Shown here: positions 1 to 64,000 of the stretch, piece by piece
How positions within the stretch are numbered: position 1 is the stretch's first letter
Layout: every line of letters begins with the position of its first letter
Notes under the pieces: model-generated
Told to the model about the DNA's origin: nothing
The model's input: the letters and a program-made list of their open reading frames with translations, nothing else
Databases searched by the model: none
Program-made: the position numbers and the translations under genes
Assembly (NCBI RefSeq): GCF_026210795.1
Contig: NC_089432.1
Coordinates: 1,674,001 to 1,738,000 of the forward strand
Origin: Rhizophagus irregularis
Lineage: Eukaryota
Length of the DNA: 64,000 nucleotides
Direction of reading: 5' to 3'

Positions 1-349
1 ATATGAAAGTAAACATAATTTTAAGATATATTTGAAATATACTTATTTTAAAATTTGCGATATGCAGTACATATAATGTACTTTCAAAATATACTTTAAT
101 ATACAACTATAGTATATTTTAAGTATATTTTTAGAATATAGAAAAATATATTTATAATGTACTTAAATTTTAATTAAGTATGCTTTTAATTATTTGACGA
201 CATAAGATTAAATCATACCCGGCCAGGTCGTCAACGGAGCGAATTTTATTTTTTTATGTTTAACCAATCAAATTTCTCCAAATTACATCACGTGACATAC
301 TAATTGTTGTATCGTTAAAAGATTATTAATAAGTTTTATTAATTAGTAT

Positions 350-836
350 GGTATCCGGACTTTTCACCAAAATCCATTTCACCGAAGCCATTTTATCGAA
401 TGAACATTTCACCGAAAAATTATTTATTCCATTTGGTTATTTTATTGTTTTTATACTAAATACATGAAGAAATGTTTTCTAGAAAAATTTTTGAATTAGC
501 TGATTTTTATTAAATTTATCTCGTTGTTTATAATAGTATATTAATAGTCTTTTTTACTAACTTTTTCGGGAATAAATGTTTTTAGGAAAATAAAGTTATT
601 CATTAATTTCTTAACAATTAATATCAGTTGCTTGAATGTTAAAGTTATAATATCCTGAAAAAAAAATCTCTAAAAATAATTTAATTTTGCGCGATGAATA
701 TTTTTTATTGAAATGTTAATCGATACCATTTCGGTGAAATGTCCATTTGGCGAAATGGACGATTCGGCGAAACGTCCCTTCGGCTTCGGCGAAATGTGTT
801 TTGGTGAAATGGATTTCGATAAAATGTACTGTAACC
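350..836. mobile_element. Mutator-like MITE (non-autonomous)
   Basis: Imperfect TIRs rich in CATTTCACCGAA/TTCGGCGAAATG repeats (GGTATCCGGAC...GTACTGTAACC); flanks AATTAGTAT (341-349) and AAATAGTAT (837-845) form an 8/9-matching 9-bp TSD. Confidence 0.75.
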
Positions 837-1684
837 AAATAGTATATATTTATTAGTACAAATTTTAACGTGTGAAATTTTATAATTAGATGATAAAAAA
901 TTTTTGTTCTTAAAAATATAAACCCGGCATTTAAAAACTAATTTTTAACTCTCTGTCACCTATTTTGAGTATATTTTAATAAATTTAATATTTTAAGTAC
1001 AATAAATTTCATGGGGAATGAACAAATAAGGTATGGTTTTTTATTATAAACTTCATTTTTTTTAATACATATCGCATTATATTTTTTTCAATTTTTATGT
1101 TATTATTATTATGATTTGAAAAATTTATATCAGTTAAAATTATTAATAACAGACATGTATAAATAATTAATAAGTAATTGGTATAAATACAAATATTAAA
1201 AAATAAATTTAACTATAAAAAATTCAATCTTTCGTCAAGAATAAGAATATTTTTATGTTTTTTTTTTGCTCTTTACTTTTTTTTTATTTAGTTTACAGAA
1301 ATTTTTATGAAGGTCTTAAAGTCTAAAAAATTTTTATATCAAGAGATATTTATTTTAAATGAATTCCTTTTTTGTATAAAACTGTAAATTTTGAGTAGGT
1401 TTTTATTCCAATTACAATTGAGCAAAAGAAGTGACAGAACATTGTAAGATAAATTTAACTAAACTTTTAAGGATAATTACCTATAATTAATATCTTTATG
1501 CAAAAGTTTATTCAATAAAACCACTTTAATATATGGACTTTATAAATTAATAATGAATAAGATTGAAACGTCTAATAAAATTTATTTACTAGAAATCACA
1601 CTTTAGGTTACACTTAGACCATTCTTTGATTCATTTGAAAGGTAAGTGATAATGTTGTAAGTAAAATTAAAAATTCAAAGTCGA

Positions 1685-2950
1685 TTTATTTATTATTTAT
1701 TTATTTTATGTCAAGTAGGAAGCAGTTAAAGTAAAACTAAAATACAATCAAAGAAAGTATAGCGCTACATTAGGGCAGCTAACATCTAGTTACAGCCAGA
1801 CCCACACTTGTACGAAAAGGAAACCATAATACAACCATTACGGAACAACAATAGCACTAGATACAAAAAAGAAAAGGAATTGAGAACTACTCTAAAAAAA
1901 AAGAAAGAAAAGGATTAATACAATTATTGAATAGTACTATTATTAAAAAGGAAAGGTTTCACTATATTATATATATAAGATGTGGGTGCAATGAAACCCG
2001 GGCGAACATAAAAATTCAAAAAAAGAATTCAAGCCAATTCATCCGTATCTTTCTTTTAACTAACATAGTTACTATACGTAAATACTGTTCAAGTATAGAA
2101 TGGTGCGTACAGTTATAGGTCCATAATTGTTTTTAAAGGATGTAATTTTTCTATTCGTGTGCCGGGGTAACCGGTGGGGTGTTATGTGTAAGTGTTGAGG
2201 TTGAAGCTTGAGGGTGTTGTGAGTTGACGGACATTTCGTTGTCATCACGAGGGGGTGTTAATCTTTTGAAAAAAATTGAAGGGTTGTTAATAATTTCTCG
2301 GTCTTGTTGCAATATGGCGAAAAATCCTGAGTTATTCGCTTTCGAACTAACGTCTTCAATATATAGGGCGAGAACGTCTTTGTTGAAATTGTCGGTAAAG
2401 TTGAATAACTCTATCATAGCCTGAATTGTATTGGGCATTTAACTGACGTCAAAACGTCGTCTAACTTTGTAATCAAAGAGGTTTATATTGTAAATGTTGT
2501 AATAATAAAGTCGTATAAATTAGGTGGTAAAGATGGTAAACGCTTTTTCATTTTGTTACTTTTTTTTTTTGAGAAGACTCCATGGAAGTACTAGGATAGT
2601 AAGTTGGTTCTATATTGATAGTACCGTGTTATTATAAGTTTGTTCCTAGTTTTGTTATAAAGTGTTAGTATGGCGAAAAAAAAGGGTTTGGGTGTTGGCA
2701 AAATCTTTCGGGGGTATATGTTCAAGTGGAAACGAAAGTTTTTTATTGTATTTATAAAAAAAATAAACGTCCAACTACATTAAAATTTTTGTTCCAGATT
2801 TTTGGGTTTTTTTTTAAAAATTCAAAGTTGATTCAAGTGAAACGTAATATAATAGCCGTTACTTGAGTTACAATCATGTGACATAATTTTACTGTTAAAA
2901 CTCAATACGTTGGATATGGCGGCACAAATTTTGCTTGGCGGCGGAAGTCT
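1685..2950 (-). mobile_element. Possible internally deleted non-LTR retrotransposon relic
   Basis: GC-richer block with a minus-strand ORF remnant (2151-2438) and a (TAAA)n-like tail on the minus strand at ~1685-1708; no RT motif seen; boundaries approximate. Confidence 0.3.
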
Positions 2951-3611
2951 TTGCTAAATATTGACACGTTCATTTTAAAAAGAAATAAAATGACAAGCTA
3001 GCGTCCTGATTCTTATTGTAATCAATACACCAGCAATTTTAAAAGTCTTCAATTTCAGTATAATGGACACCATATACAGATCACGCTATATAGTTAATGA
3101 TATCAGGTGATCTTCATTTTAATAGTGATATTCCTTGTAATTGGTTGTTCTGCTAATTGTGCTATCCTGGAAAGGAAGGAAAATTTTACTAATTTGGTTA
3201 GCTCTTATGCGCTAAGTATAGGGTACGTTTTTTATATTATTGATATATATTGATATTGATTGAATTGAAATTGAATTGATATTGAATTGATATTGATATT
3301 GATATTGAGTTGATATTGAGTTCAATATTACGAACAATGGTCGTTTATATAAAAAAAAAAAATTGATCATGATCTGCAGCATGAAATTGGTTGATCAAAA
3401 TCCAAGAGCTAACCATATATTGACATCAAGGAATTATGAATTGACTGGCCAAATATCTAAGAGCTAACTATATATTAACATCAAGGATATATTTATTATT
3501 CGTATACATTGTCCAAGAGGCTAATTCTTGTGATTATAATAGGAATTGAATGTCAAAATAAATATACTGTATATAAAAAAAAATATATCTTAATTTTATG
3601 AAAAATATATA

Positions 3612-4953
3612 GGGAAAATGTAATTGGCGACCTGGGTCGCCATGGTGGCCCCTGATTATGTAATAAATTTATATTTTTTATTGGCTACACAAACATGATC
3701 ATCGCGTCATCTGATAAATGTTAATTTGTTTATTAGATAATGATAATTTTTTTTTTCCTTATTTTTTATTGCAGTGCTATTTTGGCTTGAAAATGACTTT
3801 TTTTTAAGGCAATTTTTTTTTGTTTTTTTTCATTATTTTATTGTATTTAATGACTCTTTACTTTATTATTAACGCTAACTTTATTTTTTTCTTTAGATAA
3901 TGAGATGGCTTCTTTTTATTTAATGTATGTCTTTCTTGCTTTATTAACTTTTATATCTTTCTGTTTTTATTACTTTTTCATTTTATTTGAAATAATACTA
4001 ACCAGTCATTTCTTTGTTCCTTTTTTTATGGGTGGTGTTTTTGATTATTTTTTCTTCACTTTTTTTCGTCTTTCTATCGTTCTTTTCACTTTTTTTTTAC
4101 CCTTTATTATTTTATTTCTTTCTCCTTTTTACTTCTTTTTTATTCTCCATCATCTTTTTATTTCTTTTATTTATCATTATTATTTTTGCTTTCTTTTCTT
4201 TTCCTATCACCCTTTACACTTTCTTTTCACTCCATTTTCGTTCACCATCATCTTTCTCACTTCTTTTTCATCTTCTATCATCCTTTTTTACTCCCTTCCC
4301 ACTTCATTTTTGTTCACCATCATCTTTCTCACTTCCTTTTCATCTCCTATCACCCTTTTACTTCCTTCTCACTTCATTTTCGTTTACTATCATCTTTCTC
4401 ACTTCCTTTTCATCTCCTATCATCCTTTTTACTTCCTTCTCACTTCATTTTCGCTCACTATCATCTTTTCCACTCTCTTTTCATCTTCTAACACCCTTTT
4501 CACTTCTTTTACATTTCCCTTTCACTTCCCTTTCATCCTTATCACCTTATTACACTTTCTTTTGTCCTTATTATCCTTTTTACACTTTTTTTCATTTCTT
4601 TCTTTTCATTTCACGTCATTTCTTTTTGTTTCCTTTTTTCTTTTATAATTATTAACGTTATATCTTCTATTTCCTTTTTTTGCTTATTTATTAGCATTTT
4701 TTTCATTTTATCATTGTATGTTTTTTTTTATCACTATTTACCATTATTGTTAGTTTTTATTTCTCTAATCAATAAAATATAATCCACTAAGTGTATAATT
4801 TTATAGTTTTTATTGTATTTAACAAATGAAATTTTACTGTAAATAAAATATTCTTTAAAAATTAACCGATCAAAAATGAAAATCAGCCAATTAAAATTTT
4901 TATTAAGTCATGTGATATGGTCACCATGGCGAGGTCGTCAAATAATGTTACCC
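3612..4953. mobile_element. Mutator-like non-autonomous DNA transposon
   Basis: TIRs GGGAAAATGTAATTGGCGACCT..CGCCATGGTGGCC versus GGTCACCATGGCGAGGTCGTCAAATAATGTTACCC; perfect 9-bp TSD AAATATATA (3603-3611, 4954-4962). Confidence 0.8.
4185..4520. repeat. ~60-bp pyrimidine-rich tandem repeat inside the MULE-like element
   Basis: Recurrent CACCATCATCTTTCTCACTTCCTTTTCATCTCCTATCA units. Confidence 0.8.
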
Positions 4954-5099
4954 AAATATATATATCCAAATTAAAAATAAATATATTTGAATTTTATTAA
5001 TATATATATATATATATCCAAATTTTATTAATATATCCGAATTTTGTTAAAAATATATATCCGAATTTTATTTTGTTAAAAAAAATACATATACCCGAA

Positions 5100-5850
5100 T
5101 TTATTAAATTTATTTATTAAAAAAATATTATACAAATTTATTTTAAAAAAAAACATTATATAAATTTATTTATTAAAGAACAAAAGCATTATATATTAAA
5201 AAAAAATTATATGAATTTATTTATTAAAAAACATTATACGAGTTTATTTATTAAAAAAAAAGCATTATACAAATTTAGTGGTTATTTAAAAACATTATAC
5301 AAATTTAATTATTAAAAAAAATTAACGAGTTTACTTATTAAAATATATATTACATGAATTGATTTATTAAAAAAATTATACCCGAATTTATTGAATTTTT
5401 TTACTAAAAAAATATTATACAAATTTATTTTAAAAAAAACATTACATGAATTTATTTATTAAAAAAAAAGCATTATACAAATTTAGTGGTTATTTAAAAA
5501 CATTATACAAATTTAATTATTAAAAAAAATTAACGAGTTTACTTATTAAAATATATATTACATGAATTGATTTATTAAAAAAATTATACCCGAATTTATT
5601 GAATTTTTTTACTAAAAAAATATTATACAAATTTATTTTAAAAAAAACATTACATGAATTTATTTATTAAAAAAAAACATTATATGAATTTATTTATTAA
5701 AATAAATAAAAATTAAAAAGCATTATATGATACAAATTTAGTAATTATTAAAAAACATTATATGAATTTAATTATCAAAAAAAAATTATATGAATTTACT
5801 TATTAAAATATATATTACATGAATTGATTTATTAAAAAAAATTATGAATA
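5100..5850. repeat. AT-rich tandem repeats with a ~208-bp near-perfect duplication
   Basis: GCATTATACAAATTTAGTGGTTATTTAAAAACATT... occurs at ~5262 and ~5470, built from ~30-bp CATTAYAYGAATTTATTTATTAAAA subunits. Confidence 0.85.
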
Positions 5851-6285
5851 TTACACAAATAAAAAAAAAATGTGGACATAGGAATCGTCCAAATTTGATT
5901 CGTGTGAAATAAATTTTATTGAATAATTTTATTTTGAATATGAATATAAATTATAATATACGTTTTATATAAAATTTTTAAAAAGTTTACTACAGCATGG
6001 TTAGAAACTGAAAAAATTTTTTTAAAAAAAATTGTTAAATGTTTTTTATAAATTAAAAAAATTCATAATATTTCTTCTTTTAAAGCCAATTACAAATCAA
6101 AATGCAAAAAAACAATAAATTAAACTATTTTAGAAGAAAAAAAAATGAAATAAATTATTTATTTATTTCAAATAAAAATTAAATTATATACTGTATTTAT
6201 TACCAATATTATTGTTTCTGCAAATAAGTGTTAAAATTTATGGTATATATCCTACTCTTAGTAAGGGCCGGTCACCGGCCCTAGG

Positions 6286-6359
6286 CAGTGTTGTACATGG
6301 TACATGTCCCGCCAAAATTTTAATGTCCCGGACATTGTCCCGTCCCTATGACAACACTG
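6286..6359. mobile_element. 74-bp hAT-like mini-MITE
   Basis: TIR CAGTGTTGT...ACAACACTG; perfect 8-bp TSD GCCCTAGG (6278-6285, 6360-6367). Confidence 0.8.
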
Positions 6360-7270
6360 GCCCTAGGGTATGACTCTAGTTAATATGTAATATAATCGTT
6401 TCATTAATTTTCCAAAACATGCCAACATTGATGAAACTTATCAAATCTGGCGAAAAGTATTAATTTGACTAAATTATTTATTATCAAATTATGTATACAA
6501 TTTGTTTAAAATTTTGTTAGTAAATAAACCTTTATTAAGTGAAAAGTTTAAGATTTGGAAATTCGGAAATCTGATGAAACCAAAACCTGACAAAAAAGAT
6601 TAAGCACAAATGTCTAAATTTAACTTACTAAGTTTATTTCTGGTCTACTATTAAAATTCTTTATGATGAACCATTAAAATATCTTAATGTAAAAAACTCT
6701 AAGCTTATCAATAAATTTAGTTATATACTAACTGTAGCCTTTTGCGTTGCAACAGGATTAAATGAGTTAAAATCATATAATATTAACATGTTTTTCTATC
6801 TTTAAGTAAAAAAATACTTATTCTAGCGTAAAAACTATACCAAGCATATTTATTCAATAAAAAAAATATTTTATTTTGATTATATCGTTGATGCAAACCT
6901 AAGAGGTGAAGACTGAAGAACGAAAAAAGAAAAAAATAGAAATAAAAATTAGTGAAATAATAAGAAAATATTAATAAAAATAAAAAATCTCGCTTACCGT
7001 AGTACCGTAGCATCAATCCGATTGTATATAATTACATAAAAAAAAATATTAATAGATTATTATAAAAAGAAAATCGGAATGAAAAATTTTAAAAATTCAG
7101 TTTTAAAAAAATTGGAAAGAAAAATTATTAAAATCTCGGTTTTTAAAAACCGAAAAAAAAAATATTAAAGATCCAGTCTAAAAAAAGAGACTGAAAAAAG
7201 GTTTTACAAATAGCTACGGTAATAGCTACGATAATAATCGATCTGCTGTGGCAGATTGCATCATCCTGAA

Positions 7271-7492
7271 AGGACCCAGAAATAAATATATATAGGGGTC
7301 AGGTGATGAAAAAATTTGTACGCATTTTTTCAGGGCCGGAATTATGATAATGTCAGTCGGTTACTATAATAGGAAATAAAATTCTGACTGGCATTATCAA
7401 AAATTATCTCAAAAAGGAAAGATTTTCATGATTTTTTTAGTTCAAAATACGCAAACTCAAACCTGACCCTTTTATATATATTTCTGGGTCCT
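7271..7492. mobile_element. MITE, AGGACCCAGAAAT family (copy 1)
   Basis: TIR AGGACCCAGAAATA..TATAGGGGTCAGGT / ACCTGACCCTTTTATATATATTTCTGGGTCCT; 8-bp TSD ATCCTGAA on both sides. Confidence 0.9.
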
Positions 7493-8223
7493 ATCCTGAA
7501 TGGCCGAAAATGAAACGTGTTTAGTAAGACAAATTAAGCTTTTTTTTCGTTAAACACAGATTTGTTGGATGCCGATCGTATCAAATATGGGGGATCCGAA
7601 ATAATCTTATCTGTTATGTTAAAAAAAGTTAACTTTAACGTTAATGTTAACGTTAACATTACGTTTCATTTCGTATCTCATGAAACAATTCTTAGCCAAA
7701 ACCCAAGCGAGCAAGGGAGTACTTATACAATAATTTTTTTATTGGAAATTATTGGATAATGCAAGATTTTAAGATTATAATAAAGTTATCAATTGAATTA
7801 CTAATAATTGTTTATTTCATTAGAAACAATTAAACCAAAGATGTTCAACAATTGGATGATAAATTTTAATCAATACTTTATCAAGTAATAAACCATTTGT
7901 TTTTTATTATTGTATTGTTATTTATAGTTAATTATTATTACAAAGATTTTTTTTTTTGAAATTAATTAAGCCAAATGAATAGATATTAATTTTTTTTTTG
8001 TTATCATCATATTTTATAACACAAAAAAAAAAATCTTTTTCAAAGTACGTTAAGCCAAAAATGATCAACAAATCGATCACTGCTTACTTTTATGCAATTT
8101 TTGACAAAAATTTGCGCAATACTGCAATTGCGATTTATCAAATTTTCTTTAAAGATAATAAAAATTTTATGATAATCTCCAAAATTGCTGATTTAAAAAT
8201 ACTTTGTACAAAAGTCTTCTAAA

Positions 8224-10170
8224 TAGACTCCAAATGGGTAAGGGTCAATTCAGGTGACCCATCAAGGTTGATGGGTTGGCACATCAAATTCATGACCCGA
8301 ATCAGGTCAGGTTACAGTTTTGACCTGACCCGATTGACCCATTGACCCAAAATTTTCTTATATTAAATATTCTTTTTTTTACAAAATTTATATGGAAAAA
8401 CGCTAGAGCATTTTTTTACGATCGTAATGGTAAACGTTTTGGTCATATGACTTTCTGATCTCAGTGATCTGATGATATACCTATCCAATCAGTAGATAAT
8501 CTTTTTTTAAACGAAAAAAAAATTTTATTTTTTATTTTTTTTTTTGAATAAATTGGCAAAAAAATTATTTATTTTTTTATTTATTTATTTTTATTCTTCT
8601 AAACCAAACAATTTATTATTATTATTTTTTTTTTGAAAAACATGGTTTTCAGCTTTTTTACAAAGAATATACATTAGTAGCTAATACTAAAAATTTACGT
8701 TGTTTTACATAGAAGACTTCAACAAAAGTACGTTGTTAACATTATAAATGGAAAAATTAGTATCTTCATATTTGTTTGATAAATCTAATAATTGTTTATC
8801 AGGACATATCTTTAAAATATGAATCATATTTAAATAAATATAATGTAATTTGTTTTATTTTTACTTTTTTTCAGTTTTTTAAACTGAATAACTTTTTTTT
8901 AAAAAAAAACGTATATATTATTATTTCTTTCTTTCTTTTCTTTAGGGACAGCTTCAGGCTTGAACTTCAAACTAGCGGAATACTGGAATTGTAAGTTGAG
9001 GAGGGGGAATTGCTGTTTCTTTAATTTGAGGAATGTTACTAATGCTCCTTTTAATTTTTTTTTTTTTAGGAACGGCTCTTGGACTGGACTTTAAACCAGA
9101 ATACCAAGTCAGGTCAAAGGTTACCTTTAAAGAAAAATTAAAAAAATAAATAAATATGTATATAAACGGTTTTAAAAAAACAATTTATTTTGACCAAAGA
9201 ATGATAGAAACTATGGATATGATACATTACAGATGGTAAGAATTTAAATCAAAATGGGTTATGGTAACCCAAAAAAAGAAAGGAAAATTCTAGAAGGGTA
9301 TAGAAGATGATAATTGTTTGATTGGGTTAACCTACAGATTATCAAACATTTGTATATATAGAGGTATTATATTTTTTTCAATTAAAAATTTATCAAATTT
9401 ACTTATAAAAAAGTTCCATTTCATTCATAATTCTATAATATAGATTCTCTCAGGAGGGTAGTTGGAATAACTTTCTTTTAATAAATGAAGCTTTTCCTTC
9501 AAGTTTTCGCGGGGAATTCCATTATGATTCTTGAATTTATGGAACCATCCCAAAGAAAATTGAACACTTATAGTTTGTTAATGATTTATTTTTTGGCTTG
9601 AATTACTAGATAGTAATTTTAGTTAAAGGTGTTTCGTATATATCATTTTATTTATTAGTCACGTTTTTAGTAACCGCTTTATAGTAAGTTACAACAATCA
9701 TTAAGAAGATTGTGATAATAGGTTAGGGAGGACTTCTGTGTATTTCTTGTAAGATGAGTTTATTTGTATTTTTCATTTAAACATAATAAAAAAATGCACG
9801 TTATTAAAAAAAAAAAAGAAAACCCGGTTCTTTTTTTTTAAAAAAAAAATCAATAAATAAAAATTTGTTAATAAAATTCGTCAAATTATATATATATATT
9901 TGTTAAAAAAAAATTTCTCTTAAAAAACCCGTTAAATAAAAAAAATATTTTTATAAACATTTAAAAGGAGTGTTTTTTAAAATTTAAACAAACGATTAAA
10001 TTCAGCATTTTTTTCAAGTAAAACGTCCGAAACATTTTGTTTTATAATTATTTTATTAATTTTTCATATAAAATTTTTGGATTAAACAGATCAGGTTGGG
10101 GCAAGCAGGGTAGCCCGATATAGCCTGAAAAAAAATATTGGGTCGGATTTCAGATCTGATCTGAGCTCTT
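8224..10170. mobile_element. Old hAT-like non-autonomous element (approximate)
   Basis: Clusters of GACCC/GGGTC subterminal motifs at 8235-8350 and 10090-10170; no clean TSD found. Confidence 0.35.
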
Positions 10171-13124
10171 CTGGACTGGATCCTGGATGAAATTTTGAAG
10201 GTAAAACTTCAAAATCACTTCAAATAAAACTACTTAAAGATATTTAATGTTTACTTGTTGTAAAATATACTATGATCTTTCTAGTTACGTACAATTTGAT
10301 CAAATTTTTATCTTTTTCTTTTTTTTTTTGAAGTATTTACCAAAGAAAAATAAATCAATACGAACAGATTACTTTAAACCATTATACAGATTTATCTCAA
10401 AATTACAGGATCAGTCAGAAATATAAAAAAAACATTAATTCATAATTTTTCTAACTAGATAAATGACTTAATACTTTTAATTTTTTTTAATCATCGTTTT
10501 AGTCAAAAAATCTGGTTTATCCATTAATCCATTATTGTTAGTATTTGAATTCTCGTAAATATCGACTATACTTTTTAATCTAGACTTTTAGCCACTTTCT
10601 TATTCAGCAGATGAAGAAAAAAATGTATTAATGTCAGTGGAGTAGTACATAGAGAACTTAAAGGTAGTAAAGACCAACAAATACTAAAGATTTTATTAAA
10701 TCATGTTTTCTCACGTAATTATATAATATTATCTAATTTTTTACACTATTTTTTTCGTTATAAAGTGGATTTACTTCGCGCTCCCTGGCCAAATTAATCC
10801 AACTACATTAAAATTATTATTAATATAAGTACATATTATACATTATGATAGTATTATGATGCGTTTATCTTAAAAATCAAATAAAAATCATATTACGCAT
10901 ATGTTTCAGAAAAAGAAAATATATCTTCGTCATTATGTTGTATATAATATTATTCAATTTATTCATTCATTCATTTATTTATTTTTTATTCAATAAATAA
11001 AGCGGATAACAATATACAATTATAAAGCCAAATTTATAGTATAAACGATCAATATCAAAACCAATTCCCTTAAAAATCTCCATCATATTATATCATATGT
11101 AAGGATGATTATTTATTACGAAATATTGAATTTTTGAAAATTTTCTTTATTAGAATTTTTAAATTTCTGTTTAAAATAGATTAACTAAATCAAACTTTTT
11201 ATAAAAATATAAAACATAATTACAAACTATCACTATCTATTGTCCTATGCGGATATCAATTTTGGATTTTACAGTATTATATAATTTTTTTAAATTTTCT
11301 AAAATTTTCTATACTATCCTAACTATTTATCAAAATATTCCCAAATCCATAAATATGTATGTATGTATTGTATTTATAAGATAAAAAGTATACAAGCGTA
11401 TGAAATATTAAAAATAAAGAATGTTTATAAATAAAGATTCAAATTCTTATATATTGATCACTTGAATAGTTGAATGTAAAGCTGATTTATATTAATCTAA
11501 AAACTGATAATACTCTTGGCACATTTGATCTTTTTATACGTACTGTATATAAAAGAGACTATACAAATTATGATAATAAGATATCTAAATAAATTGAGAC
11601 AAATGTTGAACATCTATAAAAATTTAAATAATTTATTTCTCCGTAAATTGTAATCATAATTGATTGTAACTCATTATTCAAATTTATATTTTGAAAAGTA
11701 ATGATCTTTTATCAAATAATTTTACCTATTCTTCTATAGACCTATAAAAAAATAAAATAGAATTGATACTAAATATGTATTTAGCTACCTGACGTACCAA
11801 CATTAATCAAAATCTCAGACAAGTGTTTCATAAGAAAGATCGCCATATAATTTTAGCAGGTTGCGAAATCCAAATTCAAATTATGATATTGTGAATATAA
11901 AATATTTCCTAAAATTTTGGTGAATTTGCATACTATCATGAATTCTATAAAAAGTGACTCAATTATGTCGTTATTAGCTATAGTTTTATGCTTGATATGG
12001 GTTTAATAGCAATGTGGTTTTGTAAATAAATTTAAAACATACACCTACCAAACAACTGGATTTCTATTAGCATTCTCAACATTCTCCAACTTTTGATCGT
12101 ACTGCGTGAAGTATTTGACATTTTTTGAAAATTATCTATAAAATACAATATTCAAAAAATGATGTATTTATCTTTATGAAACCTGCAGTCCGTTATATTG
12201 TCCTTTTTAAAAACATTTAATAATATATTTATTGTAGAAATGGATTTGTTAATACAATTTTCACACTTTATTCATTCTCAATTTTTTTACGTCTCATCAA
12301 AGATTGGTAAGATTAATGCAAAGGTAATATGGAAGATATGGTCTCAATTCAAAAAATATATCTCTTAATACTCTTAATACATAATTAAATAAATATCATT
12401 TAAGAATAAAGATAAATAAATTTTCTTTTTGTTTTAAAATTTACTTGTTTTAAAATTGCGTAATAAATTTTTCAAGATTATTATTGATTTACGAATATAC
12501 AATAAAATTTTCGATACTTCAATGTTAGATCATCATCATAATATTATCATCTCCATACGGATAATAGTATGAAATACCTTACATTTCTTTCATTTACCAT
12601 ATTTACTAGACAAGGTTCACTTAACCAATCATAGTACAATATTATTATTTATCTTCCTAACGTAAAGACAAAAAAAGCTTATGTGCGAACTATAATCTGC
12701 TGTATCTTGATTTTCATTAATTAAAATATATTAATTAAAATTTTTATTCCAAACTAATTTATTTTGATATATAATTTGGCAATGATTTTTCTATTATAGA
12801 CTTATTTTTTTGAAAAATACAGAAAAAAAATTATATGATCTACATTACCAAAAATAATTTTACTTCGCATTTTTCATTTTAACCATTTCGGGTTAGATTT
12901 ATTTTTTATGATGATCAGCTGCTGTTTACGAATTTTCTTTGTTACAAAAATATCAATTTTTGTATACAATAGTAGTACAAATAGTAATACAAATAAGTAA
13001 TACAAATGTGCGCACTTCGTTCAATTTAAAATTTTTTTCTTTTGCCCATAATAATTCTGAAATTTATTTTTGAGTAACATTTATATTAACTAAAATTAAA
13101 ATTATAATCCACAGCTCAATTAAT

Positions 13125-15103
13125 ATGGATGAAACCCCAAAAGATTTATGGGAGGATACTGATGAAAATAAATATCAGGTAATAGCAATTTAATATTTTT
13201 AATAATTATAATTATTTTATTGAATTTTTGTAGTTAAAAATATTAATAATTTTTTGTCTATTAAAAGCTTCATGCTACAATTCCTACTATTGATTCAACT
13301 ATTGAATCAGAAAATGTAGATGAAAGAGTAGTTTATATAGGAGATTTAGAAAAAAGAAAACAAGCGTATGGAATATGTGGAGAATGTAAAGAACCTGGCA
13401 CAGGATGGCGATGGTGTCAATCTTGTAATGCTAAAAGATTTAAAGATAACTTTAAAAATTGGACTAGTGGAAATAAAGATATTGATGAATTTATACAACA
13501 ATCACAACTTAATGCTGTATATCATAAAAAATATCTTGAATGGATACCTTTTGAAAAATTTCAAAATATCACTTATATTGCGGAAGGTGGTTTTGGTAAG
13601 ATTTATTCAGCTGAATGGCCTGAAGGAGATATTAATTATTGGGATATTGAAAATCAAAATTGGTATAGATATAGTTGGAGTAAATATGCATTGAAAAGTT
13701 TGAATAATTCTTCTGATATATGTTCAGATTTTTTAAATGAGGTAATTTAAACTTACTTTATCTTATATATAAAGATTGTTATTTGCATTTATTTATTAAT
13801 AAAATTTTTCCTTTTTGATGATAATTAGATTAAATCTCATCTTCAGATTTATATTTATGATATTGTTCAATGTTTCGGAATTACTCAAGATCCAAATAAT
13901 AAAGAGTATATGATGGTTATAGAATATTGTAATGATGGAAATTTGAGAAATTATTTAAATAAATCTGAAAATTATATAAATTATAAATCAAAAATTGATA
14001 AATTACAACAAATTGCAAGAGGACTTTTAGATATTCATAATTCTGAAAAAGTTCACAAAGATTTTCATTCAGGCAATTTATTAATAAATCATAGTGATCC
14101 ATATATAAGTGATTTAGGAATGTGTCAACCAGCAAATATAAAGCAAACAGTTAAAGAAGAAGGAATTTATGGAGTATTACCATATATGGCACCAGAAGTT
14201 TTACGTGGACAACAATATACAAAAGCAGCAGATATTTACTCATTTGGAATAATAATGAATGAATTTCTTTCTGAAGAAATTCCTTTTAATGATATTCCTC
14301 ATAATGAATTTTTAGCTATTAAAATATGTAAAGGACTTAGACCAACAATTTCTAAAGACATACCAAAGTTACTTGCAGATTTGATAATAAAATGTTGGGA
14401 TGCTGAAATAAAAAATAGACCAACCACTAAAGAATTGTATCAACTATTAAATAAATGGTATGTTGAGACTAAAGATATTGAAGATAGAGATGATAGTGAA
14501 GATGGTGAAGATGGTGAAGATATTGAAGATAATGAAGATAGTGAAGATAATGAAGACGAAGATAGTAAAAATGGTAGCAATAGTCAAAAAAGTGAATTAT
14601 ATTTTCAAATAAAAGAATGTGATAAAATTAGAAAAGAAAAATTCAAAAACAGGTCAAATGAAGATAAATCCAAAAGCTTCAAAACGCATCCACAAGCAAT
14701 TTATACTAGTAGACTTTTAAATTTCAAAAATCTTCCAAACCCAGTAAATTCTTCAGATTTATTATCTTTTCAATTCAGTTCTGGTAATTAAATTTAATTT
14801 TGTTTTATCATATAATCCATTTTACATTATTAATGTTATTTTTATTTTTTAATAGACACTAGTTATACTGCTCAATCAACATCAGCAAATCTAAGTAAGT
14901 ATTCCCTTTATTATTATAATTATTTTATTTAAATTTATTAACGTTTAAATATAATATACAGTTTCAGAATGCTTAGATGTTCAATTAAGTGAATTAGGTA
15001 AGTTATTATTATTTGTAATTTTATTGATATTTCTATATCTAATTTATTATTTTTTATAGAACTAAATGAAATTTGTCAAGATGGTGAAGATAATTTTGAA
15101 TGA
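13125..15103 (+). CDS. TKL-like Ser/Thr/Tyr protein kinase, spliced (exons ~13125-13178, 13268-13741, 13830-14783 and three short 3' exons ending in TGA 15101-15103)
   Basis: Spliced translation gives CGECKEP..WCQSCN, WTSGNKDIDEFIQ, EGGFGKIY, ALKSL, HKDFHSGN, DLG, APE, ADIYSFG and CWD..RPT; GT..AG introns; acidic 9-bp repeat insert at ~14475-14565. Confidence 0.92.
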
Positions 15104-18100
15104 AGTTTCTTTTTATGTGAAAGTTAAAGTTAAATAGTTTAAATATTAATTCGTGTATTGAAGTTAGTTTACTTCTATTTTCTTTCATTTATACTTTATA
15201 AATTTTTATAATATATAGTACATATAGATTTATTGAATTCTATATATATTTAAGAATATTCTATATAAATAAAGATTTTAAACATTAAACTGTAATACAG
15301 TAAGTATATTTGCAACTGCAAATATTCCGCTCAATGTATCTTTATTCTCAATGATAATTGTTACAAATTCTTAGTGAAATTTCATTTGATTATATCATTT
15401 TATGGGTAATAAATGGGTTTGGTTAATACTTAAGTAGTTAGACCAAGTTATCTAAAATTCATTTTTTTTTGAGATGAAAAGGATTATATCGCGATTAATC
15501 ACATGATATTCTATCAAATTATATAAGCGTTAATAAGCAAACATGTTATTTTTTTCTTCACTTTTGATTTCCGCAATTAACCTAATTGATTTTATTTCGT
15601 AATATAAATCCTAATCTTTCAACTACCTCCATTCAAATCATTCCACCACATTTTGCTTTTGCATTAAACATAATAAGGTAACTTTGTTCAAAAAAAATTT
15701 TTTTTTTTTAGGAGAATGAATAAAATAAAGATACCTTTAGAAAATTAATTTGTAAATAATAACAAATAATATTATTTATAGTATTAATACCATAATCATC
15801 ATTATTAGTGAATAATTCTTTATCAGAGGAAAAAGTATTATACATGAATATAAGTATGTATATATAAAAAGATAGGTTTGCTAAAATCGGTGGATATGAA
15901 AATTAAGAACATTGCATTGGATTATTTTGGATACTAGTGTCATAGACTCAGTGTATACCGTACATGATGATAACGATAGGAATTTTTGATATTATAAACA
16001 TTATACATTAAAATAATCATTTTGGTTATCTTCAAGATTTTGTTCATACAATCAAACATTTGTAGTCGTATAATAATTGTGTTATTTGACGCATATTTCA
16101 AAGTTCAAATTATACTATAGCAGAAAGTGGATGAAATTAATTCAATATTTTTTATGTAAAACAATAGTATTTCAAAGGAAAACTAATTTTTTAATCAATC
16201 AATTGATCGATCAATGTTAGTAAATTTTAAATATCAACCTAATGCTGGCCGAAATTAATCATAGTGCGAAGTTTACTACTCGTAATACAAATTATCTCGA
16301 ATCTTATGATTAAGTACATGATCAATTATGTGATAATTAATATTTTTTGGCCAATTAATTTCACTAGTCAAGAATTAGCCATCGGATTAGTGTCAATATC
16401 AATATCAATAGACAAAAGTATCAATAGAATCAAAAAATGAACTTATAATTATTTATTATATGGCGAAATAAAATGATCCCGGATTTAAGTTATTAACTAA
16501 ACATCCTACATCCCCTCTTCTTAGAAGAAAAACTTTATTAAAATTAACCAATTTCAACTGCTGTAAAATAAAAGGTTAAAAAAGTATTTATTTTAATTTG
16601 TATCAATGGTTTTATATTTGTTCATGTTATTTTTTTTTATTATTACTATATCCATATTTTTGATGATGGAAATTTGTCCTTAAAGCTTCTCATGATTTAT
16701 TTTTCGTAATTACAGTCAGAATTTGATGTAATGTCTATGCAATACAATGAATTTCACGATAAGGTCACCTTATTTATAGAAAGAAAATCTTTTGAAAATA
16801 TAAATGTAGCGGTTCTTTGTAGATAGAATCAATACAATAATCTTGTACTGATTTCTTGCAACCAGGTAGGAAGAATAAATACAGCAAGAAGAACAATTTA
16901 TCAATCCTGCTATTTTGTTCTTCAATTAAATAATCTTGAACGTAAGTACAGTACGTAACCAAATGATTATTCAAGTAGTAGCAAACAATAATCTAAGAAT
17001 GTCTTCATCCAATTACTCAGTAAAATCAATTTATCAGCGTAAATATACTTTAAAATAACTAACATATTTTTTTTATTAAAATAATTTAAATAAATAATGT
17101 TAATATTAAATTATTTTAATTATTCACTCAAAATAATTAGGATAACATTTGGTTTATTAACAAAATTATATTTTTTTTCTTTGTAATCAAATCGTCTTAA
17201 AGAGTACCTTTGAAATAAGAACGAGCACGTAAAATAACTGTGTGTTCAAAATTCCTTAATATTTTAATTTGAATAATAACACTATAGTCGTCGTCATTAT
17301 TTAATATATTAAGAAAAAGTCCTTTGAAAGATTGGAATGACTAATAGTTATTCATTCAGCATAAACTGTACACCAACTCTTTTTCTTTTAAAAAATGACA
17401 TTAATATCTCATTTATATAGCAATTATGTTTGATGCATCGATAATATTAATTTTGAACTTCCAATTTATCAAAAAAAAAAAGTTAACTTTGATAGCAAAA
17501 AAAAAAATATCCAATTAAAATTTCATTAACCGGAACTGCGATGAAAATCTCTCAGATTGGCCATCGGAACGTACACATGACCCGATAATAATTATGGAAT
17601 AGATCAGGCGCAAACGAATCACACGTCAAAATTATTTATACTAAACGTAACAGTTACACAAGACAAATTAAGTAAAATCAGTCATATGAGCGCGGGATTA
17701 ATTTTTAAATTACTTTTTTACTCTCATCCTGGTTGATATAAACTTTTTTCCAATTTTATCAATTTAAGTATTATTATATAACCACGAGATTGAAGTTTAT
17801 AATAATTAATGGTATGACCTTTATCATTACTAGATTTAAAAAATAATTAACATATGTAATCTGATATATAATGACAGTTTATTTAGGTTACGATAGAATT
17901 ATTGTCTAATCATAATGATCCAAATGAGATTTTTTCAAAAATTTTTTTTATTAAAAATTTCCCTATTTGTAATAATATTATCAAATTTTTTTCATATTGA
18001 AACCCGCCCACTGCAATTTTCTGCAAGTACATGGCGCAAAATTTACATTTTACAATGCTGGGTGAAAATCATAGATAATTTAGGAAGTTTTAAATGATAT

Positions 18101-18643
18101 AATAAATTTACGATTGAGAAAACATAAAATAAAAAGAAAATTGGGAATAACTTTTAACGTCACTTCTTAATTATAAACATAAATATAGCATTTTAAAACA
18201 ATATTAAGCTTTTTTCGGACCAACTAACTGTGCACTGCAAGATTTTCATCCCGCCCGTTTTTAGAAGTAGGCGATTAATTTATGTCGATCTGTTTGCATA
18301 CCATCACCTGTCGGGTCGGGCACTTGTTAAAAATAGGTGGGTGGCTGAAGTTTTGAGTACAAAAAGATGATCCTTTTAACACATAAGTGACATAACGATT
18401 GCCATAAATAATAATTACAATAATAATAATAACAATGAAAAATGTAAAGAATGATCTATCGTAAACAATGATTAAAACGAAATGTATACGATTTCATTGA
18501 TAATAAGAAGGGTAGCAATATAATTATGCAATTTGTTGATTCATAATTATCTTATAAATATTGGGCATTGGTATTTATAAAAAATACTCTCTTCAGGAAA
18601 ATTTTAAAAATTTCTTCCTATATTTTGATACAAGAAAAAAAAC

Positions 18644-21600
18644 ATGACAGAAGATCCAGAATTCGGGGACAAATATGGTGAAAATATTACTTTATGTGAC
18701 CATTAGCCCAGATGGTTCGGTAGTAGCGACATTCAATCCATGTAAGTTATAAAAATATATCCAATCTTTTATTTTTTAAAAAAAAAGAAAATAAGAAAAT
18801 AAAAAGGTAAATTCCTTTAAACTTATTTTTTCAGATGACCCTTCTATATTAATCACAAGAGTGGTGACAAATGATGCAGCAACAAGTGAAACAGTGATAA
18901 GTGAGGCAGTGACAAGTGACACAATAACAACTGAAGTGGTGACAAATGAAGTGGCAACAAGTGAGGCAGCTACAAGTAAAGTGATAACGAGTAAAGCAGT
19001 AACGCATAACAAGGCAAAAATACAAGTTGATATAAAAAAAATATTCGACAAGAAACCATCTAATATTATTGGATGGTCTTTAGCAGTTTCAGATATCGTG
19101 GACGATAAAAATAATATTGGCTTGGTTGCAATTTCTTGTATAACTGACAAAGACATGAATCCAAAAGGGGGCGAAGGCATGGATCCAAAGGGTGATGATG
19201 GAATGAATCAAAAAAACATGAATCAAAGAAAATATCAAATTTATTTCACTCTATTACGACCATTTATCAGTAATCAAAACTGGATTCTTCTTTATTATTT
19301 GTCGATAATTATTATAATACTTAGTAGTTATATTTACATTTATCTAATTATTACTATTCCCATTTGTATTCTTTTATTTTACGAATATTATTACACTCGT
19401 AAAATTCTAGTAACCGATATTAAGCAATTTCAACTATCTCATGCTTCTGGTGGAGGAATGATAAAACTTTTCAAATTTTCGTTTGACAATAGTAACGATA
19501 TTAATGTTGAAAACATTCCTCCAATAAATCATCGTGGTGGAGTCGTTACCTTTTTAAGATATACTAAAAATTCCCAGAAGAAAAGTGCAACACTTATCTG
19601 CATGGATTATATGAGAATACAAAAGATTAAAATTAAGTTAAAATCAATTCAAAAAAGGATGCAATTTGGTTGCCGCAAAAATATTTCTGTATCAAAAGAT
19701 GGGACCTACCTATTACCTGAAAATTTATTTGAAAAATTAGAGAGTATCAAGGATGCAAAACGTAATTGGAAATTTCTTTTAAAATCTAGGTATCAGGAAT
19801 TTTTAATGATTGATACAAGCAACCATCAAAAAATAAACATTGAAATATATGATGTTAATAATTTACAATTAGTGAATGTTTTTTACAGGCATCGTGGAGA
19901 ACAATGTTTGAACTCAAATGATAAAGAACCTGGAATTTTTGCAATATCAACTGATTCGAGATTATTTGCTTATTCTTATTATGGAAATAACGTTATTACA
20001 CTTTATTTAATGGAAAATGGTCTGGAAATTGTTTCTAAAAGATTTGATAAAATTTATAAAATAAAATTTTTAGAATTTATTGAAAAAGATAAGAAACTAT
20101 TCATTATTGGAGAAGACAAGGAGCATAATGTGAAATTTCACATTTGGATTATATCAGGATGTTTTAAAAATGATTTTCCTGTTTCTAGAGATGATATTAA
20201 ATTATCAGGTAATGATATTTCTACTTTATTGAAATATGATGAATACTATCATACTTTAACAAAAGCAAATGGAAAAATAGTCACTCTTGAAAAGTATAAT
20301 GAGGATCGATTTAAAGTACTATTAGATATACTACCTATAAAAAGAACGGCCTTTAGAGAAAATGACGTTGTGGCTGATGAGCATAATGAGCATAAATATA
20401 GATCAAGTGATCTGGAACCATGGAATAATAATGTTAATGATACAAGAACTATTCATGGTAGATTTCTCAACAATGACAGAAGATTTCTCTTTATTATTGG
20501 TCAAAATAGTATTCAAGTCTGGAAATCCAAATCTCCATATTTTATAGATTTTAACGATTTTCATAATTTTGAAGATTCCAATCTTGTATATATTTTAATA
20601 AGTGACAATATCAGGCCGGAGGCGGAAACTAAATTTCTAGTTGAAGATGATATGACTACTGTTATAACTCATGCATGTAAATCACTTGCTTATCTATATA
20701 GAAGTACCAAAAGTATCGATTCTAAAAAAAATCAAAAGTTTGTTAGTGGAATCATAAATATTATCAAAGATTTTATTAAAAGATACCCTGATAATTGGAA
20801 ACTTATGGAGGTTCAACATCCTTTAATGGCATATCTTATTTATTCACGTTCATTTCCTTTAATAAAATACATTCTATTCGAAAATTACACAAACCTCAAA
20901 GTATATATAGTTCTTACCCATATTATGATGGTTTGGAATTACATAATGATTTGGAATTACAAAACAATTATTTAAAATCAGCTAATGATTTGACATTAGC
21001 TTTAAATTTTGTCAAGGTTAACATTTTTAAGATCTTTGTTATTTACTCTTATTAATTAGTGTACTGTATTATGACAATCAAATTTTCTTTATAGATCGGG
21101 ATGCTGTGATGTTGGCGTATTTATTGGAATATTATTCTGAAAATTTTATGTCTCATATAGGTTGGATGCTTAATGTTACAAAAATACTTCCAGACTTATC
21201 AAAATTATCTAATCATGATTATTATGGTATGTACAGTTATAATTTGTTATTACTATACTTTTATTAAAAAATTTTATTATTTGTTTATACAGGTAATTAT
21301 ATGGATTCATTACTCTTTAAACCTTGTTTTGGAGAAATGAAGTATAATTTTCCGATTAAAAGATTTCAAAAATTATCAGTTTGCGAAAATACATTAAAAG
21401 TATATGTTCCAGTCACCGCGCTTATATCAACAAATCTTTCAAATATTTTGCGATATAAAAAAGTGAGGTATAGTATATCATTATTTTATCTATCTCATCA
21501 TTTTAAATCTTCTTTATAATGTTTTTCCTTTGATGTAGACATGAAGAATTACACAATCTTTATATGGTTCCAATTACAAACTTTACAACTCATAATCATA

Positions 21601-23103
21601 ATTCAAAAGTCGAAGTAAAATTCAAAAAAGAAATTATACATTTATTACGAATGATATTATTTCCACCTGGTTATAAGTCCCTAGAAGAAACATCTTTTAG
21701 TCCATTTCTTCGAATTAAAAAGAGCGAAAAAGCATTTTTTAGCATTCCGGCTATGGAAGCAGTTATAAATTCAAGATGGCCACAGGCAATGACATATTTG
21801 ATGTTACCTTTAGGTTTATACGTTGCTTTTTTAATTCTATTCGACACTATTTCTTGGTTTTATTTAAGTGATGATCTTCCTTTATTTGCATCCATATTGG
21901 TAATGTTTTATTATATTGGAACGTATTTATTAGCAATTGAAATTAGGCAAATAATAAAGTATAGAACCAAATACATTACGATATTTAATGTATTTGATAT
22001 AGGCAGTATCATTTTTGCTATAATTGTTGCTTCAATGATTCTAGCTAATAACATCATTGAAAATTATAGTATCAATATAGTAACAATTAATACTGATGTA
22101 ATTGTTGGTCTAATATCAACGACTACATTAATTCTTTGATTGAAATGGTATGCTTAATAATCTTTATAAACTTTAATTTTTTAAACAATTTTATATTACT
22201 AACTATTTTTTTATTTCTTCAAGCTATTATTGTTTCGACTATTTTCAGTAATAGCAATAAATATATTTATTTTTGGAAATATTTTTAAAAAGATCATACC
22301 GTTTTTTACATTCATGATCATCCTTATAATCGGATTTGGTTATTCAATGTAATTTTGTTTTTACTTTTATTCTTATATATTAAATATGTTAAAAGAAATT
22401 AACTTTATTTATATTTTTAAATAGGTATGTTTTTTTTTGCGTATCCATCACTTCTTACTAAAGAAGATTTAACATCAACGGAAGCGAGTCAAGATAAACC
22501 TCTTGACACAATATGGGATGCCGTTCTTTCCATGTATTATTTAAACACAAATAATTTGGATGATTATAGTAATTATTGGCCATTCAAGTTATTAGTCTTT
22601 ACTGCAAATATTGTTATAGTTCTTGTCTTATTAAACATGATTATTGCATTAATGAAGTAAGTATCAGCAATATTTATTAAGATGTATTTGTTTACAAATA
22701 TTTATTTAACCTTCAACCTTTATACAAAAAATTATTTAGCGACACATTTAATAAAGCTAAGGAAGATAGTAATCTTGGACTTATGATGTATAGAACAGAA
22801 CTTATTGATGATTTTGAAAGACTTGAAATTCCATTTATTAATTTCAAGTTATATAATTCACCATATATTTGTTATCTACAAGATCCTGACTTGATGAAAA
22901 AATGGATGGAAAAATCTCAAAAACTTAGGGAATCAAAATTATATTCATGGTTTGATGAGAGTGTTGACAATGACAACGTTAGTAAAGAAAACAGGACTTA
23001 CTATGATAAAGTTAATTTTACACCTTGGTATGAACTTATCTCAGGTAGTAAAAATCAAGTTCCTTTTACTACACTCGAAGATCATGAGACACTTTGGTTC
23101 TAG
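18644..23103 (+). pseudogene. TRP-like cation channel paralogue 1, disrupted
   Basis: Multi-exon gene collinear with paralogues 2 and 3. C-terminal ion-transport motifs FNVFDIGSI, LFSVIAINIFIFG, DTIWDAVLSMY, LLNMIIALM and DTFNKAKE. Lesions: extra T in exon 1 (~18690), frameshift near 20885, TGG>TGA at 22137-22139. Confidence 0.8.
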
Positions 23104-24152
23104 TTTTTTTTTTTATTTTTTCTTATTTATTATATTAGGATGTATTTACTTTTGATGTATCTTTAATTTTTAAATTATTTATTTCAATAAAGAATCTATT
23201 AATGATACTTGACATTATTTAATTAATTTGAAACACGTATATTTCATATATACAATGAGTGAATGAAAAGTTTATTATTACAGTAACTTCATTATATTTT
23301 CCAAGATCTTATTGCATATTTTTGCTTAAAATTTTAAAATTTTTTATTTGATGATTATAGTTTGACAAATTTGTAATTAGATACAACATTTTAAACATTA
23401 TTATGATATATAACACGCACATGTATAATAAATACAGTCAGCTTTATAACGAATTTCTTAGCACGTGACATCAGCCAATCAAAATATCAAATGCCTTCAT
23501 TATAACGAATCGGTCAATTAAATTTCTTAAATTCTTTGAAATAATCTTATAACGGAACCCGGAGGGTTCGTTATATTGATATTGAATCATTCAAACCCTT
23601 CACCAAATTAGCAGTATTATTATATTTGTTCATTCTTCCTTAATTGTAATAACATGAGATGCTTTCCTATCTAATTTTAAAAATTTGGCTTGGAATTAAA
23701 TTTATCTGTTATAAGGAGTTTAAATTTTGTATCATTTTATTATATCATCTATTTTCGCGTTTTATTACTCATAATTCATAATCTAAATAGTCGTCGTATG
23801 TAACATTATAAATTTAGTTAACCATAATTGGTATATCTTCACGTTATCACGCTATAATAGATTTTCCAGTATATAAGTCATCTTTTAAGAAAACTTTTTT
23901 ATCAAAAAAAAAAAATACTTAAATACTTTGACAAAAAATATATCCTTCAAAAAAATATTTTTTCTCTTCAAAAAAAAAATATTCCTATTCAAAGACGAAG
24001 TTTATTTACGAAATATCGGGTAAAGTTTGTTTATTAAATAAAATTTTTAGTCGCCTCTCAAATAATGAAGCTTATTGTATTGCGTTTCTTTTCTTTTCTT
24101 TTTTTTCTATAAAAAAAAAATAATAATAATAAATAAATAAAAAGGTAACGAA

Positions 24153-26280
24153 ATGACTGCTAAATTATTTGAATATAATATGTCTTTTATGGCACCTTTT
24201 GGAACGTTAAACTTCGATAACTATGATTATATGGACTCTGAAAGTGATTGTGATTCTACTAGTTATTATGTAAGTAGATCAAATCGATCTTTACGCTTTT
24301 CTTTTGGTTTATTTATCATATACTTTTTATTTTTTGAAGGCTGATAGAGAATATAGTGACGACGATTTAGAAGATAGCGAGAGAGACGATATTAGCGACG
24401 TTTATATTAAAGAAGAAGTTATTGATACAAGTAGTGACAATATAGGAAGCTATGATAATTTCTCGGAGAGAAGTATTGAAGATGATTTATATGCTCGAAA
24501 TAGTTTTCCCAACTATGATTTTGATATGGTAGACAATAATAACAGCGATATTGACATCTACGACGAACCTGTTATAATCAAAATGGAAAATTCTTTACCT
24601 TTTGGCTCCGAGAAACAGGATTCAAATTTTGTTGATCACTACATTGGAACAATTCAAGCTCAGAATCCTAATAGCGAGTTGAGTGATGAAACTGTCAGCA
24701 TTAAGATGGAGACAAGTGGTGATGAAACTGTTTGTGTCAAGACGGATTCACGTGAATTTTTTAACGGTTTGGAAGATGATTTACCTGACAACACAATTAA
24801 TAAAATTAAAATTCGATCATGTAAATACTCTAACTGTGAGAAAGGAGATGTACATGAAAATGATCGACCCGTTGAAGATTTATGTGACAACACACTTCAT
24901 AAAGTTAAAATCAGGCCATGTGAATATTCCAATTTCAAGAAAAGAGATGTACATGAAAATGAACAATCCGTCGAAATTAAAATTGAGTCATTTGAAGATT
25001 TAAAAAGTCTGGAAGAGTTTTTACGTTATGATGAAGCTGTTAGAGCTAAAATGAGTTCAAATGAACCGTTTAGTGAAAGTATTATTAAAATGGAGCAAAC
25101 TGAGTATTGTCCATCTTTCGATAGCTTGGAAGAATTTTTACGTTATGACGAAACTATTAGAGCTAAAATGGAATCATGTGGAAGATCCTTTTACGATGAG
25201 GAAAGGAATTTAAGCTCCAATAATCAAACTGTTCACGTTAAGATGGAACCATATGAACCTTTTTACGGCGAGGAAAGAAATTTAGACGATAATAATCAAA
25301 CCGTTCACGTTAAGATGCAATCATATGAACCTTTTTATGGAAATGAAAGAAATAATAATTCTGTTCACATTAAGATGGAACCATATGAACCTTTTTACGG
25401 AGCAGAAAGAAACTTAACGTTAAGGGATAATAACCAAACTGTTAACATCAAGGTGGAACCATACGAACCTATTTCCAACGAAAGATATTTAAGCGATAAT
25501 TATCGAGCTAAAATTGATTTAACTAAGCAAAAAGAATTTCAAGACAGTTTAGAAGAGTTTTTACGTTATGATGAAATCATTGGAGTTGAAATGGAGCCAT
25601 ACGGATCTTTTCACAATGTCAACGTAGATAGCACTGAAAAGGAGTTACGTGAATTTTTTAACAATGAGGAATATTTAAGTGATGATAGTTATGAATCTTC
25701 TAATGGCAATGGTGAATACTATAAGATTTTTAACGAAAATTTGAGAGACGGCGCGACTGTTAATATTAAATCACACAAACTAATTAGAAGTGAGGAATTA
25801 AATATTGACGATAGCATTTTATCTTATGTTAATGTTGAAAGCAGTGATAATTGCGCAGATTTTGTAGACAAGCAAATGAAGGAATATAATTTACCTGATT
25901 ATAATAGCGGTAATGCATATTCAGGTTTTGAAGGCAATAATAATATTGCCAATAAAATGATGGACAATTTTGAAATCAATCACCACTTTTGGAATTATGT
26001 ACCATTCTTTGATATATATTCTACGGCTTCACGACAATCTTCAAAAAGGAAATTTGAAAATGATATTTATGAAGAACAATATAGTAGGGATTTATTATCT
26101 ACAACTAAACAACATGCATATAGGACATCACTGAATGAAACAACAGGAGAGAGTTCACAAAAAAGATGTCGGTTAGCATACCGCATGAACGAAAGACCAT
26201 ACAAATGTAATTGCGGAAAATTATTTAGAAAGTCTGCAAGTTTAAACAGACATCAAAACTTAATTCATCATAAACATTAA
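24153..26280 (+). CDS. Acidic repeat-rich protein with a single C-terminal C2H2-type zinc finger (intron 24270-24339)
   Basis: GTAAGT..GAAG intron joins exon 1 in frame to the 658-aa ORF; ends RPYKCNCGKLFRKSASLNRHQNLIH; internal VHVKMEPYEPFY and SLEEFLRYDE repeats. Confidence 0.8.
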
Positions 26281-26728
26281 TATTGCCAGTATGGATTAGA
26301 AGAATTTATTTAAGAAATTTGTATATTATTTATTAATTAATGTATTGCTATTCTAAGTAAATTTTTTATTTTATTTTTAAAACAAACAAATAAAAGGAAA
26401 ATTAATTATGTTCATTAAAAAAAAAGTCCGATTAACTTTTGTGAATTATTAATGGAAATCCTTAATTTTGATGACTTAATCATTATTGCACGCAATATTA
26501 TTATTTTTGTTATCTAAATTTACAAATTTTAATCTCATACACATTAAAAACAGATAATTGTAAATCTATGTACAGTATGACTTTGTAAAATTCTAGAACT
26601 TAACATATTAATACTAAGCAAATTGTATTGTTACTCATACATTAAACAATTGTTTTAATTTAATATAATAAAAAATAAAAATTGAAGTATCAATAAAGAA
26701 ATAAAAAGCATACTAGTATATATTTAAT

Positions 26729-26934
26729 GAGTGATACGGAAAGTTGTGGAGTCCGGTGGGGATGATGAGTGGAGTACGGTCCTATGTGACAGTTTACTCA
26801 AGTGATAAATAACACGATGGGCTAAACACGTGATTCAGAGTGGCCGAGATACTATTCATCACCTGAGTACGCTTCACACCCTTTATGTTACACACCGCCA
26901 AATGTCACCGTACTCCACAACTATTCGTCTCACC
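26729..26934. mobile_element. Mutator-like MITE
   Basis: TIRs GTGATACGGAAAGTTGTGGAGTCCGGTG / CACCGTACTCCACAACTATTCGTCTCAC; 10-bp TSD TATATTTAAT (26719-26728, 26935-26944). Confidence 0.8.
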
Positions 26935-29900
26935 TATATTTAATCGTCCGAATTAGTACTGTATATATCATTACGAAAGGTGATGCAAAAGTTACGTTAT
27001 TGATGCATTATTAAGTAAAATAACTACTCATGCGATATCTGTTTATGCATAAATAATATTAACAGATAATAAAATGATTTTTATATTAGAAATTGTAAAA
27101 TTATTATTTTAAAAGAATGTAATAGATAAGTAGATTATTACTACTAATACTCTTATATTACAGAAACTTAATTAAATTATTATTGCGTAGATATTTTTGA
27201 CGCATTACGTCATTTGATTAAATATCACATATATTAATCTTTATAGGTAAATAAATAAGCTTATATAGTTCATTTATTATTTTTTTTTATCTCATGTTTA
27301 CTAATTGGTCGCCAGTGATTTTTTTGATGATCTATTCATGCCTGTAATTTTTCTGATGATTTTTTTCATGCTCACGTGTTTTTATAGTTTATTTATACCT
27401 TTCCCACTCCTTCATCACTGGACGGTAGCCTCCAATGAGATAAAAGAGTGCGCCGTGAAAATCATTGACATTCATGACTCCCCGTGAAATAACTATTACT
27501 TATGGAACAATTGGAACATGATCTTGGACGTCTGCATAATAACACAGTTATTAGTAATTAAATTTAAAATTAAATAGTAAAAATAGATAAATAGATAATG
27601 AACCCTATTTTATAAACAAATAAATTATAGTATACTTTTTTAAATATAATAATTATTTTTAAAATTTTCAACTTTATTTTATAATTTTTAACTTTCTAAT
27701 TTTTTAATTTTCAGTTTTCAATTTTTTTATTTATGGTACTTTAAAAGTATTAATCGCGCATGCGATACCTCCTTTTGGAAATTTAATATACCGATCATTA
27801 CCGATCATTTCCATCATTTCCATTTATCTCATAATCAGCATATTGAATTCCGGAGGTCGCTCTCTTAATTTATCCAGAATTTTGAAATTTGTGTTCTTAT
27901 ACGTATTCTAAAACATATTGAAAGAAGCAATGTGAAATGAATATTACACAAATACCTATGGCATAAATATATTTCATGTTTACTATTGAACATTCAATTT
28001 CGCCTCAAATTAAGGTCATTATTTTTTGCTTAAGACAGCAAAGTGAATCTTTGATGAGTTTAAAATGAGTATATCCCTACAGAATACAGTCCACATTTCT
28101 TAATATTAAAAATGTCGTCTCATTACTTCATATAATTCTTTTTGTTCTGTTTTTAAGTAATTCTGATGTTTTAAATCGTCATCATCTTTAAATTTTCAAT
28201 TTTATATTCATCTATGTTCAAATGCTTCAACTCTTACATGAATTGTTTCATCATGTACTAGTACTACTTATTATTAATCTACCAGCTTTTTTTCTTGAAA
28301 CTATAGCACATCCACTTCTGCTAACCTTTATCCTTCCTAATCGTATCATTTGATCAAGATATTGAAATTACTTGTACTTTATTGGCTCTGGAATTTTCTT
28401 CATGATTTATAATAAGCTAATTTGAATGGTTTCGACACCTCTTGATACTTCATTGTTTTGTTATAAAAAAAGATAAATTTGGAATCTAATAATATTTGTT
28501 AAATTAAAATAAGAAGTTTATATATTCTTTAAATTATTTTCGTTATTACTCTCTCTATATAATCTCACCAAAATTTTTTGCAATATATTCATTATACAGT
28601 TCTTAGAATTTATTTTCTTAAATTTCTTTAAAATTCAAATATTTATTCATACAATTGTACAATAAAACTTTCTATTTGTTTAAAAACTTTCAATATCTTC
28701 TTCAAAAAATAATTTTTTAAACTGTAAAATACACTCAATTTAAATTTTCTTCAATCCTTTCCGTAAGATTAGTAATTTTTCTTTTATTTATCAGAGTATT
28801 CATTCTTTCTTAATGTATTTCTTTAGCTTTTTTTATTATTGTATGAGCTACAAATTGTATAGCTGATTTATATTTGGAAGGATTGAAAGAGGAGTTAAAG
28901 TTTCCAAATCATTCATACGTTCAACGATGCCGTTAGTAATATTAGTATTAAACTCAAATCACACTTCCTCAGTGATGTCAATCTGTAACGTCACTTACTC
29001 ACTCGAATACCTTATAAAATGTCCTTATAATAAATGTAATAAATGTGTAAATTTTTTTATATCAGGTGACCATAATAGTTAAGTTCAAATAATTTTAATA
29101 ACGGACCCAAGTTCACATGACTGCACTAAAATTGACATGTAAGATAATCATCGGACTGTGCTCCATAAGGTATACCGTTAATATCATGAAAATATATTTT
29201 GTACGACAAATAATTTAAATGATTTCTAAAAGAGATTTATTTATATTGCTAAATATTTTTCCAAACTTGGCATTTAATTAAATTAATCCAATAAATATTA
29301 AAATCTCACATGTACTAACAAGAGGAAATTTAATTACTATAAGAAAATGAAGTAAAATTTTAATTGATAGTTAATTGGAAAACTAGCAGTTTTATTTGAA
29401 TCATTATAATGGTAATTATTTACAATTTATTTTTTGTATATTTTAATTTAAAACCCTTTGAATAAATACAATATAGGCAATAAATAAATATATTGTGACA
29501 ATTTCTGAAAAGTTATCATACCACTAATATTTTTCTGGTTTATAAATCCATTACAGAAGGAAATTTCTGCTGTCAATCTGATATGATCTGCGATAAATAA
29601 TTAAAATAAAATAGTCGCAAGTGTCGCGGGATAGTTCTTAATATATCAAATATATATATATGTTTATCAAGAAGCATATACTATATCAAGATCGATACTT
29701 TTGCAACGTTACCTTTGATTTTTTTTTTACAATAGAAAAGAGTCAGGTCCGAAATTAATAATGAACAAATTTGTGTAGCCATATATATACGTCCATCCTA
29801 ATCAAATAGAAATAGTAAAAAGAACGAACTTTTTTTAAAAAAAAAACTCGTAATGATGATACAAAAGGAAAGCCATTTAAGAAAGTGGTAAACTTATTAC

Positions 29901-31947
29901 CAAAGTATTTAATTGTTCTTAGAATTAATGGTTAATTATAAAAGTAAACTCAATTATGGTTACAAAGCCGTATCTTGCTGAAACGCCGAAGTCCGAAATT
30001 ATTTCAATGAATTAATTTACTTAATAGCCGAAATTATATCCAAAATTATTTGAATTCTTTAACCTAAAATATACTAAATTGCATAGTTATTTTAAATTCT
30101 TTTATATAAAAAATATTTCAAATCCGAAATTCTTGCGAAATTACATTTTTTCAAAAATCAATTTAAAGGCCATCTATACATACTGTATGACAACATTTTC
30201 TTCGTGAATTTATTTTTTTATATTGTGATATAAGAAAAGGAAAACATGGACGAAATCGAGATTGAAATAGACGAACGCATAAAAGAAAGTGAATCTGTTG
30301 ATGATCTGGAAAGTGGGAACCATACAAATGAAGAAAAAATTAATCATATAGCAGTTAGCCCAGACGGTTCGATTGTAGCAACGTTTAATCCAGGTAAGTT
30401 ATAATATTATTTTATGTATCAATTTTTATATTAAAAGTATGAAGTTATATTCCTCTAAACTTATTTTTTTCAGATGGTACTTCCATATCAATTGCAAAAG
30501 TAGCAACAAATTACAAGGCAAATAAACAATTTAATATAAATAAATTCAAAAAACCAACTAATATTCTTGGATGGTCTTTAGCAGTTTCGGACATAATCGA
30601 TACTGAAAGTGAAACTTGTTTGGTTGCAATTTCTTGTGTAACTAATAATGACATAAATCTAAAAGAAATTGAGGAAGGCAGTCTTCGAGAATTATATAGA
30701 TCATTTCAAATTTTTATCAAAAAACAATTATCATTCTGGGATTCCCAACTCTTTTTAATCTTATTATTTATTTCATATATTGCTATCTCTACTTTTATCC
30801 CTACTTTTATTTTGAATTTTGACAGCACCTTTGATAAATCAAATCTTTTCTTTTACCTGTTTTTTGTTATCATTACCATTTGCACTCTTTTCTATTACGA
30901 ATATACTCACATTCGTAAAATTCTAGGAACCGATATTAAACAATTTCGATTATCCTGTACTTCTGGTGAAGGGATGATAAAACTTTTTATGTATTCATTT
31001 AACAATGATGATAATAACAATAACGATTATAACAACAATTCGATATGTCATATTGGTGGAGCACTTACCTTTTTAAAAAATTCTAAAAATTCATTAAAGA
31101 ATGTTGCAACTCTAATTTGCATGAATTGTGTAAAAATACAAAAGATTAATGTCAAATTGAACAAAAATATCTCTATATCAAAAGAAGGTACCTATTTATT
31201 ACCAGAAAATTTATTTAAAAAATTAGAAAGCATTGATGATTCAAGACGCAATTGGAAATATCTTTTAAAATCTAGGTTTCAGGAATATTTAGTGGTTAAT
31301 ACAAGCAATTACCAAAAAATAAATATTGAAATATATAATGTAAATAATTTACAATTAGTGAATGTTTTTTATAGGAATCGTGAAGAAAACCTTTTAATTA
31401 CAAATGATAACGAACCTAGAATTTTTGCGATATCAACTGATTCAAGATTATTTGCTTATTCTTATGGAGATAAAATTATTACACTTTATTTAATGGAAAA
31501 TGGTCTTGAAGTTGTTTCAAAAAAATTTGACAACATTTATAAAATTAAATTTTTAGAATTTATTGAAAAAGATAAAAAATTATTCATTATTGAAGAGAAT
31601 AAAGAACATGATGTGAAATTTCATATTTGGATTATATCAGGATGTTTAAATGATTATTTTTCTATTTCTAAAGATGATATTGGTTTATCGGATAGTAATA
31701 TCCCTACTCCGTCAAAATATGATGAGCATTTCTACTATACTCTGGCAAAAGCAAATGGAAAAGTTGTTTTTCATAATAAAGATAATGAGGATCAGTTTAA
31801 AGTTGTACATGAGATAATTACAAAAAGGACAACCTTTGGAGAAGACGACACTGTAGTTGATGAGCATGAATATAAATCATATGATCTAGAACCATGGAAT
31901 AATAGTACAAAGAATGTTCGAGGTACAGTGCGGTACCTCTATAATAG

Positions 31948-33871
31948 CCCTATGAAAAAAAATCATCCAATTTTTGTACAATATTTGTTCAAGTCCGTAT
32001 GGAAATTGTACAATTATTGCAGATTTTTGGATAAAAATAGCTATGAAGTTTTTCATAGCATATTAAAAGTATGCAATTTTTGTACAACTTAAATTTAGGA
32101 TATAGAAAATGTTCAATTTTTGTGTGATCTTTATACAACTTAAATTTAGAATACAGAAAACATTCAATTTTTGTACAATAAAAATTGTGATTATTGTACA
32201 ACCCCTATGAAAAAAAATCATCCAATTTTTGTACAATATTTGTTCAAGTCCGTGTGGAAATTGTACAATTATTGCAGATTTTTGGATAAAAATAGCTGTG
32301 AAGTTTTTCAAAGCATATTAAAAGTATGCAATTTTTGTACAACTTAAATTTAGGATATAGAAAATGTTCAATTTTTGTGTGATTTTTATACAACTTAAAT
32401 TTAGGATACAGAAAACATTCAATTTTTGTACAATAAAAATTGTGATTATTGTACAACTTGAAAATAGACTTAAATTTAGGATACAGAAAGCAATTTTTAG
32501 GTAATCCTACTATACTACTTTCCATCTTACCTGTATGGTTACATTTGACCACTTTTAGGGTCGAATTAAGGTTGCTTGTCTAAACCTCTTCAAAATCCTA
32601 CGATTAGTTTCGTCAAAATTTTACTATAGATTTATTATAGTTTCGGCAGAGTTTCGGCAGTTTCGGCATTTATAATAAGTTTCGGCAGTTTCGTCTTTCT
32701 CCAAAGTTTTGCCAGTTTTTTAATATAACTTTAATATAGTTTCGGCAGAATTTCGCTTTTCGGCGAAACGCCATCTTGCCTAAACCCCTAGGTTTCGGCA
32801 AGCAACCTTAGGTCGAATAGACCACTTTTAACCATTACAAATAGATTTTCCTAAGTAAAGTGATTTATGCAGTAAGGTTACACAAAATTCAACTGCATAT
32901 TTGCTTATAAACGGGCATCTTCCGGACCCATTGGTGAAATTTTTGTATCATCTTGTAACTAAAAAAAAGTCAAAAACTTTTTATTAGGTTACACAATTAG
33001 TTCTGACCGGAATTATAATTTGGCCAGAATTATGCGGTAAAAATCAACTCTTAAAATTATATATGTTGATCACGTGATCTGATCGTCAAAATAAATATGA
33101 TGACGCGAAATGTTTTTGTTTATGTTTTTTTAACCTTTTAACTTTTCTTCAACTTTCTTTTAAAATATTAAGTAAGAAAAACTTGTGTTCTTTATTTTTT
33201 TATTTTCCTAACTTTTTACATTTTAATGTTATTAACTTGCTTTCTTCACTAACTTCATACTTTTTTTTATTACTAATACTAATAATTTACTTTTTAACAC
33301 TACTAATTTGCTTTCTTCACTAACTTCATACTTTTTTATTACTAACACTATTAATTTACTTTTTAACACTACTAATTTGCTTTCTTCACTAACTTCATAC
33401 TTTTTTATTTAATACTAATAATTTACTTATACTAATAATTTACTTTCTTCTTTGATACTACTAATTTACTTTCATGTTACTAACATACTTTATTTTATTT
33501 TATTTTCTTACAAATTTTTATATTTATGATTATATCAAATTCAGTATTTTATTTATGAAATATTGTGTATATTTTTTATATTTTAAGTCAATAAAAAAAA
33601 TTCATAATTTCACTTTATAAATTGCCTGTTATTACTGTAAAATTTAACCTATAATTCCTAAAATATGGCCTAAAATTTGGCTCAAAAATCACACAATAAT
33701 TGTATAAATTCAGGTCAAAAATAGGATAATTATTGAATGAATTACCATGCAATAATTGTGTGATTTATTGCAATTTTTAGCACAATTATTGTATGGTCAA
33801 ATATACAGAAATCGTAGTGAATTTAATTGAATGATTTTTCAACAAAAATCACACAGACTTTTTTCATAGGG
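31948..33871. mobile_element. Non-autonomous TIR element with CCC...GGG termini (CMC/EnSpm-like, superfamily uncertain)
   Basis: CCCTATGAAAAAA ... TTTTTTCATAGGG; the first 255 bp are tandemly duplicated (second copy starts 32203); TTGTACAA/ACAATWATTG subterminal repeats. Confidence 0.75.
32567..32810. mobile_element. hAT-like MITE nested in the CCC element
   Basis: TIR TAAGGTTGCTTG / CAAGCAACCTTA; 8-bp TSD GGTCGAAT; internal GTTTCGGCA repeats. Confidence 0.9.
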
Positions 33872-36226
33872 TATAATGATTTGGAGTTATGTGATGACTT
33901 GGAATTAGAAGACACGTATCTAAAATCGGCCAATGATTTGACATTAGCTTTAAAATTTTGTCAAGGTAACATTTTTAATTTCTTTGTTATTTACTATATA
34001 TTTTGACAACCAATTTCATTATTAGATCGAGATGCTGTTATGTTAGCATATTTATTAGAATATTACTCTGAAAATTCTATGACTCATATTGGCTGGATGA
34101 TTAATGTTACAAAAATACTTCCAGAGTTATCAGAATTATCTAATCATGATTATTATGGTATAATAATGTATTTGTTATTCAATTAATATTATTATATGTA
34201 TATATATTTCATTAAAAAAGATATTATTTTTTATTCATATAGGTAATTATATGGATTTAATACTCTATAAACCTTGTTTTGGAGAAATGAAGTACAATTT
34301 TCCAATTAAAAAATTCCGAGCGTTATCAGTTTGTCAAGATACATTAGAAGTATATGTACCTCTTACTAATCTTTTATCAACAAATTCTTCGGATCTTTTT
34401 TTATATAATAAAATGAGGTATACATCATATAATCTAATTAATTTTAGATCTTTTACTGATGATATTTCTTAATACAGGGAGGATATATTGCCCAATACTT
34501 ATATGGTTCCACTTCCAAATTTTACAACACATGATGCAAAAATTGAAGGAAAATCCAAAAAAGGAATTATACCTTTTTTGAAAAAAACATTTTTTCCACC
34601 TGGCTATAAGAACTTTGGAGACGAAAAATTTAGCCCATTTCTTCAAATTAAAAAAAACGAAGAAGTATTTTTTAGCATTCCAGCAATAGAAGCAGCTATA
34701 AATTCAAGATGGCATCAAGCAATGGCATATTGGATAAGACCATTATGTTTATATGCTATATTTTTAATTCTGTTTGCTATTATTCTTCAGTTTTACAAAG
34801 TACAAGATGTAACTGAATTTACGCAAGTCGGAAGCGGAATATTTTATTATATTGGATTATATCTATTAGTAAATGAATTTATGCAAATAAGGAAGTATAA
34901 GGTCAAATACATTACAATATTTAATTTATTTGATCTAAGCAGTATTATTTTGGGTATGATTGCCGTTTCTTTGGATTTTGTTTTTTTCGTACCCATTATT
35001 TATACAGTAGTTACATTGATACTTTGGATTGAAATGGTATGGTTTATGACTTTTGGATACTAATTTTTAATAATTTTACATTAATTTATCTTTACTTTCT
35101 AAAGCTCTTATGGCTTCGATTATTTTCAGTAATAGCCATAAATATTTTTATTTTTGGAAATCTTTTGAAAAAGATCACACCATTTTTTACATTTATGTTT
35201 ATTTTAATAATTGGATTTGCGAATTCAATGTAATAGTATTCTTGTTTTTATTGTTATATTAAGCATGATATTAAAGAAAATTAACTTTATTTTATATTTA
35301 TATGCAGAATTTTTCTTCTTGTAACCCCATCAAATTTAACTTATACATTAGAAGATAAAAATGCAGAATATAGTTTCACAGGTCCAATTCAAGATAATCC
35401 TGTTGATACAATATGGAATGCTATACTTTCCATGTACTATTTGAGTACAATTAATTTGAATAGTTATAGCGATGATTCGCTATTTAAGCTATTTATTTTT
35501 GTTGCTAATGTTGTTATAGTTCTTGTTCTATTTAATATGATTATTGCATTGATGAAGTAAGTAATATATTTACTAAATAGTATTTGTTTAAATGCTTATC
35601 TGACCTTTAAATTTATGTTTAGTGACACATTTAAAAAAGCCAAAAATGATGGTAATATTGGACTTTTGATGTACAGAAAAGAACTTATTGATGATTTTGA
35701 AAGACTTGATATTCCCTTTAATAAACTTCAACTACATGATTCACCATATATTTGTTATCTTCAGGATCCTAACTTGATGAAAAAATGGATGAAAAAATCT
35801 CAAGAGCTTAGAAAAACAAAATTGTATTCATGGTTTAAAGAGAGTGTTGATAAAGAAAATATAACTTATGATGGAGTTGACATTACACCTTGGTATAAAC
35901 TTATTTTAAGTAATGAGAATCAAGATTCTATATCAACTCCTGATCATATGACACTTTGGTTCTAGTTCTTTTACTTTTATTTTTATACTTAGATTATATT
36001 GTATTTATTTTGATGTACTTTTTATTTTATTATTATTTATTCATTAAAGAATTAATTAACATGATATTATTTGATTAAATTTTAAAATAAATCTTTATTT
36101 TGTTCAATCTCTATATATACGAAAGTATGAAATTAAGTATATTTTAAATATATTTTAAAGTATACTTTTAGTGTATAAAAATATACTTTACTGAAACCCA
36201 TGAAATCGCGACTATGTAGTAGCCAT

Positions 36227-36855
36227 TGTAATGCCGTAGTATATCTAGTAAATTTATTAATTGTGAGGCGCAGTATTACATTTAGTCTTAGTGTATAAAA
36301 TTTTAACTTATTTTTATTTTTATTTTAATTGGACCGAAAAGTCGTTAAACTATTAATCATGAGAATCAAGGATAATTGGTCTGTGATGACCTTAAACTAT
36401 TAGTCACGAGATTTAAGGATAAATGAAGATCCGAAAGATACTAAATTGGATGAAATCAAGTGATCTGAGGTGTCAAGTGATTAATTTGTTGATCACTACG
36501 TTAATATTATAAATCATAATTCAGGAGTTCATGATGATCAAATGGATACAAAATTAAGATAATGGAAATACTTTAAGATAATGGAAATACTTTAAAATAA
36601 TGGAAATACTTTAATAATTTAAATCCATGAATCGAAATTATGAATTTAGTTACACAAAAACAAACATAAAAGGGCGTGAAGATCAACTATTGAAAAAATA
36701 GAGAAATTGGACGAATTTTGTTATGAATTATTTATTTTGTTATTTAATGTTATTAAACCAAGCATATTATTGTATTTATTTATATTATGAATAAAGAGTC
36801 ATTTTGTTAATACCTGAGGTGGCAAACATAATTCTCTATGGGCTCAGGTGTTACA
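36227..36855 (+). repeat. 5' LTR
   Basis: TGTAATGCC...GGTGTTACA; matches the 3' LTR except T36382 versus C46759 by eye. Confidence 0.98.
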
Positions 36856-36857
36856 AG

Positions 36858-36874
36858 TGGTGCATGCTCCGAGA
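36858..36874 (+). promoter_or_regulatory. Primer binding site, probably tRNA-Gly
   Basis: TGGTGCATGCTCCGAGA lies 2 nt after the LTR; it is the complement of a tRNA 3' end ...TCTCGGAGCATGCA-CCA. Confidence 0.85.
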
Positions 36875-37448
36875 AAGGAAAAGTGATCATCCTCACATGA
36901 TCACTACAGGTTATAAGTACAGGATCTCTGAGAAAAGAAAATGATCACCCCCACGTAATCATTAGAAGTTACAAATAAAGGATCGACGAAGTTAAGGAAT
37001 TATAAAATTAAAAGTTCTAAGTCTTGGTTAAAAAAGAATTTAAGGTGTATTAACGTTAAATTTTAATAAAATAAAGTTAAATATTTTTAAGGATACGTGA
37101 AAATAATGGTTACCAAGGTAAAAGGTATTAATTTGGGTGAGTATGACCATAAATGTATAAAGAGATAATGTTAAAAATTAAATTTTTGATCTAACTTGAC
37201 CACCGGCTGATAAGTCAATGAAAAATTATTATTGCAATAATTTTCATACATATGAACCAAATATGTATGGTAGTAATTGATTATCAAGGGAAATGCGAGG
37301 CTAATCAAGTTAGAAGGGGTTTTAATAGAATATTGTAAATAAGTTCCATGAATTAAGGATTAAAAATAATTTTTATAAATAATTGAGGTTAAGTTAAGGA
37401 TAAAAAGTGTACCCAAAAACCGACACTATAAATACGATGGTAGGGTAA

Positions 37449-37657
37449 TTCTGTGTGAACTCAATTGAGGTTTTCTGTGTGATCAATTGAGAATAGTTCT
37501 GTGTGAGCTTTTTCTGTGTGAACTCAATTGAGGTTTTCTGTGTGATCAATTGAGAATAGTTCTGTGTGAGCTTTTTCTGTGTGAACTCAATTGAGGTATT
37601 CTGTGTGATCAATTGAGAATAGTTCTGTGTGAACTTTCAAAAACAATTCTGTGTGAG
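37449..37657 (+). repeat. 63-bp x3 tandem repeat with ~10 TTCTGTGTGA motifs in the element's 5' leader
   Basis: Directly visible periodicity. Confidence 0.9.
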
Positions 37658-37771
37658 GGTACCCAAGAAGAATCATGATTAACGTTAACGAAAATAAAAA
37701 TAATATTTGCTGGACAAATATATTCAAGGAAAGTTATAAAAAGGTGAGGAATTCGATCTCTCACCCATAAA

Positions 37772-38455
37772 ATGGAATACAAAATCAATTTAACAAAAGA
37801 GGATTCAGAAAAATATTTGTGTAAAGGAAAAGGAATTAAATTAAAAATTTATAATGAAGACAATAAGGCCATCAGTCTAAAGACCATCTATGATGTTAGA
37901 CCACCCAAGAAAAAGAAAAAGAGATGTTTGACCTGTGATAATAGAGAACATGTGAAAAGGACCAAAAGTGAGAATAAAGTGGAAAGATTTATAAATGAAT
38001 TGTTGACACCGGTAAATGTGGAAGACCTATTGATACCAGAAATACAAAATGTAGAAATTCATGATGTTGAAAAATTAGTAGAAAGATACATCAGTCTTGG
38101 AAATACAAATGGTAAAAACATCTTAATATGGTACAATATTGGACAAATTTTTGAACGAGAAATTAAAGCAAGAATAAATCAAACAAAGCCAGACCAGACA
38201 GCTAGAGAAGAATTATATGATGAAATGATGGAATTTATAGTTAATGAAAGTACTGATGAAAAACAAAAGAAGAAGGAAGCATTAAGGAAAAGGATGCAAG
38301 GAGCTATAAAAATATATAAACTTTTTACTGAAATTGGTCAAGATAAGATATATAGAGTAAAGGAAACATTTGTAACGACTATTATAAAATTGACAAATCC
38401 GGAAATACAACAAATAATCGGACAAATCAAATATGGATTCACACTTCAACCTTAG
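37772..38455 (+). CDS. Retrotransposon accessory ORF1 (227 aa), function unknown
   Basis: Intact ORF with AAAATGG start, basic PPKKKKKR (NLS-like) segment, CxxC and a helical C-terminus RKRMQGAIKIYKLFTEIGQDKIYRVK. Confidence 0.8.
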   Translation: MEYKINLTKEDSEKYLCKGKGIKLKIYNEDNKAISLKTIYDVRPPKKKKKRCLTCDNREHVKRTKSENKVERFINELLTPVNVEDLLIPEIQNVEIHDVEKLVERYISLGNTNGKNILIWYNIGQIFEREIKARINQTKPDQTAREELYDEMMEFIVNESTDEKQKKKEALRKRMQGAIKIYKLFTEIGQDKIYRVKETFVTTIIKLTNPEIQQIIGQIKYGFTLQP

Positions 38456-38619
38456 GTTGGAAAATTTTATGGAATATAAATTTATTTGTACAAACCTGTA
38501 AACTACCATACTCAGTAATGAACAAATGAGGTAAAGGCAAGCCCAGTATAGGTCAAATAAAATATAAAAGAAGGATAAAAAGTAAAAGACGTGAAAATTT
38601 TTAGAGAATTTTATTAAAA

Positions 38620-41600
38620 ATGGAATGGTACCATGTTTGGAACGCTGGATATATAAACCATAAACAGGAACATGACCTAGGAGTGATAGAACCAGAGGAA
38701 TGTTTAGCATGTGAAATATGTAACCCAATAGAAAGAGAAGTATCAGCGGCATTCAAGAAATTTTGGGATGTTTTATTTAAATTCGAGGATACAATACTAA
38801 TGTACAATAATGTAACACATAAAGAATTATTGAATTTATTAAGTATGGACAATAGAGAAAGGGAGGATACAATACATAAAGGAAAATGTAGGAATATAGT
38901 AGATAGAATAATTGAATCAATAAGGTACAGACAACAACCAAAAATGAAAGAAAAAGGTTTAAGGATAATAATTGTAGTAATTGTAAGGGATTGTATTGAA
39001 GGAAATTTGGAAAATGAAGTATTTGACCGGTTAATTGGATGTCCAGAAATAATGGAACATGGATATATTTTGGAAGATTGGGATATTGAAAACAGATTTC
39101 AAAAATTTTGGGAATGGTACGGTTCAATATTAGAATTTGGGGTGGAAGTAATCCATGCGACACCAGAAACAATAGTAATATTCAGGGAATTATTATACAT
39201 GGAAGAAATCATAACTGAAAATATAGGAAAAGTAATTGATTTAACGAATACAATTGTTTACAGGAACCCATTAAGAGAGGGAGAATCAAAACAACAAGAA
39301 TGGGAAAGATTGATACAGAAAGTGTTACAAAGATTTATTGACACCAAACAATTTACAAGGGAACCTGAGGACCCAGAAAGTGATAGTCCTGAAAGTTATG
39401 AATTAGAGGACAGTGATGGTAGTATACATTATGAAATAAAAATAGAGGATGATGTCAAATGGACAGTGGAATCATTAAAAAGAAAAATTGAAGAAATGGG
39501 TGGAAGGTTCACCGACAAAGATATACAAAGAATGTGGGACCTAAGGATAAGGATAGAATTGATATTAACAGAGGACTTTTTAGGTACATTTTTCGAATTA
39601 ATGGGACTAAGTGATGAAAAATTAAAAGATGAAATAAATGAATGGTTAACAAAAGAAACATTAATATGTGGAAATTGTAGGAATAGAAAGTTACCTGATA
39701 TGATAGCAGACATTGGACAATGTAAAAATTGTGAACAAGAAGTATTATTAGAATTAAAGGACGACTTAGAAAAACTAGGGTACGAATTAAATGTGTCAGA
39801 AATAGGGAGAATAAGAGAATTCAGGATAAGCAATAGTATAATATTAACAACGGAATTTATGGAAAAATATCTCCAGGAAATTGATACGAATGACAAAGAA
39901 TTAAGGATAAAATTATATGAATGGATAAATGAAAATACCACATTTTGTGATGAATGTGGAATAAGATGGATGAACAATAAATTTGACGAAGGAAAAACCA
40001 AGTGTAGGGATTGTGAAAATGACGAAAATGAAATTGATATCAGGGTTAAAAGATTAAAACAAATATGTGATGATAATAAAATAGGAATAACTAATGGAGA
40101 GTTATTGAGGTTAATCAGTATGGGATATACTGATGGAGAAATACTGGATCAAGAATTTATTGAAATATTCCAAGGAAATAAAAATGAAATGGAGAAAAAT
40201 TTAAGGCGAATATTAGATAAATTTCTAAAACAGCAAGCTGGAATTGAGGATAGTGAAAGTAGTGGAAATGAATCTGATAATGAAAAATCTGATGGATCTG
40301 AAAAAGAATCAGATGGATCTGGAAAAGACGGAGAAATTTTAAATCCAAATGATACCGATAACAATGAAAATTTTGAAGAACCTTATGAAGAAAACATTAT
40401 AAATAGACCTGGTTTTGACTCAAGTGAAAGTTCAGAATCAAACCCTGAGGATAAAAGTGAAATATCTGATTATAATATAGAAAATTTATTTGAAACACCT
40501 TTAACACCACCGATACCACCAATTCTACCAATAGTACCAATAATTATAGGAGCAACAAGAGCTGAAGTAAGGGAAGATTTTAGAGCGGCTTTACTAGCAG
40601 CAACAGGACATGATATAGGAGGTAATTGGGCTGGATTAGTCGCAGCCAATCCATTAGCAAATGCAATTGAGGATGCAGGAAATGTAGCTGGAGGAATAAT
40701 TAGTATGCCACAATTTTATGGAAGGGAAGAAGAAGACATAAACGATTGGGTAAGACAATTTGAAACAGCATTTACTGCTATAGGAAAAGCAGCAGGAGTA
40801 AATGGAGCTAGACAAGCAGCAATGGCAGCTACCTGTTTGAAAGGTGCAGCAGCACAATGGTATAATGAAAAGAAGGAAGCAAACAATGGTCATTTGGTAA
40901 ATTGGCAAGATAACGATAATGATAATGATTTAAAACATAGGATTAAACAACGATTTACCAGGGAAGATGTTAGAAAAAGGAAAATGTTAGAATTAAGGAA
41001 AATAACACAAGGAGTAAATGAAAATGTTGAGGCATATACGATAAGGTTTAGACAAATATTAAGGATAGCTACCAGAGGCCATGCATTAGATGATGAATTA
41101 CAAGTGGATAATTATATCGAAGGATTAACACCAACATTGGGATATCAAGTCAGAAGACAAAACCCAGCAAATTTAAATGATGCAGTAAATACAGCAAGGA
41201 GAGAAGAGGAAGCTACTAATGAATTAATGAGAAAAACACTTAATATACCAATTAATACCCAAAGAAAAGGAATCGATATACAAGACGACAAGCCAAAGAA
41301 TATATTTGAAAAACCATTGGAGAAAAATTATGAGGATGACCTTGCCGACATGTTTAAAAAATTAGAGGTAAAACTAGTAAATCAACTTGGAGGGCAAAAG
41401 AGACCACCAAACAATAACAATAGACAAGGACCACCACCTCGAGCATGTTATAATTGTAAACAACCAGGACATTATGCAAATGAATGTAGGGTAAATAATG
41501 GTCAAAGAAACTATGGAAGACCAAATAATCAAAATTATAATAGAAGATCAAATAACTATAATGGAAGACCAAATAACTATAACAGACCACCAAACCACCA

Positions 41601-42204
41601 AAACAATAATCGAGGATTCAATGTAGTGGAATATGATAATTATAATGACCAATATGACCAATATGATTATGATAGTCAGGATTATCAGGATAATTATGAC
41701 CAAGGATATAGTTATGATGACCCGTATTACCAAGATAATGATGTAACATTTAACCATGTTGATCAAGATTTTTATATTGGTGAAAGACAAACGAGAAGTA
41801 ACATAAAGAATAGGTCAAGTAATCGAGATATAGATATGGAAATTGACCAAGAACAAACACGAAGAAGGAATAATAAATATGCAAGCCAAGAGGAAAGGGC
41901 AGCAGCATTACCAAAAAGAGGATTCACTGATGAAAGTCTGAGGAAAGCACAAGAAGCAAGGAGAAATAATAATACATGTAGAAATTGTGGACAAAGAGGT
42001 CACTATGCAAAACAATGTAAAAATGAACGTGTTGAAGGTATCCATAGGACAAGCGCATTTCAGAGGAACATACCAGAATATAACATAATAGAGGATCTGA
42101 AAAATACCAGAGCAAATGCAACCTTTTCACAAATTATAAACATGAGTCCAGAGCAAAGGAAAATATATTATGAAGGAATGAGAAGGTATCCACAAACAGA
42201 TTGA
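38620..42204 (+). CDS. gag: Gag polyprotein with a long N-terminal extension (1194 aa)
   Basis: Ty3-type capsid from ~40705 (PQFYGREEEDINDWV...LKGAAAQWY...QGVNENVEAYTIRF...YIEGL); two CCHC knuckles CYNCKQPGHYANEC and CRNCGQRGHYAKQC. Confidence 0.93.
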   Translation: MEWYHVWNAGYINHKQEHDLGVIEPEECLACEICNPIEREVSAAFKKFWDVLFKFEDTILMYNNVTHKELLNLLSMDNREREDTIHKGKCRNIVDRIIESIRYRQQPKMKEKGLRIIIVVIVRDCIEGNLENEVFDRLIGCPEIMEHGYILEDWDIENRFQKFWEWYGSILEFGVEVIHATPETIVIFRELLYMEEIITENIGKVIDLTNTIVYRNPLREGESKQQEWERLIQKVLQRFIDTKQFTREPEDPESDSPESYELEDSDGSIHYEIKIEDDVKWTVESLKRKIEEMGGRFTDKDIQRMWDLRIRIELILTEDFLGTFFELMGLSDEKLKDEINEWLTKETLICGNCRNRKLPDMIADIGQCKNCEQEVLLELKDDLEKLGYELNVSEIGRIREFRISNSIILTTEFMEKYLQEIDTNDKELRIKLYEWINENTTFCDECGIRWMNNKFDEGKTKCRDCENDENEIDIRVKRLKQICDDNKIGITNGELLRLISMGYTDGEILDQEFIEIFQGNKNEMEKNLRRILDKFLKQQAGIEDSESSGNESDNEKSDGSEKESDGSGKDGEILNPNDTDNNENFEEPYEENIINRPGFDSSESSESNPEDKSEISDYNIENLFETPLTPPIPPILPIVPIIIGATRAEVREDFRAALLAATGHDIGGNWAGLVAANPLANAIEDAGNVAGGIISMPQFYGREEEDINDWVRQFETAFTAIGKAAGVNGARQAAMAATCLKGAAAQWYNEKKEANNGHLVNWQDNDNDNDLKHRIKQRFTREDVRKRKMLELRKITQGVNENVEAYTIRFRQILRIATRGHALDDELQVDNYIEGLTPTLGYQVRRQNPANLNDAVNTARREEEATNELMRKTLNIPINTQRKGIDIQDDKPKNIFEKPLEKNYEDDLADMFKKLEVKLVNQLGGQKRPPNNNNRQGPPPRACYNCKQPGHYANECRVNNGQRNYGRPNNQNYNRRSNNYNGRPNNYNRPPNHQNNNRGFNVVEYDNYNDQYDQYDYDSQDYQDNYDQGYSYDDPYYQDNDVTFNHVDQDFYIGERQTRSNIKNRSSNRDIDMEIDQEQTRRRNNKYASQEERAAALPKRGFTDESLRKAQEARRNNNTCRNCGQRGHYAKQCKNERVEGIHRTSAFQRNIPEYNIIEDLKNTRANATFSQIINMSPEQRKIYYEGMRRYPQTD

Positions 42205-42744
42205 CTACAAGAATCAATGAACAACATTGAAGCAGAACATTTAACTGCATTAAGGGGTAAATTAATAATAAACCAAGAATTAAAGGACGTAATGTTTGAT
42301 ACAGGAGCAGCAGTAAATGTAATAACTAGTCAGATAATGGATGAAATGGACCTAAAAATTGAGGAACCGAGTACAGTAAGATGTGTGATGATAAATGAGG
42401 ATAAATTAGCATCTAGGGGTACCACGACAATATACATACAATTTGGGGATAAAGAAATACCCATTAAGGTTGAAGTAATTGATTCAGGAAAAAACGAAAT
42501 TGTGTTAGGAAATGGAGTATTAGATATGTTCAAAGCAAATATAGATTACACAGATAAAACAATAATAATTAGAATGAATGATGAAACTATGGATATACCA
42601 GTAAAATACACACAAAGGACCATTAAAGGGTTTGAAGAAACATTTGATGAAGAGGAAATATTAGAAGAATTATACCAGGATGAATTGTATAACATATATG
42701 AAGATGACCATGAAGGTCAGGAAGATGAAAATTTTAAAATATAA
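42205..42744 (+). CDS. Aspartic protease, in frame with gag behind a single TGA
   Basis: FDTGAAVNVI catalytic motif and IVLGNGVL; same frame as gag. Confidence 0.9.
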   Translation, partial: LQESMNNIEAEHLTALRGKLIINQELKDVMFDTGAAVNVITSQIMDEMDLKIEEPSTVRCVMINEDKLASRGTTTIYIQFGDKEIPIKVEVIDSGKNEIVLGNGVLDMFKANIDYTDKTIIIRMNDETMDIPVKYTQRTIKGFEETFDEEEILEELYQDELYNIYEDDHEGQEDENFKI

Positions 42745-44219
42745 GTCTTGGTCAGAATGATACTGAAGAGACGATAAAGAAGCACAAAAGTGACCATGAA
42801 AAATTTACTGAAAAATTTAAAGTAGGGGACATAACCAATGAACAAAAAGGTAAATTAAAAGTATTAGTAGAAAAATATAAGGATATATTTGAGTACGATG
42901 GTGAAAAATATAATAGGACAAACCTAGTAAAACATGAAATCAGATTAAAAGGGGGTACTGAACCATTAGCCCAAAAGAGGTACAAAGAAAATGATGAAAA
43001 AGGTAAATTCATCAGAAAAGAGGTTGACGAGATGTTAAAATTGGGAAAAATTAGAGAATCTAGAAGTCCATGGTCTTCACCAGTGACTTTAGCAGGGAAA
43101 AAGTCGGGAAATTATAGATTTTGCATCGACTATAGAAAATTAAATAAAGTTACAATAACAGATGCATATCCATTACCGAGGATTGACGAACAATTAGAAA
43201 GGATAAGTTCAGGAAAATGGTTTACCAGTCTAGATTTAGCATCAGGGTTTAATCAGATAGAAATGGCTGAGGAAGATATTGAGAAAACAGCATTCATATG
43301 CTCAGCAGGATTATATGAATATAATGTCATGCCATTTGGGTTAACAAATGCGCCTGCAAGTTTTCAAAGGTTAATGGATAAAGTATTAAAGGAGTACCTA
43401 AATGAATTTGTGATAGTATACATTGATGATATAATGATATATTCGGAAAATTTTGAAGACCACCTAAAACACATAAAGTTAGTGTTAGAAAAATTAAAGG
43501 AAGCCAGTTTAATACTAAAGTTAAAGAAATGTATATTTGGGAAAACAGAAATAGAATTTTTAGGACATGTAGTTGGTAAAAATGGATTAAAACCAAGTCC
43601 AGGAAAGGTCGAAAAGATACAAAAATTAACAGCACCTATAAATATAAAAGGTGTAAGGTCAATATTAGGGTTATGTACGTATTATAGAAAATTTATTAAA
43701 GATTTTTCAAAAATAGTAAAACCAATAACATCTTTATTGAGAAAAGATGAAAAGTTCGAATGGGGCATCAAACAACATGAAGCATTAGAGATATTAAAAA
43801 GGAAATTAACCGAAGAACCGGTGTTAAGACAACCAGATTGGTTAAGGAAATTTATATTAATTACAGATGCTTCAGGAGTAGGATTAGGGGCAGTGTTAGC
43901 TCAAAAAGATGATAAAGGTCAAGAATATGTAATAGAATATGCCAGTAAAAGTTTAAACAGGACAGAACAAAGATGGCCAATAACCGAACAAGAATGTTAT
44001 GCAATTGTATGGGGAATACAACATTTCCATAAATACTTGATCAATAGAAAATTTGAGGTAGTAACAGACCATGCAGCTTTGAAGGGATTAATGACTGCAA
44101 AAGTACCAAAAGGAAAGAGATCAAGATGGGTCATGGAATTGGAACAGTATGATTTTGAAATAACCCATAGACCAGGAAAAGAAAATAAAAACGCAGATGC
44201 CTTATCAAGAATAATATAA
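42738..44219 (+). CDS. pol: Reverse transcriptase-RNase H (frame open from 42738, -1 relative to protease)
   Basis: VKHEIRL..PLAQKRY, SPWSSPV, RFCIDYRKLN, LDLASGFNQI, MPFGLTNAPASFQ, YIDD, TDASGVGLGAVL, EQECYAIVW, TDH, NADALSR. Confidence 0.97.
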   Translation, partial: NISLGQNDTEETIKKHKSDHEKFTEKFKVGDITNEQKGKLKVLVEKYKDIFEYDGEKYNRTNLVKHEIRLKGGTEPLAQKRYKENDEKGKFIRKEVDEMLKLGKIRESRSPWSSPVTLAGKKSGNYRFCIDYRKLNKVTITDAYPLPRIDEQLERISSGKWFTSLDLASGFNQIEMAEEDIEKTAFICSAGLYEYNVMPFGLTNAPASFQRLMDKVLKEYLNEFVIVYIDDIMIYSENFEDHLKHIKLVLEKLKEASLILKLKKCIFGKTEIEFLGHVVGKNGLKPSPGKVEKIQKLTAPINIKGVRSILGLCTYYRKFIKDFSKIVKPITSLLRKDEKFEWGIKQHEALEILKRKLTEEPVLRQPDWLRKFILITDASGVGLGAVLAQKDDKGQEYVIEYASKSLNRTEQRWPITEQECYAIVWGIQHFHKYLINRKFEVVTDHAALKGLMTAKVPKGKRSRWVMELEQYDFEITHRPGKENKNADALSRII

Positions 44220-44255
44220 ATAGATGGGTAAAAGAGTTACTTTTCAAAAATAAAA

Positions 44256-44495
44256 ATGGAACAAGTGGTAAGAAATACAAATCATAAAATAAAGGATATA
44301 ATCGAAAATTTAGAAGGTATAACAAAGGAATTAAACAGGATAAAGTATAACTATAAATTCAAAGCCAAAAATTTTGAAGATAGTGAAGAAAGACCATTAA
44401 TATTGGAAACTCAAGAGGAAATATTACAAATAGGGGTGATATTAAGTAAAGTAAACAAGCTAAAATTATCAGAATTATGTAAAAATGGGACCTAA
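44256..44495 (+). CDS. Small accessory ORF (79 aa, predicted coiled coil) between RNase H and integrase
   Basis: AAAATGG start; heptad-like IKDIIENLEGITKELNRIK; overlaps the next ATG by 11 nt. Confidence 0.55.
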   Translation: MEQVVRNTNHKIKDIIENLEGITKELNRIKYNYKFKAKNFEDSEERPLILETQEEILQIGVILSKVNKLKLSELCKNGT

Positions 44496-46266
44496 AATAA
44501 TAATCATATGTGGAGTTGATGGTACTGGAAAAACATTCATTGTAAATAAACTTATAAAAGAATTTGAAAAAGTAGGACAAAGTGTGAGGTTTAACACCTT
44601 TAAAAGGAGAAGAGAGGACAATGATAAGTATAAAATACCAAAGAAAGGTATAGAATGGGAATTCAGGAAGGAAGTTGTCGAACAAATCAACAGGAGAATG
44701 GAAGAACATGATAATGAAGATTGGTTAATATTAGATAAAAGTCCCTATAGTGAGTACTTTTATCAACAAACACCATCATTCGACAGAGGATACATAACAA
44801 GATATGAGAACCACCTATTAGAAAAGGAAGTATTTAGGAACAAAAGGATAATTGATGAATCAATAGTGATATTTTTAGAAAATGAAAAATGTTGGGAAAA
44901 TTACAAAGGTAGAGAACATTCGAAAAAGGATCAAGGACATAAAACATCATATCCATTATTAGATGAAGAAAGATATATGGAGATGGTGAAATCATTTAAA
45001 GAATGTCAAGATATTTACGAAGGAGAAAAATATGCTAATATTAAAATATCGAATAATGACACAGATTGGGAAAGAGTATATAATAAAGTAATAGAATTAG
45101 ATGGAGATAAACCACCAATAGAGGTTAAAAATGTTGAGATTAAGGATAACATCAGAGTAACTGATGGTAAAAAGCATATTGAGAAAAATGGTAAAAATAT
45201 AAGAATAATAGAAGACTTTGAAAAGATGGGAGCACTATATTTAGCTCACAGTCATGAATTATCAGCACATATGGGAATCAAAAGTACTTATGATAATTTA
45301 AAAGATAAATATTATTGGGAAAATATGCTGAATGATGTTGAAAGATATGTAAGGACATGTGATGAATGTCAAAGAAGAGGAAAACCACAAGGGAAAAATG
45401 AATTACACCCAATTAAAGTAGTAGAACCATGGTATCAAATCGGGATCGACTTTGTTGGACCATTGAACACAACAACAAATGGTAATAAGTACATCATAGT
45501 AGCAATGGATTATTTTACAAAATGGCCAGAAGCCAAAGCAGTAAAGGAAGCAACTGCCAAAGAAGTATCAAAATTTATTTATGAAGACATCATTTGTAGA
45601 CATGGATGTCCAATGAAAATATTGAGTGATAGAGGAAGTCATTTCAATAATGAAATGATTAAAGAATTAATGGAAAAATTCAAAATTAAATGGAATTTTT
45701 CTACAAGTTATCATCCAGAGACAAACGGACTTGTTGAAAGATTCAACCGAACATTAGGTCAAGCATTAGCAAAATTATCAACCAAAGATGATTGGGATCA
45801 AAGGATAGCACCCATATTATTTGCTTACCGAAATAAAAAGCATAGTTCAACAAGAATTCGACCATTTTATTTAACATACGGAAGAAATGTACGGACAATA
45901 ATGGATGAAAATATCAAAGAAATTAACCTAAGTGATAGAATAGTTGGATTATTAGAAGAACTACCAAAAATCTGACATGAAGCCAAAGAACAAATACTGA
46001 AATCTCAAACAAAACAAAAAGAGTATCATGACAGAAAAATAATCAAAGAACACACCTTTGGAATTGGAGATAAAATACTACTCTATGATAAAGCCAAAGC
46101 ACAACAACTATCGGGAAAATTAGAATCAAAATGGTTGGGACCATTTTACATTCATGAAATACTACCGAATGGAGCTTATAGAATTAAAAATATTAAAGGT
46201 GTCATCAAGAAGATACCTGTAAATGGAGAATTATTAAAGACTTACCATACACCGATGAGTAAATGA
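44485..46266 (+). CDS. dNMP/thymidylate-kinase-like P-loop domain fused to integrase (internal TGA at 45973-45975)
   Basis: N-terminal IIICGVDGTGKT and LILDKSPYSEYFY; HHCC (AHSHELSAH..CDEC); DDE core (GIDFVGP, SDRGSHF, VERFNRT); after the TGA the same frame continues with a GPY/F domain (GKLESKWLGPFYI) to TGA 46264-46266. Confidence 0.92.
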
Positions 46267-46498
46267 TAACTATCATCAATGGACTTAGAAAAATAAAGAT
46301 AATTTATAATCATGTGAAATAAAATCACATGACATAAAAATAATTTTCGAAAATAGGAAAAACTAATGAAAATTTCCTAAGAAAGACCAAAGTGAAATCC
46401 GGTACAAGAAAACCGTAGACTTAACAAACACATGATAAACCGCAGATGTAGACGCAGCAAAAAGGAATATTTAAAACGCAGCTGAGTCAAGTGACAAT

Positions 46499-46589
46499 GC
46501 ATGTTTGATTTAGTGGTATAATTCGCACCTACCACTTCGAGACACGAGTTCGATTCTTAGAATAAATTTAATGTGGGCATTAAATTTTT
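46499..46589 (+). ncRNA. Degenerate tRNA-Gly-like sequence with Pol III A/B boxes, hairpin and T5 inside the retrotransposon
   Basis: GCATGTT-TGATTTAGTGGTATAATT-CGCAC-CTACCAC-...-GAGTTCGATTCT; then hairpin AAATTTAATG/CATTAAATTT and TTTTT. Confidence 0.65.
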
Positions 46590-46591
46590 AT

Positions 46592-46602
46592 GCGGGGGAT
46601 AG
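46592..46602 (+). promoter_or_regulatory. Polypurine tract
   Basis: GCGGGGGATAG immediately before the 3' LTR. Confidence 0.8.
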
Positions 46603-46603
46603 T

Positions 46604-47232
46604 TGTAATGCCGTAGTATATCTAGTAAATTTATTAATTGTGAGGCGCAGTATTACATTTAGTCTTAGTGTATAAAATTTTAACTTATTTTTATTTTTAT
46701 TTTAATTGGACCGAAAAGTCGTTAAACTATTAATCATGAGAATCAAGGATAATTGGTCCGTGATGACCTTAAACTATTAGTCACGAGATTTAAGGATAAA
46801 TGAAGATCCGAAAGATACTAAATTGGATGAAATCAAGTGATCTGAGGTGTCAAGTGATTAATTTGTTGATCACTACGTTAATATTATAAATCATAATTCA
46901 GGAGTTCATGATGATCAAATGGATACAAAATTAAGATAATGGAAATACTTTAAGATAATGGAAATACTTTAAAATAATGGAAATACTTTAATAATTTAAA
47001 TCCATGAATCGAAATTATGAATTTAGTTACACAAAAACAAACATAAAAGGGCGTGAAGATCAACTATTGAAAAAATAGAGAAATTGGACGAATTTTGTTA
47101 TGAATTATTTATTTTGTTATTTAATGTTATTAAACCAAGCATATTATTGTATTTATTTATATTATGAATAAAGAGTCATTTTGTTAATACCTGAGGTGGC
47201 AAACATAATTCTCTATGGGCTCAGGTGTTACA
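46604..47232 (+). repeat. 3' LTR
   Basis: 629-bp direct repeat of 36227-36855. Confidence 0.98.
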
Positions 47233-48479
47233 CCATGCTGCCGCCACTTAACGTAGTAGGCGTACGGCTACTCTATATTAATTCTAACGCAGTTGTATGT
47301 ATTTAATATAGAAAATATATAGTAGATTATCATCATAATATAGAAATTGTATCGCCAATACAAAGAAACTATATAAATGTTAGCTAGAAACTGTATAAAT
47401 GATTTAAAGTAATGATATATGTGATTTGCATTAAACATGTAGTAAATTCATAGAAAATTTGTATTAACTTTATAATAAATATGCAGTAAATACATAATAA
47501 GTATATAGTGAATTCATAGTAAATACATAATAAATATATAACAAATTGCAGTAAATATATAGTAAATTCACAGTAAATACATTAAATATATAATAACAAA
47601 TTCATAGATATGAGTCTGATCACATTCCAAAAATCGTTAAGTATGGCGCAGCAAAATTGCGCCAAGTTCTCATGAACGAGACCCGGGAAATAAATTTGGA
47701 TGGGACGCATGATTAGGTGGCGTAGTCAGCCAAGCTGATTGGGCAGAAACTTTACTGCGGTATTTTTGGGACCCGAATGCGGAACCTCGTGGCGATGGTG
47801 TCCTAGCCAGCTAACGGAGATGTAAAATGTACTGATTGTAGGAAGTGTCTGGGGTATTTTACTACAGTCTCTTCTAATAATACGTAAGAAATAATTTCTG
47901 GTCGGACTTATCCTACGTAATTCGTCCCTTCGGCGTTTTTTTTGAAATTTCACGGATGCTCCTAATACAAATATTTCCAATAATTACAGGACACTATTTA
48001 CCAATATATATGGAAACCAGAACGTGAATGGTTCAAAACCTTTCAACTCCTCAAAAAAAGACAAATCCATTATCAACGTCGCTCAAAGAAAATTCGTCAT
48101 ACGGTAAACACAATCCTGCAACCACATCCACTTCATTACACCATACTCTCCGAGGTAATTCTCCGATCTCACTCAATCCTATGTCATGTGTCCCTATCTA
48201 CGTACCCTCGAAGAAAAAAGAAAAACACTTCATCTTTCCTATGAAGCTCGTAAATAACACCTCTCTACCGACGACGCGTTCATTAAATGGACGTTATCAA
48301 ATTATTCGCAGGCACTTGGATGTCTCATAGAAATATAGATAGATTTTTTTTTCTTTCGTATATAGAAAGTGGATTAGGTAATGAGGAATAAAGTGTATAG
48401 AATTATTAAAAAAATCGCGTTCTAAAGTTCACAGAAAGAGAAGTGAAAAGTTAATAACAATCACTGAAAGTAAATAAAT

Positions 48480-50570
48480 CTAAATAATCTAAATTAAAAA
48501 AACGAACTTATCATAGTTCGTTCTTTTAAATCCTGGTCGTTTAGCTTCGTCTCACGTCCAGGTTTCCTAAAAATAAAAGAAAGGGAATGTTAATAACGTT
48601 CCCTTAAGTAAAAAATAAAAATAGAAATAAAGAAACGAACTTACCATAGTTCGTTCTTTTTTTTTAAATCCTGGTCGTTAACGTCTTAACGATTTCGTTC
48701 GTCTAAGTTTCCTAAAAATAAAAGAAAGGGAACGTTAATAACGTTCCCTTAAGTAAAAAAAATAAAAATAAAAATAAAAAACGAACTTACCATAGTTCAT
48801 TCTTTTTTTTAAATCCTGGTCGTTAACGTCTTAACGATTTTGTTCGTCCAGGTTTCCTAAAAATAAAAGAAAGGGAACGTTAATAACATTCCCTTAAGTA
48901 AAAAAATAAAAATAAAAATAAAGAAACGAACTTACCATAGTTCGTTCTTTTTTTTTAAATTCTGGTCGTTAACGTCTTAACTTCGTTCGTCCAGGTTTCC
49001 TAAAAATAAAAGAAAGGGAACGTTAATAATGTTCCCTTAAGTAAAAAACCTAAGTAATTAATAGCGCAAGTAAAAATTAAAAAAAAAACCTAAAAAAAAG
49101 AAAAATGAACCCTTACCGCCTAGTTCGTTCTTTTTTTAAATCCTACGTTAACGTTCGATTAACGTTCGTTCATCCAGGTTTCCTAAAAATAAAAAGAAAG
49201 GGAACGTTAATAACGTTCCCTTAAGTAAAAAATAAAAATAAAAATAAAAAAGCGAACTTACCATAGTTCGCTTTTTTTTAAATTGTTCGTTTTTTTTTAA
49301 CGTCTTAACGTCGTTAATCAGGTTTCCTAAAAATAAAAGAAAGGGAACGTTAATAACGTTCCCTTAAGTAAAAAAATAAAAATAAAAATAAAAACGCTTA
49401 CCTAGTTCGTTCTTTTTTTAAATCCTGGTCGTTAAAAGTCTTAATGATTTTGTTCGTGGTTTCCTAAAAATTAAAAAGAACGTAACGTTCCCTTAAGTAA
49501 AAAAATAAAAATAAAAATAAAGAAACGAACTTACCATAGTTCGTTCTTTTTTTTTAAATTCTGGTCGTTAACGTCTTAACTTCGTTCATCCAGGTTTCCT
49601 AAAAATAAAAGAAAGGGAACGTTAATAACGTTCCCTTAAGTAAAAATAAAAAAAAAACCTAAAAAAAAGAAACGAACTTACCATAGTTCGTTCTTTTTTT
49701 TTAAATCCTGGTCGTTAACGTCTTAACGATTTCGTTCGTCCAGGTTTCCTAAAAATAAAAGAAAGGAACGTTAATAATGTTCCCTTAAGTAAAAAAATAA
49801 AAATAAAAATAAAGAAACGAACTTACCATAGTTCGTTCTTTTTTTTAAATCCTGGTTGTTAACGTCTTAATGATTTTGTTCGTCCAGGTTTCCTAAAAAT
49901 AAAGAAAGGGAACGTTAATAACGTTCCCTTAAGTAAAAAATAAAAATAAAAATAAAAAATGAACTTACCATAGTTCGTTCTTTTTTTTTAAATCCTGGTC
50001 GTTAACGTCTTAATGATTTTGTTCGTCCAGGTTTCCTAAAAATAAAAGAAAGGGAACGTTAATAACGTTCCCTTAAGTAAAAAAATAAAAATAAAAATAA
50101 AGAAACGAACTTACCATAGTTCGTTCTTTTTTTTTAAATCCTGGTTGTTGACGTCTTAACGACTTCGTTCGTCCAGGTTTCCTAAAAAAAGAAAGGGAAC
50201 GTTAATTACGTTCCCTTAAGTAAAAATAAAAAAAAAACAAACAAAAGAAACGAACTTACCATAGTTCGTTCTTTTTTTTTAAATCCTGGTCGTCAACGAC
50301 TTCGTCCACGTCCAGGTTTCCTAAAAAAAAGAAAGAGAACGTTAAATTACGTTCCCTTAAATAAAAAAATTAAAAAAAACCTTAAAAAAAAGGTTCTTTT
50401 TTTTTAAATCCTGGTCGTTAGGCTTCGTTCGTCCAGGCTTCCTAATAAAAAAGAAGGAACTATTAATTACGTTCCCTCAAGTAAAAATAACAAAAAAAAA
50501 GAAACGAACTTACCTAGTTCGTTCTTTTAAATCTTGGTCATCCTGCGTCCGTTCGTCCAGGAAAGGGTTT
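48480..50570 (-). repeat. ~146-bp tandem array (~15 units) with an exon/intron-like unit on the minus strand
   Basis: Unit contains GAACTTACCATAG...CCAGGTTTCCTAAAAATAAAA...GGGAACGTTAATAACGTTCCC; the minus strand reads TTTTTAG|GAAACC...CTATG|GTAAGT. Confidence 0.9.
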
Positions 50571-50583
50571 TTTTTAAAAAAAA

Positions 50584-50656
50584 AAATCTGATCCGAATCT
50601 GTTCAGATCGGATCAGATTTTCTTGTGTTATGATCTGATCCGATCTGGAGCACTAG
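50584..50656 (-). mobile_element. hAT-like terminus (TAGTGCTCCAGATCGGATCAGATC on the minus strand) with a palindromic subterminal repeat
   Basis: AAATCTGATCCGA..TCGGATCAGATTT palindrome followed by CTGGAGCACTA; partner end not located. Confidence 0.45.
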
Positions 50657-52094
50657 TCCAGGTTAATATACTTTTACTTACACGAACTAAAATTTTTATT
50701 TCTTGAAAGAATATTGCGTCCAGAAAAATTTGCACCTTCGCGCAAAGAGAATGGTTTAGTTGTTGAAAGACGACTTTTACGCATTTTTCAAGTTCACAAA
50801 TTTTAAAAGATAATGTATTTATAAATGTTTGATATATATAACTAATAAAAATTAAATACGAAATTTCGCTTAATTTGTTAGCTATTTTATAAAATAAGAA
50901 AATGTTCACAAAATAAAGGAATAAAGACAAAGGATCAATCAGTGTCACGCAAGGGCAAAAAGAGTGAAAGGCGAAGTAATAAATCAGTGTTACAATAGGC
51001 GAAAAGGCGAAGTAATAAATCAGTGTTACAATAGGAGCGCCGAGGATAAAGATTTTTATTAATCAATCAGTGTGAAAAGGGCGAAGGAAAAATTCTTTCT
51101 TGAACATTTTTTTTTGTTCTATTATCAAAAGTTTATTGTTAGATTTATATGTATAAAAGGTTAATTGTTAACATATGCATGTTAATTGATATATGGAACA
51201 ATATAATTTTAGACTTTTCTTTATATATAAAAGATTAATTGTTAACATATCTTATATTGGTATATGGAACAGTAGAACTTTTAGACTTTTCTTTATATAT
51301 AAAGTTTAATATGCACGTTAAAGCTTATTTATTGATATATGAAACAGTAGAATTTTAGACTTTCTTTATATAAGCTTAAATATAAGTTTAAATTATTTGT
51401 TTATATAAACTTTTTGATCTTTCCCTATAGCTCAAATAGATTTTTCTCAATCAATATATAAACTTTATCTTTATTTATCGATAAAAAAAAATATTTTTAA
51501 GATTTAAAATAACGAGATTGCATATTTTATCATTCTTTTCGTCTCTTTTTTAAAAAAAACTAATGATGAGAGTAAGAAACTTAAAATTTTGGATGATTTC
51601 TGGCGAATATTTGCTCTTTAGATGAATCTAGATAGTTGAATTATTTTTTTTTTTAATTCTTCAGGTCTCTTAGCGATCGTATTCCTTATATTCAGCTGTA
51701 ATTTTTCCGGGATCGTCTGTACGAGTCGTAAGGTGCAAATGATTATCGATTGATATCATGTGATTATGAACGAAAGTATTTATTTTTTCTATTTTAATTT
51801 GTTTCCTTTAACGAATGTTTACTAATTGTTCTTTATTTTTTCTTCTTTTTAGAATACTTGCAATTTATTTAGAGTTAGGAATTTCGTTAAATATTTGTAC
51901 GAAGTTTTGTTTATTGGTGTTAATGTGGGGGTGTTAATGTGGGTTACTTCATAGGCTTGCTCACCAGCTGGCAGGATGTATGAAATTTCTTTTAATTCAC
52001 AAAGAAAGCCTTGCTAAAGTTATCTTTAGCGTAGGTCTAGTAATACATTGCCTTAAATAAGCGTGGCTACGAGGTTTATGAAGCTCCAACTATA

Positions 52095-52420
52095 TTTATC
52101 GATATATCTTATGTTTAATTACACAATTTATTTATTGTAGAATTTTTATTATATCGATATATCTTATGTTTAATTACGCAGTTTATTTATATTTATTATT
52201 TAAATTTATAGAATTTTTATTATATCGATATATCTTATGTTTAATTACGCAGTTTATTTATATTTATTATTTAAATTTATAGAATTTTTATTATATCAAT
52301 ATATCTTATGTTTAATTACACAATTTATTTATATTTATTATTTAAATTTATAGAATTTTTATTATATATCTTATATTTAAATTTATTATTTAAATTTATA
52401 GAATTTTTATTATATATTTA
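52095..52420. repeat. ~71-bp AT-rich tandem repeat
   Basis: TATCGATATATCTTATGTTTAATTAC units repeated 4-5 times. Confidence 0.85.
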
Positions 52421-53365
52421 TTATAATGCATTTCATAATGTCTAAATTTTACAATGATTCGACTGATTCGTACTAGTACTATAATACATTTTAATAATAC
52501 TATACATTTTAATTAATACATTTTAATTTATTTTCGAATATAATTCATTAAAATTAAAAATGATTTATCGTCGCTATATAGAAGATATGAAGTGAAAAGC
52601 TAGAATCTATATAATTCCATAATTTTTCTAAAAAAAATAATTGTATTTTTCAAAAATAAAAACGTATTTATCAAAATTAAAAAATAATTAAAGTTTCATA
52701 TTACCTTCATGTGGAAAATGTAAAGTAGTGAGGTAGAAACTGGACAGTCGAAACGAAAAAAATGCCACTAGTGATCGACTCTATAGTCACATGATAGTCA
52801 CATGCCAGAAGTGTTATAGTTGCTAAATCCGAGGTTTCAGCAAAGTACTTATAATGTACTTAAACTTTTGTTATTTTTAATATCCGGCCAAGCTAATAGA
52901 GAGAATTTTACTATTTCATTTATTTTTATTTTATTTCACAATATCAGTAACAAGTTACTTAGAGTAATTTGGAGAACTTACAAAATGAAAACTGTAAAAA
53001 AGCCACCCTAAGATGGTGTTTCTCTGATAGAAGGGAAGGAAAGGACTGCTATAGTAACTATAATACACTACCTGATACTATAGTTCTCAACAGGATCGCA
53101 ATCTATAAGATCTACATTTTCTTTCAAATCCTGAAACATAAACGCACACAAATAAAGTTGATATTATTCCACCATCATCACTTATGGAAGTCACCTAACT
53201 AGATGTTTGATAAAAACTCAGAAAACGCGATCATCAATCTTATTATCGATCTTCACTCCCATTAAAACCTCTTCAAGTTACAGACATCCAGAATGTATTG
53301 AACAGCTAGTACATGGCATGCTTAGTGTAATGGAATTATGATTTGTTAATTAATGTAAATATTTA

Positions 53366-53737
53366 GGCCACTCCAATTTAATAGTTTGTTTAACGTACCC
53401 CACCCCCCTCATTTTTGAAAAATTTTTAAAAATAAACAAACATATGTTATATCACGTGACTTATAATAACATCACCGATTTGTATATTATTTAAAAGAAT
53501 TTCTTTCCAGTGTAATTGAATCTACCAAAGAAAATGGTATAATTAATAAAAGTAATATATGTAAACTTATTAATTGCATTATCTGTAATAAATTAAGATG
53601 TATTTTTAGTAAAAATGCATTGAGTGATAAAGAAAAAACTATGTTTATTTTTAAATGTTTACTTAATTTGACCCCCTTCCTCCCTCAATTTTTATATAAA
53701 ATTAGGACGTTAAACAAACTATTAAATTGGAGCAGCC
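53366..53737. mobile_element. PIF/Harbinger (Tourist-like) MITE
   Basis: TIR GGCCACTCCAATTTAATAGTTTGTTTAACGT / ACGTTAAACAAACTATTAAATTGGAGCAGCC; TTA on both flanks. Confidence 0.85.
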
Positions 53738-53959
53738 TTATTTTAAAAAATGAATTCTTTGAAGTTAGCAAATATAAACATGTAAAATTTCTATATACTT
53801 GCGCAGTTTTTCGTCACCATTCACAATTTAATAAACAGCAACTAATATTTTAGTCTTAATATATGATGATGTTAATCGTACTAGAAATTTGAAAATTGTA
53901 TTGTTAATTATAGAGGGACATTTAAAATTAATTAAGATGATAGGAACTTAGATAGGTAT

Positions 53960-54335
53960 CATAATTATACGGATGCGGCGTCTAAAGATGGAAAGAGAGG
54001 TATATATAGGCTTGGATGTTTTTTGTCAATAGAGAATTTCTGTTAAATAAAAGATTTTTACAAATAGTTAATAATTACTGTGTAGTAGAATTAGAATTAG
54101 TTGCGATACTTATGACTAGTAAAGTGATGGTGTATACAGATAGTTTAACGGTCTACCATCTATGTAATAATTTGTTTTATTAAAACAAAGGAATTTGGAA
54201 TACGATGGGAGTTTGGAATATACAATTTACAAACATTTTTTTGAAACATTTTCTAGAATCAAATGTTGAAATCACGATATTTAAAGTTTAAACTCATTCT
54301 GGTGTGAAAGGAAATGAAATAGCAGCTATTTGATA
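53960..54335 (+). pseudogene. Decayed RNase H domain of a non-LTR retrotransposon
   Basis: Fragments YTDAASKDG, ELVAIL, VYTDSL and KV*THSGVKGNEIA in order, with stops and frameshifts. Confidence 0.65.
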
Positions 54336-54721
54336 GGCAGCAAAATAATAATATTATTAAAGTTCAACACAATGTCTACGAGAATTTTATAAAGAATTAA
54401 ATCAAATTCATTACAGGAGGAATATAACCAATATTTCGTTTAAACATAATGATATAGTAGGACCCTGAGCAATGTGTAAATAAGTCATAGGAAATTAGAC
54501 TGGAAATTAGCAAAAACTTATTATTGGCTCTACGCATTTTTTCAGGGCCGGAATTATGATAATGTCAGTCAGCTACTAAAATAAGTAATAAATTCTGACC
54601 AACATTATTTAATATTATCTAAAAAAGAAAAGATTATTATGATTATTTTACTCATATTAAAAGTTTATTGAATTTTAAACTGAAATACAATGATATATTA
54701 AAAATATTCATTGTTTATAAT

Positions 54722-55246
54722 AGGACCCAGAAATATATATACAGGGGTAGGGTACACAAATGCGTCGCCATCATAGTGGAATTAGACGGAGTAAAGTTTT
54801 GATTTGCGTACAATTTTAGAATTTTTCATCTATAGTTAGGTCATCAAGATTGCGTATTTTTTATCAAAATTTTTATATGTAAAAAATTAGTTTGCGTATT
54901 TTTGACCTAAATTTGGCTAATCTTATATATATTTACTGTACGTACTTATTTAATTAACCGAATTGTAAGAAATTTCTAAGGGTTAAAAAGTGAAATTTTA
55001 GAAAAAAATTATTAAAAAAATGGTAAATTCTATTTTTTCACATTAGTAATTTGTTTTATAAATAATATAGAAGCCATGATAAAATAATTAATAACTTAAT
55101 GTCTGAAATTTTATTTGCGTATTTTTGCAGGATTTTCAATATCAGGTGTCAATTATGCGTACTACTCATATAAAAAGTCTCTGCGTACAGCTCATAGTAA
55201 AAAATTTTTTCGCCACCTGACCCCTATATATATATTTCTGGGTCCT
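54722..55246. mobile_element. MITE, AGGACCCAGAAAT family (copy 2)
   Basis: Same TIR as 7271-7492; 8-bp TSD TTTATAAT. Confidence 0.9.
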
Positions 55247-56869
55247 TTTATAATCTAACGAATATTGACGAAAAAAAAATTAAATTCTAAATAGTAAAAT
55301 AAAATTTTATGATAGTTAATGATAAATAAGATCAGAAGCGACATTCATATAATACAAGATTATTAGATTATTACTATCTTTGGAATAGAACATTTTCATG
55401 ACTAAATTACAAGACTATTTATTCACCCACACAATTTTTGTGAAGCGTCAAAAAAATTTTTTTATACATATACTACATATTTACATATCCACAGACCTGC
55501 GGAACTATTATTAAAAATTGAGGTATGATTGGATGAACTATATTACATTCGCAAAATTTCAAAAAAATTTCATAGACTGATGTTTTTATTTAATTGATAC
55601 AGTAAGGTGTAGTAAAAAAAAATAATGCAAATGAAAATTTTTATAGGAAAAATTTAATTAATGGATTATAATAGCACAAAAATAAATTTATATCAAAAGC
55701 GTTAACCTTTTCATATTTTTCGTGACCCTCCAAAATCCCGTAGTGATTCTGCAGTTTCGTTATAAATTAACAACTTTACATATTAAACAATAATTATATG
55801 AAAAGTAAATGAAAGCTGTGTAAATAATAGATTAATAGTACATAATAAATAGAAGTAAATAAATCGACTTTCATTAATCAAAGAAAAATTGTTAAAAATT
55901 TATGCATAGTATCACCGCCGGAATTCACAAAACCGAACATGTAAAAAAAAAAAGTTTTTTCGGCAAAAATTTCAAGGAAAATATTTGATTATTTTAGAAA
56001 AATTTTATAATACGATATCTTTTGTGTACTGTCATTATGCATCTATAAATAGTAAAAAATTCTAAATTTGTAGAACCCGAAAACGTAAAATTTACCCGGA
56101 CGTATGATTGATCTGCAATAGAATTTACTGAAATTTCTTTCATCCGTTTATTTAATTGTTTTAGTGTCACTGTACTCCAAACACTTCATGTTGAATTGTT
56201 AATTTTTTTTATCTCATCATCTTTCTGAGATATGATTTATAAAATTTTTGTTTAATTCTTACTTTTCCTTTATAGTTAACACACTGAAATACTGATTGAT
56301 TCCTTTTCGTCTTAGCATAAGTTAATTGAAACATTATCGTTTAAACAATTTACTAAAAGAAAATATTAAAATAATAATGCAAATTAAGTTTATAATAGAC
56401 GAATTTATTTCAAATTTTAAGCTAAATTTTTGTTATTACATTTTTGAATGAGAGTAATCTCAAACCAGCAAATAGACAGATAGCATTCTTTTTTTAAAAA
56501 ATTAAATTGATATCATTTCACTGTTACACTAAAAAAATGAAGTAAATTTTAACTGAGATCATTAAAACTTAAATTTTTTGATGAATCTTATTTGGTCGAA
56601 CTAAAATAACTGTGATAAGATTAAAATTCGTGGAACATTCTGAATTTACACAACACAATCTGTTTGTACGGTTTTTTACTTATTTTTAAACTTTGTGAAA
56701 CCATATAATGTTGCAATTTTTTTAAGGACTTTATATAGAAAAGATCGTCGTAGTAAATTCTTTATATAGTCTTGAAATGTAGTTTCTGCGAAAAAAAAAA
56801 AATAATTTTTTTCTGGAATTATTTTTTAAAAATACTCTTTCCCATAATTTACATAAGGAAATAGAAAAC

Positions 56870-59800
56870 ATGGATGAAATCGAAACCGAAATAGACGAAC
56901 ACATAAAAAAAAATGAGTACGTTGAAGATCTAGAAAGTGGTAATTATACTTACGGAGAAAAAATCAATTATGTTGCCATTAGCCCAAATGGTTCGATAGT
57001 AGCAAAGTTTAATCCATGTAAGTTATATTTGATATATACTTTATTCAATTTTTCATTTTAAAAATAATAGGGTAAATTCTTCCTAAACTTATTTCTTCAG
57101 ATGACTCTTCTATATTAGTCACAAAAGTGACGACGAATGCAAATAAAAATATACCCTTCGATAAGAAAAAATTCTTTAATAAAAAACCATCTAATGTTTT
57201 TGGTTGGTCTTTAGCAATTTCGGACATAATTGATGAAGGAAATGATATTGGGTTGGTTGCAATTTCTTGTGCAACCGACATAGACACAAGTCCAAAAGAA
57301 ATTGAAAAAGAAAATTTGCAAAAAGCATCAATTAGAAAACAATTATTAATATTATTGCCAGATTTCCAATTCATCTTAATTTTCTTATTTATTTGTTATT
57401 ATTCGGTCATTATTGGTTACACACATAATTTAAATCTTTACTTTTATCTATTTTTTATTATCATTTTCATGAATATTCTTTATTTTTACGAATCTTATAA
57501 CACTCCTAAAATCCTAAAGACTGATATAAAGCAATCTCTTATTTCTAGTGAAGGAATGATAAAAATTTTTAAATTTTCATTTAACGATAACAACAATGAT
57601 AAAGAAGACGATAATTATTCAATATATCATCTTGGTGGAGCTGTTACCTTTTTAAATAATTCTAATAAGAATAGTACAACACTTATCTGCATGAATTGTG
57701 TGGAAATACAAAAAATTAATATTATATTGGACAAGAATATTATTATATCAAAAGAAGGTATCTATTTATTACCTGAAAATTTATTTAAAAAATTAGGAAG
57801 TTTTAAAGATTCAAAATGCAAATGGAAATATCTTTTAAAATCTAAATTTCAGAAATTTTTAATGATTGATACGAGTAAAAATGATCACGTACAAAGCATT
57901 GAATTATATGATGTTAATAATTTACAATTAATAAATGTGTTTTATAGACATCTTGAAGATTGCTTAATTTCAAATGATAAAAACCTGGAATATTTGCGAT
58001 ATCAACTGATTCAAGATTATTTGCTTATTCTTATGGAGATAATATTATTACAATTTATTTAATGGAAAGTGGACTTGAGGTCGTTTCAAAGAAATTTGAT
58101 AATATCTTTAAAATTAAATTTTTAGAATTTATTGAAAAAGATAAAAAATTATTCATTATTGAAGAAGATAGAGAAAGTAATGTGAAATTTCATATTTGGA
58201 TTATATCAGGATGTTTAAATGATTATTTTTCCATTTCTAAAGATGATATTGGTTTATCGGATAGTAATATCTCTATTCTGTCAAAATATGATGAGCATCA
58301 TAATGCTTTTACAAAAGCAAATGGAAAAGTAGTTTTTAAAATTGATGGGGAACAGTTTAGAACCGTACACGAAATAACTATACAAAGAACGATTTTTGGA
58401 GAAAATGATGCTGTAACTGATGAGTATGAATATCAATCATGTAATCTAGAACCATGGAATAATTATGATAATACAAAGACTATTAGTGGTAGATTTCTTA
58501 ATAACGACAAAAGATTGCTTCTTATAATTGGTCAAAATAGCATTCAACTATGGAAATCTAAATCCATAAATTTTGTAGATTTTAACAATTTTAAAAAATT
58601 TTGAAAATTCGAATCTTGTTTATATTTTAATAAGTGATAGCATCGAACCAGAAAAAAAAGCCAAATTTCAAATTAATGATGACATGACTACCATTATATC
58701 TCATGCATGTAGATCACTTGCTTATCTATATAAACATACAAAAAGTATTTATTCTAGAGAAAAATATCAAAAATTCATTAACGGGATCATGTATATTATT
58801 AAAGACTTTATAAAAAATTATCCTGATAATTGGAAACTTATGGAGGTTCAACACCCTTTAATGGCATATCTAATTTATTCACGCTCATTTTCTCTAATCA
58901 AATATATTCTGTTTGAAACTAATACCCATGCTAAAATGTTACACAAACCACAAAGTAAATATACATATAACAATTATTTGGAATCAGCCAGTGATTTGAA
59001 ATTGAAATTATTTGAAGATTTAGAATTGAATGATGAAAGTTTGAAACCAGCTAATGATTTGGAATTGGCTTCAAAATTCTGTCAAGGCTAACACTTTAAG
59101 TTCATCCTTGTTATTATTAAGTAATAAGTAATATATTTTTAACATCAACTTTATTAATAGATCGAGATGCTGTTATGTTAGCATATTTATTGGAATATTA
59201 TTCTGAAAATTCTATGACTCATATTTGTTGGATGATCAATGTTACAAAATACTTCCAGAATTATCAAAATTTTCTTATAATGACTATTATGGTATATTGC
59301 AGTATTAAATTTTAGTGTTAACTTATATAAGCTTTGTTATTAAAAGTATTTATTATTAATTAATATAGGTAGTTATATGGATCAATTATTTTACAAGCCT
59401 TGTTTTGGAGAAATGAGATATAATTTTTTAATTAGAAGATTTAAAGAATTATCAGTTTGTCAAGGTATATTAAAAGTATACGTGCCACTTACTAGTATTG
59501 TACCAAAAAATTCTTTGAGTTATAAGAAAGTAAGGTATGTATCATTTAATTTAACTCACTCTTTATAAATCTTTAATTTATTGTTTTTATCTTTAATGTA
59601 GGGAGGATATTTTGCCTGATATCTATATGGTTCCACTCCCAAATTTTACAACACATAATTTTAGGGTTGTAGAAAAGGATGGAAAAGGAATATTTAAAGG
59701 AATTAAAAATTTCATATATTTGTTGGGATATATATTCCTTCCACCAGGTTATAAGAAATTAGAAGACAAATATTTTAGTTCATTTCATCAAATTAAAAAA

Positions 59801-61370
59801 GAGGGAAAAAGAATTTTTTAGAGTTCCGGCTATAGAAGCAGCTATAAATTCGAGATGGCGTGATACAATGGCATACTGGATGGGTCCCTTATATTTTTAT
59901 GCTATATTTTTGACTTATTTCTCTTATCTTTCTCAGCTTTTATTAAATGGTGATGAGGAGTTTAATGCATTAATAAAGATTGGAATTGGAATATTTTATT
60001 ACACTGGAATATATTTATTGATAATCGAATTCAGACAAATAATGAAATATAGAACCAAATACATTACGACGTTTAATATAATTGATCTAAGTAGTATTAT
60101 TTTGGGTATAATTGTATTTTCTTTAATATCTTTTACTGTTAGAACCAGCAATGAAACAATTATGATTTTAGCATCAATGACTACACTAGTGCTATGGATT
60201 GAATTGGTATGATTAATGATTATTGGAATTTAATTTTTAAATAATTTTATCTAATTCATTGTTTATTTCTTCAAGCTCTTATGGTTTCGATTATTTTCAG
60301 TAATGGCCATAAATATATTTATTTTTGGAAATATTTTAAGAAAGATAATGCCATTTTTCATATTTATGCTCATCTTAATAATAGGATTTGGAAATTCAAT
60401 GTAATTTCTTTTATTATTATTCTTGTATTTAGTGTTTCGATTCATCATCAGTTTATTTGAGAAATTACTCCAGATTATGGATATTGATAAACTACATCTG
60501 TCTGATCCATCATTCAACTATCCTAGAAATCTAATTTGATGCTATCCGTCATTTGAAAAATCCAGATTTGTTGATTGATACCCGTAATCTGGTGGATAAT
60601 GAGTTAACGGGCTGGAAGACTACTTGTATTATGTTTAAAAAAATTAACTTTTACTTGTTTTATAATAATAGGTTTATTCTTTTTCAAGAACCATCACCAC
60701 TTTATTATTTAAAAGCCTCAAATTACACATTATATAACGGAACTGTAAATCTAACTTTAACAGGACCAAGTCAAGATAATCCTATTAGCACAATATGGGA
60801 ATCTATACTTTCCATGTACTATTTGAGTACAGGAAATTTGAATAATTATGATTATTGGCCATTAAAATTACTAACATTTATTGCCAATGTTATTTTAGTT
60901 CTTGTTATATTAAACATGCTTATTGCGTTGATGAAGTAAGTAATTTAATATCTATTAAAAATATATTAGTTTATTTTGTTTATTTAACCTTATTTAACCT
61001 TAAATATTTTTTTAAAAAAAATTTTCTTAGTGACACATTTAATAAAGCTAAGGAAGATGGTAATCTCGGATTATTGATATATAGAGCAGAACTTGTTAAT
61101 GATTTTGAGAAACTTGATACGTTTTCATTTTATAATTCATCATATATTTGTTATCTTCGAGATCCTGAATTGATGAAAAAATGGATGAAAAAATCTCAAG
61201 AACTTAGTAAAACAAAGTTATATTCATGGTTTAATGAAAGTATTAATAAAGAAAATATAACTTATGATGATGATGGAATTGACATTACATCTTGGTATGA
61301 ACTTATCTCAGGTAATGAAGATTATCAAGACTCTTCTCCTACACCTGATCATATGACACTCTGGTTCTAG
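56870..61370 (+). pseudogene. TRP-like cation channel paralogue 3, frameshifted
   Basis: Same exon structure (MDEIETEIDE...DHMTLWF). Frameshifts near 57982, 58600, 59248 and 59810; donor GT>GC at ~59088. Several lesions are in homopolymers, so sequencing error cannot be excluded. Confidence 0.75.
60430..60622. mobile_element. hAT-like MITE in an intron of paralogue 3
   Basis: TAGTGTTTCGA...TGGAAGACTA ends; perfect 8-bp TSD CTTGTATT; absent from the equivalent introns of paralogues 1 and 2. Confidence 0.8.
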
Positions 61371-64000
61371 ATACTTTTATTTTTTTTTATTTTTTACTTG
61401 AGATAAATTTTAAAATACTATTACAAATTTCAAAATTTACTGTAGACAATTTTTTTTTCTGTAGTTTAGACGTAAGATGATTAAATCAATTATAATTTAG
61501 TTGGCTATATGAGTAATTTAATTCATTGTAAAAATGTAATAAATAAATGTATAATTATAATAATTACAATCAGTAAAACAAAATATAATTAGATTTTCTT
61601 TCTTTTTTTTTTTAACGACAAAGTATGAAAGTTATATGATTTTCAATATTAGTAAATACAACCGAAATTGAAGATATATTATTATTTAATCTACAAAATA
61701 TTATTTCATAATAATATCGTCTGGTTAAATCTTTAAATCAATAAACATATTCTGTATAATTCATATATAGGATCTGCAAAATGATCGACAGTGTAACATT
61801 AACGATTTATATCCAGTTTTTTAAGCGGTTTCCTTTTTTTGCTATACCTTTACCCAAATTGCGTCGATTTACCGATCTAAATCTTAGCTCCATTTATTGT
61901 ACTGTAAAAAAGAAAATGAAAAAAAATCAATATTTATAATTTTTAATATACTGTAATCGTTCAGTTACTTCAATAATACACAACTAATATATATGAGACA
62001 TACAAAATTTGTTAATGCCAAATAGTATTTTTAGCTAATAACTTAACAGAATTTGGATTGAAGGATATCAACCTTTATCTGATATTCCGATATTTCTATA
62101 CATTTAATAATATAAATTAATAAAAGGTAATAAAAAGATTTATAAATTTATATTTTTATTAGAATTACTCTTTAGATAACATAGATCGTGCTTCAATGAA
62201 TTCAATCGTATCAAAGAAGATTAATTATTAAGCAAGAATACATCGAATTTAATAAAAATAGTTTGAATATATATACTGTACATATTACAAAAAATTACAT
62301 TTATTTAGTAAAAACAACAAATAAATTTTTAAATTAGTGGTGTATCTATTGTTAAAATCAGCTTCAGATTATCGTGGTTAAATTGGTGCAGAATAAGAAA
62401 AAAAGAACCGTTAAAAATGTTTTCAAAAATTAATCATGTGACAGATCAATTACGTAACATCAGCTAAACTTTTATATATCAGGTGTAAAATTAACTATCA
62501 TTTCGTGACAATAATGATATAGTCATTGATATACCCAAAAATGAAATATGTATGATGACAATCCCCATTTTGAATTGATTGAAACACTATATACATATTA
62601 TTAAATTAAGAAAATAAAATTACTTTAGTTATAGTAAAGTATTGTATACCCATTATAATCCGTTTGGTTTTTTATTGAAAATTCCCATATCAGCTAAAAC
62701 CAAATAAGGTCAAAGTCAATAATTTATTTATCTATTCTTTTTAATATTGTTCTATTTTTATTTATGGCAGACATTTCTATTAAAACGTGTCAAATTACGC
62801 CGTTCTGCATTCAGCAGCTATACCTGTGATAGATTATAGATATTTATTATCTATTTATACTTATTACTAAGCCCTAAATTTTTTTTCCAATAGTTTTGCT
62901 AATAGATCGTTATTCTGCAGCCAATGTAAACAAGCAGATTTGCAACATAAAGTTTTGTAATACCAGACGGAAAATTATAGTAATTTTAAATGAATTCAGA
63001 AAGTTGCACGTAATTTTTTTGGTTGTTAGGATACATTCGATCTTATCACAAAAATAATCACCTTTTAATCATCTAAAGGTTTCTTTATTACTTTAATAAT
63101 CATTCAAAATATTAACACCAACATTAGTTATGATTTTAAACAAATAATTTTACATCATTTTCTAATTAAAATAAAGAAGAATTTGGTGAGTTCTATATCA
63201 CTGTTAAAAAATCGAAAGTACGTACAAATCCAATTTTATAATCAATTTTTGAGAACCAAATTTATGGAAAAAAGAAAAAACAATACAAAATAATTTCATA
63301 CAAATATTTACTATCACATAGATTATATTTCATGCATGTTTACTATCGAATATTCAAATTTCGTTTTAATTTAAAAACAATTATTTTTTAAATTAATGCA
63401 ATTCTTTATAATCAACGATCTTTTTGTAAGAATGTAAAAATTTTATGGGATGTATTGTATTTTAAATAATTTCTCAACAAATTAATTATTTACATTTTTC
63501 GAAAAATAAATGATTTTACTCAATAACTTTTTAAATGAACTTAATACAATAATATCATAATATCACGAGAATGCATTTTGTACGATAATAATAAATCAAA
63601 ATATTTTGATAGCCCAGATTTAAAGAAAGATTTTAATATTTGAAATTCATTATTCTACGTATTTAGTATTATTTTTATTTATCAAGTATATATTGTTATA
63701 ACGGTAAAAGTTTAAAAATTCACTTCTTTTTGAAAATTTTAGCAAGAACGAAAATTTTTAGTGATAATTTTTGTGATAATATTGAAATATAATTCCGCAG
63801 CCTAAAAATTCGTGAAACTTCTGCTTTGACAAAAAAAGCAATTTTATGAGTCTGTTTAACGGGTATCGGGCTGGGCCCACAATTAAAAAGACCTTCAAGG
63901 GAACGACATATGCAATTTGCATATCAGCCAATTTTTGGAATTCTAATCAATAAACCCAGGGTAGCAGGTGCGGCATATATTTAGTCGGTGATCTACATAT

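Follow-up and report, generated by a model that had tools for sequence, protein, structure and literature searches.

LTR retrotransposons and retroviruses normally bring integrase (IN) into the particle within Gag-Pol. Some retroviruses keep gag, pro and pol in separate frames, foamy viruses make Pol apart from Gag, Gmr1-like elements place IN upstream of the reverse transcriptase (RT), and reinitiation after long ORFs is known mainly from viruses. In surveys of fungal elements, pol is described as a single polyprotein (PMC3248453), and plant Gypsy elements of the Ogre/Tat type show an extra ORF 5′ of gag and a break between protease (PR) and RT, which in Ogre is spanned by a ~270-bp intron, with RT, RNase H (RH) and IN kept together (PMC6317226). 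Known termination-reinitiation, as in the SART1 non-LTR element, caliciviruses and influenza B virus, involves stop and start codons that overlap or lie within about 20 nt of each other, including UAAUG and AUGA, with the TURBS type tolerating roughly 30 nt (PMC10275272).

We found that the window, i.e., the whole 64,000-nucleotide stretch of Rhizophagus irregularis DNA that was analysed, contains a young Ty3/Gypsy LTR retrotransposon of ~11 kb, which shares with canonical elements the LTRs, TSD, PBS, polypurine tract (PPT), Gag zinc knuckle and the order PR-RT-RH-IN, but differs from them in having pol in three ORFs, with IN on its own start, and in the interleaving of a kinase-like domain and small accessory ORFs. 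Unlike in Ogre, there is a 7-nt overlap between the PR and RT ORFs, and IN stands apart from RT-RH; unlike SART1 and the RNA viruses above, it is an LTR element with several junctions in series and shuffled modules, reinitiation being putative here. The retroviruses with split frames and the foamy viruses offer parallels to two putative recoding steps in series and to an enzyme packaged without Gag fusion, but IN stays fused to RT in these viruses, and the window element has no env. Caulimoviridae likewise display several ORFs on one RNA, a PR-RT-RH unit ending at RNase H and reinitiation, but they lack LTRs and integrase, and their RT-RH is only 30-34% identical and falls on a distant branch; kinship with them is rejected by the RT-RH tree, and the likeness is convergent. 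In contrast to the Gmr1-like layout, IN lies downstream of RT in the window element and in all 15 related loci. A search limited to the published literature recovered no described clade with this layout. A recently mobile, successful lineage with a free integrase raises the question of how that enzyme is made and packaged.

Identity, ends and upstream ORFs of the element

The element belongs to a multi-copy family in Rhizophagus, a root-symbiont fungus. It is flanked by a 4-bp TSD, CCAT (36223..36226, right copy at 47233-47236), and a contig of run X8 represents the empty site, with 36221 joined to 47232. All other features given below are on the forward strand. The 5′ LTR (36227..36855; 629 bp, TG...CA) is directly repeated as the 3′ LTR (46604..47232), and the single difference between the two that the first-pass annotation had seen is confirmed at 1 of 629 sites. 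A PBS-like sequence beginning with TGG (36858..36873) is found 2 nt past the 5′ LTR, a tRNA gene search of the 64-kb window returned none, and sequence inspection revealed a PPT-like sequence (46594..46602). All the end features of Metaviridae, namely direct LTRs with TG..CA ends, TSD, PBS and PPT, are present, as is the domain order Gag-PR-RT-RH-IN with a Ty3-type capsid and RT. In quick maximum-likelihood trees (SH-aLRT support only; outgroups drawn from database matches without clade labels), RT-RH groups among Gypsy elements, nested among those of animals and plants, to which it is 40-47% identical. Chromoviruses are distinguished by a C-terminal chromodomain in IN, for which both IN pieces of the window copy gave no match.

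A long leader (36856..37771), in which there are 15 upstream ATGs and a ~62-nt tandem repeat, precedes ORF1 (37772..38455), a 227-aa accessory protein with 14 homologues at 47-100% identity, every named one of which is from R. irregularis. ORF1 had no match above cut-off in Pfam or PHROG, and its structure model was too poor for fold comparison (pLDDT 39.7). Gag (38620..42204; 1194 aa) combines an N-terminal domain, CxxC repeats, a Ty3-type capsid and two zinc knuckles; its residues 1-118 match a profile of sister-clade N-termini (E 5e-14), indicating that the N-terminal domain is shared by the lineage.

The split pol across the family and its relatives

The RT-RNase H ORF (42738..44219) ends in NADALSRII and, as previously stated, is soon followed by a second in-frame TAA (44229-44231). 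Behind it come ORF5 (44256..44495; 79 aa), starting 36 nt past the RH stop, a thymidylate/deoxynucleoside-kinase-like domain (44485..45120), whose ATG falls within ORF5, 11 nt before its end, and IN (45121..46266), which is fused behind the kinase and comprises a zinc finger, a core and an SH3-like end. An in-frame TGA at 45973-45975 removes the last 96 codons of the kinase-IN ORF in the window copy. This premature stop represents the decay of one copy, because contigs of all four runs compared have C at 45973, leaving the TGA to the window copy only, and 9 of the 15 cluster members listed are whole 593-aa kinase-IN proteins, which start with MGPK and come from contigs of 9 different sizes. 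Accordingly, the six coding units of the first-pass annotation can all be given coordinates, but PR is not necessarily separately started, kinase-IN is broken in this copy, and near-identical LTRs were no proof of an intact one.

The split itself is a feature of the family and the lineage. The PR/RT and RT/IN frame offsets are common to the family, since contigs span the junctions with 0 gaps (X8, 42178-43927 and 44193-44571; X4, 42178-42913 and 43131-44358), and among 30 family gene models examined, all 21 containing the RH end stop at SRII. Beyond the family, the IN start was found in 14 of 17 metagenome loci and in L082, and in these 15 loci IN always forms its own ORF, beginning at one conserved Met (M-x-x-x-x-Y, mostly M-x-E-x-E-Y) with an in-frame stop 0-15 codons 5′ of it, at most two codons away in 8 of the 15. 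As a control we used 81 outgroup Gypsy loci, 63 of them informative and 18 uninformative: IN is continuous with RH in 59 of the 63, separate in three and upstream in one, and one of the three with a separate IN, L082, itself belongs to the lineage of the window element. Three gene models (P0011, P0022 and P0031) speak against the split in joining kinase or RH to IN, but these joins look like predicted introns, and the models lack the kinase-end and IN-start motifs. A continuous pol, which would have told against the earlier reading, was thus looked for in the family and not found: the junction contigs, the relatives and the gene models containing the RH end show the split.

The breaks could instead reflect decay or assembly errors in what had been a continuous pol, propagated through a non-autonomous subfamily; the private IN stop and indels in some related loci (L012, L014 and L016) speak for this. 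Against this, the breaks are common to the family and to relatives at 53-60% kinase identity, all the parts are under purifying selection, and IN is absent from every RT-RH protein of the clade (73 rows); as a general explanation it is extremely improbable, and for the RH/IN split it is already refuted. Hence, the earlier view that decay does not account for the layout stands for the breaks, with the exception of the premature IN stop. Repeat pipelines demanding a continuous pol would call active copies dead in the genomes of AM fungi.

Junctions and predicted routes of translation

With integrase a separate gene in this lineage, we lean, reasoning from sequence, towards the enzymes being produced through readthrough, −1 frameshifting and stop-restart initiation in series. 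At the first junction, Gag ends in TGA CTA (42202..42207), a likely readthrough site that is kept identically in one relative, L010, and corresponds to the UGA-CU context that is described as leaky in fungi (PMC4207609). Readthrough would join Gag to the aspartic protease (42205..42744), which needs no separate start, being in frame with Gag behind this one TGA-CTA. A stable structure 3′ of the Gag stop was rejected (folding z −1.5 and +0.5).

Structures stimulating −1 frameshifting lie 5-9 nt past the slip site. The RT frame is −1 relative to PR, has its first ATG only at codon 99, and is preceded by a candidate signal (42736..42772) consisting of an AAA codon, a 6-nt spacer and a predicted hairpin (42745-42772), through which frameshifting would join PR to RT-RNase H. 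The hairpin folds in all three loci that span PR/RT (z −2.7, −2.1 and −2.2), which represent three families, and in each the AAA codon sits six bases 5′ of it; covariation, with three sequences only, is not significant (59/500 shuffles). The hairpin arms encode the RT-frame peptide SLG...ET, which is found again in a gene model of Rhizophagus clarus. A canonical X_XXY_YYZ heptamer is absent from the PR frame, which reads TTT AAA in the window element and L010 and GCA AAA in L016, and the −1 frame of the former two has a TAA at the slip codon, which counts against frameshifting. In several families (L010, P0007 and P0023 type) an ATG lies just past the hairpin position, so RT may start independently there. 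A +2 hop at ATA-TAA was rejected, as it fits the window element only.

The same junctions could be bridged by splicing that removes the stops and restores a Gag-Pol polyprotein, as plant Ogre elements reportedly do (PMC6317226): public gene models span Gag/PR and PR/RT with predicted introns, and one (P0181) has an in-frame GT..AG option ending just 5′ of the hairpin. But at least five different joins occur among the models, and the commonest one deletes an RT-frame peptide that is kept across families; RH is joined to IN in 0 of 21 models; the host intron compared is T-rich, whereas the stretch that would be removed here is coding sequence rich in purines; and the IN Met, which is conserved and in 8 of 15 loci follows an in-frame stop by no more than two codons, is what one expects of an initiation site rather than of an acceptor. 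In four presumed-RNA runs no sense GT..AG joint was listed in pol; three of them, X18-X20, leave 42056-43030 uncovered and cover the remainder of pol only thinly. We regard splicing as quite unlikely. Gene predictors patch such elements with false introns, and the parts end up listed as host genes.

For IN, the preferred reading invokes stop-restart initiation of ORF5 and kinase-IN. Among 28 internal starts, which stem from fewer independent families and exclude L004 since its 3′ end looks duplicated, 19 fall within −14..+11 nt of the upstream stop and 21 within 30 nt, with six ATGA overlaps, one TAATG and all three relative frames, an arrangement matching that of known termination-reinitiation (PMC10275272). 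The window element has −11 nt at ORF5/kinase and +36 nt at RH/ORF5; the latter, like the gaps of 33-58 nt at 7 of the 28 junctions, exceeds the roughly 30 nt that the TURBS type tolerates and counts against reinitiation. Local folding was unstable at both stop-start junctions considered. The starts of ORF1 and Gag are left unexplained by such a relay, given the 15 upstream ATGs and the three short ORFs before Gag, and a leader-body fusion via a second TAAGTCTTGGT at 37018 was rejected because there is no in-frame ATG upstream. Stop-start adjacency could also be the relic of one ORF split at domain borders. These many natural stop-start junctions provide material on which reinitiation after long ORFs can be tested in fungi.

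The first-pass annotation had emphasized a TAAA(A)ATGG start context at 37772, 38620, 44256 and 44485. All four starts have it, but RT contains a fifth TAAAAATGG, at 43577 and out of frame, and among relatives only one of the 26 starts scored has the exact motif, which also precedes the PR ATG of L010. Five copies in the element compare with an average of 1.5 over 500 triplet shuffles, five of which reach that number. We therefore reject it as a lineage signal, the relatives sharing an A-rich context only: AAA stands directly 5′ of the ATG in 13 of the 28 starts versus 9% of 1267 background ATGs.

This enrichment would suit internal promoters producing capped RNAs of less than full length, for Gag as well as for a 3′ block from ORF5 or RT, that are scanned for starts in an A-rich context, with adjacency reflecting compaction. 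Such promoters would also explain why gaps are widest (36-58 nt) immediately 5′ of the kinase block in the window element, L009, L013 and L016, would circumvent the many upstream ATGs that block scanning from the LTR, and would solve the low yield of integrase. Yet separate promoters would not call for what is observed at most loci, namely an IN start within the preceding ORF or at its stop, be that ORF the kinase or a small one, and the family of the window element has no RT start codon; we consider such promoters rather unlikely. Under the stop-restart reading, the restart may use full-length RNA or a shorter 3′ RNA, the shorter being argued for because restart after two leaky steps would yield very little integrase. 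We infer that integrase, not being tied to Gag, would reach the particle through RNA or protein binding. From the earlier proposal of an undescribed lineage using subgenomic or spliced RNAs or reinitiation, the split pol survives as a lineage feature and reinitiation is favoured for IN by stop-start adjacency, whereas the exact start motif is lost as its signal.

The kinase domain and the small interposed ORFs

The kinase domain has a thymidylate/deoxynucleoside-kinase fold, with a P-loop and the fold of NMP kinases (fold matches at TM about 0.6), and matches PHROG 761 (E 1.5e-13). With the Pfam Thymidylate_kin profile (PF02223; curated cut-off 27 bits) it scores 19.1 bits in the window element and 30.2 in the relative P0011. 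P-loop, fold and the PHROG 761 match link it to phage and viral thymidylate and deoxynucleoside kinases, but it differs from these in being borne by a retrotransposon, and it is <21% identical to any solved or modelled enzyme of this kind. PDB sequence searches returned P-loop matches only, and kinase scans of viral and genome contigs, like a single-protein RT scan of viral contigs, gave none. The domain is under purifying selection (dN/dS 0.08-0.28 in 8 of 10 pairs that were not saturated) and would supply deoxynucleotides for reverse transcription; a retrotransposon nucleotide kinase would widen the theme of captured nucleotide-pool enzymes past dUTPase.

More tentatively, and with less than even confidence, we envisage an undescribed Ty3/Gypsy branch of mycorrhizal fungi whose pol may work as a eukaryotic operon: one RNA with a relay of readthrough, frameshift and restart, a free integrase, swappable accessory proteins and its own virus-type deoxynucleotide kinase, a role that NUDIX or dUTPase might take in sister branches.

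Among relatives the kinase is found on RH, on IN or as its own ORF, and the small ORFs similarly change position among families. These shifts, like the likely Gag/PR and PR/RT recoding signals, had escaped the first-pass annotation. In five loci, a 48-52-aa ORF between kinase and IN is under purifying selection (dN/dS 0.11-0.33), which argues that the small interposed ORFs are translated. ORF5 shows weak similarity to an 81-aa ORF that follows the kinase in L011 (pairwise E 4e-05 over 26 aligned residues).

A split pol in the family and across its lineage

The Ty3/Gypsy element at window positions 36227-47232 is a complete LTR retrotransposon: its 629-bp LTRs are flanked by a duplicated CCAT target, a primer-binding-like site begins with TGG, and a purine tract is present. 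Its ORFs are borne out as listed in the first-pass annotation. Records of Rhizophagus irregularis match its proteins at 98-100% identity, and collapsed contigs and protein records were the basis for a family-wide test of the split. Among the contigs listed, the segments 42178-43927, 43131-44358 and 44193-44571 are crossed gap-free; because protease (PR), reverse transcriptase (RT) and integrase (IN) lie in three different reading frames and the spanning contigs have no indels, the three cannot form one ORF. Single-base changes at the junction stops are absent from the contig differences listed. The RNase H end is present in 21 of the 30 family gene models examined, all of which stop at its terminal SRII. 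The split pol is a family trait and, as had been proposed, not the decay of one copy. To bridge Gag/PR and PR/RT, the gene models use at least five different predicted introns, which looks like patching by the predictor.

A kinase-based scan recovered 17 metagenome loci (53-60% identity). The integrase start could be placed for 14 of these, two of which, at contig ends, relied solely on the N-terminal motif, and for the Gypsy locus L082. In all 15, the integrase opens a separate ORF, its methionine holds the same conserved place, and an in-frame stop precedes it by 0-15 codons; the split pol is a lineage trait. Across 81 outgroup Gypsy loci used as a control, the integrase is continuous with RNase H in 59, separate in three, upstream in one and uninformative in 18. 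Three gene models (P0011, P0022 and P0031) run counter to this picture by fusing kinase or RNase H to integrase; the boundary motifs are missing from them, and they are probably spliced predictions. In a quick tree of 101 RT-RNase H rows, from which 32 near-duplicates were omitted, the kinase families group as a single clade of 24 rows (SH-aLRT 100), nested in a 73-row clade (93) in which, going by protein records alone, no protein has an integrase. By the same records, the sister rows are mostly continuous Gag-PR-RT-RNase H proteins, and these share a Gag N-terminal domain with the element. L082 belongs to the separate-integrase lineage as sister to the kinase clade (98), its integrase being separate and preceded by no kinase. 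Caulimovirus kinship was rejected, caulimoviruses being distant. Many prokaryote-labelled assemblies (L082-L159) contain eukaryotic Gypsy contigs, likely through binning contamination.

We are highly confident that the architecture is real, selected and modular, in a branch of Ty3/Gypsy that comprises Rhizophagus elements and related loci from metagenomes. Full-text literature searches gave no paper on a Gypsy lineage with a separate integrase or thymidylate kinase, and supplements, online repeat libraries, Repbase, Dfam and GyDB may hold these families; the accessible portions of surveys of AM fungal repeats (10.1101/2021.03.30.436303, PMC11075540, PMC11952901) describe no such layout. With portions of related literature included in the comparison (PMC3248453, PMC5006619, PMC6317226, PMC13468544), what appears new is the further Gag/PR/RT split with its candidate signals and the mobile kinase.

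Predicted expression of the separated ORFs

At the border of Gag (38620-42204) and PR (42205-42744), a single in-frame TGA is followed by CTA, as in L010, the sole relative spanning this border. UGA-CU is described as a leaky stop context in fungi (PMC4207609), and PR would be reached by readthrough of TGA CTA. RT-RNase H (42738-44219) lies in the -1 frame relative to PR, with its first ATG at codon 99. The motif AAGTCTTGG, which uses a leucine codon rare in these elements (6/153 in the window element), is kept in all three loci spanning the junction. Together with a conserved GAGAC it forms a predicted hairpin with a variable upper stem, six bases past an AAA codon in frame with PR. Hairpin and AAA codon constitute a candidate -1 frameshift signal by which RT-RNase H would be made from PR; the slip site is non-canonical, and hairpin covariation across the three loci is not significant (59/500 shuffles).

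Downstream, 19 of 28 internal starts (not all independent) lie within -14 to +11 nt of the upstream stop, including six ATGA and one TAATG overlaps, and gaps of 33-58 nt occur at seven junctions, that between RNase H and ORF5 of the element included. This spacing matches the termination-reinitiation known in caliciviruses, influenza B and SART1 (PMC10275272), and ORF5 (79 aa, 44256-44495) and kinase-integrase (from 44485) would likewise be made by stop-restart. We lean slightly towards readthrough, frameshift and restart as the joint mechanism. Since restart behind two leaky steps would give little integrase, a shorter 3′ RNA may be the template. The TAAA(A)ATGG context earlier noted at four starts is mildly enriched in the element (5 versus 1.5 expected) and fails as a shared signal: of the 26 starts scored in relatives, just one has it. 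Common to the lineage is an A-rich context, with AAA before ATG in 13/28 against a background of 9%. Strong start codons in fungi usually have such an A-rich context.

The two TAAAAATGG motifs are joined, with exact loss of ORF5 (44250-44480), in one contig from run X17 and one from run X18, and X17 has a second join (44235-44477). The joins between the motifs are not GT..AG, and represent either ORF5-less copies or a template-switch product.

The kinase and other movable modules

A match to PHROG 761 (E 1.5e-13) links the kinase to the thymidylate kinases of phages. The structural model of the kinase (pLDDT 78) aligns with deoxynucleoside and thymidylate kinases at a TM of about 0.6, with identity below 21%. 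Its P-loop is conserved across 13 aligned sequences and its dN/dS is low. The fusion partner of the kinase varies: it is integrase in the family of the window element and RNase H in L002, L003, L006, L010 and L011, whereas L009, L013, L016 and L017 have the kinase in its own ORF. Small ORFs also vary in position among the lineage loci; one of 48-52 aa between kinase and integrase, conserved in L001, L002, L005, L006 and L015, is under purifying selection (dN/dS 0.11-0.33). We posit that the kinase supplies deoxynucleotides, a role that fits the presence of other nucleotide-pool enzymes, NUDIX or dUTPase domains, on sister-branch RT proteins lacking integrase (P0132, P0133, P0153, P0144).

Insertion, leader and genomic setting

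The two LTRs differ by one mismatch, and because a contig in one run spans the empty site, the insertion is recent, as had been claimed, and polymorphic. LTR identity is no proof of an intact copy, because the integrase bears an overlooked in-frame TGA at 45973 that is private to the window copy: the position reads C in contigs from 4/4 runs compared, and 9 of the 15 cluster members listed are whole kinase-integrase proteins of 593 aa.

In the leader, 15 upstream ATGs precede the ORF1 and Gag starts. In all four runs examined, a variant replaces 69 nt of ORF1 (37772-38455) by 2 nt (38011-38081), which would break its frame, and some copies seem able to do without ORF1. At 37018-37028 the leader holds a further TAAGTCTTGGT, comprising the PR/RT hairpin arm and its flanking bases but no partner arm; across the 64 kb of the window the 9-mer is present just twice. 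In X18 and X19, runs guessed to be RNA, contigs of low depth show CT..AC joints (37022-37413 and 43129-43421), possibly antisense splicing, and one GT..AG joint in the leader (37135-37214). The leader also contains a tandem repeat with a unit of about 62 nt (37460-37650).

The element lies about 260 bp behind the second of three host paralogues (about 19700-23000, 31200-35965 and 57700-61300) that have hydrophobic segments, two examined exons of which gave no Pfam match. Beyond the element lie a 143-150-bp unit that contains palindromes and is arrayed about 13 times (48470-50500) and MITE-like short inverted-repeat pairs at 53365-53738 and 54715-55253, the latter with related ends near 7286-7494.

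Follow-up and report, generated by a model that had tools for sequence, protein, structure and literature searches.

Most Ty3/Gypsy Gag proteins start at the capsid, as a preliminary description of the locus studied here had assumed, in agreement with the cited part of PMC10309623. The window analysed, a 64,000-nucleotide stretch of Rhizophagus irregularis contig NC_089432.1, contains a gag ORF (38620-42204, 1194 aa) in which the capsid is preceded, in frame, by a long N-terminal arm. What is this arm made of, where does it end and what could it do for the element? The preliminary description had depicted it as an extension of ~695 residues composed of two repeat families and C4 zinc ribbons, and had proposed an accessory module, for example matrix-like or with a role in anti-silencing or trafficking.

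The host element

The element is ~11 kb long, is flanked at both ends by the target-site duplication CCAT and carries a pair of LTRs with TG...CA ends, a tRNA-type primer site (TGGTGCATGC) directly 3' of the 5' LTR and a polypurine tract (Table 1). Together with the capsid and knuckles, protease, RT, RNase H and integrase, recognized with Pfam in the Ty3/Gypsy order PR-RT-RH-IN, these features place it among the Ty3/Gypsy elements (Metaviridae), and Ty3 RT is the best PDB match of its RT (E 1e-97). No chromodomain, the feature of chromoviruses, was found with Pfam in the integrase tail (45976-46263), where just a weak SH3_Tf2-1 row appeared (E 0.01).

Given that the two LTRs differ at only 1 of 630 positions, the insertion must be young. 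The closest named relatives of this young, near-intact element are Rhizophagus proteins: in a first search with residues 1-550, all 43 homologues were named R. irregularis (identity up to 95%), and a second search yielded 47 matches, adding R. diaphanus and R. clarus. Three representative clusters contain 96, 203 and 106 members. The near-identity of the LTRs notwithstanding, the copy in the window is probably non-autonomous, as it differs from all four sequencing runs, compared in the form of assembled contigs, at the integrase stop (45973-45975) and at codon 643.

Upstream of gag, the motif TTCTGTGTGA occurs in 10 plus-strand copies in the window, all of them inside the leader array. ORF0 yielded no family match above cut-off in profile searches; its contig depth is lower than that of gag and one high-depth contig skips part of it, indicating that ORF0 differs between element copies. 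Outside the element, the window contains an array of ~13 units of ~145 nt each with internal palindromes just downstream of the 3' LTR (48468-50500), and a multi-kb block that recurs at three scattered places in partly similar form (~18800-23000, ~30400-35900 and ~57000-61400), with long ORFs lacking a Pfam match above cut-off.

Table 1. Features of the element and of its gag-encoded arm (window coordinates)
Feature	Position	Strand	Basis or remark
5' LTR	36227..36855	+	TG...CA ends; 1 mismatch/630 nt vs 3' LTR
5' leader tandem array, 63-nt unit x3	37449..37656	+	repeat analysis
ORF0, 227 aa, separate ORF upstream of gag	37772..38455	+	ORF list
ZA domain, aa 1-125	38620..38994	+	HxxxH...CxxC predicted zinc site, then F..FW helical bundle
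A2, aa 155-243	39082..39348	+	copy of ZA lacking the zinc ligands; hypervariable at aa 167-238
B1 five-helix repeat, aa 283-348	39466..39663	+	profile-profile and model
C4 zinc finger 1 (C350, C353, C368, C371)	39667..39732	+	C350xxC-x14-CxxC371; motif and model
B2 five-helix repeat, aa 376-441	39745..39942	+	model with finger 2: pLDDT 93, pTM 0.81
C4 zinc finger 2 (C443, C446, C462, C465)	39946..40014	+	C443xxC-x15-CxxC465; motif and model
B3 five-helix repeat, aa 476-540, no finger behind	40045..40239	+	profile-profile
Acidic Ser-rich linker and Pro/Ile-rich segment	40255..40545	+	net charge -21 in 80 aa
Likely core-Gag start (codon 643) and conserved pre-capsid segment	40546..40704	+	Ile in window copy, Met in relatives
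Capsid (Retrotrans_gag, Ty3_capsid) and two CCHC knuckles; stop TGA then CTA	40705..42204	+	Pfam
Protease (Gag frame, behind stop) and RT/RNase H (-1 frame, 42738-44219)	42205..44219	+	ORFs, Pfam, PDB match
Separate ORF, thymidylate-kinase-like domain fused to integrase; stop at 45973-45975 in window copy	44485..46266	+	Pfam, PHROG, run comparison
3' LTR	46604..47232	+	polypurine tract upstream

Two repeat families in the arm

All motifs quoted in the preliminary description were recovered at the expected places of the Gag ORF, with HDLG starting at residue 18, CLACEIC at 28, FKKFWDV at 45, SIRYR at 100, FQKFWEW at 160, TIVYR at 211, LKRKIEEMG at 286, LKDDLEKLG at 379, LKQICDDNK at 479 and the PLTPPIPPILPIVP segment, before the capsid, at 627. 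The two repeat families (hereinafter A and B) and the C4 pairs are real, and both families gained statistical support from shuffling and profile-profile comparison, the two being unrelated to each other in profile tests (probability <1%).

For the A repeats, direct pairwise similarity is weak (100 of 2000 shuffles reach the score), and shallow profiles reach a probability of 12.6%. With deeper profiles, the probability rises to 61% (E 8e-5; score 25.4 versus a maximum of 15.6 in 100 column shuffles). Furthermore, a profile built exclusively from eight units of distant metagenome loci matches both A1 (residues 6-120, 50 bits) and A2 (residues 155-216, 19.3 bits versus a maximum of 7.6, with 0 of 500 shuffles reaching the score), aligning to them at 95.7 and 96.2%, respectively.

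In the B family, the pairwise score of B1 and B2 (118) far exceeds the maximum among 2000 shuffles (59). The B1/B3 and B2/B3 pairs are not significant at this level (839 and 153 of 2000 shuffles reach the scores), and profile-profile comparison links all three repeats, with probabilities of 98.8 (B1/B2), 94.1 (B1/B3) and 95.8% (B2/B3). The repeats had been described as helical and ~95 aa long; the helical unit proper comprises ~65 aa, and the period of 93-100 aa includes the optional zinc finger.

ZA, a clade-wide N-terminal domain

A capsid-based scan of metagenome contigs yielded 17 loci with capsid identities of 24-57%; seven of these (L003, L011, L012 and L014-L017) end or break before the region upstream of the capsid. 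In L004, L005, L006, L010 and L013, Gag is preceded by one unit in which HxxxH...CxxC is followed by F..FW, whereas L008 and L009 contain two complete units of this kind, L007, from the same family, being cut at its 5' end. L001 shows the order ZA-A2-B before Gag, and in L002, the reading frame is broken between ZA and Gag. This layout indicates that the H/C motif and the first A repeat form one domain of ~125 aa, which we denote ZA, and that A2 is its copy without the ligands. Accordingly, the H/C motif, previously regarded as a separate element, does exist but belongs to the first A unit, with H14, H18, C31 and C34 as ligands; C28 is not conserved. Structural modelling predicts a helical bundle for ZA, with low confidence at residues 1-11 and 23-42.

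Searches with the ZA profile retrieved 550 clusters at E<=0.001 among 1.84 billion representatives; the counts below refer to 146 new proteins among the 150 matches listed for these clusters. Among the matches listed, ZA lies within the first 30 residues in 142 of the 146 proteins, and the H/H/C/C ligands are kept in 139/139, 128/139, 142/143 and 141/144 aligned rows (92-100%). At the chosen threshold, 21 of the 146 listed proteins contain two ZA units and one contains three. A capsid was detected in 13 of the 21 listed proteins with at least 150 further residues and in none of the other eight, whereas the remaining listed matches are mostly short and probably represent fragments. Pfam assigned Gag-type families to 11 of 36 longer matches and no family to 25; the lone domain other than Gag or protease, a dUTPase/DCD-like domain, resides in a Gag-protease protein. 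Thus, where protein length allows judgement, Gag is the main partner of ZA. A source was named for one of ten matches looked up, and this was R. irregularis.

The His-His-Cys-Cys order of the ligands is also that of integrase-type HHCC domains, a match in order, with a His spacing of 3-4; comparison with the integrase N-terminal domain gave no Pfam row for six ZA units or for residues 1-40 of the window protein, and no PDB row below E 0.1. Judging from sequence conservation and modelling, ZA is a clade-wide, unnamed, predicted zinc-binding helical domain. The possibility that the extension is a known standard domain of the clade, raised at the outset, holds in part: its first unit is standard in the clade, but the domain has no name.

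Hypervariability of A2

The A2 unit differs sharply from its surroundings. Among 25 close copies, A2 falls into nine classes with a median identity of 36% between classes, whereas representatives of the same classes are 94% identical in the 60 aa upstream and 72% identical in B1. Across seven distinct complete copies, the median identity is 100% for A1, 38% for A2, 97% for B1, 92% for B2 and 98% for the capsid. At least three A2 classes carry one and the same strain name. Sharply bounded variation of this kind, in an otherwise conserved scaffold, would be expected of a specificity surface engaged in conflict, or of module swapping; these are comparisons at the protein level, at which diversifying selection, module swapping and relaxed constraint give alike signals.

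B repeats and C4 fingers

The model of B2 with its finger consists of five helices, a hairpin and a short helix, and the hydrophobic pattern is kept across 142 B units. The number of units varies: HMM searches detected one, two and three B copies in 12, 7 and 17, respectively, of 36 proteins spanning A1 to the capsid, and four units were recognized by eye in two proteins (P0036 and P0067), the C4 finger being optional. Several gene models lack whole units. A B unit is present in 5 of the 146 ZA proteins among the matches listed, and B units are, on these sequences, a lineage add-on to ZA. When the capsid alone served as query and candidates were limited to proteins of at least 656 aa, all 42 proteins carried at least part of a B unit upstream.

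Structural models of the repeats were searched, and no unit of the arm obtained a significant fold match or a convincing Pfam or PDB match; for the B unit in particular, structure searches gave no safe fold assignment. An EF-hand protein, centrin, appeared at E 0.046 with a three-sequence profile and was absent with a 19-sequence profile. The arm as a whole has no match above curated cut-offs in Pfam, PHROG or NCBIfam, which together with the in-frame fusion to Gag is in line with the proposed accessory module. The suggested likeness to matrix holds by position only; a retroviral matrix fold was not matched. The protein starts with MEWY, and hence has no N-terminal Gly myristoylation site, and its first 40 residues carry a net charge of -7 instead of a basic patch.

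The boundary between arm and core Gag

Residues 643-695 constitute the conserved start of core Gag, so that the extension likely ends at residue 642 rather than 695, leaving a probable arm of ~640 aa (residues 1-642) before the coat protein. In 28 of 30 distinct pre-capsid segments of the Rhizophagus relatives, drawn from about five related lineages, a Met occupies one column after the acidic linker (background 1.9%). The two exceptions are the window copy, with Ile, and one deleted segment; all four runs read G at 40548, where the window copy differs. Boundary Mets were also picked by eye in 14 metagenome loci, whereas 15 distant proteins, tested automatically, showed no significant excess of Met at the acidic boundary (5/15 versus an expected share of 0.24, p 0.30).

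Met643 could act as a second start or mark a protease site. A hydrophobic residue and Met followed by a small residue, as found here, presumably resembles retroviral protease sites. However, no intact relative has Leu, Phe or Tyr in place of the Met, which slightly favours a second start. Given the 102 upstream ATG triplets in the element, such a start would need a separate transcript or internal entry.

Expression of pol and nucleotide-metabolism enzymes

The Gag or Gag-protease ORF ends with TGA-CTA in the window (42202-42207) and in five of the six loci that run on into pol (L001, L003, L007, L008, L010 and L013), the sixth having CCA, and the next ORF is in frame. UGA CUA is a readthrough context listed in the cited part of PMC13517186, and stop readthrough between Gag and pol appears likely. 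RT lies in the -1 frame relative to the protease, with a 7-nt overlap of the two frames (42727-42744); this arrangement is gapless in high-depth contigs and recurs in L001. An obvious slippery heptamer at the overlap would run into a stop; frameshifting and splicing are candidate routes into RT. RNase H ends in a stop and is followed by a 79-aa ORF (44256-44495) and the kinase-integrase ORF (44485), both starting with AAAAATGG. The integrase frame differs from that of RT in L007, L010 and L013 too.

The thymidylate-kinase-like domain fused before the integrase (44485-45129) matches PHROG 761 (E 1.5e-13 over aa 3-195), and its P-loop motif is common to 18 family proteins; a literature search found no paper on thymidylate kinase in a retrotransposon or gypsy context. 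In L013, an ORF between RNase H and integrase (6939-8249) combines NUDIX and deoxynucleoside kinase domains (Pfam E 3e-9 and 2e-9), and another distant relative (P0250) carries a dUTPase behind the protease. The clade seems, from these domain assignments, to collect nucleotide-metabolism enzymes. Two further ORFs of L013 are candidate parts of the element: a 552-aa ORF upstream of gag (1234-2889) and an ORF for an Mrr-type endonuclease (E 4.5e-8) downstream of the integrase (12108-12749).

Possible role of the arm

We consider the arm to be an outward-facing host-interaction module in matrix position, with a variable specificity cassette, and assign this reading a probability of roughly 0.45. 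The arm would be displayed on the outside of the capsid, and the Gag precursor or the particle would bind host proteins through it. ZA would be the ancestral part, A2 an exchangeable specificity unit and the B units and fingers lineage add-ons; arm and core might be separated through a second start at Met643, yielding a long and a short Gag, or through protease cleavage there. With an acidic composition and no segment that would span a membrane (the highest 19-residue hydropathy, 1.54, lies in the Pro linker), the arm fits protein binding better than binding of nucleic acids or membranes. In Ty3, the N-terminal domain of the capsid is exposed to the cytosol, according to the cited part of PMC6525542; the arm, joined to the corresponding end, can hence be read as a matrix-position adaptor for host proteins. 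By contrast, we deem it unlikely that the arm is a nuclear regulator which, like CERV in the case of Cer1, serves RNA export or anti-silencing by binding RNA or DNA of the element itself, with A2 variants tracking element-specific target motifs, even if several observations point that way: the three predicted zinc sites of the arm, the ten leader copies of TTCTGTGTGA and the local overlay of the C4 finger on SBP DNA-binding fingers (24 aa, rmsd 0.5 Å, E>1). Moreover, the cited parts of the respective papers report that in R. irregularis TEs are methylated and young Gypsy elements give rise to small RNAs (PMC8647823) and that CERV has a Cys4 loop and shares its N-terminal half with Gag (PMC10309623).

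The variable number of B units (1-4), their scarcity among the listed ZA proteins and the optional nature of the fingers would also suit a Gag in which just ZA is needed, as a structural assembly domain, while the rest of the arm (A2, B repeats, fingers) has expanded without harm and does little. We regard this as rather improbable, given that the B2 fold is predicted with confidence and its hydrophobic pattern maintained, and that only A2 varies between copies, in which B1 and B2 retain 92-97% identity, a contrast that uniform drift would not give. Least credible, in our opinion, is that the arm represents an additional ORF before gag, comparable to the eORFs of Ogre/Tat elements, which by chance lacks a stop, with Gag made only from Met643 on a separate transcript. 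Such eORFs are common in plant Ty3/Gypsy elements, as the cited part of PMC6317226 states, ZA and Gag are in different frames in L002, and a purine occupies position -3 of the conserved Met in 14 of 14 loci checked, weak support since the strand is purine-rich. However, the arm is joined to Gag in frame in the window, in the remaining loci with both parts intact and in 13 distant proteins, and a pyrimidine tract preceding the Met is absent from most loci.

Comparison with known systems

A dedicated domain at the N-terminus of Gag is usually regarded as a retroviral feature. The arm is, by the features tested, not a retroviral matrix and matches no named family; while the element itself is of a known kind, Ty3/Gypsy, the domain family and the architecture are undescribed, and ZA would be a case of a matrix-position module invented independently. 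The papers searched yielded no description of the arm or ZA, and two papers on Rhizophagus TEs treat Gypsy elements, in their cited parts, at the superfamily level (PMC8647823, PMC11075540). Heading Gag in hundreds of clusters, the ZA family can serve as a marker for the whole clade, and many Rhizophagus gene models labelled 'hypothetical protein' belong to this family and need re-annotation. The sharply bounded A2 cassette makes host-transposon conflict in arbuscular mycorrhizal fungi testable.

More tentatively, these elements might form an undescribed, diverse Ty3/Gypsy clade organized much like complex retroviruses. Their dedicated matrix-position Gag domain would bind zinc and would have given rise, by duplication, to a hypervariable cassette, with conflict against host restriction factors driving its exchange or diversification. 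Such elements would also have captured enzymes of nucleotide metabolism (thymidylate kinase, deoxynucleoside kinase, NUDIX, dUTPase), use readthrough at UGA-CUA and encode the integrase separately. With Ty3 (Gag3/Pol3), the element shares the LTRs, primer site, capsid, CCHC knuckles and the order PR-RT-RH-IN, but to a Gag starting at the capsid it adds the 642-aa arm, and it further differs in having ORF0, a stop codon that parts Gag from the protease, and a distinct ORF in which the integrase is combined with a kinase domain. The glycoGag of MLV adds 88 residues to Gag and is a membrane protein, whereas the present arm has 642 aa, an ATG start and no membrane segment. Both are in-frame N-terminal Gag extensions, that of MLV acting as an accessory protein according to the cited part of PMC5120145, and in the present element, too, a long Gag would exist beside a short one. 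Compared by the description in the cited part of PMC10309623, the Gag N-terminal domain of Cer1 from C. elegans and CERV are similar in belonging to a Ty3/Gypsy element, in the large non-matrix N-terminal Gag domain and in a Cys-containing accessory part, but the Cer1 domain forms a coiled coil and CERV arises by splicing, whereas the arm consists of tandem globular repeats with HHCC and C4 sites. Finally, the eORFs of Ogre/Tat elements (PMC6317226) and the Burro polyprotein (PMC6431247), as presented in the cited parts of these papers, also combine extra coding capacity of unknown function with interrupted pol frames in Ty3/Gypsy elements; however, the eORFs are separate and heterogeneous and the Burro extras lie behind Gag, whereas ZA is fused before Gag and conserved across the clade.

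Follow-up and report, generated by a model that had tools for sequence, protein, structure and literature searches.

RESULTS

Organization of the element

The window, by which we mean the whole stretch of 64,000 nucleotides of Rhizophagus irregularis DNA that was analyzed, carries a full-length Ty3/Gypsy retrotransposon (36227 to 47232), and the stop codon considered here lies inside it (Table 1). Pfam matches follow the Ty3/Gypsy order of gag, protease (PR), reverse transcriptase (RT), RNase H, and integrase (IN). The two LTRs differ at 1 of 629 nucleotides and are bordered by a CCAT target duplication, which indicates that the element was inserted recently. All 26 matches of the protease search were labelled R. 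irregularis.

Table 1. Features of the Ty3/Gypsy element, in coordinates of the window
Feature	Position	Strand	Remarks
5' LTR	36227..36855	+	629 bp, TG...CA ends; 4-bp duplication CCAT outside
Putative primer-binding site, TGG start	36858..36873	+	position only
ORF0, 227 aa counted from the first ATG	37772..38455	+	upstream of gag; no Pfam match
gag, 1194 aa: long N-terminal extension, capsid, zinc knuckles; closes at TGA	38620..42204	+	
Readthrough-type stop context TGA CTA CA	42202..42209	+	kept in L069, L070, L074, and L075
Aspartyl protease ORF, gag frame, 179 aa, TAA end (42742-44)	42205..42744	+	Pfam
Predicted -1 frameshift cassette: AAA codon 42736-38, 6-nt spacer, hairpin 42745-42772	42736..42772	+	
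RT-RNase H ORF, -1 frame, first Met at residue 99	42738..44219	+	Pfam
79-aa ORF, 11-nt overlap with IN start	44256..44495	+	weak homologue in P0124
Separate ORF, P-loop (thymidylate-kinase-like) domain and integrase	44485..46266	+	broken here by TGA 45973-75
3' LTR	46604..47232	+	short purine tract before it, ~46591-46602

On the genomic RNA, ORF0 comes ahead of gag, which is therefore not its first ORF, and contig depth on ORF0 was below that on the gag core, PR, and RT. The N-terminal extension of Gag (38620 to 40700, about 700 aa) is acidic, contains Cys, and has no Pfam match; it is also present in P0412, another R. irregularis family. Outside the element, a multi-kilobase repeat with unannotated ORFs inside occurs in three diverged copies (19700 to 23000, 31100 to 35900, and 57700 to 61300), the second of which is directly followed by the retrotransposon, and about 13 degenerate units of 143 to 150 bp, each with short inverted repeats, occupy 48470 to 50500.

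The stop codon between gag and PR

The first-pass annotation had read ACA GAT TGA CTA CAA GAA TCA ATG at 42196 to 42219 and placed PR in the gag frame behind a single stop. Both statements are correct: one stop, TGA at 42202 to 42204, separates the two genes and shares the frame of the gag ATG (38620). This frame has 1199 open codons ahead of the TGA and 179 behind it (CTA and 178 sense codons), with Pfam matches to Retrotrans_gag and zf-CCHC ahead of the stop and to an aspartyl protease with an FDTGA motif behind it. At 42202, UGA is thus followed by CU(A) and an open coding frame.

CTA is a rare codon in the element (20 of 2363 codons, 0.85%). Among 60 other ORF-closing stops of related loci, TGA-CT was found just once, in L076, where TGA-CTA closes the RT ORF and the frame behind shuts again after six codons. 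Because readthrough of this stop would lead nowhere, the motif alone proves nothing.

A search for RNA structure 3' of the TGA gave z values of −0.6 and −0.7 in the window, and the five loci compared shared neither a fold nor a pairing position, pseudoknots being outside the method; Rfam returned no matches. Structure-stimulated readthrough of the kind known from the MuLV pseudoknot or the alphavirus 3' stem-loop was therefore not recognized here, and the findings fit a signal consisting of the short UGA-CU(A) context, which was shown to suffice in Ustilago and HeLa cells (PMC4207609).

The stop in copies of the same family

The annotation had also cautioned that the TGA could be a CGA>TGA mutation like the one in IN. 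The IN stop (45973-75) does exist and is peculiar to this copy, since C was found at 45973 at full depth in four of four runs, and intact 593-aa IN homologues have Arg at this position. The gag stop behaved differently. Contigs of runs X17 (72 contigs; its label as RNA is a guess), X1, and X6 cover the junction, the X1 and X6 pieces stopping at 42207, and X18 has no coverage there. Among the 24 variant rows listed for X17, X1, and X6, none falls within 42198 to 42213, and no joint crosses the junction in these contigs; since contigs lose rare variants, this describes the common state. One X17 contig that spans the stop differs at 18 of 185 nt, among them 42196-97 and 42214, and has ATA in place of the ATG at 42217-19 (G>A at 42219).

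None of the 26 NCBI models with this PR reads across the junction or contains the residues flanking the stop: the 18 that contain gag all skip the junction by a predicted intron, and the other 8 begin behind it. In a single protein of 434, P0309, LHSE is preceded by an in-frame Trp, to be explained by a TGG copy or by a gene call under a code with TGA as Trp. A sense codon in most copies, which would have spoken against programmed readthrough, was not found, and the stop is a family-wide feature.

Diverged relatives at the gag/PR junction

A profile-free protein search was run with the gag tail, an X, and PR as the query. The best 150 of 331 matches included 148 new ones, of which 16 have gag only, 69 PR only, and 63 a Gag-PR fusion. 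Twelve of the 16 gag-only matches end at query positions 111 to 117 (the stop being 117), while 53 of the 69 PR-only matches start at or after position 115, and 66 of them end before RT. Not every member of the lineage needs the stop, as 63 of the 148 more distant PR matches are plain Gag-PR fusions. Fused relatives provide a measure for the product of the window. From the last gag motif to the catalytic Asp, the median distance in the 27 fused relatives with a placeable motif is 54 aa (50 to 59 in 26 of them); in the window it is 54 aa if the stop is read through and 31 aa if the predicted intron is removed. The spacing in the read-through product therefore matches that of the fused relatives.

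Metagenomes were scanned with the RT N-terminus; a PR alignment proved too variable for such use. Of 378 loci, 80 were kept and L069 to L090 were examined in detail; the other kept loci are distant clades with other layouts and are left out of the counts. Ten loci came from a scan of genome contigs, of which L149 and L150 were examined. Viral contigs contained no relatives by the RT protein or alignment A3, and 68 loci at 30 to 45% identity by alignment A1; L001 to L008 were scanned, and L004 and L007 alone were used, as outgroups. In a FastTree phylogeny of 28 sequences over about 175 RT residues, which cannot order events, the 12 closest metagenome loci (L069 to L080) and the window form one clade with a support of 0.99.

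The gag/PR junction is visible in 6 of these 12 loci, and all six have an in-frame stop 30 to 43 codons before the PR motif. The annotation had proposed conservation of TGACTA in diverged family members as a check, and TGA CTA CA was indeed kept in four of the six junctions (L069, L070, L074, and L075, all TGA CTA CAC TCG). The two others deviate: L073 has TAA CTA CGC TCG (3 upstream codons visible) and L080, whose RT frame is broken, has TGA ATA CAA TCA (5 upstream codons visible). CTA and TGA are thus each present in five of six junctions and both in four, counts that are not independent draws because the loci share ancestry. L069 and L075 are 67% identical, which leaves about four families with the full motif. 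The PR of the diverged loci is 24 to 37% identical to that of the window. In 10 related loci, CTA accounts for 12.8% of the codons for Leu and TCG for 4.5% of those for Ser, so the constraint at the junction acts on nucleotides. The codon 5' of the stop varies and is GAT in the window.

From PR to RT

RT lies in the −1 frame relative to PR in the window and in all six loci where the junction can be seen. The arrangement AAA, 6 nt, and GTCTT-GG-stem-A-GAGAC is shared by the window and seven loci (L069, L070, L073, L075, L077, L079, and L080), which places a potential stimulatory structure within the usual 5 to 9 nt downstream. In the upper stem, 29 of 32 cells are paired, against a mean of 21.6 in shuffles; none of 20000 shuffles, which ignore relatedness, reached this value. 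The upper stem covaries, its first three pairs showing 2, 2, and 3 pair types, and the window hairpin has −8.5 kcal/mol (z −2.3). In L074, RT is likewise in the −1 frame, yet both the hairpin and the overlap are missing.

A AAT TTT (42729-35) was considered as a slippery heptamer and rejected, because the next −1 codon is TAA; a shift would then have to take place on the AAA codon (42736-38) or past it. Only L073 has a classical X XXY YYZ site (C CCA AAA), and the conserved part is the AAA codon after A or TTT. The putative readthrough signal and the predicted frameshift signal are 540 nt apart.

A sister clade with the motif at another boundary

The tree separates the clade of the window from a sister clade (support 0.99 and 0.98). 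In L081, L082, L084, and L086, gag and PR are joined in one ORF, and PR is separated from RT by just one in-frame TGA with CTG or CTA behind it; L085 and L149 have TGA CTA at the same PR/RT boundary. L082, L084, and L085 belong to one family, so that the sister clade comprises about four families (L081, L082/84/85, L086, and L149), and L083 is decayed and uninformative. Judged from these alignments, the same motif at a different gene boundary would be hard to explain except as a recoding signal.

Two further observations concern this clade. A motif, ACGACCAGG..ATGTC...AAACTG.TTCCAG, occurs in the RT-IN gap (L081:2830-2860, L082:7220-7310, and L085:1900-1990), doubled in L082 and L085, and is possibly an RNA element for IN expression. 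L149 is a decayed element binned in a bacterial MAG, probably as contamination.

Integrase outside Pol

IN is not part of a Pol polyprotein in the window: the RT-RNase H ORF stops directly after the last RNase H motif, and IN follows in its own ORF and another frame. Among RT homologues, 75 of 93 end at most 45 aa past RNase H, and 13 of 93 carry a kinase-like motif as a tail. The IN core motif was found in none of the 93, in a search that excluded proteins of >863 aa. Of the 107 IN homologues with a placeable HHCC, 93 start with a Met 48 to 66 aa before it. Both homologue searches were limited by length, so that fused forms could not appear in them. The separate IN ORF is, moreover, seen directly in DNA in all informative loci (L070, L082, L085, L086, and L088). 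At the end of the RT ORF, L070 (3011-3018) and L081 (2824-2828) have a TAATG stop-start overlap, and in L070 this ATG opens IN.

A short ORF between RT and IN is present in L082 and L085 as in the window (44256-44495), where the 79-aa ORF could couple IN translation. The P-loop domain (44485-45120) has weak thymidylate-kinase matches and forms the N-terminus of IN in the window family; in related families it stands at the C-terminus of RT-RNase H, the sequences compared being the window, P0151, P0154, P0163, L070, L074, and L076. A PDB search with this kinase-like domain matched P-loops only, and Pfam gave no chromodomain match on the IN ORF.

DISCUSSION

How the element expresses PR has to be explained in the presence of a stop codon between gag and PR. 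The first-pass annotation inferred programmed readthrough, and this is the best-supported mechanism, given that the stop is family-wide and that TGA-CTA is kept at 24 to 37% PR identity. From sequence comparison, we consider TGA-CTA to be a conserved stop that is partly read through, giving mostly Gag and a minority of Gag-PR fusion, with a probability of roughly 0.85. Decoding of UGA by a near-cognate tRNA would be infrequent and would be promoted by the short UGA-CUA context.

It could be argued that the TGA arose from CGA or TGG by nonsense mutation, and that the copy is dead or belongs to a non-autonomous subfamily. CpG is depleted in the element (observed/expected 0.53), the IN stop has this kind of origin, and P0309 carries Trp at the equivalent place. 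However, the stop is at the same place in all six diverged loci that show the junction and closes 12 gag clusters, the aligned contigs have no sense variant, and LTRs differing at 1/629 nt imply that an element with this stop layout transposed recently. The mutation is thus largely refuted, and its probability is negligible. Splicing, which is in use by some plant and insect elements, would remove the stop with a 69-nt intron (42186 to 42254, GT...AG) and join gag and PR. Eighteen of the 26 NCBI models skip the junction in this manner and a branch-point-like TTAAC lies ahead of the AG, but the models disagree over the splice sites and no joint appears at the junction in the aligned contigs. 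The cut would also drop 23 aa, including a conserved strand before the PR motif, shorten the gag-to-Asp spacing to 31 aa, against 50 to 59 aa in 26/27 fused relatives, and leave unexplained both why CTA is conserved and why the sister clade has the motif between PR and RT. We therefore regard splicing as very improbable.

Alternatively, PR might be made apart from Gag with its start at the AUG at 42217, either because ribosomes reinitiate behind the gag stop or because a promoter lies in the junction. This ATG is four codons past the stop, P0002 is modelled from there, and the same element apparently starts IN at its own AUG; in addition, Tca2 has a minor promoter in its gag-pol junction (PMC2194720). 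Against this, the diverged copy has ATA at this place, and the PR ORFs of the seven sequences have their first Met at residues 5, 7, 9, 13, 20, 28, and 81; in L075 this Met comes only behind the catalytic Asp (residue 35). Reinitiation, moreover, needs neither the same frame nor CTA. We consider a separately made PR very unlikely, although a shade less so than splicing, and return to readthrough as the preferred reading.

The broader gag-pol readthrough picture of the annotation holds at gag and needs revision beyond it: readthrough would yield Gag-PR only, RT is in the −1 frame, and IN has its own ORF. We suggest that the hairpin, placed 6 nt beyond the AAA codon at 42736-38, may induce some of the ribosomes making Gag-PR to slip by −1 on this codon or immediately past it, which would give a Gag-PR-RT-RNaseH product of about 1,870 aa, and that IN, behind the kinase-like domain, would be started at its own AUG at 44485. 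The supply would then be graded, with Gag above Gag-PR and Gag-PR above Gag-PR-RT, and with IN made apart. With slightly better than even confidence, we extend this to a widespread Ty3/Gypsy lineage of arbuscular mycorrhizal fungi that would use UGA-CUA readthrough into PR, a non-classical hairpin-assisted −1 slip into RT-RNase H, and an IN outside Pol with its own AUG (sometimes in TAATG) on a virus-like polycistronic RNA, in which the kinase-like domain hops between RT and IN and the readthrough signal has moved between gag/PR and PR/RT in sister clades.

To judge from these comparisons, this is the first indication found in our literature search that UGA-CUA readthrough may work in arbuscular mycorrhizal fungi. 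The pair of readthrough followed by frameshift would be a natural two-signal cassette, and the motif at two gene boundaries in sister clades a natural experiment on Gag : PR : RT ratios. How an IN made outside Pol gets into the particle becomes a question of its own. The elements also seem "dead" to annotation pipelines; because all 26 NCBI models skip the stop or start behind it, the active elements of these asexual fungi may be undercounted.

Comparison with known recoding systems

In fission yeasts, Tj1, Tosmo1-3, and Tcry1 have an in-frame TGA-CT[A/G] closing gag (bioRxiv 10.1101/2022.12.06.519325), and removal of the gag stop of Tj1 abolishes transposition (PMC4600332). The annotation had contrasted the gag-pol readthrough of gammaretroviruses with the more frequent frameshifting of Ty3/Gypsy elements; the fungal Ty3/Gypsy elements named here are already known to use readthrough at gag. 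They resemble the window element in being fungal Ty3/Gypsy elements with TGA-CTA or TGA-CTG at the end of gag. However, one readthrough gives them all of Pol (PR-RT-IN), whereas it gives the window element PR only; they have a conserved GAA before the stop, where the window has GAT and the 5' context varies; and they have a single Pol ORF and an IN with a chromodomain, in contrast to the split Pol of the window and its lack of a chromodomain match. The window element does not fall within this chromovirus group.

Skipper-1 of Dictyostelium, reportedly described by Leng et al. in 1998, is said to place pro behind gag and one stop codon and to enter pol by a frameshift, the two-step principle that is also proposed for the window element; in Skipper-1, the shift is said to be +1 and the stop to be followed by a pseudoknot. 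Skipper is cited among readthrough retrotransposons (bioRxiv 10.1101/2022.12.06.519325), and Skipper-1 is drawn with just two ORFs, gag and PR-RT-RNH-IN-chromodomain (PMC5006619). In this drawing IN is part of Pol, whereas it is a separate ORF in the window element.

Tca2 of Candida albicans is a Ty1/Copia-type element. Its gag and pol are split by an in-frame UGA with a predicted pseudoknot, and the junction alone gave no readthrough in yeast reporters (PMC2194720), a result that counts against the reading preferred here. The in-frame UGA between gag and pol of a fungal LTR element is the feature it shares with the window.

In Ustilago maydis and in HeLa cells, the UGA-CU context is sufficient for readthrough (PMC4207609). 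The host genes concerned have the same minimal context as the window, tested in Ustilago and HeLa and not in Glomeromycotina; there, readthrough adds short targeting tails to enzymes, whereas in the window it would add a retrotransposon PR, and the +4 nucleotide of the window is C and not the favored G.

Among retroviruses, MMTV and HTLV make Gag, Gag-PR, and Gag-PR-Pol by two serial frameshifts, whereas the window element would use readthrough and then a −1 shift. The gag-pol readthrough of MuLV uses UAG and a pseudoknot (PMC5009743). In gammaretroviruses and double-frameshift retroviruses alike, recoding sets the ratios of Gag to enzymes, as is proposed for the window element; unlike it, they keep IN in Pol, as far as is known.

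The three-tier layout is not described in the available portions of PMC5009743, PMC5911963, PMC3248453, or bioRxiv 10.1101/2021.03.30.436303, the last of which mentions neither readthrough nor frameshifting in that portion. Our literature search, with Repbase and most subscription papers outside its scope, found no description of recoding or of a free-standing IN in these elements. The TGA-CT signal at gag is already known from other fungal elements; what appears new here is the proposed plan of a PR reached by readthrough, an RT in the −1 frame, and a separate IN, with the signal relocated in a sister clade.

Follow-up and report, generated by a model that had tools for sequence, protein, structure and literature searches.

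Ty3/Gypsy LTR retrotransposons (Metaviridae), such as yeast Ty3, are among the known systems closest to the element reported here, and share with it LTRs, primer-binding site (PBS), polypurine tract (PPT), target-site duplication (TSD), the order Gag-PR-RT-RH-IN and matching RT and integrase. Accessory enzymes of nucleotide metabolism within the pol region are known from dUTPase-bearing LTR elements and retroviruses, with dUTPase of fungal and rotifer LTR elements as precedent (PMC6431247). In Glomerales, retrotransposon polyproteins with NUDIX have been described, and the supplements of the same work place NUDIX inside R. clarus Ty3 polyproteins (PMC12210691). Its NUDIX subfamily K, from Glomerales, combines NUDIX with Ty3 capsid, protease, RT and RNase H domains, and its subfamilies C and F, from Diversisporales, are fusions of NUDIX to a deoxynucleoside kinase (dNK) domain. 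Those dNK domains, compared here by annotation, are assigned to PF01712, which the kinase family described below matches weakly (3/25 members at E ≤ 0.001). The covered portion of that work contains no retroelement kinase, and the available parts of two papers on R. irregularis transposons mention kinases only as expanded host genes (PMC11075540, PMC8647823). Titles and abstract openings of the literature, a scope outside which lie most subscription papers, Repbase and GyDB, yielded no retrotransposon-borne thymidylate or deoxynucleoside kinase. The domain described here is a real and conserved cargo of a Glomeraceae Ty3 clade, apparently undescribed so far, and a variation on the known theme of retroelements with nucleotide enzymes. 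The known cargo cleans the nucleotide pool (dUTPase, Rhizophagus NUDIX), whereas a kinase would build it, a trait usually associated with large DNA viruses and phages.

The window, a 64,000-nucleotide stretch of R. irregularis DNA, contains a complete Ty3/Gypsy LTR retrotransposon at 36227-47232 (Table 1). The element is young. It has the paired TG...CA LTRs, TSD, PBS and PPT of its group, the domain order PR-RT-RH-IN with a Ty3-type RT, and an integrase with an HHCC finger and D-D35-E triad. Among solved structures, Ty3 RT was the top match of the RT (1e-97) and Ty3-G that of the integrase (1e-24). The tRNA of the PBS is probably of the Gly type, judging from the acceptor stem. In contrast to Ty3, the element has Pol split into PR, RT-RH, ORF X and kinase-IN frames, a long Gag extension, an ORF0, and a kinase-fold domain between RH and IN. 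Gag ends in TGA-CTA-CA, in frame with PR; the first in-frame Met of the RT-RNase H ORF is residue 99; and the stop of ORF X and the ATG of the kinase overlap. At the PR/RT junction, AAAUUUU was considered as a -1 frameshift site and rejected, as the -1 frame hits a stop at once. Neither ARAGORN nor Rfam called the tRNA-like stretch near the 3' end. In four raw-read runs, which were uninformative on expression, depth over the kinase was near zero, with no joints, and the main peak belonged to another gene.

Table 1. Features of the Ty3/Gypsy element in window coordinates.
Feature	Position	Strand	Evidence
Target-site duplication CCAT, 5' copy	36223..36226	+	Sequence; 3' copy 47233-47236
5' LTR, TG...CA, 629 bp, one mismatch vs 3' LTR	36227..36855	+	blastn 629/630 including one flanking base
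Primer-binding site, complementary to tRNA 3' end ending CCA	36858..36873	+	Sequence
Accessory ORF0, 227 aa, without family match	37772..38455	+	ORF list and Pfam
Gag: ~630-aa N-terminal extension, capsid, two CCHC knuckles	38620..42204	+	Pfam Retrotrans_gag 2e-11, zf-CCHC 2e-9
Aspartic protease ORF (DTG)	42205..42744	+	Pfam gag-asp_proteas 2e-7
RT-RNase H ORF (YIDD), own frame	42738..44219	+	Pfam RVT_1 1e-41, RT_RNaseH 2e-36
Short ORF X, 79 aa (80 codons), between RNase H and kinase	44256..44495	+	ORF list; no family match
Predicted dTMP-kinase/dNK-fold P-loop domain, aa 1-209	44485..45111	+	AlphaFold model, fold and profile searches
P-loop GVDGTGKT (G10, D12, K16)	44512..44535	+	G10, D12 in 21/21; K16 in 22/23 covering sequences
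Basic KRRR patch at EP-motif position of dTMP kinases/dNKs	44602..44613	+	K40, R43 in 24/24; alignments
DKSPYSEYFYQ, DRX-motif equivalent, Lys for Arg	44734..44766	+	K85 in 25/25; aligned to DRY..YQ
Lid-region CWENYKGRE, one lid arginine (R143) kept	44890..44916	+	R143 in 23/23
Integrase in frame with kinase: H2C2 finger, D322-D382-E418, GPF tail; interrupted in window copy	45112..46266	+	Pfam H2C2 1e-17, rve 7e-11
Copy-specific premature TGA	45973..45975	+	Sequence and sibling comparison
Degenerate tRNA-like stretch ahead of polypurine tract	46499..46560	+	Pattern in 2/20000 shuffles
Polypurine tract	46594..46603	+	Sequence
3' LTR	46604..47232	+	blastn

The kinase and the integrase share a frame that is separate from the rest of pol, as the original prediction had it: the ATG at 44485 opens this frame, and the RT-RNase H ORF stops at 44219. 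The three motifs on which the kinase assignment had been based were located at aa 10-17 (P-loop), aa 84-94 (DKSPYSEYFYQ) and aa 128-132 (VIFLE), and the frame runs contiguously into the H2C2/D-D35-E integrase, with no stop between the domains. The description of 44485-46266 as a single open frame needs correction, because a TGA truncates the window copy to 496 aa, with loss of its final 96 residues, the GPF motif included. Siblings for comparison came from the 15 listed members of a 47-member cluster. The nine full-length (593-aa) proteins differ from the window copy at 4-18 positions, all nine carry Arg at the position of the stop, and 45973 is C in the contigs of 4/4 runs. The stop is private to the window copy. 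Together with the near-identical intact siblings, this shows that the kinase-integrase fusion characterizes a family amplified recently, the window copy being one slightly damaged member. One sibling carries G15E in the P-loop.

The fold of the kinase domain was predicted with AlphaFold (pLDDT 83.7 from a 25-sequence alignment), and Foldseek returned deoxynucleoside kinases as the top matches (E 6e-5). A wide fold search gave a tie at Z 13.3-13.9 among dTMP-kinase-fold proteins, dGK, dAK, NadR and AbmG, the first, tied row being 2plr (ST1543), with further matches to PPK2 (Z 12.3), PSTK (Z 11.6) and Kti12 (Z 10.7). In a second comparison, S. aureus dTMP kinase ranked top (Z 16.1, rmsd 3.4, 188 aligned), with dCK at 14.8 and the PPK3 homologue ST1543 (5h70) at 14.7. 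Profile-profile comparison with seven dTMP-kinase-like proteins gave 98.9%, and 94% with the P-loop left out. Pfam matches among the 25 members at E ≤ 0.001 were most frequent for Thymidylate_kin (18/25); KTI12 was matched by 12/25, PF01712 by 3/25 and PPK2 (PF03976) by 2/25. The window's own domain scored 21.8 bits against Thymidylate_kin, for which the cut-off is 27, and the relative P0011 scored 30.2, above it. The predicted model has the dNK (PF01712) fold as well as the whole-domain dTMP-kinase fold. Model, Foldseek and fold comparison agree on the NMP-kinase fold that had been proposed, and assignment to the dTMP-kinase/dNK superfamily is secure, that to a subfamily not. A sequence-only PDB search matched FtsY/SRP through the P-loop alone, an identity that we rejected as the fold search gave it no support; with the P-loop left out, the same search returned no match.

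We then compared the active-site residues with those of the two candidate families. dTMP kinases carry an EP/FP motif after strand 2, which occurs in P0133, P0113, P0125, P0130 and P0131. dNKs are characterized by a catalytic Glu after strand 2, an ERS motif and a lid RxxxRxR, which occur in P0121. With thymidylate kinases (PF02223) the window's domain shares the fold, the P-loop GxDxxGKT (within the broader GxD/ExxGK[ST] of dTMP kinases), the D-x-x-x-x-S-x-x-x-Y-Q spacing and a lid Arg; it differs in having DK for DR and KRRR for EP, with NTFKRRR in place of the EP/FP motif, in its 12-17% identity and in falling below the Pfam cut-off. With dCK, dGK and Dm-dNK (PF01712) it shares the fold, a DKS resembling ERS, an acidic residue at +6 and a Cys before the lid, but the catalytic Glu after strand 2 is absent and one of three lid arginines is kept. 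The first lid Arg is Asn (N139), so that N139 and R143 are what is found of RxxxRxR.

Across the family, the catalytic-type residues G10, D12, K16, D84, K85 and R143 are near-invariant (motifs named as in PMC8679000). Lys replaces the DRX arginine in 25/25 sequences (loci and window) and in 164/164 motif-bearing proteins, many of them near-identical; the DK noticed in the window is a fixed family trait and not a quirk of this copy. In dTMP kinases and PPK2 the DRX Arg has been described as essential, and its replacement explains the inactive subunit of PPK3 (PMC12995831). Conserved acceptor-side residues are basic (K40-R43, R61, K62, R70, R71), and basic residues occupy 11 of the 18 conserved charged positions. 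The proposed dTMP/dNK-like domain thus stands as to fold (Z 16.1) and falls as to family membership, given DK for DR, KRRR for EP and the missing dNK Glu. Judged by the residues that define the two families, the domain is not a standard member of either, yet it probably works like one of them. Because the P-loop Asp is present and the dNK catalytic Glu is absent, established mechanism makes a nucleotide the likelier acceptor than a nucleoside.

To place the domain among retroelements, its relatives were collected and their surroundings examined. A first search found 33 relatives among 625 candidates, of which 25 carry Pfam RNase H, five an integrase zinc finger (one has both) and four neither. 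Relatives sharing about 52-65% identity in the kinase were present in three named fungi (R. irregularis, R. clarus and Glomus cerebriforme) and at 25 metagenome loci. When 1.84 billion representatives were searched with a profile, 45 matched at E ≤ 1e-10, and ordinary dTMP kinases and dNKs came in from ~1e-5 only; the domain is therefore not a recent capture of the host enzyme. RNase H lies upstream and/or integrase downstream of the kinase in 23/25 metagenome loci, the other two being short, so the domain has been retained in sibling elements, where RNase H and integrase adjoin, rather than being absent from them. The way it is attached varies. In the 11 loci showing RNase H, the kinase is fused in frame behind it in five and separate in six. 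In the 16 loci showing integrase, the integrase is in its own frame in all, with its ATG overlapping the kinase stop or at most 4 bases from it in 10/16, which suggests translational coupling. A purine tract followed by TG was present in 3/4 loci checked.

Kinase-integrase joins also appear in database proteins of other families (P0011, P0169, P0022, P0031). These are without the last kinase helix, the proteins clustering with them, P0168 and P0170, terminate at the stop codon of the kinase itself, and we read the joins as predicted splices. On genomic DNA, the fusion occurs in the window's family only, to which one protein fragment, P0117, can be added; it is colinear with the window's kinase-integrase junction at 76% identity, and the true fusion therefore predates the present burst. 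The idea that the kinase is packaged through integrase is not supported as a general trait, since other families have it fused to RT-RNase H or encoded as a free ORF. The integrase fusion is branch-specific and apparently a later rearrangement; what stays constant is the location, with RNase H on one side and integrase on the other, whereas the fusion partner varies. The loci establish this position and three hook-ups (RT-RNase H-fused, free ORF, integrase-fused), along with an intact P-loop and conservation under purifying selection; such shuffling offers a natural experiment on how an accessory enzyme attaches to Pol.

A second tier of matches, at E 1e-20 to 1e-37, contains proteins in which a NUDIX domain of Pfam grade precedes the same DK-type kinase, among them P0200, a NUDIX-kinase fusion 41% identical to the window's kinase domain. 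The sources are short metagenome contigs, with clusters of up to 71 members, and the Lys at the DRX position is invariant even in these distant forms. NUDIX-kinase fusions are the nearest outside relatives, a relationship that ties the kinase domain to nucleotide metabolism. None of the 269 proteins collected joins a NUDIX-kinase to RT or integrase. By eye, the sequence preceding the retroelement kinases suggests a NUDIX remnant. The corresponding test was not significant, with 58-607 of 1000 shuffles scoring as high and 2.5% in hhalign.

To determine how the kinase has been maintained, dN/dS was calculated for 320 locus pairs sharing at least 60 kinase codons, of which 192 were kept at 0.1<dS<2. 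All 192 lie below 0.5 (median 0.19, maximum 0.47). Across ten disjoint pairs, dN/dS was 0.04-0.17 for the kinase and 0.03-0.08 for the integrase in the four pairs having one, and free-ORF kinases gave 0.08 (L014/L017) and 0.10 (L015/L018). Purifying selection on the kinase is about as strong as that on the integrase. The domain is not decaying neutrally, with dN/dS well below 1 in every pair and the catalytic-type residues invariant. Mean identity was 0.63 for the kinase vs 0.66 for the integrase (104 pairs), and 0.60 vs 0.69 for RNase H (36 pairs). Selection values for RT-RNase H and RT, which were out of frame or disturbed by frameshifted loci, were left out of the comparison. Kinase distances track those of the integrase (rho 0.48, 0/2000 permutations, 15 elements) and, more weakly, those of RNase H (rho 0.38, 41/2000 permutations), and in GC3, A content and CpG depletion the kinase equals gag, RT and integrase. 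On these patterns, the capture is old and was passed on vertically with the element.

As for origin, a 47-row tree of the kinase was obtained, as had been proposed, but its base is open and it shows neither a donor nor a NUDIX-fused ancestry. PHROG 761 matches the kinase over its full length (E 1e-13), and the Atlas neighbours are viral. A phage donor by way of PHROG 761 was rejected, as this profile also matches ordinary dTMP kinases and a dNK at 1e-27 and names no donor. No relatives were found in the viral contigs or prokaryote genomes searched, and tblastn against phages gave weak matches only (best E 0.2, 0.3 and 0.008).

Our leading interpretation, held tentatively and at slightly less than even confidence, is an ATP-dependent nucleotide kinase that tops up the precursors of reverse transcription and is co-expressed with Pol. 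In this model, the accessory domain that a Glomeraceae Ty3/Gypsy clade keeps at the RNase H-integrase junction has the predicted kinase fold; the acceptor would be a phosphorylated nucleotide, likely a dNMP, in keeping with the P-loop Asp, the missing dNK catalytic Glu and the basic acceptor side; and Lys would stand in for the DRX arginine in catalysis. By being fused to RT or integrase the kinase may find its way into the particle, which would be immaterial to the enzyme if it is co-expressed with Pol. Tethering to a Pol enzyme is not required, because the kinase is unfused to RT in 6/11 loci and to integrase in 16/16. The capture would be old and inherited with the element, and the integrase fusion would have come later in the window's branch. 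Against precursor supply stand the sub-threshold Pfam Thymidylate_kin score and the DK, KRRR and lid changes. In yeast, moreover, deleting negative regulators of ribonucleotide reductase left Ty1 cDNA unraised (PMC3002893), and precursor supply therefore need not limit reverse transcription. In the dUTPase elements, the enzyme destroys a wrong precursor and sits between PR and RT; the window has a P-loop phosphotransferase fold between RH and IN.

The fixed basic residues on the acceptor side (K40-R43, R61, K62, R70, R71) would also fit an ATP-dependent module acting on nucleic acid, one that, inside the particle, binds or phosphorylates the primer tRNA, the genomic RNA or the ends of the cDNA. 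The superfamily holds tRNA-acting kinases (PSTK, Kti12, with Pfam KTI12 in 12/25), and the domain is as conserved as the integrase across families. The proteins are Lys/Arg-rich throughout, however, which makes the basic residues weak evidence; mononucleotide kinases score 2-5 Z higher, the spacing of DKSPYSEYFYQ is that of the dTMP-kinase DRY..YQ, and in the closest outside relatives the fusion partner is NUDIX, whose fold hydrolyses small nucleotides. We regard this reading as unlikely. The DRX Arg is gone, as are the EP motif and one lid Arg, which raises the further alternative of a catalytically dead or weak nucleotide-binding scaffold, a pseudokinase dimerising or regulating RT or integrase, for which the inactive regulatory dTMP-kinase-fold subunit rPPK3 is a precedent (PMC12995831). 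The Arg is replaced by Lys and not by a neutral residue, and that Lys persists even in the NUDIX-fused forms; the P-loop Lys and Asp and R143 are kept, and equal selection on free ORFs is more in line with a diffusible enzyme. A dead scaffold seems to us quite unlikely. The nucleotide could also be charged from another donor. Mycorrhizal fungi hold a large polyphosphate store. A polyphosphate-driven kinase making NTP or dNTP from NDP, an independent PPK3-like exaptation, would mean that Glomeraceae Ty3 elements burn the fungal phosphate store for reverse-transcription nucleotides, and we consider it distinctly improbable. PPK3 itself has a dTMP-kinase fold and makes ATP from polyphosphate; it derives from dTMP kinase, having lost dTMP-binding residues and gained a basic cleft (PMC12995831), which parallels KRRR for EP. 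The altered acceptor site and conserved basic residues are common to both, for the window as read from sequence, and the paper names 2plr (ST1543) as the catalytic PPK3 homologue; PPK2 structures match too. Yet ordinary dTMP kinases and dNKs lay within 1 Z of 2plr, which trailed S. aureus dTMP kinase in the second comparison, and Pfam PPK2 was matched by two members only. In catalytic PPK3, which depends on a second subunit and adjoins ppx, the DRX arginine is kept (PMC12995831), whereas the window's kinase has the fold with Lys in that place. These precedents make the polyphosphate kinase and the dead scaffold real rivals of precursor supply.

The NUDIX-fused relatives, together with NUDIX in other Rhizophagus Ty3 polyproteins (PMC12210691) and a phage kinase of the same fold two genes from a dCMP hydroxymethylase, bring up a nucleotide-editing pair that clears damaged or inhibitory nucleotides or activates a modified dNMP to place an unusual base in cDNA. 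With no intact NUDIX on any retroelement kinase examined, a remnant test short of significance and no base-modifying gene found in the element, we think this highly improbable. The chance that the domain is a neutral passenger or an annotation artefact is negligible. The stop in the window copy, the G15E sibling and the spliced-looking database fusions would fit it, but the frame is contiguous on the window DNA and in nine full-length siblings, the kinase is present across families only ~55% alike, and the dN/dS of all pairs, the ten disjoint ones included, refutes it.

Whatever its substrate, the active site with its fixed DK and KRRR adds a new variant to the dTMP-kinase superfamily. This small, soluble and easily assayed domain gives a handle on whether a shortage of nucleotides holds back retrotransposition in these fungi. 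The kinase marks a clade of recently active elements in a model mycorrhizal fungus, which databases mislabel or leave unnamed; annotated R. irregularis proteins are 98-99% identical to the window over the kinase.

At the end of Gag the element reads TGA-CTA-CA, and the protease ORF continues directly in the same frame. The sequence of locus L011, a distant metagenome element with a relative of the kinase domain, has the same TGA-CTA-CA Gag end in frame with its protease ORF (~370-380). A context of this kind is known as a stop-readthrough signal. At the following PR/RT junction, the motif AAGTCTTGG is conserved between the element, L011 (position 893) and a further metagenome locus, L020 (position 61), and in the element's family the first start codon of the RT frame occurs only at residue 99. 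The whole 64-kb window contains only two copies of the motif, the second lying in the element's 5' leader.

Features of the element and its surroundings
Feature	Window coordinates
Host-gene copy 1	~19700-23000
Host-gene copy 2	~31200-35900
AAGTCTTGG, 5' leader	37019-37027
ORF0	37772-38455
Gag N-terminal extension	38620-40500
TGA-CTA-CA, Gag end	42202-42210
AAGTCTTGG, PR/RT junction	42743-42751
X5 contig joints (region 44235-44480)	44235-44477; 44250-44480
ORF X	44256-44495
tRNA-like stretch	46499-46560
Tandem array	48470-50500
Host-gene copy 3	~57700-61300

No Pfam or PHROG family matched ORF0, ORF X or the Gag N-terminal extension. This long extension contains several CxxC pairs and shares 64% identity with the beginning of P0062, a protein of another kinase-bearing family. 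ORF X was mostly skipped by low-depth contigs from run X5; their joints are not GT-AG, and the contigs perhaps represent deletion variants among element copies. In six other loci (L006, L007, L009, L014, L019 and L025), 140-570 extra bases separate the kinase stop from the integrase start and appear to hold further small ORFs. The DK motif of the element's kinase, with Lys in place of the Arg of the DR motif, is shared by five NUDIX-kinase fusion proteins (P0077, P0078, P0150, P0193 and P0200), which belong to many-membered clusters and come from short metagenome contigs.

A short way 5' of the purine tract lies a degenerate tRNA-like stretch, whose T-arm matches the tRNA to which the primer site of the same element points; the 3' part, which is the part copied by that site, is missing. 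Its tRNA-like pattern was reached in 2 of 20000 shuffles. Neither ARAGORN nor Rfam made a call on it, and it was not seen in loci L008, L011, L018 and L019.

A host gene with membrane-type segments also occurs in the window as three paralogues; two ORF pieces tested from these copies had no Pfam match at 1e-4. The element lies ~260 bases beyond the last ORF of the middle copy. On its other side, 1.2 kb downstream, is a tandem array in which a ~145-bp unit with the palindrome AACGTTAATAACGTT occurs ~13 times.

Follow-up and report, generated by a model that had tools for sequence, protein, structure and literature searches.

What is a tRNA-like sequence doing directly upstream of the polypurine tract (PPT) of an LTR retrotransposon? 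The question is raised by positions 46499–46589 of the window, the whole 64,000-nucleotide stretch of Rhizophagus irregularis DNA analysed here (NC_089432.1, positions 1,674,001 to 1,738,000, forward strand). An earlier note had read these letters as copied from the tRNA-Gly that primes the element, and as giving a ~90-nt Pol III RNA or serving as a TFIIIC-binding insulator or promoter. The tRNA copy is real and conserved and probably has a function, though in all likelihood not that of a Pol III gene.

The host of the copy is a young Ty3/gypsy LTR retrotransposon of Glomeromycota type, about 11 kb long, with gag-pol and of autonomous type. Its two 629-bp LTRs (36227..36855 and 46604..47232, + strand), of the TG...CA form, differ at one position, and a 4-bp target site duplication (TSD), CCAT, lies directly upstream of the 5′ LTR and after the 3′ LTR. 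An 18-nt primer binding site (PBS) for tRNA-Gly (36858..36875, +) does not extend past tRNA nt 59; the PPT (46592..46602, +, limits approximate) was placed from the sequence and from a layout shared with relatives. The domain order according to Pfam is gag, protease, reverse transcriptase (RT), RNase H and integrase, as in Ty3/gypsy elements. The gag ORF (38605..42204, +) contains Retrotrans_gag and zf-CCHC domains and is followed by the aspartyl protease and RT/RNase H frames (42205..44219, +; Pfam, ORFs) and by a P-loop kinase-like domain with integrase (44464..46266, +; Pfam, ORFs, protein match). The integrase of the window shares 99% identity with a protein of Rhizophagus irregularis, and an in-frame stop at 45973–45975 breaks its frame. 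The P-loop nucleotide-kinase-like domain (44464–45070) forms the N-terminus of the integrase frame and matches AAA_28 with an E value of 1.5e-5, which is below the cutoff; it is common to several Rhizophagus proteins, and relative P0002 has a precomputed annotation as thymidylate kinase (PF02223). Matches of this domain in the PDB are confined to the P-loop. A 235-aa frame 5′ of gag (37748–38455) has no Pfam match. Elsewhere in the window, 48470–50500 is an array of ~13 units of ~145 nt, with two inverted repeats per unit, and 18795–23000, 30443–35900 and 57076–61300 are three diverged copies of a several-kb repeat containing a long frame without Pfam matches.

The copy (46499..46557, +) represents nt 1–62 of the primer tRNA-Gly, as judged from a host tRNA contig, and lacks the 3′ strands of the T stem and acceptor. 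Its 5′ half (46499..46535, +) comprises the acceptor 5′ strand (46499–46505), the D arm with an A-box-like sequence carrying G10A (46506–46516) and the anticodon loop CTACCAC (46529–46535), with ACC as the anticodon. The clade-conserved core, delimited by the loci of relatives, corresponds to tRNA nt 42–62, that is, the variable loop, T-stem 5′ strand and T loop (46538..46557, +); it includes a B-box-like sequence (46546–46556), and its best-kept part in the per-position table is nt 44–59 (46540..46554, +). The acceptor strand, the anticodon loop and both box-like sequences lie where the earlier note had located them, and its description of broken stems and a broken 3′ acceptor strand is borne out, with the tRNA match ending at nt 62. 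The proposed unit of ~90 nt shrinks to 59 nt, since the match stops at 46557.

The identity of the copy was established with a 166-nt Logan contig, which aligns on 46499–46535 without a gap and with five differences (32/37 identical). The contig sequence 5′ of 46499 is unrelated, with loose ends there in three of four runs; behind 46535 it runs, again in three of four, into an anticodon-3′/T-arm/acceptor tail, which matches 46539–46557 at 18 of 19 positions and then continues into the reverse complement of the PBS. A host tRNA-Gly match thus exists, beginning at exactly 46499, and the claim that the element carries a copy of its own primer, in sense orientation, is upheld. Among the 5′-half differences listed is 46508 A>G (tRNA G10), i.e. 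G10A in the copy; stem pairing and the U5 motif GTGGCAR described below are the grounds for inferring the other four, among them a change of the anticodon from GCC to ACC. As a chance control, the 20-nt core (at most 4 mismatches) matches once in the window, and 1 of 30 shuffled windows gave a match.

The copy was rejected as a tRNA gene: ARAGORN found zero tRNAs in the window, Rfam gave no tRNA match at 46440–46640 even at E < 10, and the absence of the acceptor and T-stem 3′ strands leaves no cloverleaf. As for a tRNA-derived SINE, no tail or TSD of its own was seen at the copy, which is common to several lineages. Contigs of run X17, regarded as RNA only by guess, span the stretch; contigs cannot reveal RNA starts or ends.

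Downstream of the copy lies a perfect 10-bp hairpin (46564..46587, +) with a purine-rich loop; it was reported correctly by the earlier note and is unusually stable (z −4.4, 0/200 shuffles equally stable). This hairpin is not tRNA-derived. It is found in 34 of the 75 relative loci having at least 90 nt after integrase, a raw count without shuffle control, and occurs with or without the tRNA motif. Nine distinct loop-proximal stems have different sequences and all pair; one of them, in L033, probably lacks homology. In retroviruses, a U-rich tract 5′ of the PPT is described as a known conserved motif in the accessible text of PMC1802577. The T5 run (46585..46589, +), overlapping the 3′ arm of the hairpin, is present in the window as had been claimed and is polymorphic in the family: 46589 T>C shortens it to T4 in part of the family, being the sole covering contig in run X2 and reaching depths of 634/1143 in X6, 5751/19150 in X4 and 0/47 in X5. 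The supposed Pol III unit thus consists of two separate elements lying side by side, the tRNA copy and a clade-wide hairpin. In the close family, the listed subfamilies whose upstream flank has diverged by 19–21 substitutions and 20–21 gap letters over ~200 nt retain the whole copy, and so do, among the matches listed, subfamilies whose hairpin differs. C56T in the B box occurs in single low-depth contigs of the family. The whole 5′ half (46499–46535) is known only from the window's own family; nt 3–9 or 3–12 survive in some relatives.

Distant relatives were collected by a scan with the integrase C-terminus, which found 194 loci; the best 80 of 194 were taken (47–62% aa identity), many of them too short or belonging to an integrase group without an LTR behind the gene. 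The motif, defined as the 20 nt corresponding to tRNA nt 42–62 with at most 4 mismatches, is present in 14 of these 80 loci, one of which is the seed. The 13 further hits are all on the + strand, with none on the − strand and none in 30 shuffles of 213,733 nt. Close subfamilies and distant relatives carry the copy or its core, always in sense. Two loci have the motif 5′ of a hairpin and PPT, as in the window, and 12 have it inside the LTR, 85–165 nt before the LTR end; the two places are mutually exclusive. Among 16 Gly-type LTR ends, the motif is intact in 10 and not in 6, and one of the latter (L040) retains, at the matching place (−130), only a B-box-like heptamer with a TTGTTTG flank. Between eight LTR pairs, from lineages 62–85% identical in integrase DNA, the motif is the sole alignable island. 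It is absent from L053 (best 8 mismatches), which uses a different primer tRNA.

In 12 non-redundant motifs, nt 44–59 are each kept in 9–12, nt 42 and 43 in 8 and nt 60–62 in 9–10, and nt 45–50, lying outside the box, are kept at 59/60. As the motifs were picked for their likeness to all 20 nt, these figures overstate how well positions outside the B box are conserved. G53, T54, C56, G57, A58 and T59 are kept in all 12, and 5 have a change at T55 or C61 of the box. The B-box consensus is intact in the window and in 7 of the 12 motifs. The A box is absent from 11/11 relatives' motifs (best 5–7/11, versus 10/11 in the window). Just upstream of the motif, nt 3–12 match at 10/10 in L008 and 9/10 in L007 and L024, and in L003 and L038 ATGTTTG (nt 3–9) stands directly before A44, the D and anticodon arms being skipped. 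The statement that both boxes are intact holds for the B box of the window and not fully for its A box (G10A). The A-box half has outlasted the flanks in close subfamilies and is missing from distant relatives. That the copy has the identity of the primer, its orientation, its two positions and which nucleotides are kept are established observations.

Several loci of the same set are of separate interest. L053 has a PBS for another tRNA at 3939–3957, and U70 in the acceptor end suggests tRNA-Ala. L016 (1283–1365) has an LTR 95–96%-related to those of L002 and L064, ending about where their motif starts; its PBS is extended by 2 nt, with a second 13-nt antisense T-arm match downstream. L026 (3174–3252) has, 270 nt past integrase, a cloverleaf that resembles a tRNA and whose long anticodon arm contains a T-run; it was discarded as a relative of the feature, as it falls in a separate integrase group (99/97) with no LTR after the gene. 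L028, L032, L041, L048, L050, L054 and others have integrase and then a second frame, with no PPT or LTR; they form a separate group (99/97, four tested rows), possibly DNA transposons. In 13 of 80 loci (e.g. L002, L007, L013) a PBS and leader follow the 3′ LTR, that of L012 being the 5′ LTR; these are either tandem shared-LTR arrays or the result of assembly collapse. Neither relatives nor a PBS match were found in viral contigs, and integrase relatives were not found in genome contigs. When the genome contigs were scanned with a 19-nt motif, 109 prokaryotic loci matched, and 101 of these are called as tRNAs of several kinds; this shows only that the motif is tRNA variable-loop/T-arm sequence. 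Relaxed ARAGORN runs on the relatives gave only noise. The tree, which leaves out L079 (frameshift) and the near-duplicates L008, L013, L059 and L064, is mostly without resolution (4/17 branches starred); the window falls on a deep branch that lacks support, and the tree gives no order for gains and losses.

Other contacts with the primer are also apparent. GTGGCAA near the LTR end (36819..36825, + strand; also 47196–47202), with counterparts in relatives, is complementary to a GCC anticodon loop and is likely an anticodon-binding loop; this complementarity backs the GCC identity of the primer anticodon. In the window, in 15 relative loci 3′ of integrase and in the 5′ LTR of L012, GTGGCAR lies 30–70 nt upstream of the LTR end; as a bare 7-mer it is not above chance (4 versus 3.0 expected). 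It is absent from L016 and from L053, the locus with the other primer. PAS-like CGAACT/GAACTC is found near the LTR end in 9 of 14 leaders, and GTGGCAR often sits in a hairpin loop. By analogy, the two look like counterparts of the A-rich loop and PAS, an HIV-like primer contact set in a fungal gypsy clade. The PBS is extended by 2–3 nt through A58/G57/C56 in 4/4 families without an intact motif versus 1/8 with it (L017 has both), a post hoc contrast (Fisher p = 0.010, n = 12 families, kinship ignored) for which the underlying integrase–LTR–PBS contigs may be assembly joins across copies.

Pairing calculations bear on the partner of the motif. The duplex of the tRNA with the complement of the motif is predicted, with RNA parameters, at −27 to −36 kcal/mol, versus −9 to −16 for the motif with its own leader. 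Pairing with the element's own leader is no better than in shuffles (p 0.13–0.82), and pairing with tRNA nt 59–76 stands out from the shuffles in one motif of 12 (p = 0.01) and not in the other 11. Intramolecular leader pairing and trans-pairing with the tRNA 3′ end were dropped as roles of the motif for this reason, and the earlier view that the copy is not a Ty3-style bipartite PBS stands. In L037, a 160-nt deletion extends from the exact 5′ edge of the motif to inside the PBS; this would agree with a pause at the motif, or may be an ordinary deletion or assembly artefact.

When the 3′ 18 nt of a primer tRNA are annealed to the PBS, nt 1–9 and 44–58 are left unpartnered and the D and anticodon arms stay folded. 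The kept nt 44–59, and sometimes 3–12, are the parts that are single-stranded in this state, and nt 44–59 abut the PBS-bound 18 nt. Sense RNA cannot pair with these freed parts of the tRNA; the minus-strand DNA complement can, and the role of the motif is therefore placed in the minus strand. Here, the complement of the motif would fold back and pair with nt 44–58 of the tethered primer. The resulting RNA:DNA hybrid would adjoin the PBS-protected nt 59–76 and end where the RNA:RNA PBS duplex begins; RNase H would cut it, or it would block the polymerase, so that plus-strand strong-stop synthesis would stop at the PBS boundary. The U5-side position favours cleavage, since a hybrid there would be displaced by plus-strand synthesis before the tRNA is reached; cleavage would leave the 18-nt template needed by plus-strand strong-stop DNA. 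The fold-back also agrees with the invariable sense orientation, with the two motif places, each of which is copied into the minus strand close to the tethered primer, with the extended PBS of motif-less families, with the lack of a motif in L053 and, weakly, with the deletion edge in L037. To the proposal that the core (nt 44–59) acts in this way and ends plus-strand strong-stop without m1A58, we would give a little short of an even chance.

The copy itself would have been captured when minus-strand synthesis switched template, by copy-choice, to the primer or to a co-packaged tRNA, as such a switch explains both the sense orientation and the start at nt 1. Shared non-tRNA letters (T at 6, no C63–G65) suggest one old capture, after which the D and anticodon arms would have been lost in most lineages and the copy trimmed and relocated.

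In retroviruses and many LTR elements, m1A58 of the primer is the presumed basis of plus-strand strong-stop. According to the accessible text of PMC8599865 and PMC13191261, m1A58 sets the end in retroviruses and over-run is fatal unless the genome has an over-extension sequence; plus-strand DNA that lacks a stop over-runs and fails (PMC8599865). The primer tRNA-Gly of Rhizophagus may lack m1A58; tRNA-Gly(GCC) of S. cerevisiae is classed as ‘no m1A’ (955/994 reads) in the part of PMC11514469 available. It is conceivable, and rather doubtful, that in a lineage with a primer lacking m1A58 the element encodes a guide in DNA that targets this primer, with RNase H trimming the tRNA to the PBS-protected 18 nt in place of the host modification on which retroviruses rely, and that guide-less lineages lengthened the PBS. 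Other facts speak against the fold-back. m1A has been reported on tRNA-Gly(GCC) fragments in bee virus work. In Ty1 and Ty3, plus-strand transfer is finished by primer removal and PPT re-priming, as far as the text of PMC5371799 was available, which may make a precise stop unnecessary. Furthermore, the 6 of 16 Gly-type LTR ends without an intact motif imply that it is dispensable, L040 keeps only the B-box-like heptamer, and the proposed hybrid contains true mismatches (T55A in 3/12, C49A in the window, C6T in several).

The core may also be a DNA-level TFIIIC B-box site, acting as an insulator, boundary or chromatin tether, with its tRNA origin incidental. The core contains GTTCGATTC, the six invariant positions G53, T54, C56, G57, A58 and T59 belong to this side of the balance, and so do the flexible position of the motif, the lone heptamer of L040 and the A-box half retained where subfamily flanks have diverged. 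A B-box site would not, however, explain why T55 or C61 is so often changed while nt 45–50 outside the box are kept, why the motif is never reversed or why its sequence is always that of the element's own primer and is missing where the primer differs; we consider such a site unlikely. The Pol III promoter of the earlier note, giving a ~90-nt RNA as in Helenus or Cassandra at least in the window's family, can point to A- and B-box-like sequences at tRNA spacing and to a 5′ half kept in subfamilies with a diverged flank or different hairpin. It is contradicted by the 11 relatives without an A box, G10A in the window, the broken B-box invariants, the clade-wide hairpin and the T5/T4 polymorphism; moreover, the copy lies outside the LTR of an 11-kb autonomous-type element, too long for whole Pol III transcription. 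This makes it the most improbable of the roles considered.

An RNA-level role, in which the copy would mimic a tRNA or work as a switch within genomic RNA, by binding RT, nucleocapsid or GlyRS, by masking PBS/PAS-like sites or by bringing the two RNA ends together, would make use of the antisense contacts near the LTR end (GTGGCAR and CGAACT/GAACTC), which could pair with the sense copy, and has a parallel in the HIV-1 tRNA-like element that binds LysRS. Yet pairing with the leader and tRNA nt 59–76 is at shuffle level, the copy cannot fold a T arm or cloverleaf, and T55A is uncompensated in the antisense partner; this role is distinctly unlikely. Finally, the copy may be a functionless scar of template-switch capture, refreshed by repeated copy-choice conversion. 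A capture of this kind accords with its sense orientation and its start at exactly nt 1, a tRNA-Gly cDNA insertion beside HIV proviruses is reported in the accessible text of PMC12220202, and the motif is missing from some LTR ends. Repeated refreshing is at odds with the shared non-tRNA letters, which indicate one old capture; the status of the motif as sole alignable island between LTR pairs, the selective retention of the single-stranded parts and the PBS-extension association also tell against a scar, which we regard as quite improbable. Fold-back of minus-strand DNA onto the primer is, tentatively, the reading retained here.

Among known systems, Helenus (TRIMp3; Kojima 2024, PMC10886601), as described in the accessible text, is also an LTR retroelement with a non-functional tRNA-derived sequence, which in most relatives here likewise lies inside the LTR. 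Helenus, however, is a short non-autonomous, non-coding TRIM of 311–1263 bp, whereas the window element is an 11-kb gag-pol one; its tRNA part is in the LTRs, whereas the window copy is single and pre-PPT (inside the LTR in 12/14 relative loci); it keeps both boxes, in contrast to the missing A box and altered B-box invariants found here; and its tRNA-like part is described there as lacking PBS complementarity, whereas this copy is the primer tRNA itself (PMC10886601). Membership in Helenus was rejected, as its three defining features (short TRIM, tRNA in LTRs, both boxes) are lacking. Cassandra and Ajax also conserve a small-RNA-gene fragment in LTR elements; according to the same partial source, they are TRIMs bearing sequences derived from 5S rRNA in which promoter motifs are conserved, whereas here conservation tracks the tRNA nucleotides beside the PBS-bound segment (PMC10886601). 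The lentiviral m1A58 stop and over-extension address the same problem, where plus-strand strong-stop ends on the primer, and the PBS extensions of motif-less relatives resemble the lentiviral primer over-extension sequence (PMC13191261); in the accessible parts of these papers, lentiviruses rely on a modified base or on an antisense extension, and a sense copy acting via minus-strand DNA, as proposed here, does not figure there (PMC8599865, PMC13191261). The Ty3 bipartite PBS, HIV-1 PAS and A-rich loop are likewise extended primer–genome contacts, all antisense in RNA as far as the available text goes, unlike the sense motif (PMC5371799, PMC11181671).

A tRNA3Lys-like sequence in U3-R of HIV-1, reportedly described by Piekna-Przybylska in 2010, is said to make the viral RNA complementary to the tRNA and to aid minus-strand transfer. 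Like the present motif, it is primer-tRNA-like, lies at the 3′ end and reportedly affects reverse transcription; here, however, the RNA is identical to the tRNA. Searches of the open full-text literature, which excludes subscription papers and Repbase, brought up no paper on this clade, nor any on autonomous LTR elements that carry their primer in sense. The sense primer copy is a variant of the tRNA-matching cis elements of LTR retroelements, and the mechanism proposed for it is new and testable.

The motif bears on how elements primed by tRNAs without m1A58 complete reverse transcription. A conserved, movable sense copy of 16–20 nt, with a longer PBS as the natural alternative in sister lineages, opens the way to a direct in vitro test. 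More generally, tRNA-like pieces in LTR elements are not necessarily Pol III promoters.
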